From Bdellovibrionales bacterium (GTDB lineage Bacteria > Bdellovibrionota > Bdellovibrionia > Bdellovibrionales > UBA1609), in NCBI GenBank assembly GCA_023301025.1, contig JALZUR010000022.1:32724-96723 (forward strand): a DNA stretch of 64,000 bases, in the 5' to 3' direction. Within the stretch, counting starts at the first letter, position 1. Each line of letters begins with the position of its first letter. A program made the position numbers and the translations under genes. Of this stretch, positions 1 through 64,000 are shown one piece after another. The notes beneath the pieces are model-generated. The model did no database searches and had not been told where the DNA came from. It saw nothing but the letters and a program-made list of their open reading frames with translations.

Positions 1-839
1 TTTTACATAAAGCTTCTATCCAAAGCCCTAAGCTTTACTTTTCTTTATCAAGTCATGGTGAGATCAAATACTTTCATGAGAAAATCAAAGAACTTTCAAG
101 CTTTGTTATCAAACCAGCAAAAGGAGCTATGGGTAATGGCATTGCCATAGCAAAAGAGGTTCATTGGGATAGCCTTAAAGAAGACACAAGCTTTGTAACC
201 ACAAGAAGAGAGACCATGTCTTATGAAGCTTTGATGTATCACATCTCGTCTGTTTTAAGTGGTTTGTACTCGTTAAATGGACAGCAAGATGAAGTGATGA
301 TTCAAGAGCTTTTAACCCTAGATCCTTTCTTTGATAAAATCACTTATCAAGGTGTACCCGATATAAGAGTTATTCTTTTTTATGGTGTTCCTGTTATGTC
401 TATGCTTCGACTTCCTACAAGCATGTCTGGTGGGCGTGGAAATTTGCACCAAGGGGCTGTTGGCTGCGGTATAGATTTAAAAACTGGACGGCTCACGTAC
501 TCTATTCAAAATAACAAAGCTATAAGTGCTCATCCTGACACCAATCAAAAGATAAAAGGTCTTACACTTCCCCTCTGGGATGATATACTTTCGCTTTCAG
601 TAGCCTGTGCTGAGGTTTCTAACATCAATTACATGGGTGTGGATATTGTACTAGATCCTGTAAAAGGACCTATGGTTCTTGAGTTAAACGCAAGACCTGG
701 CTTATCTATACAACTTGCAAATAAACAAGGGCTTCATCCAAGACTAAAAAAAATTGAAGAACGTTTGGGGACAAAAAATAAGACACCAAATGCAGAACTT
801 AGTCTTCGAGAAAAAATTGAATTTTCAAAAAAATTTTGA
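1..839 (+). CDS. ATP-grasp enzyme, RimK-related (alpha-L-glutamate-ligase-like), 5' end outside window
   Basis: The frame is open from nt 3 to the track ATG at 129. The upstream codons read ...FVIKPAKGAMGNGI, an ATP-grasp style strand, so the gene starts left of the window. C-terminal MGVDIVLDPVKGPMVLELNARPGLSIQ is typical of the ATP-grasp catalytic region. Confidence 0.6.
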   Translation, partial: LHKASIQSPKLYFSLSSHGEIKYFHEKIKELSSFVIKPAKGAMGNGIAIAKEVHWDSLKEDTSFVTTRRETMSYEALMYHISSVLSGLYSLNGQQDEVMIQELLTLDPFFDKITYQGVPDIRVILFYGVPVMSMLRLPTSMSGGRGNLHQGAVGCGIDLKTGRLTYSIQNNKAISAHPDTNQKIKGLTLPLWDDILSLSVACAEVSNINYMGVDIVLDPVKGPMVLELNARPGLSIQLANKQGLHPRLKKIEERLGTKNKTPNAELSLREKIEFSKKF

Positions 840-947
840 AACAGATTTAAAAAACATTTTTATGTGCAACACTTAGTAAATAAATGCTTAAATTGAATTC
901 TAGATTTTAGTTTAAGAATAGATCGATTGGTGTGATTTAATTTCTAA

Positions 948-1337
948 TCAATGTTTTTTAAATTTAAGTTTTGAAAATAAATACACAAGGCAAATTGTAA
1001 AAAGAGCATACAAGAGCCCCGTGAATATACCTAGTACGGGAAACAAAGCTCTTCCAGTATCAGAAGAGATTTTATATAAAACCCCAACACAAGACTCAGC
1101 AGTTTGGTCTGGTGACACAATACCGTACTTTTCATTACAAATGGATAGCTCTTTCTTTAGGAAAATTTGGTAAACTTCTCCATAAAATAAGCCAATAACA
1201 TAAAAACTCGACCACAATACTAGAAATTTCATAGGTAAATTTATTTTTCTACAGAACAACAGTAAAATAAATATTGGACCTAAAAAAAGTAAAAACCGAA
1301 GAAAATAACCTACAAACGGATTTATTAAGGCTTCCAT
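948..1337 (-). CDS. small polytopic membrane protein, unknown function
   Basis: 129-aa ORF with several hydrophobic segments (FLRFLLFLGPIFILLLF, FLVLWSSFYVIGLF, LGIFTGLLYALFTICLVYLF). It lies 14 bp downstream of the TolC-like gene on the same strand. Confidence 0.45.
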   Translation of the reverse strand: MEALINPFVGYFLRFLLFLGPIFILLLFCRKINLPMKFLVLWSSFYVIGLFYGEVYQIFLKKELSICNEKYGIVSPDQTAESCVGVLYKISSDTGRALFPVLGIFTGLLYALFTICLVYLFSKLKFKKH

Positions 1338-1351
1338 AGTAGTAAAGCTGC

Positions 1352-2821
1352 TTATAAAAAATCTTTCAATCTAGAAAAATTGTAAAAGTCTACATACAGA
1401 TTCATGATTTCAGACCTCAATCTTAAGTTTGCAACTTGAGCAGCTAAGTAGTCTTGTTCAAAAAGTAGAACCTGATACGTCGTAGATCTTCCATTTTTCT
1501 GCAATCTTTTTTCATGCTCTAGTTTTTTCTTTTGAGCAATTTCTAGCTCTGTTACAAAACTGAGTCTTGATTTTAAGTCTTTAAAAGACGTGAGTTGCTT
1601 GTCTTTTAAAAGCTTATCGTCAATGAGTAGGCGCTTAAGACTTATCTCTGATGACACAACCTCTTCTCTATAACCCTTAAGTATTTTATTAACTTTTCCA
1701 AAAGCCAAAGGGATTGAAAGATTTAAACCTAAAGTTGTCACTGGTAAATCTGTACTAAAAGCATCGCCTGTTGCATCGCTAAAGCCTTCTTGTATCGCTC
1801 CTGTTGTTAAATTACCAAAAATCTTTAACTCAGGTTTTGCACCATCAATAAAAGCTTCGTTTTTATATTTTAAGGCTTTAATACTTTGCTCTTGAGTGAC
1901 AACAGATAGTGATTTTTTTGAAAGATCTGGGATTTTTAAATTTAGTACAAACTCAGTGCTTGGAGCTTCTATAGATAAAGATACATCCTGATCTTCAATA
2001 AAAGACCTATAATCTTTTTCAAATAGTGTAAGACTGTCTTTTGACTCTTCAACTTCAAGCTTTCTTTGTAAGTAGCCGGCTTTCGCCTGTAAAACTTCAC
2101 CAACATCTACAACTCCACGGCCTGATCTTTTTTTATTGTAGTCGAGTATGGCTTTAGCCCTCTCGGCACTTTGTTTTAAAATTGAAAGAATCTTTTTATT
2201 GACCGCGAAGTTCCAGTAGGCTTTTTGAGCCTTAACTAATACATCAATAGCGTTTTTTTCTTCTATTAGTGCTTCATAGTAGTTTGTAGCAAGATTTTGC
2301 TCTTCAATGAGTCTATTTTGTTTACCAAAAGAGTTTCTTAAAAGTGATTGCTCTAGATTTAAAACAAAGTTGTTTGTGTAGTAGTCGTTTAAAGGAAAAA
2401 AGTTTGTTGGTCGCCCCTGAAAGCGTTCACGAAAACTTCTAAATGATAAGCTTGCATCTAAACCAAAACGTGTTTTTTGCCTTACACCTAAATTAAATTC
2501 CGTAGTCTCAGACTGATCACCTTGAAAGGCGATGTTTAATCTTGGCCCCCTATCTTGCCTCCACTCAATACTTGAATAGAGCTCTGGAATAAATAAGAGA
2601 CTTGAATCATATGATTTGTTATTTAGGGCTTTAATTTTTTTAATCGATGCTGTGTATGAAGAATTTTTTTCTTGAACCACTTTTATAAAATCTGAAATTG
2701 TTGCTCTTTTACTAAAGCTATTTTCCTTTGGAACACCTGCAAAAGCTTTTACTGAACCACTTAAAAAAGAACCTGATATTACAAAACTTATAACTAAAAT
2801 AGATGTATTTAAAACTGACAT
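1352..2821 (-). CDS. TolC-family outer membrane efflux protein
   Basis: 489 aa with an N-terminal signal peptide (SGSFLSGSVKAFA). Long heptad-like helical regions occur in two halves (…AQKAYWNFAVNKKILSILKQSAERAKAILDY…; …LQKNGRSTTYQVLLFEQDYLAAQVANLRLRSEI…), as in OEP/TolC family proteins. No adjacent pump genes. Confidence 0.65.
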   Translation of the reverse strand: MSVLNTSILVISFVISGSFLSGSVKAFAGVPKENSFSKRATISDFIKVVQEKNSSYTASIKKIKALNNKSYDSSLLFIPELYSSIEWRQDRGPRLNIAFQGDQSETTEFNLGVRQKTRFGLDASLSFRSFRERFQGRPTNFFPLNDYYTNNFVLNLEQSLLRNSFGKQNRLIEEQNLATNYYEALIEEKNAIDVLVKAQKAYWNFAVNKKILSILKQSAERAKAILDYNKKRSGRGVVDVGEVLQAKAGYLQRKLEVEESKDSLTLFEKDYRSFIEDQDVSLSIEAPSTEFVLNLKIPDLSKKSLSVVTQEQSIKALKYKNEAFIDGAKPELKIFGNLTTGAIQEGFSDATGDAFSTDLPVTTLGLNLSIPLAFGKVNKILKGYREEVVSSEISLKRLLIDDKLLKDKQLTSFKDLKSRLSFVTELEIAQKKKLEHEKRLQKNGRSTTYQVLLFEQDYLAAQVANLRLRSEIMNLYVDFYNFSRLKDFL

Positions 2822-2898
2822 AATAGAATGCTAACTTATTTTTTTAAGTCTCGTTAGTTTCTTAAAAATTAGCTTCAAAAATGATGCAACTTTTAATA

Positions 2899-4152
2899 TC
2901 ACTTAACCTTAGGAAGCCCTCTCCAACCTGTAACATAACTGGGTGATAAGTGCTTCATTTTCATGGACCACACTGATTTTTCTTCTAAGCCACAAACCCC
3001 TAATTTTAGTGTTTGAGGACCATAAGCTCTATTTATCTTATCTACGGCCTTCATAAGATTTTTTGACTTTAAACTATCAGTTGCTTCAAAAAGGCTTAGC
3101 TGCACTTCATCTTTATTTCTAATCCCAGCTAAATGTACTCCAGCTTTTTTGTAATCAAATCCAGCTTTAAATATTTTATCTAACGCATTTAGAGCGTAAC
3201 GCACTATTTTTTTTGTATCTTGCGTGGGAACTTCAAATTTTTGACCTTCTTGCCCCTTATAGTAAAAATCATGGGTAAAAGGTGAGGTTCGTATGCTGAT
3301 TCCTACAAAAGAGCAGTACGATTCTTGTTTTCGTAACCTCTCACAGGCTTTAGAGGCATGTGTAGCCACCGCAGCTCTTAGGTCTGACATATTTGTTACC
3401 GCCTGACCAAAAGATCTTGAAGCCATGATTCCCTGTTTTTTTTCTACTTCTTGATTAAGTAAAAAGCGCGGATGACCTTTAAGCTCTTCAAGTCTTTGTA
3501 AACCCACCTTAGTAAAAATTTTTTTAATAAGCATGTGATTTTTAAAATCTCTATAGTCTTTAGCAGTTTTTACTCTTAACGACTCAAACTTACTTGCTGA
3601 AGACCTACCCACTCCCCATACATCGGCTATTTGGGTTTTTTCTAAGGCTTGTGTTTCTGAGTCTTTATCCAAGAGAGCTACAACACCAACCTTGTTTTTC
3701 TTTGCAAGATTATTTGCAACTTTTGCTAAAGTTTTTGTTGAAGCAATCCCAACAGATACAGGAATGCCCACCTCTTTTAAAAGAGTGTCTTTTATCAAGT
3801 GCCCGTAAGACTCTAAGTTTTGAAAACCTGAAAGATCTAAAAAGGCCTCATCCACAGAGTAGACTTCTAAATTGGGGGTAAATTGACTAAGACAGATCAT
3901 CACGCGATCTGAAATGTTTGTGTACAAAGAAAAATTTGAAGAAAACACATGAACGTTTTTATCATCACAAAGTTTTTTAAACTTGAAGTATGGGGCACCC
4001 ATGGGGACGCCTAATTTTTTTAATTCGGGGGTTCTTGAGATAAAACAGCCATCATTGTTTGATAAAACACCAATAGGGCTCTTTTTTAAATCTGGCCTAA
4101 AAAGACGCTCACAAGAACAAAAAAAAGAATTGCAATCAACAAGTGCATACAT
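2899..4152 (-). CDS. umuC: Y-family DNA polymerase V catalytic subunit UmuC
   Basis: The N-terminus MYALVDCNSFFCSCERLFRPDL…GVLSNNDGC and the SVDEAFLDL motif are canonical UmuC/DinB signatures. It follows a UmuD-like gene by 9 bp. Confidence 0.85.
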   Translation of the reverse strand: MYALVDCNSFFCSCERLFRPDLKKSPIGVLSNNDGCFISRTPELKKLGVPMGAPYFKFKKLCDDKNVHVFSSNFSLYTNISDRVMICLSQFTPNLEVYSVDEAFLDLSGFQNLESYGHLIKDTLLKEVGIPVSVGIASTKTLAKVANNLAKKNKVGVVALLDKDSETQALEKTQIADVWGVGRSSASKFESLRVKTAKDYRDFKNHMLIKKIFTKVGLQRLEELKGHPRFLLNQEVEKKQGIMASRSFGQAVTNMSDLRAAVATHASKACERLRKQESYCSFVGISIRTSPFTHDFYYKGQEGQKFEVPTQDTKKIVRYALNALDKIFKAGFDYKKAGVHLAGIRNKDEVQLSLFEATDSLKSKNLMKAVDKINRAYGPQTLKLGVCGLEEKSVWSMKMKHLSPSYVTGWRGLPKVK

Positions 4153-4161
4153 CTTTGTTTT

Positions 4162-4704
4162 TTATGCCCCTTTAAATTCTCTAGCAAGTCCCCTAACCAC
4201 ACCAAAGACACTAAAGTCAGAATCATTATTAAGCTCTATGGATTTATAACTCTTATTTTCAGAGCACAGATAAAGACAACCCTTTTTTTGAATTAATCTT
4301 TTACACAGCATCTCTCCATTTAAAGAACAAACTACTATACAACCAGGGTAAGATTCTAAAGAACGGTCTACAATTAAAATATCTTTTTCTTTAATTAAGG
4401 GAGACATTGAGTCTGACTCAGCTTCAAAAAAATATGTGGATGCTTTATTTTTAATAAACCGCTCATCTAAAGACTGATAACTTTCTATATGATCGTTAAC
4501 AATACCAAAAAGACCGCACGAAACTCTTTGAGCTGATAAAGGTATTCTTACAAAACCAGGAGATAAAGGTTCATTATCAGAAACTTCACAAAGTGTTGTG
4601 AGAGAATCTTCAGTGCTATGAAGCGACAGGTAAGGCTTGTAGGGATTTAAAACTTGATACACCACCTTTCTATAATAACAAAAGGCGGCTGTATCTTTAA
4701 CCAA
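4162..4704 (-). CDS. umuD: UmuD-like S24 (LexA-type) self-cleaving peptidase
   Basis: It aligns by eye to E. coli UmuD: a Cys-Gly cleavage-type site (RVSCGLFG), catalytic Ser in AESDSMSPLI and Lys in MLCKRL. The track start is a TTG and there is no internal Met before the domain, so the start is uncertain. Confidence 0.75.
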   Translation of the reverse strand: MVKDTAAFCYYRKVVYQVLNPYKPYLSLHSTEDSLTTLCEVSDNEPLSPGFVRIPLSAQRVSCGLFGIVNDHIESYQSLDERFIKNKASTYFFEAESDSMSPLIKEKDILIVDRSLESYPGCIVVCSLNGEMLCKRLIQKKGCLYLCSENKSYKSIELNNDSDFSVFGVVRGLAREFKGA

Positions 4705-4718
4705 ATAGTGTAATGACC

Positions 4719-5525
4719 TTAAAAATAGTACCTAAAGCCTATGTTTGCCACAACAAGTTGAAAATCAAAATCAGGTATGTAGACAAAGTCATTTTCTATA
4801 TCTAAACCAAGAGTTCTTAAAACGCGTCCTTCAATAAAAACACTAGCATTATTTAATCGCATATCTAAACCAGCAAAGGCTTGAACAGCTAATGACGAAC
4901 CCGTAACTTCATCTTCCACACCATCAACAGACACTGAGGTTATCCCAAGTCCACCACCAAAATAAGGACCTAAGCCCTCATAGTTTAGTTTATAAGAACC
5001 ATTAAACATTAAAGAGTTTGTGACCATGTCACCTTTAAAACTATTAGCTGTATCGACTGCATTATAGTCAAAGTCTATAAAGTTAAAAGAAAACTCCCCT
5101 TCTAAAGAAAAACCCTCGCGATCCACACCATAGGCAAGTGTTAGAGGTGTTAAAAGAGTACTATCAAAACTAAAATCTCCACTTGAGTCACTGAAATCAG
5201 ATTTTATTTTAGAAAGACCCAGAGCACCTTTGAAATAGGCTCTACGATAATTTGTCACGTAATTTGGATTGTATGTAGGCCGCTGTTGCTGTTGATAGTT
5301 TTTCTGTTGGTGGTCCTGATAGGCTTCTTGTGACGAAAGTCTTTGATCTTCGCCACTTGTAACATTCTTGGAATCACCCTTAGCAGTTTTTGAACTTGAT
5401 TGTGTTTGATTTAAACTCGCACTCTGAGACGTATTTTCTGGCGTTTGACTGTAAACGTCCTCATAAGAGTTAGCCCAAACATCTAATGAGTAAAGACTTA
5501 AGATTAGAGATAAAAAGTACTTCAT
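4719..5525 (-). CDS. outer membrane beta-barrel protein with Gln/Asn-rich N-terminal region
   Basis: Signal peptide (SLYSLDVWA). Alternating beta-strand pattern with a terminal aromatic residue (IGFRYYF). Low-complexity QDHQQKNYQQQQRPTYNPNY segment. SD GGAGAA lies before the ATG. Confidence 0.6.
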   Translation of the reverse strand: MKYFLSLILSLYSLDVWANSYEDVYSQTPENTSQSASLNQTQSSSKTAKGDSKNVTSGEDQRLSSQEAYQDHQQKNYQQQQRPTYNPNYVTNYRRAYFKGALGLSKIKSDFSDSSGDFSFDSTLLTPLTLAYGVDREGFSLEGEFSFNFIDFDYNAVDTANSFKGDMVTNSLMFNGSYKLNYEGLGPYFGGGLGITSVSVDGVEDEVTGSSLAVQAFAGLDMRLNNASVFIEGRVLRTLGLDIENDFVYIPDFDFQLVVANIGFRYYF

Positions 5526-5672
5526 GATTTAGTTCTCCTTTAATACAATAACACTACAGTAAGGCTAAAAGTTTCAAATTTAAGCTAAAAAAAAATATTA
5601 GCCTAATGACTCAGCATTTCTAGCCTTTCTTAAATAGTAGTGCCTGTCATTTAAAGGTAAAGTTTTGAGACT

Positions 5673-6890
5673 ATGCATCTTTTACCGAGTCTACTCCTTC
5701 TTCTTGTGTTCGCCCGTCTTTTAGGGAAAGCCTTTAAAACTCTTGGTCATCCAGAGATTGTTGGTGAAATTGTTGCAGGACTTTTATTAGGTCCTGTTGT
5801 TTTAAACTTAGTTCATATAACACCTGAACTTAATGGTATTGTTCAGCTTTCTGTTTTTCTACTTATCTTTGGAGCTGGTCTTGAAATGGATCTTCACGAA
5901 ATTCTTGATGCCTTAAAGAAAAAAGCTTTTTTATCTGCAGCCTTTGGGTTTTTTCTTCCTTTGGGAGCAGGAGTTTTAATGGGAAAGCTTTTTGATTTTG
6001 AGCTTGTAGAGTCTTTATGTGTTGGACTTTGTTTGGCAATCACAGCTTTACCTATAGTTTTAAAAATGCTTTCTGAATTTAAAATGCAAGACTCAAGCTT
6101 AGGTCACACAATTATTGGGGCTGCTATCATTATTGATATTATAGCACTTTTACTTTTAGGAGTGGTCATGGACACTCCTAAAGAAGCAACGGCTATGACT
6201 ATGATTCAAAGTGTCGGGAGCACGTCTTTAAAACTAATTTTCTTTTTTCTAATGATCTTACTTGTAAATTACCTTCTAAGAAGCAGTTTTCTTAAGATCA
6301 CTCGTACACAAAAACTATATCAAACAGTTGTTAGTACCTTTGGAGATGAGGGTGTTTTTGGAATATCTTTATTATTTGTTTTAGGCTTTAGCACCATCAG
6401 TGAGTGGCTAGGACTTCACTTTGTAATTGGCGCTTTTTTTGGAGGGCTTTTGTTAAACAGAGACATCATGGGACCTGTTTTTTTTAAAAAACTCGATAAC
6501 ACTTTGGGCTCTGTTTCTAATGGGTTTTTAACACCTATATTTTTTGCCTTTATTGGTATGCAGCTTAGTATCTCTGCCTTTCAAAGAATTGACCTACTTC
6601 TTACAATTATTGCTGCAGGCCTTTTCTTTAAATTTTTTGGAAGTTGGATTGGTGCAAGAATTGCGGGCATAGGTGCTAGAGAAAGTGTTGCTATGGGAGT
6701 ATTTTTAAATTCACGAGGAGTACTCGATTTAGTTATTGCAGATCTAGCCTTAGGAAAAAATTATATTTCACAACAAACCTTTTCGTCTTTAGTAATATTA
6801 GGTGTGATTTCTACTATACTGGTGCCTTTTATCTATAAAAGCTTTGTTTTAAGATCTGATGAACAGAGCGAACAAAAAACAGTAGACTAA
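5673..6890 (+). CDS. cation:proton antiporter (CPA2/Kef-NapA type)
   Basis: The N-terminus LLGKAFKTLGHPEIVGEIVAGLLLGPVVLNL is the classic Na_H_exchanger family start. About 11-12 hydrophobic helices. Confidence 0.8.
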   Translation: MHLLPSLLLLLVFARLLGKAFKTLGHPEIVGEIVAGLLLGPVVLNLVHITPELNGIVQLSVFLLIFGAGLEMDLHEILDALKKKAFLSAAFGFFLPLGAGVLMGKLFDFELVESLCVGLCLAITALPIVLKMLSEFKMQDSSLGHTIIGAAIIIDIIALLLLGVVMDTPKEATAMTMIQSVGSTSLKLIFFFLMILLVNYLLRSSFLKITRTQKLYQTVVSTFGDEGVFGISLLFVLGFSTISEWLGLHFVIGAFFGGLLLNRDIMGPVFFKKLDNTLGSVSNGFLTPIFFAFIGMQLSISAFQRIDLLLTIIAAGLFFKFFGSWIGARIAGIGARESVAMGVFLNSRGVLDLVIADLALGKNYISQQTFSSLVILGVISTILVPFIYKSFVLRSDEQSEQKTVD

Positions 6891-6993
6891 AAAAACTTTT
6901 AAATTACTATATTAATTTTCTAATATAAATAAAACCAGTTTTGATTATCTAATTATTATAGTTATTAAATTAAACTAAAAAACGGAGCATAAA

Positions 6994-7839
6994 ATGGACA
7001 TAGAAAAAGACTTATCTATAGAATCAGCTGAACTGCTACTATTTAAAATAAAAAACTTTGGTATGGATTTTTTACCAAAATTAGTTTCTGCAATTTTAGT
7101 CTTACTTATCGGACTCTTCATTATTGGTAAAATCACCAAACTATTCTCTAAACTTTTACAGGCTAGAAATGTCGATAGAACTTTAACAGACTTTTTACAA
7201 AGCCTTATAGCTTGGGCTTTAAAAGCACTCTTATTTATTACTGTCATTTCGATGGTGGGAGTTGCAACAACATCTTTTGTAGCCCTTATTGGTGCCGCAG
7301 GTTTAGCCATTGGTGTTGCACTACAAGGAACACTTTCAAACTTTGCAGGTGGCGTAATGCTTATGCTATTCAAACCGTTTAAAGCAGGTGATTATATCAT
7401 TGCTCAAGGTGAAGAAGGTGTTGTTGAGAGCATTTCTATATTTGCTACAAAATTAGTAAAATTAGACAATATTAAAGTCATTTTTCCAAACGGGCCTCTT
7501 TCAGCTGGTACAATTGTAAATCTAAGTGCAGAAGAGAACAGAAGAGTAGATCTTTCAGTTGGCATTAGCTATTCTGATAATATAAAAACAGCACTCGATT
7601 CACTTGTTCAAATGTGTAATGCAAACTCTAAAGTGCTTAAAACTCCTGAGTCTTTTGTTGGAATTACTGAATTTGGAGATAGTTCTATAAATTTAACAAT
7701 TAGAGCCTGGTGCGTAAATGCTGATTACTGGGATGTATTTTTTGAACTTAACGAAGCTATCAAACCTACACTAGATAAAGCAGGGATCAGCATACCGTTT
7801 CCACAAAGAGATGTTCATCTTGTAAAACAAGACGCTTAA
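6994..7839 (+). CDS. small-conductance mechanosensitive channel (MscS family)
   Basis: Pore-helix motif GVALQGTLSNFAGGVMLMLFKPFKAGDYI followed by the beta-domain. SD ACGGAG lies upstream of the ATG. Confidence 0.85.
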   Translation: MDIEKDLSIESAELLLFKIKNFGMDFLPKLVSAILVLLIGLFIIGKITKLFSKLLQARNVDRTLTDFLQSLIAWALKALLFITVISMVGVATTSFVALIGAAGLAIGVALQGTLSNFAGGVMLMLFKPFKAGDYIIAQGEEGVVESISIFATKLVKLDNIKVIFPNGPLSAGTIVNLSAEENRRVDLSVGISYSDNIKTALDSLVQMCNANSKVLKTPESFVGITEFGDSSINLTIRAWCVNADYWDVFFELNEAIKPTLDKAGISIPFPQRDVHLVKQDA

Positions 7840-7841
7840 CT

Positions 7842-8879
7842 TTAAGAGTTTTTAACGTCTACAAGTACACGGCCTTGGCTTTTATGCATAAGTATATCTT
7901 CTGAGGTTTGTTTTACTTCATTTAACTTAACCACCTTATAGACACGATCTATGAGGTTATCGATTTTATATTCTTTACCTAATTTTTTCCATAAATCTTT
8001 TCGTAAATCCATAGTGCAGTTGTTAGAACTTACTCCTAAAAGGTGTACTCCCCTTAAAATAAAAGGCATTACTGAACTAGAAAAACTCGAACCTTTTGCA
8101 AGTCCAATAGAACAAACATTCCCCCAAAGTGAAACTTCAGGTAAAACTGATTCTAAAAATTCTCCACCAAGGTTATCAATGACACCTGCCCACTTAACTG
8201 TTTTTAAAGGGGCTGTTCTTTCTTTTTGCTCTTTTTTTAGAACCACTTCATTATAGTGAAGCACCTCACTTGCACCAAGTTTTTTCAAGTTATCTTTAAA
8301 CTCAAGCCTATGAGTCACAGTAACAATCTTATATTTTTTTTGTTTTAAAATTTGAGTTGCAAAACCACCTACCCCACCCGTTGCTCCAGAAACGAGTATT
8401 GGCCCCTTTTCGGGATTCTGACCATTTAGCTCCATAAGATAAATAGCTAAAGCTGCTGTAAAACCAGCAGTACCTAAGATCATGGATTCTTTTAAACTAA
8501 GCCCTTCAGGTAAAGGAATCAGAAGAGATGAGTCTACATAGGCTATTTGAGTATAGCCCCCATCAGAAACCTCACCAATATTACAAGCTTGAACAATGAC
8601 CTTCTTACCTTTTAAAGGACCCTCGAGCACAACACCTGCCAAATCAATCCCGGGTACTATGGGATCAGATTTAAAAATAGGTGCTTTACCACAAACCCCC
8701 AAAGCATCTTTATAGTTAATACCAGAATAGTGGACTTCGATTTTTGTGGTGGTGCTCATTAAATCTTTCTTCAGATTAGAGTTTTGCTCTTCATCAGCAT
8801 ATTTTTGTAAACCTGAAGCTGGGTTCTGAGTATCCAGAAGCTTTAGTCCGATTTTTTTTGAAAAAATTAGAGATTTCAT
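7842..8879 (-). CDS. MDR-superfamily NADPH:quinone/acrylyl-CoA reductase (YhdH/AcuI family)
   Basis: HYSGINYKDALGVCGK…PGIDLAGVV and the nucleotide-binding VSGATGGVGGFATQI motifs are typical of the YhdH/YhfP subgroup. Confidence 0.7.
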   Translation of the reverse strand: MKSLIFSKKIGLKLLDTQNPASGLQKYADEEQNSNLKKDLMSTTTKIEVHYSGINYKDALGVCGKAPIFKSDPIVPGIDLAGVVLEGPLKGKKVIVQACNIGEVSDGGYTQIAYVDSSLLIPLPEGLSLKESMILGTAGFTAALAIYLMELNGQNPEKGPILVSGATGGVGGFATQILKQKKYKIVTVTHRLEFKDNLKKLGASEVLHYNEVVLKKEQKERTAPLKTVKWAGVIDNLGGEFLESVLPEVSLWGNVCSIGLAKGSSFSSSVMPFILRGVHLLGVSSNNCTMDLRKDLWKKLGKEYKIDNLIDRVYKVVKLNEVKQTSEDILMHKSQGRVLVDVKNS

Positions 8880-8990
8880 ATTTTTACTTACCTTATTTAA
8901 GTTTCTATTCTAGGTCATAAATATTAATTAAAAACATAGCAAATTGTACTTTTTAAGCAATAAGACAAACTCTAACAAGGCCCACCAAGA

Positions 8991-9914
8991 ATGAAATTTT
9001 TAGAGCTGCCCATTCCTGAAAAAGTTGAGCTTGGTGATTTTATTCTAAAATATTTTAAATCAAAAAACTCTTCATTATCAAAAGACGATCTAAATGCACA
9101 TGTAAGAGAGCATCTTGTATACTTTCAAAATAAACCTGTACCTTTTTTACCTTTTAAGATTTTTAAAAAAGGTAAGGCTCAGCTTTACTTAAAACAAACA
9201 GGCCCAATGCTAAAAAAAAATCAGATAATTTATGAAGACAAATGGGTCCTTGTTATCAACAAACCTTCAGGTCTTCCAAGTCAATCAAGTCTTAAATTCT
9301 TACAAGATCATGCACATTCTATGGTTCAGTGCTACTTAAGAGAAAAAAAATTTCAAACATCTCCTGTGCTTTTTCTCATGCACCGCTTAGACACAGACAC
9401 CTCAGGCCTTTTACTTTTCTCAAAAAAAGCTTCAGCCAATAAATCTATACAACAGCAATTTGAAACAAGGTGTATAAAAAAGACCTACTTGGCTTTGTCT
9501 ACATCTTCATCCGAATCGACAGTTTTTAAACAAAAAGTTATTACTTCATATATTGCAAAAAAAGGGGACAATAAGCACGCTTTTAAGTTTGCATCAGTTC
9601 CTAAAGACACACCAGGAGCAAGACGATCAGAAACTTTAGTAACACTACTTAGCACTTCTAATAATGATCTAAAGCATCTTTTTTCTGTGGAGCCAAAAAC
9701 TGGGCGAAGCCACCAAATACGAGTTCACCTCAAAGATCAGGGTCTAGCTATTGATGGAGACTCTTTTTATGACGGTGAAAAGGCAAGTCAATTGCATTTA
9801 CACGCTTGGAAGTTGAGCTTTAAACACCCCATAAACCAAGAGCCGCTTAATTTAGTAGCTCCACTGCCTGAACACCTTAAGCAAAGTATAGACAAATATA
9901 AATTGAGTTTATAA
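8991..9914 (+). CDS. RluA-family pseudouridine synthase
   Basis: Catalytic motif HRLDTDTSGLLLFSK plus the C-terminal GRSHQIRVHL motif. Confidence 0.8.
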   Translation: MKFLELPIPEKVELGDFILKYFKSKNSSLSKDDLNAHVREHLVYFQNKPVPFLPFKIFKKGKAQLYLKQTGPMLKKNQIIYEDKWVLVINKPSGLPSQSSLKFLQDHAHSMVQCYLREKKFQTSPVLFLMHRLDTDTSGLLLFSKKASANKSIQQQFETRCIKKTYLALSTSSSESTVFKQKVITSYIAKKGDNKHAFKFASVPKDTPGARRSETLVTLLSTSNNDLKHLFSVEPKTGRSHQIRVHLKDQGLAIDGDSFYDGEKASQLHLHAWKLSFKHPINQEPLNLVAPLPEHLKQSIDKYKLSL

Positions 9915-9992
9915 GTTGAACTGTAAGTATCGTAACAAGGCAAAATTTGTATGTTAGCGACGTCTCTATTTTAAATCATAAAGGGGTTTTAT

Positions 9993-11618
9993 ATGTCTAA
10001 ACAATTTATACCAATGGATAAACAGCCAGATCTCAACAAAAAACATTCTTTTATTTTAGAAAATCCAACACTGTCTGAAGAGACTGTACCCATGGATGTT
10101 TTGTTTGTTGGTGCAGGTCCTGCAGGTTTGGCTGGAGCTATTAAACTTGCACAACTCGTAAAAGATGATGAAAAATTAAAAGACATTGAAATTGGCGTAT
10201 TAGAAAAGGCAGAATCTTTAGGAGGACATACTCTTTCTGGAGCTGTTATAAACCCCGTTGCTTTTAAAGAGCTTTTTCCAGATTTAAAAGAATCAGATTT
10301 TCCTTTTAAAGAAAAGGTTAAAGGTGAGGCGGTTTATATGCTGACACCAAAAGGAAAACTTAGACTCCCTACACCCCCAACCATGAAAAACCACGGAAAC
10401 TATGCTTCAAGTCTTTGTGAAGTCGTTAGATGGATGGGTGAAAAAGCAGAAGACTTAGGGGTTAATGTTTTTACTAGTTTCCCAGCAGACTCACTTTTAA
10501 TTAAAGACGGGGCTGTAATTGGCACACGTACAACTCCGACAGGTCTGAATAAAGACGGAAGCCCTGGGTCACAGCACGTTGAAGGCACAGATGTCACAGC
10601 AAAAGTCACAGTACTTACTGAAGGAACGAGAGGCCCTTTAGCCCAATCTTATTTAAAATGGGCCAAGCTTGAATCTAGCTCTCCTCAGATATACGCCTTA
10701 GGTGTTAAAGAGGTATGGAAAATTAAAAAGCCTTTAGATAAGGTGATCCACACATTGGGCTGGCCCTTAGGAGATACTTTTGGAGGCTCATGGATTTATC
10801 CTATGGGGGACAATAAGATCTCTTTAGGTTTAGTTGCTGGCCTTGATTATAAAAAAGCCGACTTAGATGTTCACTACGAACTCCAAAAGTTAAAAGAACA
10901 CCCTTTATTTAAAGAACTTCTAGAAGGTGGAGAACTTTTAGAATGGGGGGCTAAAACAATTCCTGAAGGAGGCTACCATTCACTTCCTAAAAAACTTTCA
11001 GGTGACGGTATTCTACTAAGTGGAGACTGTGCCGGATTTGTTAATGTACCTGCTTTAAAGGGTATTCACTATGCAATGACTGGTGGGATAAAAGCTGCTG
11101 AAGCTATCTATAATAATTTAAAAGAAGAAGCCTCTTTAGGTTTATATGATAAAAGCGTTCAGGAGTCTTTTATTTACAAAGATTTAAAAAAAGTTAGAAG
11201 CTTTAGACAAGCCTTTAAAGGTGGTTTTTGGTTAGGTACAATTAAAGCTGCTCTTTTAACAATAACTGGTGGTGCTTTTCCACGCGTTAAACCTCACACA
11301 AAAGAAGATTCAGAAGAACCAAAGACTTTTGAGTTTAATGCTCAAAAAAATATTGGCCTTAAAAAAGTAGATGCTGTTTTTCAATCAGCGAACAAGACCA
11401 GAGACGACATTCCTCCTCACCTAAATGCAGAAGATGAGATTTCTGAAGAGCTTGCAAAGTTTTATGAACACCTCTGCCCTGCTGGGGTCTATGAAGTAGT
11501 TGATGGGAAACTTAAGATCAACGCTCCAAACTGCATAGACTGTAAAGCAACTGATGTTTTAGGTCCAAGGTGGCAGCCAAGAGAAGGTGGTGCAGGTCCA
11601 AGCTACACATTGATGTAG
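9993..11618 (+). CDS. electron-transfer flavoprotein:ubiquinone oxidoreductase (ETF-QO)
   Basis: FAD-binding DVLFVGAGPAGLAGAIKLA, plus the C-terminal 4Fe-4S region LCPAGVYEV…NAPNCIDCKATDV. SD AAAGGGG lies upstream. Confidence 0.85.
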   Translation: MSKQFIPMDKQPDLNKKHSFILENPTLSEETVPMDVLFVGAGPAGLAGAIKLAQLVKDDEKLKDIEIGVLEKAESLGGHTLSGAVINPVAFKELFPDLKESDFPFKEKVKGEAVYMLTPKGKLRLPTPPTMKNHGNYASSLCEVVRWMGEKAEDLGVNVFTSFPADSLLIKDGAVIGTRTTPTGLNKDGSPGSQHVEGTDVTAKVTVLTEGTRGPLAQSYLKWAKLESSSPQIYALGVKEVWKIKKPLDKVIHTLGWPLGDTFGGSWIYPMGDNKISLGLVAGLDYKKADLDVHYELQKLKEHPLFKELLEGGELLEWGAKTIPEGGYHSLPKKLSGDGILLSGDCAGFVNVPALKGIHYAMTGGIKAAEAIYNNLKEEASLGLYDKSVQESFIYKDLKKVRSFRQAFKGGFWLGTIKAALLTITGGAFPRVKPHTKEDSEEPKTFEFNAQKNIGLKKVDAVFQSANKTRDDIPPHLNAEDEISEELAKFYEHLCPAGVYEVVDGKLKINAPNCIDCKATDVLGPRWQPREGGAGPSYTLM

Positions 11619-11662
11619 AGTAAAGTATTTTATCTTAAAGATTTTATGAATAACTTAGAAAT

Positions 11663-11696
11663 AAAAAAAGACAGTCTAGAGAACTGTCTTTTTTTA
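11663..11696. terminator. bidirectional rho-independent terminator between convergent ETF-QO and peptidase genes
   Basis: AAAAAAAGACAGT-ctagaga-ACTGTCTTTTTTT: a 7-bp perfect stem flanked by an A-run and a T-run. Confidence 0.6.
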
Positions 11697-11729
11697 TGTG
11701 AAATGCTTTTAAAATCTATTACAGCAAAA

Positions 11730-13664
11730 TTACTTTGAAGCTTTTTTCTCATCTTCTATAGAGTTTAAAAAATCTATAGTGCCTTCAAAGGCTTTTTTGG
11801 CAGATTCTTTTCTAGAAAATCCATGTCCTTCTTTTTCTAAAACAACGTACTCCACTGGGATCTTTAATTTATTGAGCCTATCAACATACTGATCCATCTC
11901 AGCTTTTACAGTTCGTGTGTCATTTTCTGCTTGATAAATCTTTAGAGGGGTTTTTATCTTTTGTGCATGAAAGTAAGGGGAGCGCTCTCTGTAGAGAAGC
12001 TTATCTTTTTTAGGATGACCCATTTCAGTTAAAAACTCATTTTGCCACGCTGGATCTGGAGGAATTGATTTATAAAATGTAAACAAATTAGAGATGGCAA
12101 GCATTGCAACAGCCCCCTTAAACTCTTTAGGAAACTGAGTGATTGCAGATAAAGTTGAATAGCCACCAAAACTTGCGCCCACAATAAAAAAATTGTCAGC
12201 ATCAATATATTTTTCTTGAATTAGAGCACGCTTACCCCAAATCAAGTCCTTGATGTGACCACCACCCCAGTCTTTATCATTTAAAGTTTCAAACTTTTTA
12301 CCAAAACCAGTGGAACCCCTAAAGTTTGGTGCAAATACAACGTATCCATTCAAGACCCAGTATTGAAAAAGCCCTCTATACCTATGTGAGCTGTGACTGT
12401 CTGGCCCTCCGTGAGGCCACAATATAACAGGTCGCTTTTCATTACTCTTTAACCACTCGTCTTTTGCGTAGATAATACTGTGAATATTTTTTCCATCAAA
12501 GCCCTTAAATTCAAAGTCATAAGACTTTGCAAAGTCATTGTTTTTGATTTTAGATCTATTTACTTTAGTTATAGCTTTAAGTTTTGCTTTAGCTTTTTTT
12601 GATAGATCAAAAGTATAGTAGTCTCCAGGTTTATCAGAACTTACAAGCATAACAAAAGCCTGAGTGGTGCCCGGATAAACTCTAAAACCAGATGCTATAG
12701 CATTTTTAGGAAGTGGTGTAACAAGCCCTTCTCCAAAAACACCATCAAAAAGCTTTATTTCAACCTTGCCACTGTAAGATTCGATAACTTGAGTGATTTT
12801 TGATGATTTAGAATAGTAGCAAGAAAAGTCTTTGTCTTTTGATTTTTTTATCTCTGTTAATGTCCTGCTTGATTCAAGGTAATTTAGTGAAGCACAAAAC
12901 TTTCGATCACTTTTTTCATCTGTTTGGATATAAAGAATTGGCTTTTCTGGATGAAAAAAACTTGGATAAAAAACTGTCTTATTTCTCTTCTTTTTTAATC
13001 TAATTTCACCCGATTTCAAATCTAGCAAAGACAATGAAGACTCATTGTTTCCTTTAGAGATAGCAAGAGCCATATGTGTCTCTTTTGAATTTACTACCGC
13101 TGCGCCCCAACTGGTCTTACCTTTTGTAAGACGCTTAATACTTTTGTCTTTTTTATTAAATTTATAAATAGAGTATATTTTTTTATTTTCATGGTTTGAT
13201 CTAATAAATAAATGATCTGGATTATCAGAGTAAGTTTGGATACTAGCTTTAAAACCCTTGTTTACGAAAAGAGGCTGAGTTGTTTTTTTCTTAATATCGT
13301 AAGTGTAAATACCGTAGTTTTCGTCCCCATCATTATCAATGTAAAGGTAAACTGAACCGTACCAAGGATCTGTTGTTAGAGCCGAAATATTTCGTCCAAA
13401 GTCTTTTTGAAGTTTATATTTTTTAGACCTGTGGTTTAGAATATAGAGTTTAGAGTACTCATCATCTTTTTGCCTTAAAAGCACTAATGATTTTTTTAAG
13501 CCTTTTAAAGGTACAAGGCCTCTAGGTGAAACAATTTTACTAAACTCATCGTAAGATATTTCAGTGCTCGATTTTTTAACTTTTGCCCAAGCCTGCTCAG
13601 CTCCTGAAAATACGAAAACCATTGAAAACATCAATAAAAATATAGATTTTAAACCCATAAACAA
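11730..13664 (-). CDS. S9 prolyl oligopeptidase/dipeptidyl-aminopeptidase family serine peptidase (secreted)
   Basis: Signal peptide. An N-terminal beta-propeller-like region. Nucleophile elbow GASFGGYS and a C-terminal EGHGF His motif. Confidence 0.8.
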   Translation of the reverse strand: MFMGLKSIFLLMFSMVFVFSGAEQAWAKVKKSSTEISYDEFSKIVSPRGLVPLKGLKKSLVLLRQKDDEYSKLYILNHRSKKYKLQKDFGRNISALTTDPWYGSVYLYIDNDGDENYGIYTYDIKKKTTQPLFVNKGFKASIQTYSDNPDHLFIRSNHENKKIYSIYKFNKKDKSIKRLTKGKTSWGAAVVNSKETHMALAISKGNNESSLSLLDLKSGEIRLKKKRNKTVFYPSFFHPEKPILYIQTDEKSDRKFCASLNYLESSRTLTEIKKSKDKDFSCYYSKSSKITQVIESYSGKVEIKLFDGVFGEGLVTPLPKNAIASGFRVYPGTTQAFVMLVSSDKPGDYYTFDLSKKAKAKLKAITKVNRSKIKNNDFAKSYDFEFKGFDGKNIHSIIYAKDEWLKSNEKRPVILWPHGGPDSHSSHRYRGLFQYWVLNGYVVFAPNFRGSTGFGKKFETLNDKDWGGGHIKDLIWGKRALIQEKYIDADNFFIVGASFGGYSTLSAITQFPKEFKGAVAMLAISNLFTFYKSIPPDPAWQNEFLTEMGHPKKDKLLYRERSPYFHAQKIKTPLKIYQAENDTRTVKAEMDQYVDRLNKLKIPVEYVVLEKEGHGFSRKESAKKAFEGTIDFLNSIEDEKKASK

Positions 13665-13754
13665 CCCCTCTTTTAGGTATTCAATCTCAATTAAGCTAAG
13701 ATGTCACTTAGTAGTGGGTGCCTTAGTTTAATTACAACTTAATCTGCTTCTAAA

Positions 13755-14399
13755 TTGACTCTTTTAAGTACTGAGCTATATAAATTCTTTATGAAGATAA
13801 AATACAGTTTTAAAGATCTTGTAATAACTTATGATCTTGAATTTCAAATTAGTAAAATCGTAAAAACCTACTCTAATGCAACAGATGCCTTTTTATCCCC
13901 AATTGCTGGTAAAATCTTTGGTTTTCCCTGGGTTGAGGAAGTTACAGTTGCACCTAAAAGCATTACGATCAAACGACAAGATTGGGTGGATTTTGATATT
14001 ATTGCAGAACCACTAAAAGAGCTTATGGAGGAACATTTCAAGAGCATTTCCACTAATGACTCAATTGAAGAGAACCCTGAGCTAAAAAATCAGAATACAG
14101 AAGTGCACAAAAACAGTGATAGCACTTCAGATCCATCAAGTGAATTTGATCAAATAGCTAACTTTTTAGATCAAGAGGTCAACCCAATGGTAGCCTCACA
14201 TGGTGGTAAGATCACATTGGTGAATTACAATGATGGTCTTGTTAAACTAAAAATGGAGGGAGGCTGTCAGGGCTGCGGTATGGCCCAAGTCACCTTAAGA
14301 GATGGTGTTGAAAAATCACTAAAAGAAAATTTTTCGTTTATAAAATCTATACAAGACACCACTGATCACAATGAAGGGCTTAACCCCTTTATAAAATAA
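13755..14399 (+). CDS. Nfu/NifU-type Fe-S cluster scaffold (Nfu_N + NifU C-terminal domains)
   Basis: SPIAGKIFGFPWVEEVTVAPKSITIKR (Nfu N-domain) and NPMVASHGGKITLVNYNDGLVKLKMEGGCQGCGMAQVTL (CxxC NifU domain). The ATG at 13791 is an alternative start. Confidence 0.75.
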   Translation: MTLLSTELYKFFMKIKYSFKDLVITYDLEFQISKIVKTYSNATDAFLSPIAGKIFGFPWVEEVTVAPKSITIKRQDWVDFDIIAEPLKELMEEHFKSISTNDSIEENPELKNQNTEVHKNSDSTSDPSSEFDQIANFLDQEVNPMVASHGGKITLVNYNDGLVKLKMEGGCQGCGMAQVTLRDGVEKSLKENFSFIKSIQDTTDHNEGLNPFIK

Positions 14400-14421
14400 A
14401 GACTTTAACTAAGGAGTTTTA

Positions 14422-15006
14422 ATGTCTGAACCTTTTGATATTTTTAAAACTTGGCTAGAAGCTGCTAAAGAATTGGAACCTAGCTACCCTGAGTCTTTTA
14501 CTCTTTCAACTATATCACAAAAGGGTCAGCCTTCATCAAGAACTCTGCTTCTAAGAGGGCTATCAGATACTCACTACACTTTTTTTACAAACTACAATTC
14601 TAAAAAAGGACTAGAGATACTTTTTAATCCGAAAGCCTCTATGCTTTTTTATTGGAAGTCTATAAAGAAACAAGTACGCATTGAAGGAACATGCAAGCCC
14701 TCATCAAATGAAGTGTCTGATGAGTATTGGAAAAATCGCCCCTATGAAAGTAGACTTCATGCATATGTTTCAGAGCAAAGTAAAAAAATAGAACTCTCTA
14801 AATCTGAAGTAAATAAAAAGTTTAAAGACACAAGAACTGAATACCCCATTGACATCCCAAGACAAAAAAACTGGGGTGGTTATGACTTTATCCCAAATTA
14901 TTTTGAATTTTGGGAGGAGGGAGACTTTAGATGGCACAAAAGAGTAAGCTTTGAACTCGATACTAACAATAAAGAAAATTGGCTTAAAAACCAGCTCTAT
15001 CCTTAA
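14422..15006 (+). CDS. pdxH: pyridoxamine 5'-phosphate oxidase
   Basis: PSSRTLLLRG, IRIEG, YWKNRPYESR and WGGY…EFW motifs in PdxH order. SD AAGGAG lies upstream. Confidence 0.85.
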   Translation: MSEPFDIFKTWLEAAKELEPSYPESFTLSTISQKGQPSSRTLLLRGLSDTHYTFFTNYNSKKGLEILFNPKASMLFYWKSIKKQVRIEGTCKPSSNEVSDEYWKNRPYESRLHAYVSEQSKKIELSKSEVNKKFKDTRTEYPIDIPRQKNWGGYDFIPNYFEFWEEGDFRWHKRVSFELDTNNKENWLKNQLYP

Positions 15007-15845
15007 TTTTTAATTAAATTTTGCTTAAAACACTCAGATAAATAAATATCTTTTATTTTATTTTCAGTACGTGTGAGTTGATCAAATGGCATTGGCATTC
15101 GTATATGATAGTGCACTGTTTTTGGATCTGGAATTTCATATAAAACTCTTGGTTTAAGGTCAGGAGTTTTAACACCCTGTTTTTGGCTTCTGTAAGTGAT
15201 ATTCTCTTCTGCAGTTTTAAAATATGGATTACAGACCATGTTTGCAGACTCCAAAAGAATTTTTTGCTTTTTAAAAATGTTTTCATCAAGTGCAGAGGGA
15301 ATAACAAAAATGTTCAAATTATAATTGTCTCCTTTTGGAAGAACAAAAATACTTTCTGTAACTAAATGTGTGTTTGGAACTTTTATTTGTTTTCCTGTAA
15401 ATTGGTTAGACTGATCCCCAGGTCCAATTTCTAAAAGAGTTGTATTTAAAAAGTTATGCTCTAAGACTTCTCCTCGCTTGCCACTTATTGTAATTCTATC
15501 GCCTAGTTCAAACATACCTGTTGTGGCTTTTAAGATGCCACCAATCAAACACATGATAATTTCTTTAAAAGCCACCACAAAAGCCACAGCAACTGCTGCA
15601 AGTGAGAAAGCTATTGTTCTTAACTCATCTCCCCACATCATAAAAAACATGACAATTATCAGTAGCAACGTAGTTTTTCTAACGACTGATAACCACTTTT
15701 GTTTTCTTTCTTGGGCCTTAAAGTTGATCTGTTGCAGGGTTCTTATCATAAGCCATCTGATAAAAAATAAGAGTATAAAAAACAAAAGTGTCACAATAAA
15801 CTCTTGTTCTGTAAGATCTAAACCTAATTTTTGTATGTAATTCAT
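15003..15845 (-). CDS. mechanosensitive ion channel family protein (MscS-like, short)
   Basis: Three N-terminal TM helices, then LIGGILKATTGMFELGDRITISGKRGEVLEHNFL (MscS pore/beta-domain junction). Confidence 0.7.
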   Translation of the reverse strand: MNYIQKLGLDLTEQEFIVTLLFFILLFFIRWLMIRTLQQINFKAQERKQKWLSVVRKTTLLLIIVMFFMMWGDELRTIAFSLAAVAVAFVVAFKEIIMCLIGGILKATTGMFELGDRITISGKRGEVLEHNFLNTTLLEIGPGDQSNQFTGKQIKVPNTHLVTESIFVLPKGDNYNLNIFVIPSALDENIFKKQKILLESANMVCNPYFKTAEENITYRSQKQGVKTPDLKPRVLYEIPDPKTVHYHIRMPMPFDQLTRTENKIKDIYLSECFKQNLIKN

Positions 15846-15861
15846 AATCTAATTATACACC

Positions 15862-16638
15862 TTAAAAACTGTAATTTAAACTTGTTAAGTAATTTAAGTC
15901 AGTTTTTTCAACTCCAAAAGTAGGCTTAGAGTCATAAAAGTAGTTGGCCTCTACACTTACTGAAAAGTAACTATTTATAGGTATACTGTAGCCCATACTT
16001 GAAAGAACTCTAAAGTCTTCAAACTTATAAGGCTGAACATATAAGGTTAAAAAGTAGGTCTGTTTACTCTCTAATTCATAGTGATAAGACAGATAAAAGT
16101 TAAATCTGTAATTGTCTTGCCTTAATGGCGTATTTTCAAATAGCTCTTCACTTAGTTTTTCCCATTCATAAAACACACCAAATCCTAAAAACAAAGACTC
16201 TTTCGTTGTATCAAGAGCAGAGTACCTTAGAGCCTGTCCTAGAATATATCGGCTACTTAGCCTTTGAAACTCATCATACTCCCCTTGTGAAAAAAGCTCT
16301 AAACCCCATTGTTGTTTAAGTTTTACAGTGTATCTAAGGTGAGCTTTACCTTTATTAGTGTTTTTTTTAGACAAAGCTTCACCATAGCGATTGTTTAAGA
16401 ACAAGAGCCATTCCGTATCCGTAGTTTTATAAAAATTTGAGACAGAGTTATCAGAAATAAGCTTATCAACATTTCCTAAAGCCCCACTAACCCTAAAAGA
16501 ACCTGATCCATGATAGCCAGTTTTTTTGGTTCGTCTTAAACTTTCAATATTCATAAAAGCAAGGCTTTCTGATGAAACTAAAAAGAAATTTAAGAAGAGA
16601 ATAAAATTAAAACAGATGTATAGCTTATCTTTAGACAA
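15862..16638 (-). CDS. outer membrane beta-barrel protein (possibly DUF481/YdiY-like)
   Basis: Signal-peptide-like N-terminus, amphipathic strand periodicity and a terminal LNYSF. The family assignment is from memory only. TTG start. Confidence 0.45.
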   Translation of the reverse strand: MSKDKLYICFNFILFLNFFLVSSESLAFMNIESLRRTKKTGYHGSGSFRVSGALGNVDKLISDNSVSNFYKTTDTEWLLFLNNRYGEALSKKNTNKGKAHLRYTVKLKQQWGLELFSQGEYDEFQRLSSRYILGQALRYSALDTTKESLFLGFGVFYEWEKLSEELFENTPLRQDNYRFNFYLSYHYELESKQTYFLTLYVQPYKFEDFRVLSSMGYSIPINSYFSVSVEANYFYDSKPTFGVEKTDLNYLTSLNYSF

Positions 16639-16662
16639 AAAAAGGCCTCCAGTTTGGAGACC
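16637..16662 (-). terminator. putative rho-independent terminator after FKBP gene
   Basis: Minus strand reads AGGTCTCCA-aac-TGGAGGCCT followed by TTTTTTT (one mismatch in a 9-bp stem). The T-run overlaps the TTG start of the next ORF. Confidence 0.4.
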
Positions 16663-16728
16663 TATCGTAAAACTTAAAATTTAGAATTTAAAGCCTAAAA
16701 TTTAAATTTTTAAAACTTAAAAGTTTTT

Positions 16729-17433
16729 TTAAGAATCTTTTTTTGGCGTATCTAAAATTTCAAGAAGCTCAATATCAAATGTTAAAGTAGCTCCGGGTTT
16801 AATTTTTGGAGGGGCACCACGATCACCATAAGCCTGATCAGAAGGGCATGTTACTTTAGCTTTTCCACCAAGCTTCATCTTTTGAACAGCTGCTGTCCAA
16901 CATGGGATCACACGATTAAGAGGAAAAGTTGCTGGGTTTCCACGATCAACAGAGCTGTCAAAAACAACACCGTCTCTTAAAGTTCCATGGTAATGAACTT
17001 TTACAGTGTCTTCAGCTTTAGGACTCTCACCTTCACCAGCGTTTACAACTTTATAGACAACACCTGTCTCTAAAGTTTCAGCACCCTCTTCTTTTTTCAT
17101 TTTTTCGATGTAAGCTTTTGCAGCCTCTTTTTCAGTTTTAGCGATCTCTTTAGAACGTGAATCACTTATTTTGCTGATTTCTTTAGAAAACTCTTGCATG
17201 TCAACTTCACCAGCTTTTCCGGCAAGTCCATCTTTAACACCCTGAAACCAAATCTTAAGTTCAGCATCTGTGAGATTAAAATTTGATAAACGACGCGATT
17301 CTAGTTGTCCTAGCGTGTAAAATGTTTTTTCTTCGTCAGTACCGGCTTTAACCTCTGCTGAACCTTTACCATCTTTTAAACATCCCACTGCTAAAAGTGA
17401 GATCAAAAGCATTGAGAGTAGACTTGTCTTCAT
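16729..17433 (-). CDS. FKBP-type peptidyl-prolyl cis-trans isomerase lipoprotein (FkpA-like)
   Basis: Lipobox LLAVGC. FKBP core VHYHGTLRDGVVFDSSVDRGNPATFPLNRVIPCW…GATLTFDIELLEI. Confidence 0.85.
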   Translation of the reverse strand: MKTSLLSMLLISLLAVGCLKDGKGSAEVKAGTDEEKTFYTLGQLESRRLSNFNLTDAELKIWFQGVKDGLAGKAGEVDMQEFSKEISKISDSRSKEIAKTEKEAAKAYIEKMKKEEGAETLETGVVYKVVNAGEGESPKAEDTVKVHYHGTLRDGVVFDSSVDRGNPATFPLNRVIPCWTAAVQKMKLGGKAKVTCPSDQAYGDRGAPPKIKPGATLTFDIELLEILDTPKKDS

Positions 17434-17526
17434 AAAGTAATCCTTTGTTGTTATTTTTGATCCCTAATAGTGTACCTAGAGATTAAAAACTTGCAACTTG
17501 CAATCTCTAACATATTATGAATTGTT

Positions 17527-18387
17527 ATGAAAACCAGTTGGAAATTGCTCTTAATTTATACTTTTTTTGTTATTCTGTGGGGTGCTTTTGTTAGAGCCTC
17601 AGGTTCTGGCGATGGATGTGGTGCGCACTGGCCCACCTGCCATGGAGATGTTTTAATAGACTCTTCTTACGGAATAAAAACCTTTATTGAGTACTTTCAC
17701 AGAGGAAGTTCAGGCCTATATGGCATTTTTGTTTTAGTCTTAAGCTGCCTTACTATTTTTGGCTCTAAATTTACTAAAGAAACAAAGCTCTACGCCTTTG
17801 GAGTTTTATTTTTTACTGTTTTGGAATCTTTAATTGGCGCAAAACTTGTACTCTCTGAACTCGTTGGACAAAACACCTCTTTTGCTAGAGCTGTAGTGAT
17901 GATGATCCACTTAAGCAACACCCTGATTTTAGTTGCTTGCACCGTAGGAGTTTTAGTTAGTATCAACGCAAAAAAAGGCAGCCCTGCTGTAACAACACTC
18001 AACCTTTTAAAAAGATACAGCCCTTTTTTAATCTTATTCTTTTTAACTGGTGCTTCTGGTGCGCTTGCAGCCCTTGGCGATAGTCTCTACCCTAGCGAAA
18101 GTTTACTTGAAGGCTTTGCCATGGACTTTGATCCTACTAGTCCTTTTTTAATTAAAATAAGAGCCTTTCATCCATTTTTTGCTTTTATACTTTCGATGAT
18201 GGTTATCTTAAAGGTTTCACTTGAAAAAAAAGCTGGAATTTGGCTTTTAGGTATAGCAATTTTCGCTCTAGCACTAGGAGTTATAAACTTAGTACTTCTA
18301 GCTCCTATATGGATGCAAATTCTTCATCTACTCACAGCCTTGATCTTCTGGGTCACTTTTTTATACTACGCCTTTGAAAAAGAATAA
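17527..18387 (+). CDS. ctaA: heme A synthase (COX15/CtaA family)
   Basis: SGSGDGCGAHWPTCHG motif, EYFHR and about 8 TM helices. Confidence 0.7.
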   Translation: MKTSWKLLLIYTFFVILWGAFVRASGSGDGCGAHWPTCHGDVLIDSSYGIKTFIEYFHRGSSGLYGIFVLVLSCLTIFGSKFTKETKLYAFGVLFFTVLESLIGAKLVLSELVGQNTSFARAVVMMIHLSNTLILVACTVGVLVSINAKKGSPAVTTLNLLKRYSPFLILFFLTGASGALAALGDSLYPSESLLEGFAMDFDPTSPFLIKIRAFHPFFAFILSMMVILKVSLEKKAGIWLLGIAIFALALGVINLVLLAPIWMQILHLLTALIFWVTFLYYAFEKE

Positions 18388-18395
18388 CAAAACGC

Positions 18396-19301
18396 TCATG
18401 TTCGTCTTGTGGGTTTTTCTTTAAAAAAAAGATTAGCTACAATACATATCAGCACTACCAAAGCTCCAAGCATTTGCTTTGAAGTTAAAGCCTCTTCAAA
18501 AAAGTAATAGCCCACAAAAACAGATAAAGGGATTGCTAAAAAGTTAAGACTTGAGGCTTTAGAGACCACACTAAGCTGATAGGCTAGAGTTAAGAAGAGC
18601 TGCGCTAAAAATGAAAAAACAGCTAGAACTAAAATAGGCAATGCATCCATTGCACTTGGCATCACATAGCCACGAAGTATAAAGCCAATAAGAGCAGGCG
18701 GAATCAAACAGTACTGAAAGTACGACAAAACTAAAATAGGATGATCTGTTTTTCTTAAGCGCCTTATAAAGTTATAGGCAAGAGCCGAAAATACAGCAGC
18801 TAAAATGCCAAAAGCAAAATATAAAGATGTGTTTGCATCTACCCCAGGGCTTAAAATTTTTGTTTGAACACTACCTTTAATAAAATAAACACCAATAAAA
18901 GATGCAATGAAAAGTAGATATACCCTTAATGCTGACTTTTCTTTTAGTAAGAAATGAGAGACCACTAAAGCAAATATAGGGGCTAGCTGTTGTAAAGTCA
19001 CAGCTTGAGTCAAAGCAATATTCTGAAGACTTGAAAAATACAAAAAAAGAGCTGCACTTCCAAAAAAACCTCTAAGCAAAAGATCTTTTTTATTCACCCC
19101 TAAAATTGAAATCCTCATAAACAACAAATAAGGTAAACTAAACATCAAAACCCCAAGGGCTCTAAAAAATACAACTTGATGAACGGGGTAGTGCCCTAAA
19201 ATCTTAACTTGCGAGTGACTCACTAAAAACGTGAGGACTGCTAAAAAGCTAAATAATGGACCAATCCAAGAGGAGGACGTAATCTCCTTAATGTTAATCA
19301 T
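18396..19301 (-). CDS. EamA/DMT-family transporter
   Basis: Ten hydrophobic helices in two 5-TM halves, as in EamA-repeat proteins. Confidence 0.7.
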   Translation of the reverse strand: MINIKEITSSSWIGPLFSFLAVLTFLVSHSQVKILGHYPVHQVVFFRALGVLMFSLPYLLFMRISILGVNKKDLLLRGFFGSAALFLYFSSLQNIALTQAVTLQQLAPIFALVVSHFLLKEKSALRVYLLFIASFIGVYFIKGSVQTKILSPGVDANTSLYFAFGILAAVFSALAYNFIRRLRKTDHPILVLSYFQYCLIPPALIGFILRGYVMPSAMDALPILVLAVFSFLAQLFLTLAYQLSVVSKASSLNFLAIPLSVFVGYYFFEEALTSKQMLGALVVLICIVANLFFKEKPTRRT

Positions 19302-20395
19302 CAGGGTTTAGATTCAGGATCAAGAAGTAGGTCTATGAAAATAGGAAAATGATCACTTGGGTTTTTAGATCTTTGTTCATAGGTTTCAGGAATAGGTCTT
19401 ATTAATCCTGTTTTAAAATCTTTATAGCGATAAACGTCAGCAGACAAGATTTGATTTTCAAAATGAAGTGAGGACAAAATGTAATCTAGTTCTAAATACC
19501 TTACTCCATTGCCGTCAGGATGAAACGAGTGAGTAAAACGTCCAAAACCAGCTTCATCTTTAAAAGTCTTTTCATCTCTTAAAGGAGTAAGTAGCTCTAA
19601 GTCTTTAATTGGGCTAAGCTCTTCTGCTTCAAGCTCAGCATTAAAATCCCCTAGTATTAAAAAAGGAATTTCAGGATTACGTTTGGTAAATCTTTTTACA
19701 ACTGTGGACATCATTTTAGCTTCGTGAAAACGTTTTTGAGTAGAGTCAGGATCATTTTTTCTATCATGTGCAGATTTAAGATGTACGCCAAACAATGCAA
19801 AAACTGGATCCCCAGTTTCACCATCTTTTATTATAAAATACCCAAGTTCTCTTGAAAATACAGGTTCTAATTCACCTGATGGCGCGTACCACTGATGTTG
19901 ATCGGTAGCTCTAGCTTGCACTGTAAAGTTTAAATTATCTTTAACTAAAAGCACTGTATTCATCAGTCTATTGCCCCCACCACCTGTGAGGTAGGGCACA
20001 TAGCTATTATTTAAATACTGCTCTACAAAACGATCGAGAGTTCTTGGAGTTTGCACTTCTTGTAGAATTAAAAAATCAGGCTCTGCATCTTTAATTATAT
20101 CTGCGATCTCTTGGGTGTGAGTCTCATCTTTAACTCTGTTGTAGTCTTCCGGACTCATCAGCTGTTCGTCTTTTCCGACATACAGATTTTGAACATTGTA
20201 GGACATAACTCGAATCTGCTCAGGGCGAATTAAGTTTTGAGGTGAAACAATTTTAGCACTAAATTTGTAATTAGAGTTTTGATTTGATAGCAGTTCTGCA
20301 CAAACCAAAGCTTGCGCTTGGTGAATAAAACTATGTTGTACTAATAATAAGAGTAAGCAGATTAATGAACGACGGAAACTAAGCCTAGTTAACAT
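19301..20395 (-). CDS. secreted endonuclease/exonuclease/phosphatase (EEP) family protein
   Basis: IRVMSYNVQNLY, FLILQEV, LGDFNA and the C-terminal NPSDHFPIFIDL are EEP catalytic motifs. I start it at the Met giving a normal signal peptide (MLTRLSFRRSLICLLLLLV…AQA). The track start at 20452 is a TTG deep inside the PspC gene. Confidence 0.7.
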   Translation of the reverse strand: MLTRLSFRRSLICLLLLLVQHSFIHQAQALVCAELLSNQNSNYKFSAKIVSPQNLIRPEQIRVMSYNVQNLYVGKDEQLMSPEDYNRVKDETHTQEIADIIKDAEPDFLILQEVQTPRTLDRFVEQYLNNSYVPYLTGGGGNRLMNTVLLVKDNLNFTVQARATDQHQWYAPSGELEPVFSRELGYFIIKDGETGDPVFALFGVHLKSAHDRKNDPDSTQKRFHEAKMMSTVVKRFTKRNPEIPFLILGDFNAELEAEELSPIKDLELLTPLRDEKTFKDEAGFGRFTHSFHPDGNGVRYLELDYILSSLHFENQILSADVYRYKDFKTGLIRPIPETYEQRSKNPSDHFPIFIDLLLDPESKP

Positions 20396-20810
20396 CTCGC
20401 ACATCTGAATCCGATGAACTAAAACCTTTAGCCCCCTCATCGTTCCCCCCAAGAATTAAGCTTGTAATCACATAAATAACAAAGACTGGTAAAAAAGCGG
20501 TTAAAGCGCTTGCAAGAAGTACAAAAAACCTGAGCCATGTTTCATGAAGACCAATGGACTTTGCACACTTATGACAACTTCCTAAAAATATAGGATGCTC
20601 TTTGTATGGAGTATTGATCGCATCTGGAAAGCTAAGCATTGCAAAAAAATAAACGAGAAGACATGTACCGAAAGTGGCAAAACACAGAACAATAAAAATC
20701 AAACGAATAATAGCTACGTGAACATTTAAAGACTTTGATAAACCCCCACAAACGCCACCAATCACACCATTTCGTCTTACAAATATATTCATAGGATATA
20801 TAAATAGCAC
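20385..20810 (-). CDS. PspC-domain membrane protein
   Basis: RRNGVIGGVCGGLSKSLNVHVAIIRLIFIVL is the PspC domain signature. The ATG at 20792 is an alternative start. Confidence 0.7.
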   Translation of the reverse strand: MLFIYPMNIFVRRNGVIGGVCGGLSKSLNVHVAIIRLIFIVLCFATFGTCLLVYFFAMLSFPDAINTPYKEHPIFLGSCHKCAKSIGLHETWLRFFVLLASALTAFLPVFVIYVITSLILGGNDEGAKGFSSSDSDVRDVN

Positions 20811-20854
20811 GAGATTGATCTTTTTAAAAGAAACTTAGCAAATATTTAAGTCCT

Positions 20855-20893
20855 TAAAATAAAAAGAGTGCTGTATTTCAAATACAACACTCT
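20855..20893 (-). terminator. rho-independent terminator after fadE
   Basis: Minus strand reads AGAGTGTTGTA-tttgaaa-TACAGCACTCT followed by TTTTTATTTT (11-bp stem, one mismatch). Confidence 0.55.
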
Positions 20894-20932
20894 TAAGATA
20901 TTTCGTTAAGTTTGCAGTCTGGTAAGAGACTG

Positions 20933-23386
20933 CTACATGCCTGTTGTAAAGGCTTTAGAAGAGTAGTTAACGTACCCTTCTTGATCAAAATCATCTACTT
21001 GAATTGTGGCCCATCTTGCCGCACCTGCATCAGAAATAATCTTCTTCTCATCAACTGTAATAATTGATTTTTCCACTGCCTCGTCTAAAGCATCTAAAAT
21101 TGGTTTTTTAGAGATCACTTTTTTACGCATAGCTTTTTTAATTTTAGCCTCAAAAGCTTCTGCTTTTTTACTAAGCTCAAAAGCCTTTTGCACTTGTCCT
21201 AAACCAGGCTCATCTTCTGCAGGCTTGTAAACACCATCGGTAAGTCGTTGTCTTTGCTCCCCTACAGTCATCATTGCTTTACAAACCTTATGTCCAAGTT
21301 CGTCTGAAGGACCACTACCAAAAGAGTTAAACCTTGCCCATCTACCAACAATACCTTTAAAAAACCATGTAAGCCCTGGAACTTTTAAGTTCTCAAAAAT
21401 ACCAACAAAGGCGTGTTGCATCTCATGCATGCCGTAATCAAGAGCGTACTGTGCAAAGACTAAGTCTTCTTTTTTTCCAGTCTCTTCATACCTTCTAATT
21501 ATTGAAAGACTTAAAAACATCCAAGAAAGAATGTCGGCATAACGTCCTGTGATTTTTTCTTTTACTTTTAAACTTCCGCCCAATGAACCCATGGCAATAT
21601 CTGCCATAATCGCAAAACTTGCAGATGCCCAAGAAAGTTTTCTGTAATATGAGTTCATAGCTCCACCAGAAAAACCTACAGACAAATAGCCTCTAGTAAA
21701 ACTTAAAAGTACAGATCTAAAAACGTTTCTAACTATATGACCAATGTGTGACCAAAAAGCCTTATCAAAAGCTTGAACATCTGAAGCTTCAGCTGCCTTT
21801 ACTTCTGCATAAGCATAAGGATGGGCTCTTAATGCCCCTTGTCCAAAAATCATAAGAGTACGAGTTAAAATATTTGCTCCTTCTACAGTGATACTGATCG
21901 GGGCACCTATGTAGCCATGTGCTAAAATATTTCTAGGACCTTTTGAAATTGCAGCTCCACCAACAATGTCCATCGCTCCATTGATAACTTTTCTGTAAGC
22001 TTCAGTAGCTTGATACTTTGCAATGGCTGTAACCACTGGAGGTGCTATACCTCTGTCTAAAGCTCCTGCAATAAAAGTTCTGCACGACTCAACCATATAA
22101 GCAAGTCCACCAATCATAGCTAGTGGTTCCTCAACTCCTTCAAACTTACCAATCGATAAACCAAATTGTTTTCTAACAACCGAGTGACCAGAAGCAGCTA
22201 AAAACGCAACTTTAGTTCCACCAACACTTTGTGAAGGAAGTGAAATACCTCGCCCTGCGCCAAGACAGTCCATTAGCATTCCCCAACCTCTACCAATACC
22301 GCCTTGTCCGCCAACAACAGCTTCTTCGATATCAACTAAAACATTACTGCCTTGAGTTGGACAGTTGTAAAAAGGGACTCCTAAAGGATCATGTCTATGT
22401 CCAATAACAACACCGGGTGTTTTACTAGGAACTAGCACACACGTAATCCCTAAGTCTTTTTGATCTCCTATGAGACCGTCAGGGTCTCTTACTTGAACAG
22501 CTAATCCAATAGTTGTCGAAACAGCAGCTAATGTTATCCATCTTTTGTTCCAATCAATTCTTAGTTTTAATTTCCCGTCATCACCTTTAACAACAACAGC
22601 GTATGAAGTTATTGAACCAGCATCACTTCCTGCATTTGGCTCAGTCAAACCAAAACACGGGATCTCTTCTCCCACTGCAAGCTTAGGTAGAAGTCTATCT
22701 TTTTGCTCTTGTGTACCGTAATGACCTAAAAGTTCTGCAGGTCCTAAAGAGTTTGGAACCATTACAGTTACACCAACAGGGATTGATCTTGATGAGATCT
22801 TTTCAACAACAGCGCCATGAGCTAATGCTGAAAATCCAAGCCCACCATACTGTTTAGGTATAATCATACCTAAAAACTTTTTTTCCTTTATGAAGCTCCA
22901 AACATTGTCAGGCATTTGACGGTTTTGCCAAATCTCCCAATCATTGATCATTTTACAAAGCTCTTCAGTAGGCCCATCAATAAAAGCCTGCTCTTCAGAA
23001 GTTAAACTTGGGTAAGGTTCTTTTTTTAACTTGTTAAAATCTAGCTTTCCCGAAAATAAATCTTTTTCAACCCAAACAACACCAGCTTCTAAAGCGGTTC
23101 TCTCAGTTTCAGAAATATTAGGCAAAACCCCTTTCATAACTTTCATCACAACATTTGAAATAAGCAGACGTCTTATAGGTTTAATTACAAAGATTAAAAG
23201 TACAGCAAGAATTACACCCAAGCCTATTGGACTTAAGCCTAGAGAAAAAGAAAATGCTAAAATTATAGCGGACCAAAAAATAAAAGGCGCACCAAGATAA
23301 CCAAAAAGCACCATTAAAAAAACTGAGCCCCATAAAATATAGCAATCAAAAGCATGTAAGCTTTCTGCGATTTGTTGTAAATCCAA
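20933..23386 (-). CDS. fadE: long-form acyl-CoA dehydrogenase FadE
   Basis: Colinear by eye with E. coli FadE: N-terminal membrane segments, SETERTALEAGVVWVEKDLFSGK, TSEEQAFIDGPTEELC and KQYGGLGFSA. TTG start preceded by AGGAGA. Confidence 0.85.
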   Translation of the reverse strand: MDLQQIAESLHAFDCYILWGSVFLMVLFGYLGAPFIFWSAIILAFSFSLGLSPIGLGVILAVLLIFVIKPIRRLLISNVVMKVMKGVLPNISETERTALEAGVVWVEKDLFSGKLDFNKLKKEPYPSLTSEEQAFIDGPTEELCKMINDWEIWQNRQMPDNVWSFIKEKKFLGMIIPKQYGGLGFSALAHGAVVEKISSRSIPVGVTVMVPNSLGPAELLGHYGTQEQKDRLLPKLAVGEEIPCFGLTEPNAGSDAGSITSYAVVVKGDDGKLKLRIDWNKRWITLAAVSTTIGLAVQVRDPDGLIGDQKDLGITCVLVPSKTPGVVIGHRHDPLGVPFYNCPTQGSNVLVDIEEAVVGGQGGIGRGWGMLMDCLGAGRGISLPSQSVGGTKVAFLAASGHSVVRKQFGLSIGKFEGVEEPLAMIGGLAYMVESCRTFIAGALDRGIAPPVVTAIAKYQATEAYRKVINGAMDIVGGAAISKGPRNILAHGYIGAPISITVEGANILTRTLMIFGQGALRAHPYAYAEVKAAEASDVQAFDKAFWSHIGHIVRNVFRSVLLSFTRGYLSVGFSGGAMNSYYRKLSWASASFAIMADIAMGSLGGSLKVKEKITGRYADILSWMFLSLSIIRRYEETGKKEDLVFAQYALDYGMHEMQHAFVGIFENLKVPGLTWFFKGIVGRWARFNSFGSGPSDELGHKVCKAMMTVGEQRQRLTDGVYKPAEDEPGLGQVQKAFELSKKAEAFEAKIKKAMRKKVISKKPILDALDEAVEKSIITVDEKKIISDAGAARWATIQVDDFDQEGYVNYSSKAFTTGM

Positions 23387-23481
23387 AGTGTTCTCCTATT
23401 TATTTTAAATAACTATACCAATTGCTTTGCACATAATTCAATATTTTTACAAGAATCGTACTAAAAAAGTTTAGTCCCTTC

Positions 23482-23510
23482 TTGAACATAAACGAAAGCC
23501 CAGATATGTT
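23482..23510 (+). promoter_or_regulatory. candidate sigma-70 promoter of histone-fold gene
   Basis: TTGAAC-N17-TATGTT about 55 nt upstream of the ATG at 23565. Pattern match only. Confidence 0.3.
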
Positions 23511-23564
23511 TAATTTATTGTTATTCGGACAATGAACCAAAAAGAAACTTTAAAGGAGTTCTCC

Positions 23565-23810
23565 ATGGCTAAGAAAAAAGCAAAAAAATCAACTAAGAAA
23601 GCAGCAAAGAAAACAACTAGAAGAAAATCAAGTGAACCTCTTTACGTTGCAAGTAAAGTAAAAATGGCTATTAAAGGTTACAAAATGAACATGGCTGGAG
23701 ATGCTCTAGATGGTCTTAACAGTGTTATTTATGCACACGTTGAACAAGCTGCTAAAAGAGCTCAGTTAAACGGCAGAAAAACTGTACGTGCGCACGATTT
23801 CTCTATTTAA
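23565..23810 (+). CDS. bacterial histone-fold DNA-binding protein (Bd0055/HBb-like) with Lys-rich N-terminal tail
   Basis: AAGGAG lies 6 nt before the ATG at 23565; the track ATG at 23532 has no SD. The core LYVASKVKMAIKGYKMNMAGDALDGLNSVIYAHVEQAAKRAQLNGRKTVRAHDF aligns by eye with B. bacteriovorus HBb. It carries the histone-fold GRKTV..D signature. Tail: MAKKKAKKSTKKAAKKTTRRKSS. Confidence 0.7.
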   Translation: MAKKKAKKSTKKAAKKTTRRKSSEPLYVASKVKMAIKGYKMNMAGDALDGLNSVIYAHVEQAAKRAQLNGRKTVRAHDFSI

Positions 23811-23888
23811 TTTATGTAAGTCAGATGTACAAAGGTTTTAGACCTTTACTGACTTTGATAAAATTAGTTTTTATATTTAGAAACTACA

Positions 23889-23922
23889 AAAAACCAGAGT
23901 ATTCACACTCTGGTTTTTTTTT
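23889..23922 (+). terminator. rho-independent terminator of histone-fold gene
   Basis: AACCAGAGT-attcac-ACTCTGGTT followed by TTTTTTT, preceded by an A-run. Confidence 0.7.
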
Positions 23923-24041
23923 AAATACTTTACAAAATATTCGTCTAAATATTCTAAAAAATATTTTATAAAGCTTTTAACAAAACTTTTTACATTCTTG
24001 ACTGTTTTTGTTTTGCTCTGGATGTGTTTGAATACACTTAG

Positions 24042-25346
24042 ATGAAATCCTCTAGAGACTCGGCACCAAAGATCAAATTAAAACTAAATTCACTAACTGA
24101 TGAATCTCGTTGGATCCTGTATGATTGGGCAAATTCTGTTTTCGCAGTGTCTGTTATGTCAGGTTTTTTCCCCATACTTTTTAGAAAGTACTGGGCCAAA
24201 GACTTGGCTTCAGAACATGTGACTCTTTACTTAGGCATTACAAACTCAAGTTTGTCACTTCTGCTTTTTTTTCTACTCCCTGTCATGGGTTATTTTTTAG
24301 ACTTTAAGTCAAAAAACCCTCAAAGACTTTTATTTTTTACAGCCCTTCTGGGGAGCGTTTTCACATCTCTTCTTTATTTCGCTGAATTTGGTGAATTTAA
24401 AAAAGCACTTATATACTACGGTATTGCATTTATATTTTTTGCCCTAGGCAACACTCAGTATGACAGTCTTCTTTTAAAGATCGTAAAAAAAAATCATGTT
24501 AAAACCTTTGATCTTGATAGGCTTTCAAGCCTTGGTTACATGTTTGGCTACATAGGTGGTGGTGTTGGGCTTTTACTTCAAAGCTTAGTCATTATTTTTC
24601 ATAAAGATCTTGGTTTCTCTTCACCTTTAGAACCTGTAAAACTTGCATTTATCACCACGGGGATTTGGTGGATTTTCTTTTCTACTCCACTTTTAAAAAT
24701 AAATTTAAGACCTCTAGTAAACAACACCCCAACCAATGATCTAACGCAAAAAACTCAAAATTTTTTTAAAGAGTCATATTTATTTTTAAGAACTCTTCCT
24801 AAAAAAACCCTTTTGTTTTTAGCGGCTTTTTTCTTGTACATTGATGTAGTATACACCGCTTATAAAATGGCTGCTGACTTTGGCTTAAGCTTAGGACTTT
24901 CACAAAACCAAATGATCGCAGCTCTTTTGTATGTCCAAGTTGTTGGAGCACCCGGAGCTTATCTTATGCTTATGATTGCTAGAAAATTTAAGACTTCTAC
25001 GTCATTGTACTTTGGGCTTTTGTGCTACGCTGTGGTTTTACTTCTATCTCCCTTTACAAAAGGGCCTTTAATGTTTTTTACGTTGGCTACTTTTATTGGT
25101 CTAGCACAAGGAGGGATCCAATCTTTAAGTAGGTCTTACTTTTCAAGTTTACTTCCACAAAACAAGCAAGGTATGGGCTTTGGATTTTTAAATGTTTTTG
25201 GAAAACTATCAGCAGTTTTAGGTCCACTTGTTATGGGACTTTGCACCTATTTTTTTAAAAGTCCAACCTACTCGGTTCTTTCACTCTTTCCATTTTTATT
25301 TTTAGGAGCACTTTTACTTTACTTGTCTTTTAAAGAACAAAATTAA
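24042..25346 (+). CDS. MFS transporter (UMF1/Atg22-like family)
   Basis: N-terminal RWILYDWANSVFAVSVMSGFFPILF matches the UMF1 family start. About 12 TM helices. Confidence 0.75.
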   Translation: MKSSRDSAPKIKLKLNSLTDESRWILYDWANSVFAVSVMSGFFPILFRKYWAKDLASEHVTLYLGITNSSLSLLLFFLLPVMGYFLDFKSKNPQRLLFFTALLGSVFTSLLYFAEFGEFKKALIYYGIAFIFFALGNTQYDSLLLKIVKKNHVKTFDLDRLSSLGYMFGYIGGGVGLLLQSLVIIFHKDLGFSSPLEPVKLAFITTGIWWIFFSTPLLKINLRPLVNNTPTNDLTQKTQNFFKESYLFLRTLPKKTLLFLAAFFLYIDVVYTAYKMAADFGLSLGLSQNQMIAALLYVQVVGAPGAYLMLMIARKFKTSTSLYFGLLCYAVVLLLSPFTKGPLMFFTLATFIGLAQGGIQSLSRSYFSSLLPQNKQGMGFGFLNVFGKLSAVLGPLVMGLCTYFFKSPTYSVLSLFPFLFLGALLLYLSFKEQN

Positions 25347-25388
25347 ATTTTATAAATATTTTGATAGAACACAAAGTATCTTTCTACT

Positions 25389-27593
25389 TTAAAGATCACC
25401 GTTTTCTAAGCTGCCAGTAGTTCCATTTCCACCTATGGGGTGCTCCCCTTGAAGATAGTCACTAGAAATAAGTTTTACTGAATAACCAAACCTTCCACCT
25501 TGCAAACATCCTGAAGGTTGTCTTGGCTTGTTGGTTCCAGCTGTTGCATCTGTAGGTGTTACACAACGAGCAAAAAATGCATCCATCACACCATCTGTTG
25601 GAGAAAGATAACTCATTGGTTCACGCCCTTTATTCCATGATGTTAGCATTGCAAAATTTGTAGATGAATTTAAAAAATAAGGCACCTGATCTGCACTGCG
25701 ATTTATATTAAAAGGTGCAATGGTGACTGGAATATCTTTGCCACCTTCAATGCTATAGTTAGAAAGCTGGTTTAGAATACTAAAGCGCTTATTCTCTTCA
25801 AAAGCTCCAATGTCTCCTCTTAAAGGTTTATTATTAGGTTCAGTGATCCAGCTTGATAATTTTTGAACCCCATTTTCTTCAATAAAATAGTCATAGTAAT
25901 TTGGCGAAATCGAATAGTACGTAATATCAAATGCATCAGGCACAATAGCTGCAATTTCCATTCTTCTGTTAAAAGAATCTGTTCGATCAACTCCTTCATC
26001 TCTTGAAACATCTTGTATAAGTGGATCACTGTAAGACTCTGTACTTTGATAAGAGTGTGTTACAAAGTGATAGTCTTGAATGGACGTGGGTGGAATTTGC
26101 CCACCCACACCTGATATATAATTCCACGCCACTAAAGGGCCCGCATGAACCATTGCTTCATTTGTTGTTAAACCATTTTGATCTGTGGGGAACCTTGAAT
26201 AGTTTGGATAAACCGTTGGATCGGTTGACGTTCTATTTGTTCCGTACTCACCAATGGTAACTCTGTTAGGTGTTTTAGCATCAGTACGCTCTCCACCATT
26301 TGACTGAACAGAGCCTTGTGGCCAAAGGCTTTCATACCATGGTCCAATGCGTCCACCAAAAGGTTTAGCATAAGACCGTCCTGCCACTCGTATTCCATCA
26401 TTTGAAATAAAGCTTCCTAAAAAAAGTGGCTTAGAAAAAGAAAAGGCATCCACTTTATTGTAAACCATATACCAAGGGTTTTTTTCTACCCCTAAACTTA
26501 AAACTTCAAATTGATCATCTGAAGCATTTGGTGGGTAACCTCCAAAAACTGCAATTTGTGTGTTGGGATCTAAACGAGTTATAAGGTTTTGAGTTCTAGG
26601 CACAGCTTGAATTGTATGATTTCTAACTACCTCACTGCACCCGCCTCCAGCAGTGGAAAAAGCTGAGTAAGGGATTAAGACATTTATATAAACTGGATTT
26701 AGCCAATCACTTGGTGAAATCCCAGCCATAGAGTTTGCAACTGTTAAAACATTTCTATTACCTTGCAAATACTCTCTGTTAGATTCAGTCAGATTGTGGG
26801 TAAATGTTTTATATGCTCCATCAAAAATATTTCCACCTTCAATATCACGCATACCATCAGCACCTGCAACAATAGGTCTGGCGAGGTTTTGTGCAATTTC
26901 ATTTATCACATGTCTTCTACTTTGCTGTTCGTATTTATGAGCCCCAACAATAGAGTTTGCATAGTACCAATTAAGGTAAGCAACATTTTCACAATTTGTC
27001 GCAATATTTAAGTTAGCTGAATCAACATCTCCTAAAAGCCCCCCAATAAGTCCACCAAGTATAGAACTTACACCCTCTAAATACCCCACATTAAAACTTA
27101 AAGTTGAACAGTAGTTATCACCACCAATATCACTTATTAAATGACCTGCACCAATACATACTCTTGGAGGAATAGGCCCCTGTGGGCCATTACCAATAGT
27201 AGCAGGTGTGTAAGGATCTCTATTTCCTCTTAAACCTTGCCAACCAAACTCTATTCCAGGGTTTCTTATGCCGTTTGCTGTACGCGAGGCATTCCCATAA
27301 ACCCTATACCGATAGCTTAGAAGCTTAAAACTTTGTCTGATGGCATAGTTGTTGTGAGCAATGGCTCCTAAAAGTTCGGCTTGTTTTGAAGCAACATAGT
27401 AAGAGGCAAGATCTGTTGCATTTTGAATATTTATTTTATCGTGAATGAACATCGAAAGACTTACAGTCATTGAAAAAAGCGTAAAGACCACAAAAAAAGA
27501 CAGTGCCATAAAAATGGTGATCTGACCCTTTAGTTTTTTAACGCAGTTGTTATCTTTTTTTTTAGTAAGGCTCTTTGGTTTTTTATAATACAC
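25389..27593 (-). CDS. large membrane-anchored/secreted protein with TadE/TadG-like N-terminal domain
   Basis: KGQITIFMALSFFVVFTLFSMTVSLSMFIHDKINIQNATDLASYYVASKQAE resembles the Tad (TadE/G-like) N-terminal domain (TM + LQNAADaAAL). The remaining about 680 aa are unrecognised. GTG start, no SD. Confidence 0.5.
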   Translation of the reverse strand: MYYKKPKSLTKKKDNNCVKKLKGQITIFMALSFFVVFTLFSMTVSLSMFIHDKINIQNATDLASYYVASKQAELLGAIAHNNYAIRQSFKLLSYRYRVYGNASRTANGIRNPGIEFGWQGLRGNRDPYTPATIGNGPQGPIPPRVCIGAGHLISDIGGDNYCSTLSFNVGYLEGVSSILGGLIGGLLGDVDSANLNIATNCENVAYLNWYYANSIVGAHKYEQQSRRHVINEIAQNLARPIVAGADGMRDIEGGNIFDGAYKTFTHNLTESNREYLQGNRNVLTVANSMAGISPSDWLNPVYINVLIPYSAFSTAGGGCSEVVRNHTIQAVPRTQNLITRLDPNTQIAVFGGYPPNASDDQFEVLSLGVEKNPWYMVYNKVDAFSFSKPLFLGSFISNDGIRVAGRSYAKPFGGRIGPWYESLWPQGSVQSNGGERTDAKTPNRVTIGEYGTNRTSTDPTVYPNYSRFPTDQNGLTTNEAMVHAGPLVAWNYISGVGGQIPPTSIQDYHFVTHSYQSTESYSDPLIQDVSRDEGVDRTDSFNRRMEIAAIVPDAFDITYYSISPNYYDYFIEENGVQKLSSWITEPNNKPLRGDIGAFEENKRFSILNQLSNYSIEGGKDIPVTIAPFNINRSADQVPYFLNSSTNFAMLTSWNKGREPMSYLSPTDGVMDAFFARCVTPTDATAGTNKPRQPSGCLQGGRFGYSVKLISSDYLQGEHPIGGNGTTGSLENGDL

Positions 27594-27613
27594 ACATCTA
27601 TTGTGCTCTAAAT

Positions 27614-28465
27614 TTATTTTAAAATAAACTCTTTTGACTTCATTTTTTTCTGATATCTTCTGTGAATCATTTTAAAGATATCATCACCTGCAACACCCAC
27701 AGCACCTTTTCTAGCTGTATCACCCATAGCAGCTAAAAGATCATCGTTGTTTGATTTTGCTGAAGCAGGCTGTCTACTCCCGTCTGCTGTTTGAATATAA
27801 GAGTCTACAATTTTAAGGCGTTTACTCTTAACTTTATTAGCACTACCTTTGTCTATAGACTTAAGCTTTTTTTCTAGAGCTATTTTTTTACCATTTGCAA
27901 AAGGACCTTTTTTAGGATCATTTGCAAGTGCTGATAAATTTTGAGTTTTGCCATTTGGTCCAGTAAGAGTTCCAGCTTTTTCATCTAGCTTATAACCATT
28001 TTCAGCTAAGGCTTTTCTTGCATTGTCTAAAATTCCGCCTGGTCCATTTATTAGCTTATTCACTTGATCACTATCTCCATCTGCAATTGCATTTCCAAGA
28101 GATGTTCCAATTAAACTTTGGTCAATAGCGTCTGCTGAACAACCCGATGCTGATGGGGTAAGGCAAAAGCCTTGATTTACAGGACCATCTTGATACTCAC
28201 TACCCGAAAGCTGTCTGTATTTGTTTCTGCTGTCTGAATACTGATCCGCTAAACTACTGAGTAATGAAAGTCCGACACCTATCATTGCGCAGGAGTAAGG
28301 ATTAAAAAAATTACAAGTGCCAGTCATAGTTGCTGTAAATGCTGCTGCAGCAGCAGTTGTAGCTACATTTTTGCCTATGTTAACCGCTATAGCATCAGAA
28401 GAACTACTTGCATACGTATTTATTGAAAACACTATTACACTGATTAAAGCTATTATCTTTTTCAT
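27614..28465 (-). CDS. secreted protein, unknown function (paralogous C-terminal motif with next gene)
   Basis: Signal peptide MKKIIALISVIVFSINTYA. An Ala/Thr/Cys-rich hydrophobic stretch. C-terminal GDDIFKMIHRRYQ. The start lies 1 nt after the upstream stop. Confidence 0.5.
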   Translation of the reverse strand: MKKIIALISVIVFSINTYASSSSDAIAVNIGKNVATTAAAAAFTATMTGTCNFFNPYSCAMIGVGLSLLSSLADQYSDSRNKYRQLSGSEYQDGPVNQGFCLTPSASGCSADAIDQSLIGTSLGNAIADGDSDQVNKLINGPGGILDNARKALAENGYKLDEKAGTLTGPNGKTQNLSALANDPKKGPFANGKKIALEKKLKSIDKGSANKVKSKRLKIVDSYIQTADGSRQPASAKSNNDDLLAAMGDTARKGAVGVAGDDIFKMIHRRYQKKMKSKEFILK

Positions 28466-28466
28466 A

Positions 28467-30002
28467 TTATTTTTTCATCCATGATTTTTTATTTTGCTTA
28501 GCATCAAAGAGCTTTTCTTTAACGGATGAGGCTTGAAACCTATACGAGGTTCTTGCAAAAATATTGTCTTGAGAGTTTGGCGAAATGCCAGCCGCTGCTA
28601 AACGTTTTGCTAAAAGTTTAAAATTTCTTGCCCGTTCACTTGCGTTAGCCTTAGCTTTTGAAGAGCTACCAAAGTTAAATTTTCTAGGTTTGTATTTGCT
28701 ACCTTTTGCTCTAGAACCCGAAGTTGCGCTTGATTTCCCGTAACCACTTATTAAGCCACCATCAGCTTTTGCAACCCCTCTTCTTCTAGCAGCTTTTTGT
28801 TGATTACCATTTGAACCACCACCAGCACCCGCAGAAGCGGCTCCCCCACCACCAAAGCCACCACCTTGACCTTGATTCTCTTGTTGAGCATCAGCGGTAT
28901 TTTGATCGTTGAGATTTTCTGGGAGTGGAGGTTCGTCAACATCATCTGAAATCGAACCAATTGCATTGATCTGAGAATCACTAACCTTTTGTATACCGCC
29001 ACCACCACTTAAATCGGCATTAGCAATATCACTGTTTGAGCTTATAGACGTTGGATTGATTTTTTCATCACTTGCAAAAGCCTCCATACAGCTTTGCATG
29101 GAACTTATAGACTGTGTAATTTCATTCAATGAGCCTGCTGCCTGAGCCTGACCTTTACTTGTGTCTTTAACACATGTTTGCAAGCCTAACTGAACATTAC
29201 CTCTCTTAGATAACAGTAAATTTGAAAGATTAGCTCGTTGTAGTTCATCCTCTACATTACTTAGAGTTTGAACTCTGTCACTCATACTTTTCACCAACTC
29301 GCCAACTAACTCACAAGTTCTTTTGCATCCCATCTTAGGTGCAGAGCCTGCTCTTAAAAAACCACAAATAAGATTTTTGGAAGTTACAGACTTATAAGCT
29401 CCAAAAGCTGAAGAGGCAGCAGCTGTACAAGATGCAATTCCACTTAAAAGATCACCACCACCAAATGCTCCTACTGCAAGTCCTCCAAAAATAGTAATTG
29501 GCGTACCAAACTTATCCATTATTGATGGATCACCAGTTTTTTCAGCACACTGCTCTGGACCAGAACAGCATGTAGAAGCCTCACGTCCATACTCTTCACA
29601 AAGGTTTATATAACCTATCAACTCTCTGTAAGTTCTATCAGAAGCTTCCTCTAGAGTTTGAATACTTCCAATCTCAGTTTTAAATTTATTAATATTACTT
29701 TCTGTTTGCGATGTTATTTCTAACTTGTCTGTACGTGATTCAAAAATCTTTTTAGCAATTACACTTGCAGATTGAACAGCTTCACTTTTTCCATCTTCAA
29801 CAGCACCACTAATATTAGCAGGCGTATTTCTGTGTGCATTTTCAAGACTACCCACATTAGATGGCTGTGCATCAGGAACAGTAACAGTGCCACCACCACC
29901 TGTAGTCTCACCATCAGCTTGTGCAAAACTTTTTGGATTTGAAACAAACAACAGTAAGGTGACCGATAAGAAAAATGACATATAACTCGATATAAACTTC
30001 AT
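28467..30002 (-). CDS. secreted Cys- and Gly-rich protein, unknown function
   Basis: Signal peptide (…LLLFVSNPKSFAQA). About 14 Cys. A GQGGGFGGGGAASAGAGGGSNGN tract and a basic tail. C-terminal QDNIFARTSYRFQ. Confidence 0.5.
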   Translation of the reverse strand: MKFISSYMSFFLSVTLLLFVSNPKSFAQADGETTGGGGTVTVPDAQPSNVGSLENAHRNTPANISGAVEDGKSEAVQSASVIAKKIFESRTDKLEITSQTESNINKFKTEIGSIQTLEEASDRTYRELIGYINLCEEYGREASTCCSGPEQCAEKTGDPSIMDKFGTPITIFGGLAVGAFGGGDLLSGIASCTAAASSAFGAYKSVTSKNLICGFLRAGSAPKMGCKRTCELVGELVKSMSDRVQTLSNVEDELQRANLSNLLLSKRGNVQLGLQTCVKDTSKGQAQAAGSLNEITQSISSMQSCMEAFASDEKINPTSISSNSDIANADLSGGGGIQKVSDSQINAIGSISDDVDEPPLPENLNDQNTADAQQENQGQGGGFGGGGAASAGAGGGSNGNQQKAARRRGVAKADGGLISGYGKSSATSGSRAKGSKYKPRKFNFGSSSKAKANASERARNFKLLAKRLAAAGISPNSQDNIFARTSYRFQASSVKEKLFDAKQNKKSWMKK

Positions 30003-30008
30003 AGTTTT

Positions 30009-30016
30009 TTATCGGT
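30009..30016 (-). promoter_or_regulatory. sigma-28 (FliA)-like -10 box ACCGATAA, 6 nt upstream of the ATG at 30002
   Basis: Minus strand reads …CCTAAGGCTAGAGAGCTTAAAAACCGATAAAAAACTATG. No SD is present. The geometry matches the cpaF start. Confidence 0.3.
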
Positions 30017-30067
30017 TTTTAAGCTCTCTAGCCTTAGGTGGGTGTAGAGCCTAGCTTAAGTTTTTTC

Positions 30068-30107
30068 TCAAAAAGAGCAAAAGTCTAGTTTTAGACAACA
30101 CTTTTGC
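30068..30107 (-). terminator. putative intra-cluster terminator/attenuator after lipoprotein gene
   Basis: Minus strand reads GCAAAA-gtgtt-GTCTA-aaac-TAGAC-TTTTGC followed by TCTTTTT. Confidence 0.45.
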
Positions 30108-30128
30108 AACAGTCTATAAAAATCTTAA

Positions 30129-30989
30129 TCAGCTGCAAAAGTCTTTAAACTTTTTTTCTAAAGCATTAGTGATCTTATTTGGTTGCACTTGATAAGAGGT
30201 GACACAAGACTCAATTTTAATTCTTTTGTTTTGGTTGTTAAAAACCTCTGCATTTTTAGAGCCTGTCCACAAAAACTGATCTCCAGTCGGAGCGTAAATA
30301 AACTCACCTTCTAATTCACTCTCAAGCTTGCTGTCTTTTACTGGGTTGTTTTCTGGTATAGAAACTTTTCCTTTGTATGTAACATGCAGACAACTTGATC
30401 CACCACAGTTGTACCAATCTTTAAACTCTACATCTAAGTCTAACATAAAAGGCCAACCGGTCTTAAGACTTCTCCACTGCTTTGAATACGTCCAAGTGTC
30501 TCCGGCTTTTATAGGAGTTTTTGGAAGGGGTATTCTTGGCAAATAAAAGACAGTTTCAGTGGGCATATTTTTTACAGCAACTACTTCACCATTTTTATTA
30601 ACAACAGATAACAGCATTCCGTCTTTAGGAGGAAAACCCATGGCTGTAAGATCCACTTTGCCTTTTAAATCTGTCACCCAAGTTTTGTACTGAAGTCTTT
30701 GATCCGTATCTACATCTAAAGTCGTACGATTTAAACTAAATGTGGCCTCTTCTAGTTTGTCTTCAATAAGCTTTTCTTCAATAGCCTTTTTATCATTAGC
30801 TTGACGTTCAAAAATGTTCACTCGAGATTTTGTGTAAAAAAGCTCTTTATTATAATTGCCTTGAAGGCCTGTAACTTCAATTTTTGTAGCTTCTTTGTTT
30901 GATACTTTTTTCAAAGGAAGACTTGAAGCGCAACCTGCAAAAAGTAAAACTAAAAAACTAAAATTTATTAATCTATAAAAATGCATCAA
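30129..30989 (-). CDS. lipoprotein, unknown function
   Basis: Lipobox LLFAGCASS. 4-nt ATGA overlap with the upstream gene. Confidence 0.55.
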   Translation of the reverse strand: MMHFYRLINFSFLVLLFAGCASSLPLKKVSNKEATKIEVTGLQGNYNKELFYTKSRVNIFERQANDKKAIEEKLIEDKLEEATFSLNRTTLDVDTDQRLQYKTWVTDLKGKVDLTAMGFPPKDGMLLSVVNKNGEVVAVKNMPTETVFYLPRIPLPKTPIKAGDTWTYSKQWRSLKTGWPFMLDLDVEFKDWYNCGGSSCLHVTYKGKVSIPENNPVKDSKLESELEGEFIYAPTGDQFLWTGSKNAEVFNNQNKRIKIESCVTSYQVQPNKITNALEKKFKDFCS

Positions 30990-31939
30990 TGACTCCCTTC
31001 TTGAATAACCTCTTCACTTTGTAAATTCTCTCCTACACGATATCTGTCTACTAAAGATTCATCAAATGTCGGAAAAGAAAAAAGTAAAACATTACTCTCA
31101 GACACAGTATCTTCTACTGTGACCACCACATAGTATAAAATCTCAGTTTCAATATCATTTGTGTATTCAAACTCTTTAACAAAATGAACTAAGTGATTGC
31201 CATAAGAGTCCATTGTTCGCCAAATCTCATCGGCCTCTTCAATTGCAGGCTCTCTCATATCAGAAAAATCTTGAAAGTCTGTTTCTAAAAGATCATCACC
31301 GTTTCTTAGTGTCATCATAGCCTTGTAAAGACCAACTGCTAACTCATCACCTTCAACTAAAGAATCACCGTCTAAAGCTCCATAAGGCACAGAAGCTGAG
31401 CCTGATGCGCCACGACTAAACTCTTTAAAGAGTGAAAAATTTTTGAACTCGTCGTTAGAGGGCTTAATTGTAGATTCCGAGGGAGCCTTATCTTGGCTTT
31501 TCTTTTTAGCCTTGGTTGGTGGCTCTTCTGTAGATGTTTTTTTAGAAGCAGGCTCTAGTTCATCTTCATTTTCGCTAAAATTAAAATTATTTTTAACAGA
31601 AGCATAATAGTAAATAAATGTAGGTTCTTTTTTGTAGCAATGGCAAAAGACAAGTTCTTTTTTATCTCCATGATCTTTAATAAAAAGCCATAAAGACCTA
31701 TCATCTTTAAAAAAAGCATTGTCCACCCATATCTGATCTGGGCGCTCTAATGTAAACTCCAGGGTGCTTGAAGCCTCTTCACTTAAAGCGTTTTTTTGAA
31801 CCTCTTTAAATGAAGATTCAACTTTAGTAATGTCGCTTTGAAAGAAATCAAAAAGCTCGTCCTCATTATCAAAAAACCAGCCCCTATCAGGATCAATACT
31901 CAATCTGTCTTCTACTTCTACATCACTCAAACTTACCAC
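30986..31939 (-). CDS. acidic cytoplasmic protein, unknown function
   Basis: 317 aa with no signal peptide and many D/E residues. A central Lys/Ser/Pro linker separates two possibly related halves. GTG start with a weak AAAGG SD. Confidence 0.45.
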   Translation of the reverse strand: MVSLSDVEVEDRLSIDPDRGWFFDNEDELFDFFQSDITKVESSFKEVQKNALSEEASSTLEFTLERPDQIWVDNAFFKDDRSLWLFIKDHGDKKELVFCHCYKKEPTFIYYYASVKNNFNFSENEDELEPASKKTSTEEPPTKAKKKSQDKAPSESTIKPSNDEFKNFSLFKEFSRGASGSASVPYGALDGDSLVEGDELAVGLYKAMMTLRNGDDLLETDFQDFSDMREPAIEEADEIWRTMDSYGNHLVHFVKEFEYTNDIETEILYYVVVTVEDTVSESNVLLFSFPTFDESLVDRYRVGENLQSEEVIQEGSH

Positions 31940-31963
31940 CTAGACCTTTAATCTATATTTTTC

Positions 31964-32374
31964 TTGATTGTTTCAAGAATATCAAATGAAATAAGTCTAA
32001 GGGCAATATTTCTGCCATTATGTGTTCACTTTGACAAGGATGTTAAGGTTTTGAAAGAAGAAAACGTTCGAAATGATGATCTAGTGGCTGTTGAGGATCT
32101 TCTATCTCAATCTCTAAAAGGCTTTCACTTTGCTTTTGATAGAGCAGATATTAAACTTGCGATGGGTTCTCCCCTAAATGGAGTTCTAGACTTTTCAAAA
32201 GAAGACAATGCAAAGGTTCAACAGATCTTTTTTGAATTTGTTAAAAGAAAAGGCATTCAAGCTAAAAAAGACTTTTTAAATGTCTTGCCTGTTATAGACA
32301 GAGAGCTTGTTATAAAAACCTATTTTAACATCTTAGAGAACACAGTTAAAAAATGTGGAAAATCGATACATTAA
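31964..32374 (+). CDS. hypothetical protein (start uncertain)
   Basis: 136-aa ORF from a TTG only 24 bp from the divergent gene. A real product, if any, probably starts further in, for example at the TTG near 32053 after AAGG. Confidence 0.3.
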   Translation: MIVSRISNEISLRAIFLPLCVHFDKDVKVLKEENVRNDDLVAVEDLLSQSLKGFHFAFDRADIKLAMGSPLNGVLDFSKEDNAKVQQIFFEFVKRKGIQAKKDFLNVLPVIDRELVIKTYFNILENTVKKCGKSIH

Positions 32375-32411
32375 GCTAGAAGCTTACGAGTGTATTAAGC
32401 TTAAATTTAGC

Positions 32412-32720
32412 CTAATTTTTTAAAATGCCTTTTACTTCTTTTAAGATAAAGCCTATCTGGCGCTGCTTTTGTAAACAAAGGCCCAATTGATCTTGAGCCT
32501 TTCTTAAAGACTCAGACAACCTAAGCTGCTCATGATTTATTGAAGGATCGATTAAATCAGTTTTTTTTGAGTAGTCATCAGTTTCAAGTGGTGAGTTTTG
32601 GCTATTTTTAGGGTTTATATCCAAATCATAGACTGAAGCTCTTTTAAGCTTTAAAACTTCAATATTTTTGTTTTTGTAATCCATACTTAACCTCTTGAAT
32701 TTATGTCGATATGCTAACAC
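32412..32720 (-). CDS. hypothetical small protein
   Basis: 102-aa ORF downstream of the matrixin-like gene on the same strand. Likely start at MDYKNKN. No recognisable motifs. Confidence 0.35.
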   Translation of the reverse strand: MLAYRHKFKRLSMDYKNKNIEVLKLKRASVYDLDINPKNSQNSPLETDDYSKKTDLIDPSINHEQLRLSESLRKAQDQLGLCLQKQRQIGFILKEVKGILKN

Positions 32721-32765
32721 TGGATTTATTTTTTTTTGAAATGAAATCTTCTTAAAAGCCCAAAG

Positions 32766-33578
32766 TTATAATTTTTTCGCTTTTGAAACTTCAGCGGCAG
32801 AAGAAACAAGGTCTTCTGTGTTTAAAGTAGCCTCTTCTTGCTCAACTCTTAATTGTCTCAAAATTTCAGTATTTTGCTTGTACTCTCTATGAGTATCAGC
32901 CTGACGTTTTTCTAAAAGAGCTAAAAAGTTATTTTGATCTAATACAGACTCACCATACTCACAACCTATAGACTCTAAATCTGCAAGGTGATCAACATGA
33001 CGCCTTTCATTGCCCTTACTAAGAGAAGCAAACATAACACTGTCTCTTTCAGGATTATGCTCTAAACCAATAGCATGACCCATCTCATGAACCATTAAAG
33101 AGACCAAATCTACTTTAAAAGAGTCTGTGTCTTCATTTAAATAGCTAAAGTTAAAGTTTTTAGCGTTTATCCAAATATCTGCATCTTTTAGTTTTTCACC
33201 TTTCCAAACCACTACAGTTCTACCTTGCTCAGAGGTTTTGTGCTCTTCCCAAGTTTTTCTCCAGTAGATTGTAGCCTTTCCATCCGCATAACCAGATGAA
33301 GGAGTTCCTTCAGCGTTAAAACTTTCAAATTCAATAATGTTTTTACTAGCAATTGTATTCCACTGCTCAGCAGCTTTTTTAATAGAATCAAGTGCTTCTC
33401 TAGGAACATCTTTATGCACATTAAACTTAAGTGGAAGAGAAGACTGCCAAGAAACACGCTGTTTGTTGCTGTTTTGCACAAAATTACAGCTCTCTTGGGG
33501 TACTGGTTTAACCAGACTACAATTTACGGCCACAAAACTAATAGCTAATAAAAATAAAGACTTTTTAAACACATTCAT
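32766..33578 (-). CDS. matrixin-like (M10 metzincin) zinc metalloprotease lipoprotein
   Basis: Lipobox VAVNCS. Zinc site HEMGHAIGLEH (HExxHxxGxxH) followed by a Met-turn candidate DSVMFAS. Confidence 0.8.
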   Translation of the reverse strand: MNVFKKSLFLLAISFVAVNCSLVKPVPQESCNFVQNSNKQRVSWQSSLPLKFNVHKDVPREALDSIKKAAEQWNTIASKNIIEFESFNAEGTPSSGYADGKATIYWRKTWEEHKTSEQGRTVVVWKGEKLKDADIWINAKNFNFSYLNEDTDSFKVDLVSLMVHEMGHAIGLEHNPERDSVMFASLSKGNERRHVDHLADLESIGCEYGESVLDQNNFLALLEKRQADTHREYKQNTEILRQLRVEQEEATLNTEDLVSSAAEVSKAKKL

Positions 33579-33781
33579 ACAACTATATAAGCAAAAAAAG
33601 TGCCAATATTTAGCCTCAAAAGCCTGCCTTAAAACCTCTTAAAATCGATATAAGCTACCAGAATATTAAAGTCCCAAGCTGGTGCGTAAAGAGATTAAAC
33701 AAGAGTCAGATTTTACCACACTGTGAGTAATCTTAGAGGCAATATTCAGTTAGTTTATTATATCATGGGGGAGTTGTAATT

Positions 33782-36757
33782 ATGTGGTTCAGAAAAAAAG
33801 TAGAAATTGATACATCCAAAAATCTAAACACGTTTGAATTAGGTGAAAAGGTCTTAGAGCTTAACTCTGGTGGTAGTGGTAAGAGCATCTTAAATAAAGA
33901 CTGGTGGTACTCAAAAGTTATGGACTGGTCCATGAAAAGCACAGAATTTAAGACAAAGATGTTTAGGTTTGTTGATGTTTTTCCTTATCTTAATTCTGGC
34001 GAGGATTTATTAAACCACGTTGATGAGTACTTTCAAAATGACAAAGGAGAGCTTCCATCACTCTTTCACTTTGGTTCAACTGTAGGTCAACTTGCACCAA
34101 ACTTTGTTTCTAAGTCTGTTGAAAAAAATATTAAAGATATGGCTAGGCTTTTTATTACTGGAGATAGTCCTGAGGATGCTTTAAAAAAGCTTGAAGAGTC
34201 TAGAAAAAAAGATGTGGGCTTCACAGTAGATCTATTAGGGGAGCTTACTCTTTCTGAAAAAGAGGCTGAGGACTACAAAAAAAGATACATAGAACTATTA
34301 GAACGCTTAAGCTCAGAGTCTAAAAAGTGGGATAAAAAACCACTCATCGATACAAATCATTTAGGCGAAATTCCTAAAGTAAATCTATCTGTAAAAATGT
34401 CCTCTCTGTACTCAAAGATTAAAATTGAAGCTTGGGAAGAAACAAAGAAAACTTTAGTAGAAAGACTCACTCCTATTTTTAAAAGAGGCATGGAACTTAA
34501 TGCTTTTATAAATATTGATATGGAGCATTACCACTACAAAGACCTAACATTAGAAGTCTTTGAAGAACTCATTTTAAAAGAAGAGTTTAAAGACTACCCG
34601 CACTGGGGGTTAGTCATTCAAGCCTACTTAAAAGACTCTTATAAAGACTGCGAAAAACTTATTCACTTAGCACAAAAACGAGCTACACCTTTTACCGTGA
34701 GACTTGTTAAAGGCGCTTACTGGGACTTTGAAGTTATTGAAGCTGGTCAAAAAAATTGGCCTATTCCGGTTTACACTACAAAAGAAAATTCGGACTACAA
34801 TTTTGAAAAGTGTGCAAAACTACTGCTTACTCACTATAAGGATTTGTCAGTAGCTTTAGGCTCGCACAACTTACGCTCATTATGTGAATCTATCGTATAC
34901 GCAAAAAATAATAATATTCCAAAAGAGTCTTTTGAAATTCAAATGCTTTATGGGATGGCTGATAACTTTAAAAAAAGCTTTACAGATTTAGGCTACAGAG
35001 TTCGTGAGTATGCAACTATTGGTGACCTTGTTCCTGGTATGGCCTACCTTGTTAGACGCCTTTTAGAAAACAGCTCCAACCAGTCGTTTTTACAAAACAA
35101 GTTAAAAGACAATATTAAAAATATTTTAGCAGCCCCAAAGTTTAATACTGAATCCAACTCGAAAAAACAAAACTCGACTTTTGTAAACTCTTCGATGTTA
35201 GACTTCACTCTAAAAAACAATAGAATACAATTTGAAAGTGCATTAAATGAATGGAAAGAGTTTTTTAAAACACCGCAAAAAGTTTTACCTATTATTGATG
35301 GTCACGAGGTTACAAGCTCAGAAAAGATAAAACGCTTTAATCCAAACAATTCAGATCAAGTTTTATACGAAATAAGCTCCTCTAGTAGTGATGATGTAGA
35401 ACGAGCCCTTACTTCGGCAAGTGATGCACATAGCGCTTGGTCAAAAAAATCTATTGAAGACAGAGCATCAATTATTGAAAAAGCAGCCGAGCTAATAGAA
35501 GGTGACAGGTTTAAACTATCAGCCTTGCAAAGCATTGAAGTTGGAAAACCATGGGCTGAGGCAGATGGTGATATTACAGAGGCCATAGATTTTTGCAGGT
35601 TTTATGCAAAAGAAATGAGGTCTTTAAAAAAGCCTAAAAAAATTGGTAATGCTCCAGGTGAAGAAAGCTTTTATCACTACAGATCAAAAGGCGTAGTGAC
35701 AGTCATTGCACCTTGGAATTTTCCACTTGCCATTCTTTGCGGAATGACAGTTTCTGCACTTGTTACAGGAAACACTGTAATTATGAAACCGGCAGAACAG
35801 AGTAGTTTTACAGCTTTGGAGCTTTTTAAAATTCTTTTAGAAGCAGGGGTTCCAAACCAAAGCTGTCAGTTTATCCCTGGAATTGGAGAGACTGTTGGAC
35901 GTCAGTTAACTAAATCTAAAAAAACATCTATCATAAGTTTTACTGGATCAAAAGATGTAGGCTTAGAAATTATAAAATCAGCGGCTGTTGTTGAAGAAGG
36001 GCAGAGTCATGTTAAAAAAGCCATTGTTGAAATGGGTGGAAAAAACCCTTTAATCATTGATTCAGATGCAGATTTAGACCAAGCCGTCTCTGGTGTACTT
36101 TACTCAGCTTTTGCCTTCTCTGGCCAAAAATGCTCTGCACTATCAAGGGTTTTAGTTTTAGAAAATATTTATGACCGTTTCTGTGATCGATTAAAAGAAG
36201 CTGTTAAAGGCTTACATGTCGGAGAGGCTACATCCCCTAAAGTTGATCTTGGCCCTGTTGTAGACAAAGACTCTTTTGAGCGAATCAACAAAATTATTAA
36301 AACTAATAAAGAACTGTATGAATGTGTTCAACCAAATGTTACAGGCCTTGAAAAAGATAAGGGCTATTTTGTAGCACCACATGTGTTTTTTGATGTTGAT
36401 CCTTACTCACCTCTTGCTACACAAGAAATTTTTGGACCAGTTCTTAGTGTGATTAAAATTCAAAATCTTGATCAAGCTATAAAAATTGCCAATGATTCAC
36501 AGTATGCACTTACTGCAGGAATATACTCAAGACTTCCATCACACATACAAAGAATTCGTGAAGAGCTAGAGTGTGGTAATCTATATATTAATAGAAGCAT
36601 TACTGGAGCCATGGTAGATAGACACCCATTTGGAGGTTACAAACTTTCTGGCCTTGGTAGCAAAACTGGCGGACCTGATTACCTAAAAGCTTTTATGGAG
36701 CCTAGAGTAATCACTGAAAACCTTGTCAGACAGGGATTTTCTCCAGATATTCTTTAA
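33782..36757 (+). CDS. putA: bifunctional proline dehydrogenase / L-glutamate-gamma-semialdehyde dehydrogenase PutA (no RHH domain)
   Basis: PRODH barrel motifs (VRLVKGAYWD, MLYGM, AYLVRRLLENSSNQSF). ALDH motifs (VEMGGKNP, FSGQKCSA, EIFGPV). SD GGGGGAG. Confidence 0.9.
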   Translation: MWFRKKVEIDTSKNLNTFELGEKVLELNSGGSGKSILNKDWWYSKVMDWSMKSTEFKTKMFRFVDVFPYLNSGEDLLNHVDEYFQNDKGELPSLFHFGSTVGQLAPNFVSKSVEKNIKDMARLFITGDSPEDALKKLEESRKKDVGFTVDLLGELTLSEKEAEDYKKRYIELLERLSSESKKWDKKPLIDTNHLGEIPKVNLSVKMSSLYSKIKIEAWEETKKTLVERLTPIFKRGMELNAFINIDMEHYHYKDLTLEVFEELILKEEFKDYPHWGLVIQAYLKDSYKDCEKLIHLAQKRATPFTVRLVKGAYWDFEVIEAGQKNWPIPVYTTKENSDYNFEKCAKLLLTHYKDLSVALGSHNLRSLCESIVYAKNNNIPKESFEIQMLYGMADNFKKSFTDLGYRVREYATIGDLVPGMAYLVRRLLENSSNQSFLQNKLKDNIKNILAAPKFNTESNSKKQNSTFVNSSMLDFTLKNNRIQFESALNEWKEFFKTPQKVLPIIDGHEVTSSEKIKRFNPNNSDQVLYEISSSSSDDVERALTSASDAHSAWSKKSIEDRASIIEKAAELIEGDRFKLSALQSIEVGKPWAEADGDITEAIDFCRFYAKEMRSLKKPKKIGNAPGEESFYHYRSKGVVTVIAPWNFPLAILCGMTVSALVTGNTVIMKPAEQSSFTALELFKILLEAGVPNQSCQFIPGIGETVGRQLTKSKKTSIISFTGSKDVGLEIIKSAAVVEEGQSHVKKAIVEMGGKNPLIIDSDADLDQAVSGVLYSAFAFSGQKCSALSRVLVLENIYDRFCDRLKEAVKGLHVGEATSPKVDLGPVVDKDSFERINKIIKTNKELYECVQPNVTGLEKDKGYFVAPHVFFDVDPYSPLATQEIFGPVLSVIKIQNLDQAIKIANDSQYALTAGIYSRLPSHIQRIREELECGNLYINRSITGAMVDRHPFGGYKLSGLGSKTGGPDYLKAFMEPRVITENLVRQGFSPDIL

Positions 36758-37411
36758 TTAAAATTCTTTAGCCACACCTCTTCTTTTAAGTTGTGTGGCC
36801 CTTTTTAACTCAAAAGCTTTTAATATGTGATCTTTTACAACTTGTCCTGAGACTTTATTTAAAGTAACACTTTCTGAAACACCAAGTGCATGAGCGATAG
36901 CTTCAAGTGTTGATAGTCCACTTGGTTTTGATTCTGTTCTTAAGAGTTTGCTCGAACTTTGAATTTCATTTAGACACAGTTTGTACCTTTCTAAATGCTT
37001 AAATTCTTTTACCCTATAATGAACTTTACTTGCCTGTCTCCAATTGCCATCAGGTACAATAATTTGAAGAGGCTTGTTGTTCTTTAAAAGGTTTTTAACA
37101 GCTGTCTCATCAAGTATTCTTGCTTCATCACTTGGGTAGAGAAGTATTGTTTTAAAATTTGTTTGCGGAATAAGACTGTGCTCAAGCTCTTGATCTTTTT
37201 GCCCTCTTATCCAAATATGTTGATTATTTAAAAGTGCTTGAATAAGTCTACCTGTATTAGAAGTTCGTTTAAGCTCTTTGTAATGAACAACTAAATCAAC
37301 TCTAGTTCGTGTATCTAGCTTTTCAAAGTTTTCGCATATACAAAATTTGGTTTGAATCCCGCATACAGTGCAAGGTTTGCTTGGTTTTCTTTTTCTATTT
37401 TTTTGATTCAT
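36758..37411 (-). CDS. DTW-domain protein (tRNA acp3U aminocarboxypropyltransferase family)
   Basis: N-terminal Cys cluster CTVCGIQTKFCIC and a DGNW variant of the DTW motif (IIVPDGNWRQA). Confidence 0.7.
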   Translation of the reverse strand: MNQKNRKRKPSKPCTVCGIQTKFCICENFEKLDTRTRVDLVVHYKELKRTSNTGRLIQALLNNQHIWIRGQKDQELEHSLIPQTNFKTILLYPSDEARILDETAVKNLLKNNKPLQIIVPDGNWRQASKVHYRVKEFKHLERYKLCLNEIQSSSKLLRTESKPSGLSTLEAIAHALGVSESVTLNKVSGQVVKDHILKAFELKRATQLKRRGVAKEF

Positions 37412-37476
37412 GGTCTTAAAACTTATACTTTTTTAGTAACCAATTTGCATAAGGCTACTTAAGTTAAGAAAAAACC

Positions 37477-38025
37477 CTATAAAGACTTTGCAGTCAATCC
37501 TCTTAAAACACCAAGATCTGATATTTCTAAATATATTTGAAACTGCTCTTTACCGGCTTCATCAATTAAGGTGTATGTCTTTAAAAGTTCTGAAGCAAGA
37601 TTTCTACTATTTTCAACAAGTTTAAAATTTTTAGGGCTTTCAAACAAAATATCTAAGGCACGTCTGATAAAAAGCTCTGAATCTAAAATTTTAACTGAGG
37701 CAATACTATTATTTGCAAGTTTTAGTTTTAAGGCTTTTTTAGGTTCAATCTCTAAACTAAACTCACCCTTAAGATCTTCGAATAAAAACTTTTCTAGAGG
37801 TGATGGTTTAAAACCTAAATCTATATTTCTACCAGTTTTCACCTGTTCTACAACTTTTTTAGCTGCAAGTTCTGATAACTTTTTATCAAAAGAAAACTCT
37901 TTTGAAGCTAAAGAACGACCATTAGAATCTGCTTGTTTTTGATTGCTAATGTAAGCGCCTAAACCAGACACCACAGCAAGGCCAACCACAACTACAAAAG
38001 ATTTATAATAAGAAAATGTTTTCAC
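37477..38025 (-). CDS. N-terminally anchored hypothetical protein
   Basis: 182 aa with a single N-terminal TM or signal (SFVVVVGLAVVSGLGAY). GTG start, no SD. It follows the gliding cluster. Confidence 0.4.
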   Translation of the reverse strand: MKTFSYYKSFVVVVGLAVVSGLGAYISNQKQADSNGRSLASKEFSFDKKLSELAAKKVVEQVKTGRNIDLGFKPSPLEKFLFEDLKGEFSLEIEPKKALKLKLANNSIASVKILDSELFIRRALDILFESPKNFKLVENSRNLASELLKTYTLIDEAGKEQFQIYLEISDLGVLRGLTAKSL

Positions 38026-38067
38026 ATATTTAATGTATCAAACAACGACTTTTATTTCTATAAACCG

Positions 38068-38083
38068 CAAGCCTTAAGGCTTG
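38068..38083 (-). terminator. weak hairpin after last Agl gene
   Basis: CAAGCC-ttaa-GGCTTG perfect palindrome followed on the minus strand by CGGTTTAT. The T-tract is poor. Confidence 0.3.
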
Positions 38084-38103
38084 TGTAATTTAGAGCTTTT
38101 GGA

Positions 38104-38694
38104 CTAAGAGCCCTCTGCTTCAGCTTCTCCATCATTTTTTCCAGGTTTTTTTAAGACTGCAAAATTGATAGCCTCACCGCCCGACTCAGTGATTGTATAC
38201 ATCACTTTTTTCAAATTTAAAATTTTAGTGCCTTTATCAGCTTGAATAGTAACTTTAACAACACTTGGAAGTTTTACTCTATCTGGTGCTTTTGCATCTT
38301 TTACAGCTGTTTGAATTTTTCCAGCTAAGGACTCTTTTTTATCTTCAGCAATTTGTTTTATAAGCTCAGTTTTAAGTTTAGATAAAACCCAATCCTCAGA
38401 AGCTTCAATTTCTTTTAAAGTCTCAACAGCTACTCCATTAATTTCAGCACCATTAACAGAAAGCACAACAACGTTACTGGGCTCAAGCTCTTCAGTTGAA
38501 CTGGCCTCTGGAAGTACAACACCCTCTTTCATTGGAAGAACTTCACCCGTTGATTGATAGTTCATTAAAAGAAAAACCACCAAAACGGTAAACATATCAA
38601 CCATGGCTGTAAGTGAAAGACTTGCTACAGCCGAACGGCCGCCACCACCAATTCTACCTCTTCTATCTCTTTTTCCAGGAACATGAATGGGCAT
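38104..38694 (-). CDS. ExbD/TolR-family motor subunit (AglQ/AglS-like)
   Basis: SLTAMVDMFTVLVVFLLM TM with the conserved Asp. I start at the ATG at 38694 (MPIHVPGK…), which follows GGGGGGA and sits 1 nt after the upstream stop. The track start at 38757 overlaps the upstream gene by 62 nt. Confidence 0.75.
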   Translation of the reverse strand: MPIHVPGKRDRRGRIGGGGRSAVASLSLTAMVDMFTVLVVFLLMNYQSTGEVLPMKEGVVLPEASSTEELEPSNVVVLSVNGAEINGVAVETLKEIEASEDWVLSKLKTELIKQIAEDKKESLAGKIQTAVKDAKAPDRVKLPSVVKVTIQADKGTKILNLKKVMYTITESGGEAINFAVLKKPGKNDGEAEAEGS

Positions 38695-38695
38695 A

Positions 38696-39181
38696 TTAAA
38701 TCCCCCCTTTTTGAGCGGCTTGGGTGGTAACAGCAATGTTTGGAAAACCTTCACCAATTGCTACATCCATTCCTTTTACCATAAACTCATAGGCAAGCTT
38801 ATCTTCAACAGTTAAAAAGATATCTTTTTTATTAGGATAACGTTTTTTGATCTTAGCCAGCTGTTCACCTAAAAAGACTTGATCATACTCACCATCTTTT
38901 TTCGGAATTGGAACACGAGCTGTCCCAATAATAACAACATAACCTTCTTCTTGAATGTCTAATCTTAAAGGAACTTCAAGATCTTTAGGCTTTACTATAT
39001 CTTCTATGTCACCTGTTTTTTTCCCATAAACAGAAGTTCCAAGTTGAATCATAGTAATTTGATTCCAAACAGCTGTAATCAACAAGAAGACTATAAGAAC
39101 ACTCATCAAATCGATAATGGGAACAACGTTTAATTCCACATTTGCTGATTTTCCACTTTTTCCGTCATCAATATGAGCCAT
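38696..39181 (-). CDS. ExbD/TolR-family motor subunit (AglS/AglQ-like)
   Basis: LNVVPIIDLMSVLIVFLLI signature TM with Asp, plus a periplasmic ExbD-like domain. Confidence 0.8.
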   Translation of the reverse strand: MAHIDDGKSGKSANVELNVVPIIDLMSVLIVFLLITAVWNQITMIQLGTSVYGKKTGDIEDIVKPKDLEVPLRLDIQEEGYVVIIGTARVPIPKKDGEYDQVFLGEQLAKIKKRYPNKKDIFLTVEDKLAYEFMVKGMDVAIGEGFPNIAVTTQAAQKGGI

Positions 39182-39233
39182 CTTCTAAGCCATCCTTATC
39201 TTTAAAATATTACAGACAAAACAAACGAACACA

Positions 39234-39902
39234 TTATGTTCGTTGTATTTTATCTCTATTAGCAGTAACTAAGTTCATTACATCCATACTTGATTCAAGC
39301 ATGTCGCTTGTTGCACGAGAAATTCTAATTTGAAAAAACCCGTAAGCAACAATTGCAATAATAGCTGAAAACAATCCAAATGCTGTACAGTTTAATGCCT
39401 CTGAAATACCACGCGCAAGAATGATTGATTTTTCTGCTGCATCTGCCGAAGCCACACCACTAAAGGCAGTGATCATACCAATAATGGTTCCAAGTAGTCC
39501 CACTAGAACCACAACGTTACCAAAAACAGCTAGAAAACTCACCCAACCTTCAAGCTTTGGTGTTTCTCTTAACACTGAGGCATCCATTGCAACTTGCACC
39601 TCTTCATCAGGTCTACGATTCAAAACCTGAACCAAACCTGCTTGAATAGTATTAGTTAAAGGTGCTGGTGTTTTATCACAGTATGTAATGGCTTGTCTTA
39701 CATCTCCCCTTAACAACATACCCCGTATATTTGCCGATACATTTTTTTTATCTACCGCAAGTTTTGATAAAGCTAAAAGACGCTCTATAATCAAAAATAA
39801 TGACAATAAAAATATAAAGGCAATCATTAACATTACCGGTCCACCTTCGCAAAAGTGAACTGCTACCCATGAATTATAACTCTCCGTACAATTTTCAAAC
39901 AT
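39234..39902 (-). CDS. MotA/TolQ/ExbB-family proton channel (AglR-like)
   Basis: GLLGTIIGMITAF…GISEALNCTAFGLFSAIIAIVAYGFF. SD GGAGG. Confidence 0.85.
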   Translation of the reverse strand: MFENCTESYNSWVAVHFCEGGPVMLMIAFIFLLSLFLIIERLLALSKLAVDKKNVSANIRGMLLRGDVRQAITYCDKTPAPLTNTIQAGLVQVLNRRPDEEVQVAMDASVLRETPKLEGWVSFLAVFGNVVVLVGLLGTIIGMITAFSGVASADAAEKSIILARGISEALNCTAFGLFSAIIAIVAYGFFQIRISRATSDMLESSMDVMNLVTANRDKIQRT

Positions 39903-39923
39903 TTTTCCTCCAAAAAATTAAAA

Positions 39924-42230
39924 CTATCTACCTGATTCAAAAACAAAAGGATAACTTGAGACTTCGGCAATTTCATTCTCACCTGGACTCGGAAAAGTTA
40001 AACCTCTTAACCTTACTATTAAACACTTTTCAACACTCTTATCTGTCAGCGTACTTGAAATAACTTTTGCATCTGTCATTTTCCCACCGCTTCTGATATT
40101 CCAACTCAAAACAACTTTCCCAGAAAGACTGCTGTTTCTAACTAAACCCTTTTCATAACAGGCAGCAATTGCATTTCTGTTTCTTCTAATAAGTCTTCTA
40201 ATAGCCTCTTTATCTATAGAGCTAGAAAACTCACCAGCATCCCCATCAACATTTACGATTGTTGAATCACCTTTTCCACCAAGGCCAGCAACACCGTACT
40301 CTCCAGAACCACCACCTCGACCAGAGGTTTGTATGTCACCAGCGCCTGCAAGAGCAGACCCTTGTCCACCTTTTCCAGCCTGTTGAAGTTTTGTTCCTAA
40401 ACCTTCTCCAGCTTGATCTGAAAGCTGTCCTTGAAAACCTGTCTTTGAATCTGCAGTACCAAGTGTTTGCCCAACACCTGATGAGGCTTTATCTAAAGCT
40501 GTGTTAACCCCACCACCAGCTAACACACTTAAAAGACCAGTTTTGGTAACGTCTTTCTTTTGAGACTTCATGTTAGCTGCTTTCTTACCCGTTTTTACAG
40601 AGCCACCAGGACGTGAAGATCCTATTTTGTTATTAGTCTTTTTTCTTGAAGGTGCAGCTTTTTTAGGTTTATCAGCAACTTTAGTTTTTTTAATACTCGG
40701 GTTTTTAACACCACGCTTTTTTTCACCAACCTTAACTTTCTTAGGCTTTGCTTTTTTCTCTGCTACTTTAGTTTTTTTAACAACTTTAGGCTTTGGCTTA
40801 GGTTTTGGCTTAGGCGGTATTTTTTTAACAGGTGGTGGATTAAATGTAATCACAGCTTTTTTCAAACGGTCTTCTAAAAGCTTGTCTGTATCGTTTAGAT
40901 CAGATGGTGCATAAAAAAGCATGTACAAGGCCACCAAAAGAATTGAAGCAAAAGACATGAATATACCAACCATCTCTGAACTTGAAAAACCAAGAACAGG
41001 AGCTGATTGAGCCTTTGGTGCATCTGCAACATGTGAAACATAAACCACAACTCTATCGCTTAATAGATTCACTCTAAGCATCTGACCTTGATCAAGATCA
41101 ACAACTTTCCCTACTTTTGAAACACTAATTTGAGAGTCTTCATTAAGCTGAGCAATTTTTGACTCTTGACCCTTTCTTATTAGTGAGCCGGTCATACTTG
41201 AACTCAGATGAACCATGCACCTGTCGTTTAATGATAAGAATCTTTGTTTAAATTTTGGTCCCATTAAAGGAACAAAAATACTTGATTCATCAGAATTTGA
41301 GATATTTATAACTCTATTTTTGGTATTAGAATTAGAGTAGTGATAGGTTTTTAATATTCTTTCTTTCCAACAAATTAAAACCTGTACAACTGATCCTCTA
41401 GACGCAGGATCAAGAATCTCCTCAACACTTTGATGAAGACTTGCCGATGAAAACTTTCCGCTGGATTGAGGCTCATCTTTTAAATTCTTTATTTGATTGT
41501 CAACGTTAAGTCGATCAATTTTAACCGCAGAATCTACTGTAACACCTGGATCAGTCTTGTCGTCATCGGACATACCGGTATGAGTTACCTCTTTATCTTC
41601 ACCTGAAAAAGAGTCAAAAGGAACAGGAGGTGGGACACGGTTAGGCGTATTAGAAGTAACAGGTTTAGAAGCTTTAGGAGAAGATGCAGCTGGTTTAGAA
41701 GTAGCTGGCTGAGAGATGTTGGCTTCTGGAACACTTATATCAATGCCAGGATCTGTAGCTTCATCATCAGCATCTGTGTGATTTATTTGCCTTGTTGATT
41801 GCTCTTCTTTTTTAGGCGTTGTTTGAACTCTGCTTTTCACAACAACGCTCTCATCAGCAGTAGAAGTATTCGTTCTTTTAGGACTTGGAGTAGCATGAGT
41901 TTTTTTATAATTTTGAGCGACACTAGGTGTCGGCACTCCAATATAAAACCTAATTGAATATGGACCAATTATTAATGCTTCACCAGAGTTTAACATGGTC
42001 TCAATGATATTCTCGCCCTCAACTTGAACACCAGTTTCAGAACCTAGATCTGTTAAAAAATAGTCCACACCTCTTCGCTCAATCATTGCATGTATTGGAG
42101 CTACTGTTTCATCATCAAGTGCAAGACTTGATTCAGGCTTCCTACCAATTACAATTTGTGGAGTTAAGAATTGCTTTACAGATATTAGTCTATCGTTTCT
42201 ATAGACTTTAAGAACAACTGGCTCAGTCAT
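39924..42230 (-). CDS. FHA-domain / Pro-Lys-rich / TonB-C-like (AgmX-PglI-type) gliding protein, GltG-like
   Basis: N-terminal FHA (IGRKPESSLALDDETVAPIHAMIERRGVDYFLTDLGSETGVQVEG). One TM (MVGIFMSFASILLVALYMLF). A PPKPKPKPKPK linker. C-terminal IDKEAIRRLIRRNRNAIAACYEKGL…GKVVLSWNI. I start at the ATG at 42230, preceded by AGGGGTGA and overlapping the upstream stop (ATGACTGA). Confidence 0.7.
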   Translation of the reverse strand: MTEPVVLKVYRNDRLISVKQFLTPQIVIGRKPESSLALDDETVAPIHAMIERRGVDYFLTDLGSETGVQVEGENIIETMLNSGEALIIGPYSIRFYIGVPTPSVAQNYKKTHATPSPKRTNTSTADESVVVKSRVQTTPKKEEQSTRQINHTDADDEATDPGIDISVPEANISQPATSKPAASSPKASKPVTSNTPNRVPPPVPFDSFSGEDKEVTHTGMSDDDKTDPGVTVDSAVKIDRLNVDNQIKNLKDEPQSSGKFSSASLHQSVEEILDPASRGSVVQVLICWKERILKTYHYSNSNTKNRVINISNSDESSIFVPLMGPKFKQRFLSLNDRCMVHLSSSMTGSLIRKGQESKIAQLNEDSQISVSKVGKVVDLDQGQMLRVNLLSDRVVVYVSHVADAPKAQSAPVLGFSSSEMVGIFMSFASILLVALYMLFYAPSDLNDTDKLLEDRLKKAVITFNPPPVKKIPPKPKPKPKPKVVKKTKVAEKKAKPKKVKVGEKKRGVKNPSIKKTKVADKPKKAAPSRKKTNNKIGSSRPGGSVKTGKKAANMKSQKKDVTKTGLLSVLAGGGVNTALDKASSGVGQTLGTADSKTGFQGQLSDQAGEGLGTKLQQAGKGGQGSALAGAGDIQTSGRGGGSGEYGVAGLGGKGDSTIVNVDGDAGEFSSSIDKEAIRRLIRRNRNAIAACYEKGLVRNSSLSGKVVLSWNIRSGGKMTDAKVISSTLTDKSVEKCLIVRLRGLTFPSPGENEIAEVSSYPFVFESGR

Positions 42231-42480
42231 TTTCACCCCTAACAACTTCGTATCTAGTTTCACGCATCTCAGGCAAAAAGTTATCTCTAAGTTTTAATAG
42301 TCTACCATAATCAGGGTTTTTGTTTCTTAATATTAAAAGTAAATCAGGAGAGCTTACATCTCCACTAATCAATTCATCTTCAAAATCAAGCTTAGTGGTT
42401 CTAGTCTCATCTTCCTGCGCAAACAAAGAAAAAGAGCTAAAACAAATCACAAAGAAAAGCGTCCAAGTTGTAATCTTCAT
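42223..42480 (-). CDS. small secreted protein in GltF position
   Basis: 85 aa with signal peptide FSSFSLFAQ. Translationally coupled on both sides (ATGA overlap at 42477-42480). Confidence 0.5.
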   Translation of the reverse strand: MKITTWTLFFVICFSSFSLFAQEDETRTTKLDFEDELISGDVSSPDLLLILRNKNPDYGRLLKLRDNFLPEMRETRYEVVRGEND

Positions 42481-45400
42481 TTGTACTTCTCCATCAATTC
42501 TATTCTATCAAAATCTGCCCTACTGTTAGCAAGCGCTTTGTATTGACTAAAGTATGGATTGTCTGAATTTTTTGCTTTTTTTATGAATTTAAATAGAACT
42601 GCAAGGTTAGCTACTGAGGATATATATCTTGAATCTAACTGTTTAATACTTTTTAAAGATGAAATCGCTCGGTTGTACTGACCCTTTGAGACTAAATACA
42701 GAGCATAATTATTAATAGCATCAGGCATGTAGGCACTTGGAATGTTTGAATCAGAACTAGGGTATACTTTAGAAACGTAGTTTCCACCCTTATCATAACC
42801 ACCATACTTCATATAGTATGACCCTAAATTTAATGCTGAAGGTACATGAGATGAGCTGATTTTTAATGCTGATCTTAAATTAGCAACAAAAAGTCTATAA
42901 TCTTGATCAAGATAGCTGTTGTAGGCTTGTAAATTAAAATAATCAGCTCTTGATTTAAACTTTGAATCTACCTTATCTAAGTATATTTTTGAAACCCCTG
43001 AAAGCTTTTTAAGACTGTAAAAGAGTGCAAGAGTTACTAAAGCCTTAATGTCGCTTTTATTTTTAGAAAGTCTACTCGAGGTTTTATTTAAGATATCAGA
43101 TTCAGACATATCAAGCATCTGTTCTGATATTGAAAGCTTTTTTAAAAGCTTTTTGTCATAAGGCATTGGGTAAAAACCAGCGGAGTAGGAAATTTTATAT
43201 CTTTCATAGCTTGAATCAAGCTTAGCTAGTTCCGATAAAGCTTTTACACTGTCTTCGTTAAACGCTCCAAGCTGTTCAGCTTTTTCATATGCCTTTTTAT
43301 ATGAAGTGATCGCATTTTTTTGAAAAGGTTCTACTTTCTTCAATAATAAACCTTTAAACTGCTTTTTTTCATCTACAGTCAAACCTGCTGGAAGAGGGGC
43401 ATTAAGAATTGCTACACTTAAATGCTGATAGGACTGACCAAGTCTATTAAGTGCCGATACAATTGTATAACCATCATCAAAATTAATAACCTCTTTCATT
43501 TTCTTGTTGATCTGCTCAATCATAGCTAACTTTTTTGTGATAGCCGAGGCTTGTTGTTTTGGATTCTTTGGGATTTTAATTGAGATGTATTGATAAAAAA
43601 CTTTGTTTGATAGCTCAAATTTAGCTTTTGCAGCGTATGTTGATGCCTTTACAGCGCCTTTTCTTTTAAACTTATCATAAGTAAGAGTAGAGGCTCTATA
43701 CCAATAAGATGCTTTATCAACAGCTCTTTTATCTTTATAAATATCACCTATACGCGTAGCTATTTTAACAAGTAAAAAAGGCTGCACCTTAGAGGCATTA
43801 AAAACTTTTAATAGAGTATTAAGCTCTTCAGTTGTGTCACCTCGCCTTTTGTAAGCCTCGGCAATTCTGTAATCGTACAAACTGGTAAACTTAAGGCTGT
43901 CCACAGGCTTTAAAAGTCTAAAAACTCTTTTCATACCTGAGATATCATTAAAAGCTTCGTTAATCACAGCTGCATTAGATAGGTATTTTGCCTTAATCCC
44001 TCTATCTTTTGCTTTAACGCCTAATTTTTCAAAAGACCTTGCCGCTTCTTTTAACCTACCTGTGTTTTCTAGAATAATAGCAGAAAATTTTTGCCCATTT
44101 TCATAAAACTCACCACCTGAGGGATCAATCTTAGAATAGGCACTTAAAGCCTTATTAGGATCTTTAGCTTTTTCAAAGTTAATACCAGCATTATAATGGG
44201 CTTGGTTCTTTAATTTTGAATTAGGGTAGCTTTTAACAAAACTTAAAAAAGCAAGAGCTACATCTTCTGGTTTCTTTTCAGCATCAATCTCTTCGATTTT
44301 TTTAAAAGCTGATTTTTCTACAATATTTTTAACTTCAGAAACTTCAATTGATGAATTACCAGTAGATGCACCTAAAGCTACAAGCTCGTTACCTGCTTTT
44401 TCTAAACCAGCGTAATCATTTTTTAATTTATAAGAGTCTATAATTAAATTTGAAGAAAACTTTGCAAAATCAGAGTTTGGACTCTCCTTAATAATTTCTT
44501 TAAACAATGGCTCTGATTCAGAGAAAAAGTTATGCGAGTAGTAAATACTAGCAAGCTTGTATTTAATATCTAATTTTTTTTCAGTAAATTTTGGGTTACT
44601 TACATAAGCTTTAGCAGATGCAACAAAGTCTTTTTCATCTTTAGAAAGTGGATACTCTTTAGTTGATTTTCCAACCTTACGTCTCACCTCTTCATCTGAA
44701 GGTATAATTTTTTCTAAGGATAAAACTGCATTCAACTTCGATTTACTTTCATATTTAGGATCTTTAACATTCCGATAAGCCTTATAAGCTCCAGGATAAT
44801 CCTGCATTTCATACAAAAGCTCCGCTTGATAAAACTGAAGCTCTGAATAAAATTCACTTTTTGTAAAAGTTTTTAGATACAGGTCATAACCATTCTTTGC
44901 TCCGAAACCTAGAGCTTTTCTCTTATCTTTTCGAAAATTTTGGTGAAGTTTTAAGACATGACTTCTTAAAGATGTTTCAGCTTTCGCCATAGCCTCTGCC
45001 ATCTTTGGATTATTCTTAGACTTTTGCGCCCACTTCTTATCAGGAGAAAACTGTTCTACCCACTTATAGAGCTCTTTTTCATATAGATCTTGCCTTCCAG
45101 TAGAAGCTTGCATGTTGACCATTGCATACTGATAATCAAAGCTCTTACTATTGTCGGGCTTCATCTCTGTGAGTCTATCAAAAAGATACTTAGCTTGTTT
45201 TTTTTGGCCTGTATCAACGTAAATGAATGCCAACTTTTCTAGGCTTTTATAGGCATCGTCTGTAGACATTATGTTTGTAAAGTACGTAAGTGCTGCCTTT
45301 GGCTTTCCTGATTCAGAGTAAAACAAAGGAAGATCTTTTTTAGCCTCATCAGCTAAAATTTTACTCTTTCTGTTTCTAACATCATCAGACCCAAGCTTTA

Positions 45401-46244
45401 CAACTTGAAGTATGTTCCTAAGTGCAGATGAGTGATCCCCCATCTTTCTGTTTAGCCAAGCAAGCTTATAAGTTGCTAGAACATAAGATGAAGACTTACG
45501 CCCATTACTAATAACTTTTTCATAATAAGTTTTTGCTAGATTTCTTTTATCTCCATCAAAATAATAATCAGCCAAAGAGAGGTTGGCTTCATTTATATAC
45601 TCACTTCTAGGATAAGAATCTGATAATTTCTTATAATAACCAATTCCCTCATTAATGTTCCCTAAAGACATATAATTATATCCTAAAAAGAACAAAACTT
45701 CATCGGCACCACGAGTATTTTTATAATTTTTAAGATACTGCTTATATATATCTATAGATTTTAAACTAAATTTTTTAGTTTCAGAGTTTTGAACTCTTGG
45801 CTTTTGCTTAATAGAACCTGCTAGATAAAGTTTTAACTTCTTTTCAAATTCATCTTGAGCTCTTCTATCGGCAAGAGCTGATTTTTCAGAGTATGATTTA
45901 GCTAACTTTAAAAGGATTCTTTTTTTCGTCTCACCACCATTAAGTTTATTTGAAAGCTTATGAAGCTGATTAATCTCTTGATTTAGTTTTTTCTCATATT
46001 CTGCTTCAGCCGTACCATCGGGAAAAATTGCGTTAAGGCTAGAGATAGGCTTACCCACTCTAATATTTACTCTATCTCTTGGTTTGGCAGCTTTAGAGTT
46101 ACCGTAACTAGGTAAGGTTCTTTCTTCTTTTTCAATGGATTTAATTGCATCTCTAACTGTCTTTGAAAAGGCATTCATTGATACAACTGATAAAGATGAA
46201 ACAACTAAGAGACTAACAGAAAATGATTTATAAATGCTACTCAC
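42477..46244 (-). CDS. very large TPR-repeat protein, GltD/AgmU-like
   Basis: 1255 aa with a signal peptide and dozens of TPR-like A..Y…G.Y..A repeats (for example EVLFFLGYNYMSLGNINEGIGYYKKL). GTG start overlaps the upstream stop by 8 nt. Confidence 0.6.
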   Translation of the reverse strand: MSSIYKSFSVSLLVVSSLSVVSMNAFSKTVRDAIKSIEKEERTLPSYGNSKAAKPRDRVNIRVGKPISSLNAIFPDGTAEAEYEKKLNQEINQLHKLSNKLNGGETKKRILLKLAKSYSEKSALADRRAQDEFEKKLKLYLAGSIKQKPRVQNSETKKFSLKSIDIYKQYLKNYKNTRGADEVLFFLGYNYMSLGNINEGIGYYKKLSDSYPRSEYINEANLSLADYYFDGDKRNLAKTYYEKVISNGRKSSSYVLATYKLAWLNRKMGDHSSALRNILQVVKLGSDDVRNRKSKILADEAKKDLPLFYSESGKPKAALTYFTNIMSTDDAYKSLEKLAFIYVDTGQKKQAKYLFDRLTEMKPDNSKSFDYQYAMVNMQASTGRQDLYEKELYKWVEQFSPDKKWAQKSKNNPKMAEAMAKAETSLRSHVLKLHQNFRKDKRKALGFGAKNGYDLYLKTFTKSEFYSELQFYQAELLYEMQDYPGAYKAYRNVKDPKYESKSKLNAVLSLEKIIPSDEEVRRKVGKSTKEYPLSKDEKDFVASAKAYVSNPKFTEKKLDIKYKLASIYYSHNFFSESEPLFKEIIKESPNSDFAKFSSNLIIDSYKLKNDYAGLEKAGNELVALGASTGNSSIEVSEVKNIVEKSAFKKIEEIDAEKKPEDVALAFLSFVKSYPNSKLKNQAHYNAGINFEKAKDPNKALSAYSKIDPSGGEFYENGQKFSAIILENTGRLKEAARSFEKLGVKAKDRGIKAKYLSNAAVINEAFNDISGMKRVFRLLKPVDSLKFTSLYDYRIAEAYKRRGDTTEELNTLLKVFNASKVQPFLLVKIATRIGDIYKDKRAVDKASYWYRASTLTYDKFKRKGAVKASTYAAKAKFELSNKVFYQYISIKIPKNPKQQASAITKKLAMIEQINKKMKEVINFDDGYTIVSALNRLGQSYQHLSVAILNAPLPAGLTVDEKKQFKGLLLKKVEPFQKNAITSYKKAYEKAEQLGAFNEDSVKALSELAKLDSSYERYKISYSAGFYPMPYDKKLLKKLSISEQMLDMSESDILNKTSSRLSKNKSDIKALVTLALFYSLKKLSGVSKIYLDKVDSKFKSRADYFNLQAYNSYLDQDYRLFVANLRSALKISSSHVPSALNLGSYYMKYGGYDKGGNYVSKVYPSSDSNIPSAYMPDAINNYALYLVSKGQYNRAISSLKSIKQLDSRYISSVANLAVLFKFIKKAKNSDNPYFSQYKALANSRADFDRIELMEKYK

Positions 46245-47740
46245 AGCGACTTACCCCCAGGTAATGATAGTTTCCTATCTCATCTAACCAGTACTCACCT
46301 TTAAACGGCCAATACTCATAACCATTTTTTCTAAAGCTAAAACGACTAGACTTTGCTTCAACCTTAGTATCAAAGTCATCGGTTGCCTCAAGCTTCTTTC
46401 TTGCATCTTCTTTTTCAGAAGAAACCAACTCAAATTTTACAAGTTCTTTTTGATCATCAAACTCATTAAGTTCTTTTTTGTATTGTAAAAGTCTACTTCT
46501 AATAGCCTTACCTAATCTTCTAAAGCTTCCTCTTTTTCTATTTTCAATAATTTTTTTAGCAAAAGAAGCAACAGTTGTATTTGACCATGGCCCACTTTTT
46601 TTAATCTTTTGCAAATCATCTTCTAAATTGTAGTAGTAATCAGATCTTGATTGAATCATAGTTGATCTGTTTAAGTCCCTGACCAGTACATAAGGAATTG
46701 TGTATCTGTAGCCTTTTTTACCGGTCTTAAACTCATTTTTTAAAGCTAAATAGTTTTTTAAGTCATTTTTATATGATTTATTTCTTTTTAAATATCTCTT
46801 TAAATCTTTGTTTATTTTTCCGTATGTCTCATCATAAACTTTTAAAACCTTGTTCACTTCATCTACTTTACAAATGTACAAATAGATAATAGATCGCAAG
46901 AGTGTAGCTTCAGGATAATAGTAGTTGTTGTAGTACTCTGAATGTAGAGACTGAAAGTTACTTAGAGCACTTCTAAACTTACCAGCTCTTAACATGGCCC
47001 AAGAAGACTCAAAAAGCATGTCATGAAAGTACTTACTATCTCTAGGAATCTTTCTGTATTCACTTAAAGAGCCATTCCATTTTTTCATTTGGTATAAGAC
47101 TCTTGCTCTACCCATTACAGCAGCTACTCTTTGATTGTCTACAATACCTTTTTCAGACCTTGCGTTGGCAGATTGAGTAAATGCAGAAAATGATTTTCTT
47201 AAACTGTTTGTCTCTGCTAACGCAAGCCCAATGAAATACCTAGCTTTAGAATACAGTTCATGATTTTTAGGTATTTTTCCAAAATAATTTGCAGCTTTTT
47301 TAAACTTACCTATTCTTATATAAGCCTGTCCAAATCTAAAGTATAAAATAGGCTTCTGCTCTTTTGGAAAAGTCTTAATTCTAATTTTAGAAAGAGCATA
47401 ATTCAAACCAACATCATCACCTGCATCAAAAGACAATCGTGAGAGTATTTCTAAGTATTTAGAAAGATGTCTACTTCTTGGACTTACTTTAATAGCTTTA
47501 ATAACACTAAAAATTGCAGGTTGCACAAGTTGCATATTTGCAAAACTTCGCCCTAACTCGTAATACACCTCTCCACTTTCTTTTTTATATCTACTATTAT
47601 TAACAAGACTGTATAAAACTTTTGAAGCTTCTTGTGGGTTTCCAGATTTTATTAAAGACCTTGCTCTTTCTAGCTCTTGAGAAGACCAAGCGTTGTTTAC
47701 AAAAAATATTAAAAGGATCGCAATTATAATTTTTTTCAAT
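46237..47740 (-). CDS. TPR-repeat protein, GltC/GltE-like
   Basis: TPR repeats throughout. I start at the TTG at 47740 (LKKIIIAILLIFFVNNAWS signal peptide), preceded by GGTGAGG. The track start at 47826 overlaps the upstream gene by 80 nt. Confidence 0.55.
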
Positions 47741-47746
47741 TTCGCC

Positions 47747-48523
47747 TCACCTAGTCTTACTAAATGGTAAAAATATACTAAAACCTGCTGACAGATATAA
47801 AAACCCTGTCTGAACTTCTTGACCACTCACGCTGCCTTGTAAGTCATTTCGAGCATTAGCTCTAAAAAAGTTGTAACTAAGAGTCCACTTAAAAGTTACG
47901 TTTTTTGTCATTGGGTAAACCTGCCCAGAGCCAACATGAAGTGTTGTCACTCTTTGGCCATCATTTGTCCCTGTTAGGCCGCCACCCAAAGTAAAATACA
48001 CTTCAAAAGGGTTGATAGTTTTTTCCTGCAAACTGATTTTTCCATATATTGGAGACCAACGAAGATGAATCCCATAATAATCTGAAGGCACAACAATACT
48101 TCTAGTAATGATATTTTGTTCACTCTCTAAATTTGAAGTAATATTCTTTTCTAAATCTGTTAAAATTAAACCCTCAAATTCAAGTCCAAAAGCTTCAGTG
48201 AAATGATATGTTAAAGACCCATTAAAACCCAAAAAGTCATAAAATTGCGAGTTTAAAGCAAGACTTCCAGCTCCCCATAATTCTAAACGTTTAGATTTAT
48301 CTAAATATTTTTTTTGAATTACAGCAATATCTTTAAATTTTTCAAGTTCTCTTAAGTACTTTATATCTTCTTTCTTTTCTTTTTTTCTAGAAACTTTATT
48401 AGAACTACGACTGGAAACAGACGACGAAGTTTCTTCTTCTGCTTCAAAATCATCAAAGACGTTTTGCGCTTCAGATAAAGAACAAAGTAAAAGCAAGCTT
48501 AAACTTAGTATAATTTTTTTCAC
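47747..48523 (-). CDS. outer membrane beta-barrel protein, GltA/GltB-like
   Basis: Signal peptide (LLLCSLSEAQ) and a Lys/Glu-rich linker. Amphipathic strands end in SIFLPF. GTG start after GGGGAG. Confidence 0.55.
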   Translation of the reverse strand: MKKIILSLSLLLLCSLSEAQNVFDDFEAEEETSSSVSSRSSNKVSRKKEKKEDIKYLRELEKFKDIAVIQKKYLDKSKRLELWGAGSLALNSQFYDFLGFNGSLTYHFTEAFGLEFEGLILTDLEKNITSNLESEQNIITRSIVVPSDYYGIHLRWSPIYGKISLQEKTINPFEVYFTLGGGLTGTNDGQRVTTLHVGSGQVYPMTKNVTFKWTLSYNFFRANARNDLQGSVSGQEVQTGFLYLSAGFSIFLPFSKTR

Positions 48524-48644
48524 TTATCATCTCCCCACTGACCCAAATCAAATCCCCTATTTCTACAGCCAAACTTTCTACAGGCGTTCTTCAAAAAAAC
48601 GCCCGGACACACCAACAAAATCACCAAACAAAATCACACACTAC

Positions 48645-49400
48645 CTAAAGTAAAAAACTTAGACCAAATAAGAGTGTTGAATCAAATTGAAGTGATGTTT
48701 CATATTCTGAACTTGGTGGTGGTGTTGTACCTGGAACCAACTGCCCCACACTAGTTATATCAGGTCCATTAAATGCCGTTAGTAAAATATCAAACCTAAT
48801 TGCCACACTTGAGTTAAAATAAAATCTTTGGCTTAAACCAATATTTGCTGCAGGAGCAATGAGATCTCCCATTATGTAAGCCCCTCCTCCAAACAAACCA
48901 GAAAGAGTTAGATTCATGACAAAGTCATTAGTTAATGAAATTTTACCGTAATAAGCAGTGTATTGATAATGTGCCGCTATAAACATTTCTTTATTAGGAG
49001 CTAAAGAAGCATCAAAAGCTAAAGCTCCAACACTTCCATCTGCTAAAATCACCTGACCAGTTTGAAGCGCAACACCATTACTGTTAAGGCCACCCATAAA
49101 AAGAGTTCCCATAAGATGTACAGCGTTAGTGTTGTCAAAGTGATATGTTAATGAACCACCAAAATTAACTGGATTGTACAGAGGCTCAGACGCTACAAAT
49201 CCACCCATTAGATTTAATTCAAATTTTCCAGCATGTTTCACTTTTCTATTTAAAATAGCAACCTTTTCTTCAAATACAGGAAGAGTAGACTCTGTCGACA
49301 GCTCTTCTTCTGGAAACTTAATTTTAACATCAGCATTAGCATCAGTTGCTAAAAACAGTAAAAAGTGAAAAACAAATGCTAAAGCTAAATAAAATCTCAT
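48645..49400 (-). CDS. outer membrane beta-barrel protein, GltB/GltA-like (paralog of previous)
   Basis: Signal peptide (FLLFLATDANA). It shares strand motifs with the neighbour (GGSLTYHF vs NGSLTYHF; YGKISL in both). The ATG abuts the kdsC stop (TAAATG). Confidence 0.55.
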   Translation of the reverse strand: MRFYLALAFVFHFLLFLATDANADVKIKFPEEELSTESTLPVFEEKVAILNRKVKHAGKFELNLMGGFVASEPLYNPVNFGGSLTYHFDNTNAVHLMGTLFMGGLNSNGVALQTGQVILADGSVGALAFDASLAPNKEMFIAAHYQYTAYYGKISLTNDFVMNLTLSGLFGGGAYIMGDLIAPAANIGLSQRFYFNSSVAIRFDILLTAFNGPDITSVGQLVPGTTPPPSSEYETSLQFDSTLLFGLSFLL

Positions 49401-49895
49401 TTACACATCACCCTTTGATTCAATAATCATCTCACAGATTTCTCTTACAGCTCCGAAGCCACCTTCTTTAGTAGTCACGTAATCAGATTTTTTCTTTATC
49501 TGATCCAATGCATGAGGAACAGTCACACCAAAACCAACATGTTCAATAACTGAAAGGTCCATAAGATCATCCCCTATGTAGCAAACCTCTTCTGCTTTTA
49601 AGCCTGATTCTTTTAAAATAAGCTTTAAATCATCAAGTTTGTTCTTTGCATCCTCTCTGAAGTAATCAACTTTTAAAAATTCAAATCTTGTTCTTACATC
49701 GTGTGCACAGGCAGCAGTTATAATACCAGTTTTAACACCTATCTTTTGCAGTCTTTTTAAACCCATTCCATCATAAATAGAATAGTGACGGCACCATTCA
49801 TCTTTAGAATTTAACCAAATTCTGGTATCCGTCATAACGCCATCTACGTCGCTTAAAAAAAGTTTTATCTGTTTCAATCTGCTGTCTACGTTCAT
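49401..49895 (-). CDS. kdsC: 3-deoxy-D-manno-octulosonate 8-phosphate phosphatase (HAD-IIIA)
   Basis: LFLSDVDGVMTD, GIITA and YIGDDLMDL motifs. Size 164 aa. SD GAAAGG. Confidence 0.8.
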   Translation of the reverse strand: MNVDSRLKQIKLFLSDVDGVMTDTRIWLNSKDEWCRHYSIYDGMGLKRLQKIGVKTGIITAACAHDVRTRFEFLKVDYFREDAKNKLDDLKLILKESGLKAEEVCYIGDDLMDLSVIEHVGFGVTVPHALDQIKKKSDYVTTKEGGFGAVREICEMIIESKGDV

Positions 49896-49945
49896 ATTTT
49901 ACCTTTCTCTATTTTTCACAAAAAATAGCCTTATGTACAGAGATA

Positions 49946-49988
49946 CTAGACCAAAGATCTTATCAAATCTAGCAAGCCCTAGGTCTAG
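49946..49988. promoter_or_regulatory. palindromic intergenic element, copy B (upstream of the kdsC-glt operon)
   Basis: CTAGACC-caaagat-CTTATCAAA-tctagcaa-GCCCTAGGTCTAG. It shares CTAGAC, CTTATCAAA and GCCYTAGGTCTAGA blocks, in the same order, with 53875-53907. Confidence 0.45.
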
Positions 49989-50074
49989 ATATGCCTGCAA
50001 AATATGAATTCTACAGAGAAGAACAAATACTTATAGTCTTTAAAATTGATTTTTAGGGTTAGTCTTTAAAGGTG

Positions 50075-50365
50075 CTACTCTTCTGATTTGTCAGAAAAAA
50101 TAAAGACCAAATCCCCATCAGCTACGAAGTTGAACTGATCTTTGATTTTTTTTTCGATGTATTTTGGGTCATTAACGTATTCAAGTTTTTTCTTAATACT
50201 CTCAGATTTTAAGCTAATTTCTAAAATCTCTTCATTCATAGACTGTTCAATTTTTCTGGATTCTAAAAAACTAATAAATCCACCTCTTAAGCCCAAGGAC
50301 ACAAAAAGACCTAACGAGCACAATAAAATAACATTTGTGGTGTTTAAAAGATACTTTTGAATCAT
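50075..50365 (-). CDS. ftsB: septum formation initiator FtsB/DivIC-family protein
   Basis: 96 aa with an N-terminal TM, a coiled coil and C-terminal DPKYIEKKIKDQFNFVADGDLVF. It sits in the conserved position downstream of eno. Confidence 0.65.
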   Translation of the reverse strand: MIQKYLLNTTNVILLCSLGLFVSLGLRGGFISFLESRKIEQSMNEEILEISLKSESIKKKLEYVNDPKYIEKKIKDQFNFVADGDLVFIFSDKSEE

Positions 50366-50448
50366 AAAGCTATGGTTTCATAGCTTTATAAAAAATAGCA
50401 AGCAGCAAAAATGATTATTGCAGCTTGATCAAAACACAGCTTAAAGTT

Positions 50449-51705
50449 TTAAACGCTCCATAAAGCATCTGAATTAGCCTCTTCAATTCGAATGAGTTCG
50501 TTATACTTTGCTGTTCTCTCACCTCTGCAGAGGCTGCCCGTTTTGATCTGACTGCATGACAGACCAACGCAAAGATGTGAAATTGAAACATCTTCTGTCT
50601 CACCACTTCTGTGGGACATCACTGTTTTGCAATCGTTTTTGTGCATAAGTTTAACAGCATCCACAGTTTCAGAAACTGTACCTATCTGATTTGGTTTAAC
50701 TAAAAGAGCATTCGCTGATTTTTCTTTTAAACCTCTTTCAATTCTAGTTACATTTGTTACAAAAAGATCATCACCCACAAGCTGAGTTTTATCTCCCATG
50801 GATTTTGTAGCCGCAGACCAAGCCGACCAATCTTCTTCTGCAAAGCCATCTTCGATGCTTGTGATAGGATAAGACTTTGTCATGTTCTGATAAACGCCTA
50901 AAAGCTCAGTTGAACTAAGCTGACCACCTTCAAAAGAATACGTACTGTCTTCTTTATTATAAAACTCAGTAGCCGCTACATCTAAAGCTAAGAATATCTC
51001 TTCACCTGGTTTATAACCAGCTTTTTCAATAGCTTGCATAAGTAAATCTAAAGCCTCTAAATTACCATTTAGCTCAGGTGCAAACCCACCTTCGTCACCC
51101 ACTGCAACTGAAAGTGATTTTTTAACTAAAATATTTTTTAAAGATTGAAAAATTTCTGAGCCTGCTCTTACAGCGTCAAAAAAAGTATTTCCCACCCGTG
51201 GCACAATCATAAACTCTTGAATTTCTAAGCCGTTGTTAGAGTGTGCTCCTCCGTTTAAAACATTCATTAAAGGCATAGGCATAACAACTCTTGAATCATT
51301 TAAAAACAATTTATAATAAGGTACTTTTTTCTTAAGAGCTTCAAGCTTTGAAAAAGCTAATGATAAAGCTAAGACTGCATTAGCACCAAATGTGCTTTTG
51401 TTGTCTGTTCCATCTGCTTCAATTAAAGCTTTATCAAACTCAAAAAAATTAGAAAACTCTTTGTCTTTAACAATTGAAAAAAGCTCCATCACATTGTCAC
51501 AGGCCTGAGTAACACCTTTTCCATGAAAAAAAGATGCGTCTTTGTCTCTTAACTCATGAGCTTCAAAAGCACCAGTAGATGCACCTGAAGGAACTGCAGC
51601 TCTAGCGAATACATCTTTTTCAGAAAAAAGATCCACCTCAACTGTTGGGTTTCCTCTAGAATCTAGTATTTGTCTTGAAACAACATTTTTTAGTTTAATA
51701 CTCAT
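50449..51705 (-). CDS. eno: enolase
   Basis: SRQILDSRGNPTVEVDL, SHRSGETED and LLVKPNQIGTVSET are canonical motifs. Confidence 0.95.
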   Translation of the reverse strand: MSIKLKNVVSRQILDSRGNPTVEVDLFSEKDVFARAAVPSGASTGAFEAHELRDKDASFFHGKGVTQACDNVMELFSIVKDKEFSNFFEFDKALIEADGTDNKSTFGANAVLALSLAFSKLEALKKKVPYYKLFLNDSRVVMPMPLMNVLNGGAHSNNGLEIQEFMIVPRVGNTFFDAVRAGSEIFQSLKNILVKKSLSVAVGDEGGFAPELNGNLEALDLLMQAIEKAGYKPGEEIFLALDVAATEFYNKEDSTYSFEGGQLSSTELLGVYQNMTKSYPITSIEDGFAEEDWSAWSAATKSMGDKTQLVGDDLFVTNVTRIERGLKEKSANALLVKPNQIGTVSETVDAVKLMHKNDCKTVMSHRSGETEDVSISHLCVGLSCSQIKTGSLCRGERTAKYNELIRIEEANSDALWSV

Positions 51706-51755
51706 TTAACTCACCCTCTTTTTTCGCTTCACTGTCTTAATTGTCTTTTTTTTTG

Positions 51756-52658
51756 TCACTGCATTTTAAGCTGGAACTCTTCATCATCTAAACTTGTTTT
51801 TTCATCACCTTCAAAATTATCTGAACCTTGCTTAATCATAGAGATAAGATCTTCGACTGTATTTTGATGGTGACTCTCTAAATTGTCCCAATCTAAGCGC
51901 TGCAAAGCCTTATTGAACCATCTCTTTTTTCCAGATTCTGCTTTTATAAGTGATATCAGCTGTCTAGATCTTAAAAAATAATCTTCTAAGTGTTTTACAG
52001 ATTGTATCAACTGCTCTTGAGTAGAATTTAAATCTGGAGCCGAGTCACTACTTGAAAGAGAAGAAGATATTTGAGACGAATTTTGAATCTCATTTTTTTC
52101 GCCCCACTCAATAGTTACGGTGTTGCCTGTCCAAAACACACTGGAGTCTTCTTCTGATTCAACAAAGGCTGAGACTACTTCTAAAGCTCCAGACAAATAG
52201 TCTGTAACCAAAGGGAACTCTTCAGAAGACAGCTCTGTTTGAAAGACTGTGTTTTCATTTGTTTTTTCAATCCAAGTAAAAGCACTTAATGGTCTTACGA
52301 AATAAGAAAGATAACTTTGTGGAGAAGAGTAAATTTCTAAAGAGGTTTTTAAAATCTTTAAGACCTGGTTTAAAACTCCCCAACCGTTTAGATTAAACTC
52401 TTCAAGAGCAATGGATTTTAAACTGAGTGTAGGAATTTTATAAGAGATGTAAGACAAAAATTTCTCTAAAGTTTCAGCGTCGATCCAAGCTTCTGGGTCA
52501 AAGGCTTTTTCAGGTGTGAGCCCTACCTCTTCTAAAAAATCACCATGAACAATGCCCATAGACTCTAAGCTTAAGCATACAGAGTGCGTGATTTTAGCGC
52601 TAAATTCTAACTTGGATTCCATAGAGCACAAATTGCCAGTTAACTGTAAAAATAGCAA
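51756..52658 (-). CDS. hypothetical cytoplasmic protein
   Basis: 300-aa ORF between cpaF and eno with no recognisable motifs. It has a Ser-rich linker (SSQISSSLSSSDS). Probable start at MESKLEF (about 52622). Confidence 0.45.
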   Translation of the reverse strand: MLFLQLTGNLCSMESKLEFSAKITHSVCLSLESMGIVHGDFLEEVGLTPEKAFDPEAWIDAETLEKFLSYISYKIPTLSLKSIALEEFNLNGWGVLNQVLKILKTSLEIYSSPQSYLSYFVRPLSAFTWIEKTNENTVFQTELSSEEFPLVTDYLSGALEVVSAFVESEEDSSVFWTGNTVTIEWGEKNEIQNSSQISSSLSSSDSAPDLNSTQEQLIQSVKHLEDYFLRSRQLISLIKAESGKKRWFNKALQRLDWDNLESHHQNTVEDLISMIKQGSDNFEGDEKTSLDDEEFQLKMQ

Positions 52659-52713
52659 TATTATGAATTTTTATTAATCTGTTTTTGCTGCTTAATTTTT
52701 ATTAATTGTTTTT

Positions 52714-53847
52714 CTAAGCTGCTTTTTTCTTGTTACTCTTAAATTGAGATCTAGGAATAGGCATTCCATTGTCTTCGATTTCTGCCATAAAGGTAGGCTC
52801 CATAAAAGGCTCAAGTTGACCCTTAAGTTTTCCATCAGGCTGCTTTATTAAACGACTCATTTTAAATATGTCTTGAACAATGTAGCGTTCTTTTTCATCA
52901 AGTCCTAAAACTTCAGTTATAGAGTGCACACGCCTTGAACCATCAGAGTATCTTGAAACTTGAACCACTAAATCTATTGCTGAAGCTATTTGCATAATAA
53001 GTGCAGTTTCTGAAATTTTAGAATCTCCACCTTGTGCTAAAGCTTGAAGTCTTGTGAGTGCTTCAGGTGCTGCATTTGCATGAACTGTTCCCATACATCC
53101 TTTGTGCCCCGTGTTCATAGCTTGAATAAGCTCTAAAGCTTCAGAACCTCTAACCTCTCCCACAATAATTCTATCTGGTCTAAGCCTAAGACTTGAAACA
53201 ACTAAATCTTGAATACTCACTTCTCCAGTTCCTTGATCATCGGCCATTCGTGTTTCAAAAAATACAACATGTTCATAGTCTACTTTTAATTCTGTAGAAT
53301 CTTCTATAACAATAATTCTTTGACCTGGAGGAATACGCCCCGTGAGCAAACCTAAAAGTGTTGTTTTACCAGACCCTGTTCCTCCGCTTACAAGTATATT
53401 TTTACCAAGTTTCATTGAGGCATCTAAAAACTGTGCTGCATTTACAGGAAGGGCTCCAAGCTGCACATAATTTTTAAAGGTCATTTCAGATTTAAAAAAC
53501 TTTCGTATAGCAACAGTTGTGCCTTTTCTCGACATAGGAGGAAGCACAGCATGAATCCTTGAACCATCAGGAAGTCTTGCATCAAGCCTCGGTTCTTCGT
53601 CTGAAATACGTCTACCGACACTTCCTGCAACTGCATTTATGGCAGCTCTTAGTGCATCTTCATCTTCAAAAAAAACACCCTCAGCTTTTACAATTTTTCC
53701 AGATTTTTCAACGAAGATTTCATCAGGCCCGTTTATCATTATTTCAGATACAGAATCATCATCAATCAGTGAGGCTATGGGGCCAAGATTATCGGCAATA
53801 GCAGATTGAAACACAGACATTTGATCTTTTTTGGTATCCTTACTCAT
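52714..53847 (-). CDS. CpaF/TadA-family type II/IV secretion ATPase (orphan)
   Basis: Walker A GGTGSGKTT, an Asp box, Walker B RIIVGEVRG and a His box TGHKGCMGTVHA. Confidence 0.85.
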   Translation of the reverse strand: MSKDTKKDQMSVFQSAIADNLGPIASLIDDDSVSEIMINGPDEIFVEKSGKIVKAEGVFFEDEDALRAAINAVAGSVGRRISDEEPRLDARLPDGSRIHAVLPPMSRKGTTVAIRKFFKSEMTFKNYVQLGALPVNAAQFLDASMKLGKNILVSGGTGSGKTTLLGLLTGRIPPGQRIIVIEDSTELKVDYEHVVFFETRMADDQGTGEVSIQDLVVSSLRLRPDRIIVGEVRGSEALELIQAMNTGHKGCMGTVHANAAPEALTRLQALAQGGDSKISETALIMQIASAIDLVVQVSRYSDGSRRVHSITEVLGLDEKERYIVQDIFKMSRLIKQPDGKLKGQLEPFMEPTFMAEIEDNGMPIPRSQFKSNKKKAA

Positions 53848-53853
53848 AGAGAA

Positions 53854-53861
53854 GTATCGGC
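53854..53861 (-). promoter_or_regulatory. sigma-28 (FliA)-like -10 box GCCGATAC, 6 nt upstream of the cpaF ATG
   Basis: Minus strand reads …GTAGAAAGTGCCGATACTTCTCTATG. No SD is present. Confidence 0.3.
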
Positions 53862-53874
53862 ACTTTCTACATGC

Positions 53875-53907
53875 TTCTAGACTCTTATCAAAGCCTTAGG
53901 TCTAGAA
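53875..53907. promoter_or_regulatory. palindromic intergenic element, copy A (cpaF / msrBA divergent region)
   Basis: TTCTAGAC-tCTTATCAAAGCCTTAG-GTCTAGAA: an 8-bp perfect inverted repeat with a 17-nt spacer. Related to 49946-49988. Confidence 0.45.
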
Positions 53908-53987
53908 ACAAAAACTCTCTGATAACGTTCTTGCACCACTAACACCAGACGTTTGCTAAACAGAGAGTAAAACTAGACAATAAGCCT

Positions 53988-55061
53988 ATGAAAATTAAAA
54001 TTATAATACTGATAGCCGCTTTATCGTCACTTGGAGGATGTTCCATGTTTTTTAATAAAAATAAAACAACTAAAAAAGAAGTCACAACAAGTCTTGTAAA
54101 TAAATCAGACAAAGAGTTAAAAACAACCGTGGATGCTAAAGAAAAATTTAAATCAAAAATAAAAGAACTCTCCCCCTTACAATTTAAGGTCACTCAAAAA
54201 GATGGCACTGAGCCTCCGTTTAAAAACGAATACTGGGACAATAAGGAAGAAGGAATTTATGTTGATGTGGTTTCAGGCGAAGCTCTTTTTAGTTCAAAAG
54301 AAAAATACAAATCAGGAACAGGTTGGCCTAGCTTTTCCAAACCTCTAGAAGAAAAAAATATTGTTGAAAAAACAGATTTTGGCTTTTTAGGTAAGCGCAT
54401 TGAAATTAGATCAAAAAATGCAGACTCTCACTTGGGCCATGTTTTTACTGATGGACCCAAACCTTCCGGCTTACGTTACTGCATGAATTCAGCCTCTTTA
54501 AGATTTATCTCAAAAGACAAACTAAAAGATGAGGGTTACGCACAATACGAAGAGCTTTTTACAAAAACTAAAAAACAAAGTGAGTACATCATTGTGGCCG
54601 GTGGTTGTTTTTGGGGTATGGAAGATCTAATTAAAAAAGAAGTTGGTATTATAGATACAATTGTGGGTTACACAGGCGGAAACGTTCCAAACGCAAACTA
54701 TCAAGTTGTAAAGACAGGAACTAGTGGTCATGCCGAGTCTGTTAAAATCACTTACGATCCAAGTAAAACAGATCTTTCTAAAATTCTTCTCTTCTTTTTT
54801 AAAATTCATGATCCAACAACAAAAAACCAACAAGGCAATGATGTTGGTACTCAGTATAGATCCACAATTTTTGCAAAAAATGAAGATCAAAAGAAAATAG
54901 CAAATGAAGTTATAAAAAAAGTTGAAGCTCTAAAGAGGTTTAAAGACCCAATTGTTACAACTATCGAAAAAGAATCTGAGTTCTATACGGCTGAAGACTA
55001 CCACCAAGACTATCTTACAAAAAATCCAGGTGGCTACACCTGCCATTTTATAAGAGATTAA
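53988..55061 (+). CDS. msrAB: lipoprotein methionine sulfoxide reductase fusion, MsrB-MsrA order
   Basis: Lipobox LSSLGGCS. MsrB motifs GTGWPSF and RYCMNSASL. MsrA motif GGCFWG. Confidence 0.9.
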
Positions 55062-55606
55062 ACTGGCTTTACTTTTTTACTGGCTTCATCAATAGACTGA
55101 AGCTCACTTTTTATTTTAGACAAAAGCTCTTCAGAAAAAGCTTTTACATCAATGGAGAATTCATCAAGTCCGACAGTCTTCACTGGGGTATTTTTTGAAG
55201 ATATATTAATACCAAAATGCACTAGTGAAGATAAAGATGAAACTGTGGCAATAGACACATTTAGCTTTTTATCTTCTAAATATACATCATCACCACGCCT
55301 AACAAAGCTTTTTTGAGTTTTAGAACTAAGTAGTTCTCTTACCTGTTCAGCAATAAAACGTTGCACGAAAATACCGTAGAAAATATCTTTATGAAAAAAT
55401 TCCCCTAAAATGTGAAGCATAGATTCAGAAAATATATGATCTTTATTTACACGATCTTCCATATCAACCATAGAGTCTACTTTGACCTCACAGGGCCCCA
55501 TCCAACTTAAAAAGCCATCACCCTTTAGACCATGCTCATACAAAAAATGAGTCCTTAACTCAGGCCCTGTGTATTTAAAACTTTTATCTAAAAACAAATT
55601 TTTCAT
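55058..55606 (-). CDS. conserved hypothetical protein downstream of queC (possibly DUF366-like)
   Basis: 182 aa. SD GTGAGGT. 37 bp after the queC stop on the same strand. The family guess is from memory only. Confidence 0.45.
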
Positions 55607-55643
55607 ATGACCTCACTACTAACTACTTTTACAGTCGCTATTA

Positions 55644-56312
55644 CTAACTACTACTTTCTTCTTTTGCTCTAAAAAACCTTAAACAAGACTCACAGCGCTC
55701 GCAAGGCTTATCCCCACTGTAATAACACGGCCACACTGACTCTGAATCAAACCCCAACTCTAAACCAAGATTGAATATCTGCTTTTTATTTAAATCTAGT
55801 GTTGGTGAAATAAGTATAACTTTGCCTTGGGTGGAAAAGCTTAAACTTTTGTTTGAAGCCTTTAGAAAATCTTCAGAATTGTCAGGAAAAGTCTTAGCCT
55901 CTTCTTTATTAAAACCTAATATAAGATCCCCTCCACCTAAAGACTCTAAAATTGAAGCTGCGGCATTTATAAAAAGCCCATTTCGATTTGGTACCCAAAC
56001 TGAATTTGCAGATTTTTGAGTTTCAATATCTGAATGCAAATCAACATTTTCTGGAATAGCTGTTTTTTTTGCATTTAAAGACGAGTTAGAAAACTCATTT
56101 ATAAATGAAAGAGGAACTTCATATAAATGAACATTCAACGCATCACAAAGCTTGCGAGTTGTTTTTCTTTCAGACTCTAGAGCTTTTTGCCCGTAATCAA
56201 AAAAAACAGCAAAAACTTCTTTGTAGCTCTTTTTATTATTAAGCGCCCAGTACAAAGAAACTGTAGAGTCTAAACCGCCACTTAACGAGACCAAGGCTTT
56301 TTTAGACGTCAT
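55644..56312 (-). CDS. queC: 7-cyano-7-deazaguanine synthase
   Basis: PP-loop VSLSGGLDSTV and a C-terminal Zn cluster CYYSGDKPCERCESC. Confidence 0.9.
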   Translation of the reverse strand: MTSKKALVSLSGGLDSTVSLYWALNNKKSYKEVFAVFFDYGQKALESERKTTRKLCDALNVHLYEVPLSFINEFSNSSLNAKKTAIPENVDLHSDIETQKSANSVWVPNRNGLFINAAASILESLGGGDLILGFNKEEAKTFPDNSEDFLKASNKSLSFSTQGKVILISPTLDLNKKQIFNLGLELGFDSESVWPCYYSGDKPCERCESCLRFFRAKEESSS

Positions 56313-56389
56313 AGAAAATCTCCATAAGGTTTTAATTTAATACAAATATTTATAGTTTTAGTGATTCTATAAAGTGTTTATAGTTTTAC

Positions 56390-58153
56390 TTAAAAAACCT
56401 CTATTTCGTTGATCAAAAGCTGCAGAGATTCATTATTTCTAAAGAAGTTTATCTGAGGAGTTACATAAAAATTCAAAAACTTATCTTTATACACATCCCC
56501 CTCTAAAAGCTTTAAAACCTGGTGCTCTTCTGGTGGGAAAAACCAAAGGGCCTCAACTGTAAGATCTTTGTCGCTGTCATGAAAGAGTGTAAGTTTATAG
56601 TGTACATCTTTTAAAAGCTTTGCTGATTTGATCTTTAACTTTGAAATTTTAAACTTAGGAGCTTCAAAGCCCATACCAAAAGGCTCTAGCTGGTTAAGCC
56701 AAGGAATAAAAGATCTGTTTAGTTCCGAAATAACAACTTCACAATCAAACTCTTGGCAGCTAAAAGAGTCCTCTTCTTTTAGGATATGTTTGGCCATAAG
56801 ATAGCTTTGCAGCTCTCCTCTAAATAAATCTATCTTCTCTTCATCAAGCTCAAAACCAGCGGCTTGAGCGTGCCCTCCGTACTGAAGAAGACTTGGACAC
56901 TCTTTCATAATGTCTTTTAAAGAAAGATTAGAGTGTTTCGGAAGTCTTGCACTTCCAACTATTTGTCCATTCTCTAATCTAGAACCTACAAACGAAGGTG
57001 TTTTATACTTATCAACAAGCCTAGTCGCTACTAAACCCATAACACCAGGGTGAACCTCTTCTGAAACAAAAAAAGAAAAACAATCTGGTTGCTCAGCGTT
57101 TAAAGCTAAATCAATAGCCTCATCTAAGGCCTCTTTTCTTTTGGTGTTAACAACATAAGCTTCATCAACAAGCTGTGTGGCTCTGTCTTTAGACTTTTCT
57201 ATAAGAATATCTGTAGGTCTAAGATCTGTATCTAAACGCGATAAAGAGTTAAGTTTTGGAGCTACTTTAAAACCAATGTCTGTCGATGTTATGGATTTAC
57301 CCATAAGACCCTCTTTATTTTTTAAAGCTCTTAAGCCTGGCTTTAAAGTTTTTGTAAACTGTGAAAGTCCTTTTCGAACAAGCACTCTGTTTTCTTTTAC
57401 TAGTGGCACCATATCTGTAATGGTTCCAATAGCTAAAAAATCTAGAAGCTTTTCTAGGCTAAAATTTTTAGGCAAAGGACTCTTTTTCTTAAAAGTCTTA
57501 GCTAAGGCATAGACAAGATAAAACGCAACACCTGCACCACAAAGATGTCCTAAATTTGCAGTGCAATCTTTACGGTTAGGATTTACAACAGCTTTAGCTT
57601 TTGGAAGGCTTTCATTTGGAAGATGGTGGTCTGTTATAATGACATCTATTCCAATTTTATTAGCGTAGTCTACAGTTTCACAAGCAGTGATCCCAACATC
57701 AGCCGTAACAATTAGTTTTAAGCCCTGATTTTTAAACTTATCTAAAGCCTCTTTGTGAAAGCCATAGCCTTCGCTTAATCGTCTTGGTTGGTACAAAGTA
57801 GCAATGTTAAAACCAAGCTCTGATAAACCTTCTTTTAAAATGGCTAAAGATGAAGAGCCATCTAAGTCATAATCACAGTAAAGGCCAATTCGTTCGTTGT
57901 TTGAAAACGCAACACTCAAACGATCAACAGCCTCATGCATATCTTTAAGTTTAAAAGGATCTGTTATATCTTTTAAAAAAGGATTTAAAAATTTTATCTG
58001 ATCATCAATGTTTAAAAAACCTCTAGATTTTAAAAATCTAGAGACAAGTTCTGGAATGTAGATCTTTTTATCAAGTTCGCGATCTAGAGTTTTATCCGTA
58101 CTTTTTTCTACACTCTTTTTTAAACTGAAGCCCCATTCTTTTATCTTTTCCAA
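56390..58153 (-). CDS. recJ: single-stranded-DNA-specific exonuclease RecJ
   Basis: DHH motifs (YCDYDLDGSSS, TADVGI, IITDHH) and a DHHA1 GGHAQAAG motif. TTG start. Confidence 0.9.
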   Translation of the reverse strand: MEKIKEWGFSLKKSVEKSTDKTLDRELDKKIYIPELVSRFLKSRGFLNIDDQIKFLNPFLKDITDPFKLKDMHEAVDRLSVAFSNNERIGLYCDYDLDGSSSLAILKEGLSELGFNIATLYQPRRLSEGYGFHKEALDKFKNQGLKLIVTADVGITACETVDYANKIGIDVIITDHHLPNESLPKAKAVVNPNRKDCTANLGHLCGAGVAFYLVYALAKTFKKKSPLPKNFSLEKLLDFLAIGTITDMVPLVKENRVLVRKGLSQFTKTLKPGLRALKNKEGLMGKSITSTDIGFKVAPKLNSLSRLDTDLRPTDILIEKSKDRATQLVDEAYVVNTKRKEALDEAIDLALNAEQPDCFSFFVSEEVHPGVMGLVATRLVDKYKTPSFVGSRLENGQIVGSARLPKHSNLSLKDIMKECPSLLQYGGHAQAAGFELDEEKIDLFRGELQSYLMAKHILKEEDSFSCQEFDCEVVISELNRSFIPWLNQLEPFGMGFEAPKFKISKLKIKSAKLLKDVHYKLTLFHDSDKDLTVEALWFFPPEEHQVLKLLEGDVYKDKFLNFYVTPQINFFRNNESLQLLINEIEVF

Positions 58154-58172
58154 AATAGATTAAAAAACCCTT

Positions 58173-59117
58173 TTAAGCTTTGCTTGTAGAGCGGCTGTTC
58201 CCCATCAAACGATCAAAAACTATAGTTAAAGGAGAAGCCACATAAATAGAGCTGTAAGTTCCAACAACCACGCCAATAGCTAAAGTAAAAGCTAAATCCT
58301 TAACAACGCCTTTGCCTAAAACATAAAGGCATAAAACCGCTAATAATGTGGTTACAGACGTTAAGATAGTACGCGATAAAACTTCATTTACAGATCTGTT
58401 CACAACAAACTCTAAAGCTTTTCTTTTGTACAAAGGAATATTTTCCCTAACACGGTCAAAGTTTACGATAGTGTCATTTAAAGAGTATCCAATGATAGTT
58501 AGAATTGCCGCAAGCGTTTGAATGTTCACTTCTCTTTGAAAGAGAGCAAAAATACCTAAGGTTATTATAGCATCATGAAACAAACAGATCACTGCACCTG
58601 GAGCAAATTGAAAATCAAAACGAAAACCCACATATACTAAAATCATTATCAAAGAGTAAAAAATAGCTAAAAGCCCATTACTTCTAAGTTCTGCTCCGAT
58701 CTGCGGTCCGACAGTGTCAACTTTTCTAAGTTCTGCACCATCAAAGTTTTGCGAAAGCCCTGTAGTGATCTTTTTAACAGAAGAGTTAACTAATGCATTT
58801 GTTTCTTCTTGAGTTTTTCCTTCAATGGACTCTACTCTAATCAAAAACTCATTATCTTCTCCAAAGGCTTGCACAGAAGATTTTTTAACACCTGTGGTTT
58901 TCATAAAACTTCTGATTTCATCAACAGTTACGGCTTTATTAAACCTAACCTGCACTTCAATTCCACCTACAAAATCGATGCCGTAGTTAAAACCTTTAAA
59001 AGCTATTAAAAAGAGTGAGGCTAATACTAAAACCAAAGACACTACACCAAAGATAGGTGCTTTTTTTACAAACTCAATTCTTCCGCGACTGTTATCTTTT
59101 AAACTTGATTGACTCAT
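58173..59117 (-). CDS. secF: protein translocase subunit SecF
   Basis: GIDFVGG, six TM helices and FDRVRE. It follows secD. Confidence 0.9.
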   Translation of the reverse strand: MSQSSLKDNSRGRIEFVKKAPIFGVVSLVLVLASLFLIAFKGFNYGIDFVGGIEVQVRFNKAVTVDEIRSFMKTTGVKKSSVQAFGEDNEFLIRVESIEGKTQEETNALVNSSVKKITTGLSQNFDGAELRKVDTVGPQIGAELRSNGLLAIFYSLIMILVYVGFRFDFQFAPGAVICLFHDAIITLGIFALFQREVNIQTLAAILTIIGYSLNDTIVNFDRVRENIPLYKRKALEFVVNRSVNEVLSRTILTSVTTLLAVLCLYVLGKGVVKDLAFTLAIGVVVGTYSSIYVASPLTIVFDRLMGNSRSTSKA

Positions 59118-59129
59118 ATTCTATAACCC

Positions 59130-60845
59130 CTAGGCCATTCTTTTTTTAACTGGCATAATTTTTTGAAAACCCATTCTTACAAGTAGATCTATAAACACTC
59201 TACTTAAGAAAATCGCTGTAAACATTGAAGTTGCAATACCCCAAATTAGAGTCACAGCAAAACCTTTAATTGGACCTGATCCGTAAAACATTAAAACCAA
59301 ACATACAGCAGCTGTTGTGATGTTGGCATCAATAATGGCAGATAGTGCATGCCCAAAACCATCTTTTACAGCAGGCCTGAGCCCGCTACCCTTTAAGAGC
59401 TCTTCTCGTATACGTTCAAAGATAATAACGTTTGCATCAACGGCCATACCAACTGTTAAAACAATACCAGCAATACCAGGTAGAGTGAGTGTGGCACCTA
59501 AAGAAGTTAAAAGTGCTAAAAGCAAAAAGACATTTGTCACAAGTGCAAAGCTTGCAATAAAACCAGCAGTTCTATACCAAACAAGCATAAAGAGTAAAAC
59601 AATAGCCAAACCAAACAGCCCCGCTTTTTTACCGGCTTCAACTGAATCAGCACCTAAAGTTGGTCCAACTGAGCGCTCTTCAAGTTGCTCTAAAGCTGCA
59701 GGCAATGCCCCAGCTCTTAAAGTGTTTGTTAAAAAGTTTGCTTCTTTTTCAACTTCAGTGTCATTTCCAAGTGTGATTACCCCACCCTCTCTCAAGCGTG
59801 AGTTAATGGTTGGTGCAGACTTTAAAACTTTATCTAAAACAATGGCCATAGGCTGTTCAACATTTTCACCCGTCATTTTTGCAAATTCATTTCGACCATC
59901 ACTTGCAACAGAAAAGTTAACAACAGGTTGTCCGTACTGACCTAAACCAACAAAGGCATCACTGATCTTATCACCACTAAACACAATATCGTCTTTCACT
60001 AAAACTGCAGACTTTCCATCTTCAATGCTTGCAACTTGATCAAGTTTTTGAAAAACAACTTCTGTTTGTTCAGGAAGTTTGTTTTTTAAGTCCTTGTTGA
60101 TTCTTTTTACATAATCTAAATACTTTAATCCACCTTCGTTCTTAGTGCCAAGTGTATAGCCTCCAGCAGTTTCAGCTTCAGTGATGAAAGTGTTAAGCTC
60201 CACAGGAGAAATCTCATTTGAAACAATCATAAATTCTAAACGGGCAGCACGATTTATGAGATCTTTTGCCTGCTCATAGTCTGCTTCGTTGATACCAGGT
60301 AGCTGAACAATTATACGATCACTTCCCTGAGCCGCAATGTAGGGCTCTGCCACACCAAAAGAGTCAATTCTATTTCTTATGACATCGATGGCTTGAGTTA
60401 CTATCTGTTTTTTGATTTGATTCACATACGCTTCAAAGTACTGAAACGTAACAGAGGTTTCACTTTGGTCTAAAAGCTGAAGCACTCCTGAATAGTTTGC
60501 TGAGGTGAAACTTTTAATCTGCGATACATTACCGACAAGAGTTACAGAGCCAAAGGGTTCAACATCATTAGTCTTAGTACTAGATACAGCGTTTGGTGTC
60601 TTTTTGTTTATATCTTCTTTTAAAGATCCACCAAGGCGTAAGATCTTTTCTTCTATTACACCTTTCGTATCGACACCTAAAACAAGTTGAAGACCACCTT
60701 GTATATCTAAACCATAAACTAAAGATTGCCCAGGAAGCCAACTAGGGCGGCTCTCATCTGAAAAAAAGTTTGGTGCAAAAACATAAGCACCAAAAAGCAA
60801 AACTCCTGCAACTATCCAAATTCTAGCCTTAAGACTCTCAATCAT
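59130..60845 (-). CDS. secD: protein translocase subunit SecD
   Basis: GLDIQGG, a large periplasmic domain, LPAALE…SVGPTLG and C-terminal RND-like TMs. Confidence 0.9.
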   Translation of the reverse strand: MIESLKARIWIVAGVLLFGAYVFAPNFFSDESRPSWLPGQSLVYGLDIQGGLQLVLGVDTKGVIEEKILRLGGSLKEDINKKTPNAVSSTKTNDVEPFGSVTLVGNVSQIKSFTSANYSGVLQLLDQSETSVTFQYFEAYVNQIKKQIVTQAIDVIRNRIDSFGVAEPYIAAQGSDRIIVQLPGINEADYEQAKDLINRAARLEFMIVSNEISPVELNTFITEAETAGGYTLGTKNEGGLKYLDYVKRINKDLKNKLPEQTEVVFQKLDQVASIEDGKSAVLVKDDIVFSGDKISDAFVGLGQYGQPVVNFSVASDGRNEFAKMTGENVEQPMAIVLDKVLKSAPTINSRLREGGVITLGNDTEVEKEANFLTNTLRAGALPAALEQLEERSVGPTLGADSVEAGKKAGLFGLAIVLLFMLVWYRTAGFIASFALVTNVFLLLALLTSLGATLTLPGIAGIVLTVGMAVDANVIIFERIREELLKGSGLRPAVKDGFGHALSAIIDANITTAAVCLVLMFYGSGPIKGFAVTLIWGIATSMFTAIFLSRVFIDLLVRMGFQKIMPVKKRMA

Positions 60846-60935
60846 TTTAACTCAACTCCGTTTAACATTTATATAATAATGAAACTTTCTTTATCTATGT
60901 ACTTTACTATGTTTTCTACAACAACAGGCTTAAAC

Positions 60936-61283
60936 TTAAGACTTGGCTTTTGCCTCTAAATACGGAGACAGACTTCCTTTTAACACTTTAATTTTTGTGC
61001 TATCAGAAGCTTTCAAGTCCACAAAGTTTTCACTCACACCAACAATCGTGCCTAAGATTCCTCCGCTGGTCAAAACCTGATCTCCTTTCTTTAGAGCACC
61101 CATAAATTCTTGCGCTTGCTTCGCTTTTCGCGCTTGAGGTCTTATCACTAAGAAAAAGAAAATTAAGAAAAAAGCACCCATGGGAATAAGTGTAGACTCC
61201 CAAATACTAGGGCCCGAAGCTCCTGATTTTTGGGAGGTCTCTTGGGCTAAAGCGGATAAACTTAAGAATAAAAATTGGATCAT
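60936..61283 (-). CDS. yajC: preprotein translocase accessory subunit YajC
   Basis: LIFFFLVIRPQARKAKQAQEFMGALKKGDQVLTSGGILGTIV. Confidence 0.85.
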   Translation of the reverse strand: MIQFLFLSLSALAQETSQKSGASGPSIWESTLIPMGAFFLIFFFLVIRPQARKAKQAQEFMGALKKGDQVLTSGGILGTIVGVSENFVDLKASDSTKIKVLKGSLSPYLEAKAKS

Positions 61284-61349
61284 AACTATATACCTTACTT
61301 TAAATTTTAATTGGTTAACCTGAGCCTGAAGCGTGTAAAAATCAACGGC

Positions 61350-63562
<2,213 letters not shown>

Positions 63563-63654
63563 GCCAAAGCTCTTAAACCTTAATAAAACTTAGTTCATTT
63601 GGATAAAACATTGATGAGAGGTGGATTCTGATGTAGCTATATCTCACAATTTTA

Positions 63655-63741
63655 GCGCCAGTGTCGGAATTGGTAGACGAGCCAGGTTGAGGGCCTGGTG
63701 GGGGCAACCCCGTGGAGGTTCAAGTCCTCTCTGGCGCACCA
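63655..63741 (+). tRNA. tRNA-Leu (anticodon GAG), type II with long variable arm, CCA encoded
   Basis: Hand-folded cloverleaf. Acceptor GCGCCAG/CTGGCGC. D stem TCG/CGA with GAATTGGTAGA loop. Anticodon stem CCAGG/CCTGG with loop TTGAGGG. Variable arm GGGG-gcaa-CCCC. T arm GGAGG-TTCAAGT-CCTCT. Discriminator A + CCA. Confidence 0.9.
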
Positions 63742-63787
63742 TTTGTCAAACTATTCGAATGCTTATTTTTTAAAAAATTAGAATTAT

Positions 63788-63818
63788 CGACAGAATCAAT
63801 TTCCTTGTCGCTTTTTTT
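63788..63818 (+). terminator. weak hairpin + T-run downstream of tRNA-Leu
   Basis: CGACA-(13 nt)-TGTCG followed by CTTTTTTT. Confidence 0.3.
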
Positions 63819-64000
63819 ATGCCTTAAACAGTGAAAAGCTTTAATTAATTATTTCTTCTATATAGTTTAAATAGCCTCATCTTGATTAAATAATCCACCA
63901 TACTACCGGCCGTGAATCATCTGAATTATTGCCCCTGTTTTTTTATTAATCTCAACATGTGCGACTCCGCCCTTGCAAGTTTTTTTATCTGGGCAATGTA

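Follow-up and report, generated by a model that had tools for sequence, protein, structure and literature searches.

Which class of bacterial histone is encoded at this locus of an uncultured Bdellovibrionales bacterium, and what should be made of the strongly basic extension at its N-terminus? Bacterial histones are a young field, and the two proteins characterised, HBb, which bends or coats DNA as a dimer, and HLp, which wraps it as a tetramer, both lack a long tail. An earlier reading of this DNA, made from its letters only (the sequence-only reading), had proposed an orthologue or paralogue of HBb fused to a linker-histone-like tail and expressed from a gene of its own. We have analysed the gene, its product and its surroundings in the window, i.e., the whole stretch of 64,000 nucleotides in which it lies.

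The maximal open reading frame on the plus strand (23532..23810) has the capacity for 92 amino acids, beginning MNQKETLKEFS-MAKKK. The 81-aa product that starts at ATG 23565 consists of MAKKKAKKSTKKAAKKTTRRKSSE followed by PLYVASKVKMAIKGYKMNMAGDALDGLNSVIYAHVEQAAKRAQLNGRKTVRAHDFSI; it is identical letter for letter to the protein of the sequence-only reading, and the Shine-Dalgarno support claimed there for its start was found in place, as AAGGAG. The gene and the parts of its product are as follows.

23565..23810, plus strand: coding sequence of the 81-aa histone, stop codon included (8.95 kDa, pI 10.55, net charge +16)
23565..23636, plus strand: disordered Lys/Ala/Thr/Ser-rich N-terminal tail, residues 1-24 (from low pLDDT and composition)
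23637..23807, plus strand: alpha3-truncated histone fold, residues 25-81 (from AF2 and Foldseek)
23649-23675, plus strand: alpha1, residues 29-37 (AF2)
23697-23768, plus strand: alpha2, residues 45-68, 24 residues long (AF2)
23790-23804, plus strand: alpha3, residues 76-80, a single turn, the protein ending at residue 81 (AF2)

This histone gene is real and conserved. Several independent contigs from metagenomes carry the identical 81-aa protein next to the same neighbours, and 879 homologues were found at E ≤ 1e-3, so the open reading frame is not a product of chance. The histones encoded at four related loci from other species are 82-88% identical to it.

General family libraries were uninformative about this protein: Pfam-A returned no family at E ≤ 10 for the 81 residues, and in NCBIfam the only match, to archaeal histones, stayed below threshold (14 bits, with the cut-off at 50). 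The classification therefore rests on comparisons with PDB entries, in sequence and in structure. Searched with phmmer against PDB sequences, the protein matched HLp of Leptospira perolatii (9QT0, E=2.4e-10), the archaeal face-to-face (FtF) histone HTkC (9F2C, E=1.7e-4) and HBb/Bd0055 (8CMP and 8FVX, E about 1e-3). The identity in blastp alignments was 50% to HLp (over 56 residues) and 38.6% to HBb. A single-chain AF2 model, built on an alignment of 67 sequences (A1), is confident over the fold: between residues 21 and 80 the block means of pLDDT lie between 88 and 97, 55 residues reach at least 90, and the model displays the alpha1-L1-alpha2-L2-alpha3 arrangement, with a shortened alpha2 and an alpha3 of a single turn, that defines the alpha3-truncated histones. 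The best Foldseek matches of this model are all histones, headed by HLp (9qt0/9qt1; TM 0.96, rmsd 0.7 A, 49-50% identity) and followed by HBb (TM 0.85-0.89, rmsd 1.2-1.3 A, 38-39% identity) and then HTkC; on both HLp and HBb it superposes over the full length. The histone fold that had been proposed from the letters is thus confirmed by a confident model and by sequence and structure matches to bacterial alpha3-truncated histones.

The assignment within this group depends on a few residues. According to Schwab et al. 2024 (PMC11390915), alpha3-truncated histones comprise the FtF tetramers, a category defined by its torus-shaped homotetramer, the HBb-like 'bacterial dimers', defined by sequence clustering, and three smaller groups. 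The FtF profile described there conserves R48, N52, R54, T56 and D61, of which R48 and N52 form the contacts between dimers and are missing in the bacterial dimers. The HLp tetramer, which wraps about 60 bp, is held by a network of R49/S52/N53 against R55/T61/F63 (PMC12701072), and the R45A mutant of HTkC acts like the dimeric HBb (bioRxiv 10.64898/2025.12.06.692711). The corresponding element of the protein studied here is:

23757..23798, plus strand: FtF signature R65-x3-N69-x-R71-K72-T73-x4-D78, with predicted tetramer-interface residues R65/N69/R71, the L2 DNA-binding KT and the R71-D78 'RD clamp'

R65, N69, R71, K72, T73 and D78 are invariant among the 67 sequences of the alignment, and the pattern RxxxNxRxTxxxxD occurs in all 120 of the top homologues, as well as in 105 of the 115 singlet representatives recovered by a search with the fold only. 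In the ungapped phmmer alignment, R65/N69/R71/T73/D78 fall on R49/N53/R55/T57/D62 of HLp, residues whose roles are described in PMC12701072 and PMC11390915. The protein accordingly has both the RxTxxxxD motif (R71, T73 and D78), combining the RD clamp with the L2 threonine, and, as R65 and N69, the pair R48/N52 of the FtF profile that the bacterial dimers are without; HBb has Ser and Asp at these two places. Of the six positions that make up the HLp interface, four have the same residue (R, N, R, F), and the other two differ, S52 being replaced by L68 and T61 by H77. With the family profile, HLp reaches 67.7 bits, HBb 46 and HTkC 40, which places the protein away from HBb by profile score. In sequence and in structure, it is nearer to the characterised FtF histone HLp than to the other classes, while the archaeal HTkC scores about equal to HBb or below it.

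How do these results bear on the proposal of an HBb (Bd0055) orthologue or paralogue, a dimeric histone bending or coating DNA that has newly gained an H1/Hc1-like tail? The host does belong to the Bdellovibrionota, the match to HBb is significant both by its E value and by its TM score, and the invariant R71-K72-T73, with D78, provides the RKTxxxxD motif common to the bacterial-dimer histones (PMC11390915). The RKTV..D element noted in the sequence-only reading is indeed the conserved L2 motif of the alignment, and since RKT is a feature of the bacterial dimers, the earlier assignment was a reasonable one. Nevertheless, phmmer, blastp, profile and Foldseek comparisons all place HLp closer, and the invariant R65 and N69 distinguish the protein from HBb with its Ser and Asp and from the dimers lacking both (PMC11390915). 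Moreover, tails of this kind are widespread in the clade, which argues against a new fusion, and neither H1 nor Hc1 is matched in Pfam. We therefore regard an HBb-type protein as unlikely: the histone is FtF/HLp-like and not an HBb orthologue, and its conserved residues suggest that it forms a tetramer. Besides the two interface positions that differ from HLp (L68 and H77), two further counter-points should be kept in mind. K72 of the RKT motif is typical of bacterial-dimer and nucleosomal histones and is not strongly conserved in the FtF profile, and relatives of the protein are abundant in Elusimicrobiota, a phylum placed under the bacterial dimers, not under FtF (both from PMC11390915). Taken as a whole, including the predicted tetramer, the wrapping of DNA and the tail as a DNA-binding arm, the view that this histone is the Bdellovibrionota counterpart of Leptospira HLp is in our judgement a probable one.

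Relatives that carry the FtF signature (loci L003-L082) were seen in many Elusimicrobiota and Krumholzibacteriota MAGs, and also in Acidobacteriota and one Zetaproteobacteria MAG. The passages of PMC11390915 considered here mention none of these four groups among the FtF hosts; Elusimicrobiota appear there under 'bacterial dimers'.

The second question concerns the tail. Its 24 residues include 10 K, 2 R, 4 A, 3 S, 3 T and 1 E, giving a net charge of +11 compared to +5 for the fold and +16 for the whole protein. The mean pLDDT of residues 1-20 is about 50, and residues 6-16 lie below 50. The lysine-rich tail announced in the sequence-only reading is thus present in composition, and the starts of homologues and in-frame indels indicate that it is translated; the accompanying statement that HBb has no such tail also holds.

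The survey of tails that had been proposed as a check was carried out. Among the top 120 homologues, the median tail is 22 aa long with a median net charge of +10; this sample is biased, as the query included the tail, and hence the survey was repeated with the fold only against 1.84 billion representatives at 50% identity. The 146 matches of the second search comprise 115 singlets, 26 doublets and five others. At least 14 residues precede the fold in 52 of the 115 singlets. Tails of 14-51 aa that are clearly basic were counted in 26 of the 115; six attain a length of at least 24 aa, and six a charge of at least +11. In 80 species-representative genomes, the shortest tails, of about 5 aa (MAKKMEP...), are those of most Elusimicrobiota, and tails of 32-39 aa are reached in several Bdellovibrionota; long ones occur in Planctomycetota and Acidobacteriota genomes as well. 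Lengths per phylum are approximate, since automatic choice of the start codon made L004, L008, L026, L049, L056 and L068 too short and L041 and L057 too long. The best match among the contigs of these species-representative genomes is 69% identical. Every member of the close 'LYVASK' subclade of the Bdellovibrionota is tailed, with 17-39 aa.

These data agree with what has been published. That bacterial FtF histones commonly bear positively charged N-terminal tails had been reported before (Suppl. Fig. 13 of PMC11390915); according to the same work, the lengths of these histones run from 51 to 127 aa, many being of 75-100 aa, and Bdellovibrionota are among the host phyla. The description of the tail as a fusion to an H1/Hc1-like module cannot be upheld: basic N-terminal tails are normal in the clade and recur at 14-51 aa, so the feature is not unusual; Pfam-A at E ≤ 10 matches neither Hc1 nor the globular domain of H1, and the likeness is one of composition only. 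The tail belongs to the upper end of a known continuum and is not a novel fusion. Beyond MAKKK no position of it is conserved, and its length varies by slippage-like in-frame indels in A-rich codons. Such codons and indels fit the idea of Hocher & Warnecke that tails of this type readily arise through extension of an open reading frame into AT-rich DNA.

Several other proteins came to light in these searches. P0377 (98 aa, HLp-like, with an alpha1 VKAYIK as in HLp) and P0337 (109 aa, FtF-like) have K/A/T-rich tails of about 43-51 aa, and P0337 contains a near-perfect repeat TTKKAPAKK three times. The highest-scoring of the 50%-identity representatives were histone doublets (P0248-P0255 and 18 others, 26 of the 146), typically about 117-132 aa long, with two FtF-like folds and, in most of them, the R...N signature in both halves. 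They fit the doublet histone known from Bacteriovorax sp. ICPB 3264 (PMC11789641). That work on Bacteriovorax chromatin has the doublet as its subject and does not describe the protein encoded here.

What might the protein do in the cell? By analogy with HLp, two monomers would form the usual histone-fold dimer, and two dimers would probably pair as a torus-shaped tetramer, in which R65, N69 and R71 contact F79 on the dimer opposite. The alpha1 lysines K33 and K37 and the L1/L2 loop residues G45, K72 and T73 would then help to wrap the DNA, which in HLp amounts to about 60 bp; wrapping of this kind is known for HLp and HTkC only. The tail would most likely serve as a non-specific electrostatic DNA-binding arm. 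Such arms would be expected to raise affinity, slow dissociation, neutralise more of the DNA charge and possibly bridge neighbouring DNA. By simple arithmetic on the HLp footprint, the core of a tetramer carries +20 and the four tails add +44, giving +64 for about 120 phosphates, which corresponds to a nominal charge neutralisation of about 17% without the tails and about 53% with them. The tetramer, the wrapping, the high expression and the role of the tail are what we infer from conserved residues and from the known systems.

A role of the tail in regulation has also to be weighed. The tail could act as a eukaryote-style module in which reversible acetylation or phosphorylation of Lys, Ser or Thr switches nucleoid compaction, e.g., during a predatory cycle, a role that is compatible with the HLp-like reading. 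The presence of 10 Lys and six Ser/Thr among 24 disordered residues, together with the maintenance of long tails (17-39 aa) across the 'LYVASK' subclade, is in favour of such a switch. On the other hand, nothing beyond MAKKK is conserved, the length changes between close relatives in a slippage-like manner, the work of Schwab et al. (PMC11390915) likewise reports no conserved tail sequence, and the histone gene is not linked to any gene for a modifying enzyme in the window. A tail that is unconserved and variable in length fits selection on bulk charge rather than on specific modifiable sites, and we consider regulation of this kind improbable. A broader proposal, that the long tails of Bdellovibrionota FtF histones constitute either a linker-histone-like module, bridging particles and promoting hyper-compaction, or a life-cycle switch modifiable by Lys acetylation and Ser/Thr phosphorylation, is speculative and in our opinion rather doubtful. 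If either were true, the regulation of chromatin through tails would have a bacterial analogue.

The non-specific DNA-binding arm, like any other role of the tail, presupposes that the tail is made, and for this the start codon is decisive. Two elements precede the coding sequence.

23553..23558, plus strand: Shine-Dalgarno sequence AAGGAG, 6 nt before ATG 23565 (from the sequence and its relatives)
23532..23564, plus strand: in-frame upstream extension MNQKETLKEFS, probably untranslated (no Shine-Dalgarno sequence; its ATG absent from the related loci)

When the locus is aligned with the four related loci, the Shine-Dalgarno sequence and ATG-GCT-AAG are conserved and the upstream ATG 23532 is absent from the relatives. 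The Shine-Dalgarno context TAAAGGAG is kept in L085 and L086, while L083 and L084 carry TAAGGAG. A start of the form MA[KRA][KR] is found in 104 of the 120 best homologues, and MAKKK-type starts recur across phyla. The tail-coding indels that separate the gene from its close relatives, of 6 and 21 nt, are both in-frame, and the next methionine downstream, M34, lies within alpha1, past the invariant K31. Since the Shine-Dalgarno sequence and ATG 23565 are conserved, MAKKK-type starts recur, the indels keep the frame and M34 falls in alpha1, we conclude from these sequence comparisons that the 24-aa tail is translated; the same evidence speaks against initiation downstream of the tail, which the sequence-only reading had named as the finding that would overturn it.

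It is therefore highly improbable that the tail is an annotation artefact, with initiation at ATG 23532 or at an internal Met and a tail that is absent or different: a 92-aa record of the same gene (P0123) does exist and a start-site ambiguity, 63 vs 77 aa, is also known for HLp (PMC12701072), but ATG 23565 has its Shine-Dalgarno sequence 6 nt ahead, whereas ATG 23532 has none and is not conserved, M34 comes inside alpha1 after the invariant K31, and both the spread of MAKKK starts across phyla and the in-frame tail indels point the same way. [quoted passage not shown] 2025, PMC12701072). The databases carry the histone gene studied here in an 81-aa and a 92-aa version, and the longer one, P0123, is probably a mis-called start at the non-conserved ATG 23532.

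The surroundings of the gene suggest a transcription unit of its own. The elements that flank it, and one that belongs to the divergent side, are listed below.

23482..23510, plus strand: candidate sigma-70-type promoter, -35 TTGAAC (23482-87), 17-nt spacer, -10 TATGTT (23505-10); 8/12, in a conserved block
23811..23862, plus strand: first 3' hairpin, without a clean U-run (dG -13.6 kcal/mol, z -2.8)
23888..23922, plus strand: intrinsic terminator, a 13-bp stem (hairpin 23888-23919) followed by U9 (dG -15.9 kcal/mol, z -6.1)
23412..23441, minus strand: divergent promoter-like site TTGAAT-18-TATAGT (TG-extended), outside the histone gene, found as a scan match

As had been proposed, the gene is monocistronic: on one side it has a divergent acyl-CoA dehydrogenase gene, on the other an MFS/ATG22 transporter gene that follows the terminator. 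The divergent acyl-CoA dehydrogenase gene lies upstream in all four related loci, and the MFS/ATG22 gene lies downstream in two of the four. The evidence for the promoter-like element proposed upstream is divided. A block CTTGAwCAT...AAAGCCCAGATATGTTTA, common to the window and the four related loci, contains TTGAAC-17-TATGTT, which may function as the promoter judging from this conservation; however, the element reaches only 8/12, and the sigma-70 scan found no plus-strand site of at least 9/12 upstream of the histone gene. The two downstream hairpins are both borne out by their folding energies and z scores, the first being the weaker and the second a strong intrinsic terminator of the classic type. 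None of 200 shuffled sequences was as stable as the terminator hairpin, which the scan also detects on the minus strand; as its stem is flanked by A and U, it could act in both directions. The relatives have their own, non-homologous GC hairpin with a U-tract at the same place. A 48-aa open reading frame on the plus strand (23825-23971) overlaps both 3' hairpins together with the terminator and is almost certainly not a gene.

On the divergent side, the most strongly conserved intergenic block of the five related loci (23410-23447) coincides with the minus-strand TTGAAT-18-TATAGT site, which presumably drives the gene of the 817-aa acyl-CoA dehydrogenase (20933-23386). The GC content of the locus is ordinary for the region, with no compositional anomaly; in view of this and of the conserved synteny, we reject horizontal transfer as an explanation of the locus. 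High expression of the histone is plausible, since the gene has a strong Shine-Dalgarno sequence and a terminator, and HLp, HBb and LA_2458 provide precedents. The best reading of the gene is that it encodes an abundant nucleoid histone of an uncultured Bdellovibrionota bacterium, the abundance being deduced from these features. The relatives of SecD for which a name is given, at 73% identity or less, are all MAGs labelled 'Bdellovibrionales bacterium', in line with this host. In the 64-kb window, tblastn revealed no second histone gene and no HU gene; a weak HU match at 8385-8579 was discarded, as it falls inside a Zn-dependent alcohol dehydrogenase.

A few other features of the window deserve mention. 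In the minus-strand region 25389-30002, a 734-aa protein bearing a TadE/G-like (Flp pilus assembly) domain at its N-terminus is followed by open reading frames of 283 and 511 aa for which Pfam gave no match; the region may represent a Tad-pilus-related cluster. The gene of the 734-aa TadE/G-like protein also adjoins the histone locus in one relative, L085. Further along the minus strand (39924-47826), a 779-aa FHA/YscD-like protein has as its neighbours two large proteins with TPR repeats (1255 and 529 aa). The only match in the window at the Rfam gathering threshold is one tRNA gene (63655-63738, plus strand).

What is added here to the knowledge of bacterial histones is incremental: the class, its presence in Bdellovibrionota and the commonness of positively charged tails have all been published. 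According to a preprint of December 2025 (bioRxiv 10.64898/2025.12.06.692711), functional data on FtF histones exist for HLp and, more recently, for HTkC only. Neither of them is long-tailed, and experimental work does not appear to have covered any FtF histone with a long tail so far. The locus indicates that an uncultured lineage of the Bdellovibrionota uses the HLp-type scaffold and not the HBb type. As its tail is among the more highly charged in the family, the protein offers a convenient natural test case for the effect of basic tails on a wrapping bacterial histone.

Among the known systems, HLp (PDB 9QT0/9QT1/9QT2, PMC12701072) is the closest. Both proteins have the alpha3-truncated fold, with 50% identity over 56 residues and an rmsd of 0.7 A between structure and model, and both are encoded by single genes with a start defined by a Shine-Dalgarno sequence. 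The tetramer residues R49/N53/R55/F63 of HLp correspond to R65/N69/R71/F79, its DNA-contact residues K17/K21/G29/T57 correspond to K33/K37/G45/T73, and the RD clamp (R71-D78 in the protein described here) is common to both. They differ in the segment before alpha1, which in HLp has about 9 residues, 7 of them disordered, compared to 24 with a net charge of +11 in the present protein, in the L2 loop (KRTT in HLp, GRKT here) and in the positions S52/T61, which are L68/H77 here. HLp comes from a Spirochaetota host, whereas the window's protein belongs to the Bdellovibrionota. HBb/Bd0055 (PDB 8CMP, 8FVX, 9EZZ) shares the phylum, the truncated alpha3 and the RKTV motif of L2, but it is more remote than HLp, bends or coats DNA as a dimer and lacks a long basic tail.

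Compared with the tailed bacterial FtF histones catalogued in PMC11390915, the protein is of the same class, and only its sequence and its species are new. The C-terminal tail of mycobacterial HupB (cited in PMC10919886) and the tails of eukaryotic H1 and core histones are similar in a more general sense, being disordered, low-complexity polycations rich in K, A and T attached to a small DNA-binding fold. These tails share no sequence homology with the one described here (no Pfam match), which is devoid of S/TPKK and PAKK repeats and of proline and which, unlike that of HupB, is placed on the N-terminus of a histone fold and not on HU.

What the first reader, a model, noticed from the sequence alone, without database searches (positions are those of the whole stretch)
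38104..49895. Compact Agl/Glt-type gliding-motility operon led by kdsC
Seen: ten tightly packed minus-strand genes with overlapping or abutting stops and starts:
- kdsC
- two paralogous beta-barrel OMPs
- a TPR protein of about 500 aa
- a TPR protein of 1255 aa
- an 85-aa secreted protein
- an FHA/TonB-C-like protein
- one MotA/TolQ/ExbB gene
- two ExbD/TolR genes
Established: in Myxococcus xanthus the AglRQS TolQR-like motor works with GltA/B (OMPs), GltC/D/E (TPR), GltF and GltG/J (TonB-like). Related clusters exist in Bdellovibrio, which glides on surfaces. Inference: this is a minimal Agl-Glt set in one transcription unit. It lacks recognisable GltH/I/J/K or CglB-type adhesin genes here, and it is transcriptionally fused to an LPS-core (Kdo) phosphatase gene. 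Four track starts in this block look too long (38757, 42263, 47826 and their overlaps). SD-supported starts are given in the features.
Basis: partly seen in the sequence, partly recalled or inferred. Interest (0 to 1): 0.6.

Follow-up and report, generated by a model that had tools for sequence, protein, structure and literature searches.

The report
Bdellovibrio-type Agl-Glt gliding gene cluster
This is the counterpart, in an uncultured Bdellovibrio relative, of an already described gene cluster (Bd0827-Bd0838) for a proton-driven, envelope-spanning gliding-type machine; the reading is right, the thing is known, and the two new details are small.

Summary

The interpretation as an Agl/Glt-type cluster is also supported. 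The genes are kdsC, two GltA/B-type outer-membrane barrels, GltC, GltD, GltF, GltG, AglR, AglQ and AglS.

The kind is already known. The same order, with kdsC in front, occurs in Bdellovibrionales genomes, including cultured B. bacteriovorus. There it is Bd0827-Bd0838, proposed in 2011 as the best candidate gliding apparatus. Transposon insertions across that cluster strongly reduce predation fitness.

Two refinements:
- GltE is not missing. The 1255-aa TPR protein is a GltD-GltE fusion. It is fused in 12 of 66 related loci, apparently through several independent events. [quoted passage not shown]
- The Kdo link is wider than kdsC. Related loci carry kdsD-kdsC, or kdsD alone, directly upstream.

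No Tol-Pal or TonB-receptor partner was found nearby. Gliding itself remains inferred.

Verdict: new member of a known kind, modest interest.

The parts
49401..49895 (-). kdsC (YrbI-family Kdo-8-phosphate phosphatase), first gene of the block; orthologue of Bd0827
   Evidence: TIGR01670 scores 125.7 bits against a cutoff of 106.95. The HAD DxD motif DVDGV can be read in the translation. The SD GAGAAAGG precedes ATG 49895. Its stop codon abuts the OMP1 ATG. kdsC lies directly upstream of the first barrel gene in 36 of 54 related loci. Bd0827 carries the same annotation in Tn-seq Data Set S4.
48645..49400 (-). GltA/B-family outer-membrane beta-barrel 1 (Bd0828 orthologue, GltA-like)
   Evidence: TIGR04565 OMP_myx_plus scores 62.8 bits against a cutoff of 60, over residues 67-250. 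The translation shows a signal peptide and an N-terminal extension of about 40 aa before the barrel. It sits in the same position as the 240-aa ORF in L042.
47747..48523 (-). GltA/B-family outer-membrane beta-barrel 2 (Bd0829 orthologue, GltB-like)
   Evidence: TIGR04565 scores 84.8 bits against a cutoff of 60, over residues 88-252. It is a paralogue of OMP1 (24% identity, E about 1e-6). BLASTP to the myxobacterial cluster proteins A271 and B350 gives E 4e-9 and 1e-4. It has a charged N-terminal extension of about 65 aa.
46237..47739 (-). GltC-like periplasmic TPR protein, 500 aa from TTG 47739 (the ORF extends to 47826)
   Evidence: NF033756 gliding_GltC gives E 6e-42, 144 bits, over profile positions 118-614 of 622; this is below the equivalog cutoff of 450. 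BLASTP to myxobacterial C512 gives E 5e-34. The SD TAGGTGAGG precedes TTG 47739, and a signal peptide follows.
42477..46244 (-). GltD-GltE fusion protein, 1255 aa. The GltD part is about residues 1-1010 (nt 43215-46244).
   Evidence: Residues 37-997 are 31% identical to the B. bacteriovorus GltD (Bd0832-type) ORF, E 2e-159. BLASTP to myxobacterial D1198 gives E 3e-48. A profile of the GltD parts reaches ~1200-aa TPR proteins of Cystobacter and Melittangium at E about 1e-128 to 1e-130. A 100% identical 1255-aa protein, P0083, lies on a 318-kb contig, and fused relatives of 1244-1267 aa occur in independent assemblies (fused ORFs in related loci).
42591..43127 (-). GltE-like TPR module inside the fusion (residues 1040-1218)
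   Evidence: An HMM built from 33 separate GltE ORFs of related loci hits residues 1040-1218 at 67.6 bits; every other TPR region of the protein scores 9 bits or less. Pairwise comparison with the L042 GltE ORF gives E 4e-7. The direct link to myxobacterial GltE is weak: NF033758 13 bits and tblastn E 0.024.
42223..42480 (-). GltF (CglF)-like 85-aa secreted protein
   Evidence: NF033764 gliding_CglF gives E 5.5e-7, 29.5 bits, below the cutoff of 90. BLASTP to myxobacterial F88, F77 and F86 gives E 4e-9 to 3e-7. It is present in the same position in all related loci. CglF is the same protein as GltF according to PMC4488436.
39924..42230 (-). GltG-like inner-membrane transducer, 768 aa from ATG 42230
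   Evidence: Sequence hits: Pfam FHA E 6e-11; NF033760 gliding_GltG E 2e-64, 218 bits against a cutoff of 650; NF033768 AgmX/PglI C-terminal domain 91.5 bits against a cutoff of 40. The AF2 model shows an FHA domain at 1-100, a second all-beta domain at 281-400, a transmembrane helix at 417-440, a disordered linker at 459-665 and a C-terminal domain at 670-765. A separate C-terminal domain model (pLDDT 87) has TonB C-terminal domains as its best Foldseek hits (6sly, E 2e-4). A sequence profile of that domain hits only TonB chains in the PDB (13 of 13).
39234..39902 (-). AglR-like TolQ/ExbB/MotA-family proton channel (Bd0836 orthologue)
   Evidence: PF01618 scores 90.6 bits. The TolQ equivalog model scores only 75 bits against a cutoff of 221. 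PDB TolQ is matched at E 9e-12 over TM2-TM3. It is 56-86% identical to its counterparts across related loci.
38696..39181 (-). AglQ-like ExbD/TolR subunit (Bd0837 orthologue, 161 aa)
   Evidence: PF02472 scores 53.2 bits. The membrane-helix Asp is D24, in PIIDLMSVL. Luciano's table maps Bd0837 (158 aa) to MXAN_6861, AglQ.
38104..38694 (-). AglS-like ExbD/TolR subunit (Bd0838 orthologue, 196 aa from ATG 38694)
   Evidence: PF02472 scores 56 bits. The SD AAAAAGGGGGG precedes ATG 38694. The membrane-helix Asp is D33, in AMVDMFTV, and there is a long basic N-terminal tail. Bd0838 is 196 aa and maps to MXAN_6860, AglS.
39224..39244 (-). Stem-loop followed by a U-rich tract between aglR and aglQ; specific to this lineage
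   Evidence: The terminator-like scan finds it. It folds at -24.2 kcal/mol, z = -4.2. No comparable stem-loop was found at this junction in the related loci, where the gap is mostly 0-30 nt (up to 86 nt in a few).

Best explanation
[quoted passage not shown] It is the orthologue of B. bacteriovorus Bd0827-Bd0838.

Proposed working, by analogy with Myxococcus xanthus:
1. AglR forms a TolQ-like pentameric channel in the inner membrane around an AglQ/AglS heterodimer. Each of the two subunits carries the membrane-embedded Asp.
2. Proton flow drives conformational work. This is passed to GltG, a single-pass inner-membrane protein with two cytoplasmic FHA-type domains, a long disordered periplasmic linker and a TonB-like C-terminal domain.
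3. GltG engages the periplasmic TPR scaffold. That scaffold is GltD, here covalently fused to GltE, together with GltF and GltC.
4. GltC docks under the outer-membrane GltA/GltB barrel pair.
5. The output is force at the cell surface: slow gliding, or translocation on surfaces or on prey, which in Bdellovibrio serves prey contact.

kdsC is probably co-transcribed as the first gene.

Shown here: gene content, homology, domain architecture, conserved synteny and orthology. Inferred: complex assembly, stoichiometry, coupling and the motility output.
For: - Family and domain hits for every gene.
- Direct BLASTP homology of the C, D, F and G proteins and the B-like barrel to proteins of myxobacterial A-H and D-H clusters.
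- The GltG model reproduces the five-part architecture published for M. xanthus GltG. Its C-terminal domain is TonB-CTD-like by fold and by sequence profile.
- The same gene order occurs in nearly all of 80 Bdellovibrionales loci that are long enough to show it, including cultured B. bacteriovorus. In L042 the ORF sizes are 166, 240, 266, 523, 1067, 288, 103, 684, 221, 158 and 214 aa. These closely match the published Bd0828-Bd0838 table.
- Luciano et al. 2011 name Bd0828-0838 the best candidate gliding apparatus. Its agl genes are the closest of the Bdellovibrio sets to aglRQS, and it lacks GltH, I, J and K.
- In the Tn-seq data, all of Bd0827-Bd0838 have predation fitness of about 0.0005-0.05 in at least one screen. 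Bd0838::tn is defective in prey attachment.
Against: - No experiment ties this cluster, or even Bd0828-0838, directly to gliding. A 2026 review says the Bdellovibrio gliding machinery 'remains unidentified'.
- B. bacteriovorus has four complete paralogous clusters. Others are the ones induced on surfaces (bd1480) or at prey exit (Bd2368-2377).
- The Tn-seq defect appears with planktonic prey in liquid, so the phenotype is about predation and attachment, not demonstrably gliding. Polar effects are not excluded.
- The matches to the GltC, GltG and CglF equivalog models are all far below their curated cutoffs.
- The link of the E module to myxobacterial GltE is weak.
- There is no adhesin (CglB type), GltK, GltH, GltI or GltJ in the cluster.
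Confidence: 0.8

Rival explanations
1. It is a Glt/Nfs-family machine whose output is not locomotion. It could be a pmf-driven surface transport or exposure device, as Agl-Nfs moves spore-coat polymer in Myxococcus. Here it might position an adhesin or a Kdo-containing surface glycan needed for prey attachment or entry.
For: - The contiguous gene order A-B-C-D-E-F-G matches the contiguous A-H clusters found in Melittangium and another myxobacterial locus (L081, L082). By my recollection this is the order of the nfsA-H operon; I did not confirm that order or compare with the operon itself. It does not match the split G1/G2/M1 layout of the Glt motility genes.
- Window proteins score slightly higher against those contiguous clusters than against a G1-type cluster.
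- Luciano et al. note that paralogous clusters have non-motility functions.
- The Tn-seq phenotype is attachment and predation on planktonic prey.
- Kdo-pathway genes kdsD and kdsC are conserved directly upstream.
Against: - The agl genes of Bd0828-0838 are reported as the closest of the Bdellovibrio sets to the motility motor aglRQS.
- The cluster carries its own motor, unlike nfs.
- Bdellovibrio does glide, and no other machinery is known for it.
- Attachment and gliding need not be alternatives.
- The kdsC linkage may simply be inherited synteny.
Confidence: 0.17
2. It is a Tol-Pal or TonB-ExbBD system, for outer-membrane integrity or energised uptake, that has been mislabelled as gliding genes.
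For: - AglR, AglQ and AglS belong to the MotA/TolQ/ExbB and ExbD/TolR families.
- The best PDB matches of AglR are TolQ and ExbB.
- The C-terminal domain of GltG has the TonB/TolA C-terminal fold.
- The TPR proteins hit the YbgF/CpoB model weakly.
Against: - No TolA, TolB, Pal or TonB-dependent receptor gene in the cluster or among the flanking ORFs scanned. Not every small flanking ORF was scanned.
- The TolQ, TolR and ExbB equivalog models score far below their cutoffs (75 against 221; 34 against 127).
- There are two different ExbD-type subunits.
- The transducer has FHA domains and the AgmX/PglI C-terminal domain.
- The partners are Glt-specific: OMP_myx_plus barrels and GltC, GltF and GltG model hits.
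Confidence: 0.02

Closest known systems
Bdellovibrio bacteriovorus HD100 Bd0827/Bd0828-Bd0838, one of four 'gliding' clusters (Lambert et al. 2010, PMC2797640; Luciano et al. 2011, PMC3169522)
   Same: Same genes in the same order and orientation: kdsC, two barrels, GltC, GltD, GltE, GltF, GltG, AglR, AglQ, AglS. Protein sizes are similar (AglR 222 vs 221 aa, AglQ 161 vs 158, AglS 196 vs 196, GltC 500 vs 523-529). It also lacks GltH, I, J, K and an adhesin.
   Different: Identity is only 30-65%, so the lineage is distant and uncultured. GltD and GltE are one 1255-aa polypeptide here, against two overlapping ORFs (1066 + 281 aa) there, and the GltE lipoprotein signal is lost. The genes upstream of kdsC differ: ftsB and eno here, a thioesterase in L042, kdsD in many relatives. 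A strong stem-loop lies between aglR and aglQ only here.
Myxococcus xanthus Agl-Glt gliding (bacterial focal adhesion) machinery: AglRQS + GltA-K + CglB
   Same: Homologous motor (one TolQ-like subunit plus two different TolR-like subunits). GltG has the same architecture: FHA, second beta domain, transmembrane helix, disordered linker, TonB-CTD-like domain. GltD, GltC and GltF are homologous, and there is a paralogous GltA/GltB barrel pair with N-terminal extensions.
   Different: All genes lie in one block rather than in three loci (G1, G2, M1). GltH, GltI, GltJ, GltK and CglB are absent from the block. GltD and GltE are fused. Scores fall below the equivalog cutoffs of the Myxococcus-based models. 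The gliding function is not demonstrated.
Myxococcus Agl-Nfs spore-coat assembly system (NfsA-H) and similar contiguous A-H clusters (L081 Melittangium, L082)
   Same: The contiguous order A-B-C-D-E-F-G is the same as in L081 and L082; that nfsA-H itself has this order is from recollection, not checked here. The proteins are homologous.
   Different: Those clusters carry an H barrel and no motor genes. Nfs borrows AglRQS and acts in sporulation, and Bdellovibrionales do not sporulate.
Tol-Pal and TonB-ExbB-ExbD systems
   Same: The same motor superfamily and the same kind of transducer C-terminal domain. Published AlphaFold models of AglRQS predict a TolQR-like 5:2 architecture.
   Different: There is no TolA, TolB, Pal, CpoB or TonB-dependent receptor. 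The ExbD-type pair is heterodimeric. The transducer carries FHA domains. The periplasmic and outer-membrane partners are Glt-specific.

Membership tests
Agl-Glt machinery (Myxococcus/Bdellovibrio type) | Motor: one MotA/TolQ/ExbB-family channel protein (AglR) encoded with two different ExbD/TolR-family proteins (AglQ, AglS), each with a membrane-embedded Asp | tested here: met
   PF01618 scores 90.6 bits. PF02472 scores 53.2 and 56 bits. D24 and D33 lie in the predicted membrane helices (read). The order R-Q-S matches MXAN_6862-6860 and Bd0836-0838.
Agl-Glt machinery (Myxococcus/Bdellovibrio type) | GltG-type transducer: cytoplasmic FHA domain or domains, one transmembrane helix, long disordered periplasmic linker, TonB-CTD-like (AgmX/PglI) C-terminal domain | tested here: met
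   FHA E 6e-11. NF033768 scores 91.5 bits against a cutoff of 40; NF033760 gives E 2e-64. The AF2 architecture agrees. The C-terminal domain has the TonB-CTD fold, 6sly E 2e-4. The PDB profile hits are all TonB.
Agl-Glt machinery (Myxococcus/Bdellovibrio type) | GltD: TPR scaffold of about 1100-1200 aa, encoded next to GltE, GltF and GltG | tested here: met
   31% identity over 985 columns to the Bd0832-type protein. BLASTP to myxobacterial D proteins gives E 1e-38 to 3e-48. The profile search reaches Cystobacter and Melittangium proteins at E about 1e-130. No hit to a GltD-named NCBIfam model appeared.
Agl-Glt machinery (Myxococcus/Bdellovibrio type) | GltE: TPR (lipo)protein encoded directly after GltD | tested here: inconclusive
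   Clear homology to the separate Bdellovibrio GltE ORFs (Bd0833 type): 67.6 bits at residues 1040-1218. Only 13 bits, E 0.037, to the Myxococcus-based NF033758, and tblastn E 0.024 to a myxobacterial E protein. It is fused to GltD and has no signal or lipobox of its own.
Agl-Glt machinery (Myxococcus/Bdellovibrio type) | GltF/CglF: small secreted protein between GltE and GltG | tested here: met
   NF033764 gives E 5.5e-7, below the equivalog cutoff of 90. BLASTP to three myxobacterial F proteins gives E 4e-9 to 3e-7. The position is conserved.
Agl-Glt machinery (Myxococcus/Bdellovibrio type) | GltC periplasmic TPR protein plus paralogous GltA/GltB outer-membrane barrels | tested here: met
   NF033756 gives E 6e-42 over most of the profile, below the cutoff of 450. 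TIGR04565 is above its cutoff for both barrels. The barrels are mutual paralogues. BLASTP to myxobacterial C and A/B proteins is significant for GltC and for OMP2, but OMP1 gave no hit at E <= 0.01.
Agl-Glt machinery (Myxococcus/Bdellovibrio type) | Myxococcus-specific parts: GltH, GltI, GltJ, GltK and the CglB adhesin | tested here: not met
   None is in the block. tblastn with two myxobacterial H proteins finds nothing in the 64-kb window. The GltJ model hits only the C-terminal domain of GltG. GltI, GltK and CglB were not searched for outside the block. The same absence is published for B. bacteriovorus, so this argues against membership of the Myxococcus subtype, not of the Bdellovibrio subtype.
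Agl-Glt machinery (Myxococcus/Bdellovibrio type) | Function: pmf-dependent gliding on surfaces | not testable with these tools
   Indirect evidence only. The orthologous cluster is required for predation and attachment in Tn-seq. The gliding machinery of Bdellovibrio is still described as unidentified.
Bd0827-Bd0838 orthologous group (Bdellovibrionales) | The same ten or eleven genes in the same order, with best match and shared flanking kdsC | tested here: met
Tol-Pal system | tolQ-tolR-tolA-tolB-pal(-cpoB) gene set; TolQ and TolR at equivalog level | tested here: not met
   TolQ scores 75 bits against a cutoff of 221 and TolR 34 bits against 127. No TolA, TolB or Pal was found in the block or among the flanking ORFs scanned.
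TonB-ExbB-ExbD uptake system | TonB with a Pro-rich spacer and TonB_C, ExbB and ExbD at equivalog level, and TonB-dependent receptor partners | tested here: not met
   ExbB scores 56 bits against a cutoff of 206 and ExbD 20 bits or less. No TonB-dependent receptor was found among the neighbouring ORFs scanned. The C-terminal domain has the TonB fold, but the protein carries FHA domains and the AgmX/PglI signature.

The most novel reading that the evidence does not exclude
The Kdo-pathway genes may be a functional part of the Bdellovibrionales Glt operon rather than passive neighbours. kdsD-kdsC, or one of the two, sits directly upstream on the same strand in most lineages, and Bd0827 insertions also reduce predation fitness. 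That would mean the machine depends on, or is co-regulated with, a Kdo-containing envelope glycan. Separately, the repeated and apparently independent GltD-GltE fusions are natural 'Rosetta-stone' evidence for the GltD C-terminus to GltE interface, which so far is only predicted by AlphaFold.
Probability: 0.15. Interest if true: 0.5.

Novelty: new member of a known kind. Interest (0 to 1): 0.3.

Why it matters
This adds a distant, uncultured-lineage orthologue of the one Bdellovibrio 'gliding' cluster whose disruption abolishes predation. It shows that the layout, including a leading Kdo-pathway gene, is conserved across the order Bdellovibrionales.

Two things are practically useful:
- A natural single-chain GltD-GltE can guide structural and biochemical work on the periplasmic scaffold of Agl-Glt machines.
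- The conserved kdsD/kdsC leader defines the likely operon start for expression and RT-PCR studies.

It does not change the current understanding of how such machines work.

Tried and rejected
- The genome-collection scan with the single 1255-aa protein found no confirmed relative. An alignment-based scan with GltG was needed.
- The sigma-70 promoter scan found fewer sites than in shuffled sequence, so it says nothing about transcription starts.
- I considered the aglR-aglQ stem-loop as a device to set the 5:2 subunit ratio. No comparable stem-loop was found at that junction in the related loci, so I do not claim this.
- NCBIfam at relaxed thresholds gave no hit to a GltD-named model and only 13 bits to GltE, so the D and E assignments rest on the Bdellovibrio orthologues, profile searches and position.
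- Foldseek with the full-length GltG model returned only FHA matches. A separate model of the C-terminal domain was needed.
- The PDB sequence search with AglQ found nothing.
- I searched the window for a second paralogous cluster, a GltH homologue and kdsD, and found none.
- The downstream 182-aa gene (37477-38025) was considered as an eleventh member. It has no Pfam hit and no homologue in any related locus, so it is not included.
- The Tol-Pal and TonB readings were rejected, as set out in the rival explanations.

Full report
**Observation**

The window (about 35% G+C) carries ten co-oriented minus-strand ORFs between 38104 and 49895. Pfam and NCBIfam assign them as follows:
- kdsC: YrbI family, TIGR01670, 125.7 bits against a cutoff of 107.
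- Two outer-membrane barrels of the 'OMP_myx_plus' family: TIGR04565, 62.8 and 84.8 bits against a cutoff of 60.
- A TPR protein whose best model is gliding_GltC: E 6e-42 over profile positions 118-614 of 622.
- A 1255-aa TPR protein.
- An 85-aa signal-peptide protein matching gliding_CglF: E 5.5e-7.
- An FHA protein matching gliding_GltG (E 2e-64) and, above cutoff, the AgmX/PglI C-terminal domain (91.5 bits against 40).
- One MotA/TolQ/ExbB protein.
- Two ExbD/TolR proteins.

The two barrels are paralogues (24% identity).

With Shine-Dalgarno-supported starts the junctions are 0, 121, 7, -8, -4, -8, 21, 52 and 1 nt.
- 38757 should be ATG 38694, giving 196 aa.
- 42263 should be ATG 42230, giving 768 aa, identical in extent to database protein P0001.
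- 47826 should be TTG 47739, giving 500 aa that begin with a signal peptide.

**Relatives and orthology**

The closest database proteins come from metagenomic Bdellovibrionales. There is one 100% match, and the next best is 61%.

An alignment-based scan of one genome per species returned 80 loci. All but one are labelled Bdellovibrionota (Bdellovibrionales, Bdellovibrionia, Bdellovibrio, Pseudobdellovibrionaceae, Oligoflexia); the exception is a 4.8-kb contig binned as Bacillota. They include complete genomes of cultured B. bacteriovorus.

tblastn of the ten window proteins shows the same order in nearly every locus long enough to hold it: kdsC, OMP1, OMP2, GltC, GltD(E), GltF, GltG, AglR, AglQ, AglS.

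In B. bacteriovorus Bd16 (L042) the ORF sizes are 166, 240, 266, 523, 1067, 288, 103, 684, 221, 158 and 214 aa. Apart from the kdsC ORF, which that table does not cover, and the unannotated 103-aa GltF-like ORF, these closely match the table in the supplement of Luciano et al. 2011 for Bd0828-Bd0838 (240, 266, 529, 1066, 281, 707, 221, 158, 196 aa). That table maps the genes to GltB, GltC, GltD/AgmU, GltE/AglT, GltG, AglR, AglQ and AglS. Bd0827 is annotated as Kdo-8-phosphate phosphatase in an independent data set. The window cluster is therefore the orthologue of Bd0827-Bd0838.

**What is already published**

- Lambert et al. 2010 listed four tonB-like/agl operons in HD100, among them Bd0828-Bd0838.
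- Luciano et al. 2011 showed that Bdellovibrio has four 'expanded core complex' sets. They found that GltH, I, J and K are absent, and that Bd0828-0838 is the best candidate gliding apparatus because its agl genes are closest to aglRQS.
- Tn-seq in B. bacteriovorus gives predation fitness values of about 0.002-0.05 for Bd0828-Bd0838. For Bd0827 the value is 0.37-0.60 in the full screen and about 0.001 in the mini screen. Bd0838::tn is defective in prey attachment, killing and rounding.
- Other paralogous clusters are induced on surfaces (bd1480), in the early bdelloplast, or at exit (Bd0411-0421 and Bd2368-2377).
- A 2026 review still calls the Bdellovibrio gliding machinery unidentified.

**Homology to Myxococcales, tested directly**

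A profile of 13 GltD parts reached ~1200-aa TPR proteins of Cystobacter and Melittangium at E about 1e-128 to 1e-130. I then looked at their genomic contexts:
- Two are contiguous A-B-C-D-E-F-G(-H) clusters (L081, L082).
- One is a D-E-F-G-H cluster of the G1 type (L083).

BLASTP of window proteins against these gives:
- GltC to C: E 5e-34
- GltD to D: E 3e-48
- GltF to F: E 4e-9
- GltG to G: E about 1e-16 to 3e-19
- OMP2 to A/B: E 4e-9

No H homologue exists in the window.

**GltG**

The AlphaFold model has these parts:
- an N-terminal FHA domain, residues 1-100, pLDDT about 90
- a disordered stretch
- a second all-beta domain, residues 281-400
- a transmembrane helix, residues 417-440
- a disordered linker of about 200 residues, rich in Pro, Lys and Gly
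- a C-terminal alpha/beta domain, residues 670-765

This is the architecture described for M. xanthus GltG. The FHA domain matches solved FHA domains. The C-terminal domain modelled alone (pLDDT 87) has TonB C-terminal domains as its best matches (6sly E 2e-4; also FusB, the TonB-BtuB and TonB-FhuA complexes, and TolA). A sequence profile of this domain hits only TonB chains in the PDB (13 of 13).

**Motor**

The AglR-like protein aligns to TolQ TM2-TM3 (E 9e-12). Both ExbD-type proteins carry the membrane-helix Asp, D24 and D33. The AglS-like one has a long basic N-terminal tail, consistent with the AglQ/AglS heterodimer inside an AglR pentamer that has been modelled for Myxococcus.

**New detail 1: GltE is fused, not missing**

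- Residues 37-997 of the 1255-aa protein align with the separate GltD ORF of B. bacteriovorus (31% identity).
- Residues 1047-1218 align with its separate GltE ORF (E 4e-7).
- An HMM built from 33 separate GltE ORFs hits residues 1040-1218 at 67.6 bits, against 9 bits or less for the other TPR regions.
- Among the 66 related loci that span the D-F interval, 12 have one fused ORF of about 1250-1320 aa. The others have two overlapping ORFs of about 1070 and about 295 aa.
- The fusion is not an assembly artefact. A 100% identical protein lies on a 318-kb contig, and relatives at 45-67% identity from independent assemblies are 1244-1267 aa long.
- A rough neighbour-joining tree puts the window in a uniformly fused clade (with L001-L006, L008 and L026). 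The other fused loci (L022, L029 with L038, L046) are scattered among split ones, which suggests several independent fusions (midpoint-rooted NJ tree, indicative only).
- Separate GltE ORFs mostly start with a lipoprotein signal and some with a type I signal. The fused form has neither.
[quoted passage not shown] The fusion joins exactly these two parts.
- The direct link of this module to Myxococcus GltE is weak.

**New detail 2: the Kdo linkage is conserved and broader**

- kdsC lies directly upstream of the first barrel gene, on the same strand, in 36 of 54 loci with enough upstream DNA. The alignment-estimated spacing is under about 110 nt in 35 of them and about 430 nt in the other, L014.
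- In most of the others the directly upstream gene is a SIS + 2xCBS protein of about 325 aa, of the KdsD/KpsF type.
- kdsD also precedes kdsC in many loci, including the window's closest relatives L001, L002 and L004.
- The likely ancestral order is therefore kdsD-kdsC-gltA...aglS.
- The window has no kdsD anywhere in its 64 kb. ftsB/DivIC and enolase precede kdsC.
- Whether this reflects function or inherited synteny is open. The Bd0827 Tn-seq defect could be polar.

**Rivals**

- Tol-Pal or TonB reading: contradicted. Those partner genes were not found in the block or among the flanking ORFs scanned. The TolQ, TolR and ExbB equivalog scores are sub-threshold. The ExbD-type pair is heterodimeric, and the partners are Glt-specific.
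- Non-motility Glt/Nfs-like surface device: cannot be excluded. The contiguous A-G order matches the contiguous myxobacterial A-H clusters, the known phenotype is prey attachment with planktonic prey, and paralogous clusters have diverged in function.

**Verdict**

This is a new, distant member with a GltD-GltE fusion and a conserved Kdo-gene leader. The surrounding window is ordinary chromosomal sequence.

Noticed in passing
related loci L001-L080 (e.g. L046:1596-2576, L007:1188-2171, L001:1174-2139): A KdsD/KpsF-type gene (SIS + 2 CBS domains, about 325 aa) lies directly upstream of the Glt cluster where kdsC is absent, and upstream of kdsC in many other loci. The implied ancestral order is kdsD-kdsC-gltA...aglS. 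The window itself has no kdsD.
   Followed up: partly
window 42477-46244; loci L001-L006, L008, L022, L026, L029, L038, L046: GltD and GltE are one ORF in 12 of 66 loci. The fused loci are scattered on a rough NJ tree, which suggests repeated fusion. Separate GltE ORFs carry a lipoprotein signal or a type I signal; the fused form has neither.
   Followed up: partly
window 39224-39244 (minus strand): A strong stem-loop (-24.2 kcal/mol, z = -4.2) followed by a U-rich tract lies in the 52-nt gap between aglR and aglQ. No comparable stem-loop was found at this junction in the related loci, where the gap is mostly 0-30 nt.
   Followed up: yes
window 37477-38025 (minus strand): A 182-aa ORF with an N-terminal hydrophobic segment lies 78 nt downstream of aglS on the same strand. 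It has no Pfam hit and no homologue in any of the 80 related loci. It is either a lineage-specific addition or unrelated.
   Followed up: partly
window 39234-39902 (AglR-like), residue I182: In the alignment to E. coli TolQ, the TM3 motif reads GLFSAIIAIVAY where TolQ has GLFAAIPAVMAY. An Ile therefore replaces the TolQ proline, which I recall as functionally important. The two conserved Thr positions (T139, T173) are kept.
   Followed up: no
window 52714-53847 (minus strand): A PilT/PilU-like type II/IV secretion ATPase (T2SSE, E 5e-56) lies about 3 kb upstream of the cluster, next to a 300-aa ORF (51756-52658) that has no family hit.
   Followed up: no
window 25389-30002 (minus strand): A 734-aa protein has a TadE/G-like N-terminal segment. 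It is followed by ORFs of 283 and 511 aa, of which the 511-aa one has no Pfam hit and the 283-aa one was not scanned. This may be a Tad/Flp-pilus-associated block.
   Followed up: no
L081:5265-5942 and L082:1404-2072: Both myxobacterial contiguous A-H (Nfs-like) clusters have, a few genes upstream, a gene of about 225 aa whose product hits Pfam Ribosomal_L3. That is an odd but shared neighbour.
   Followed up: no
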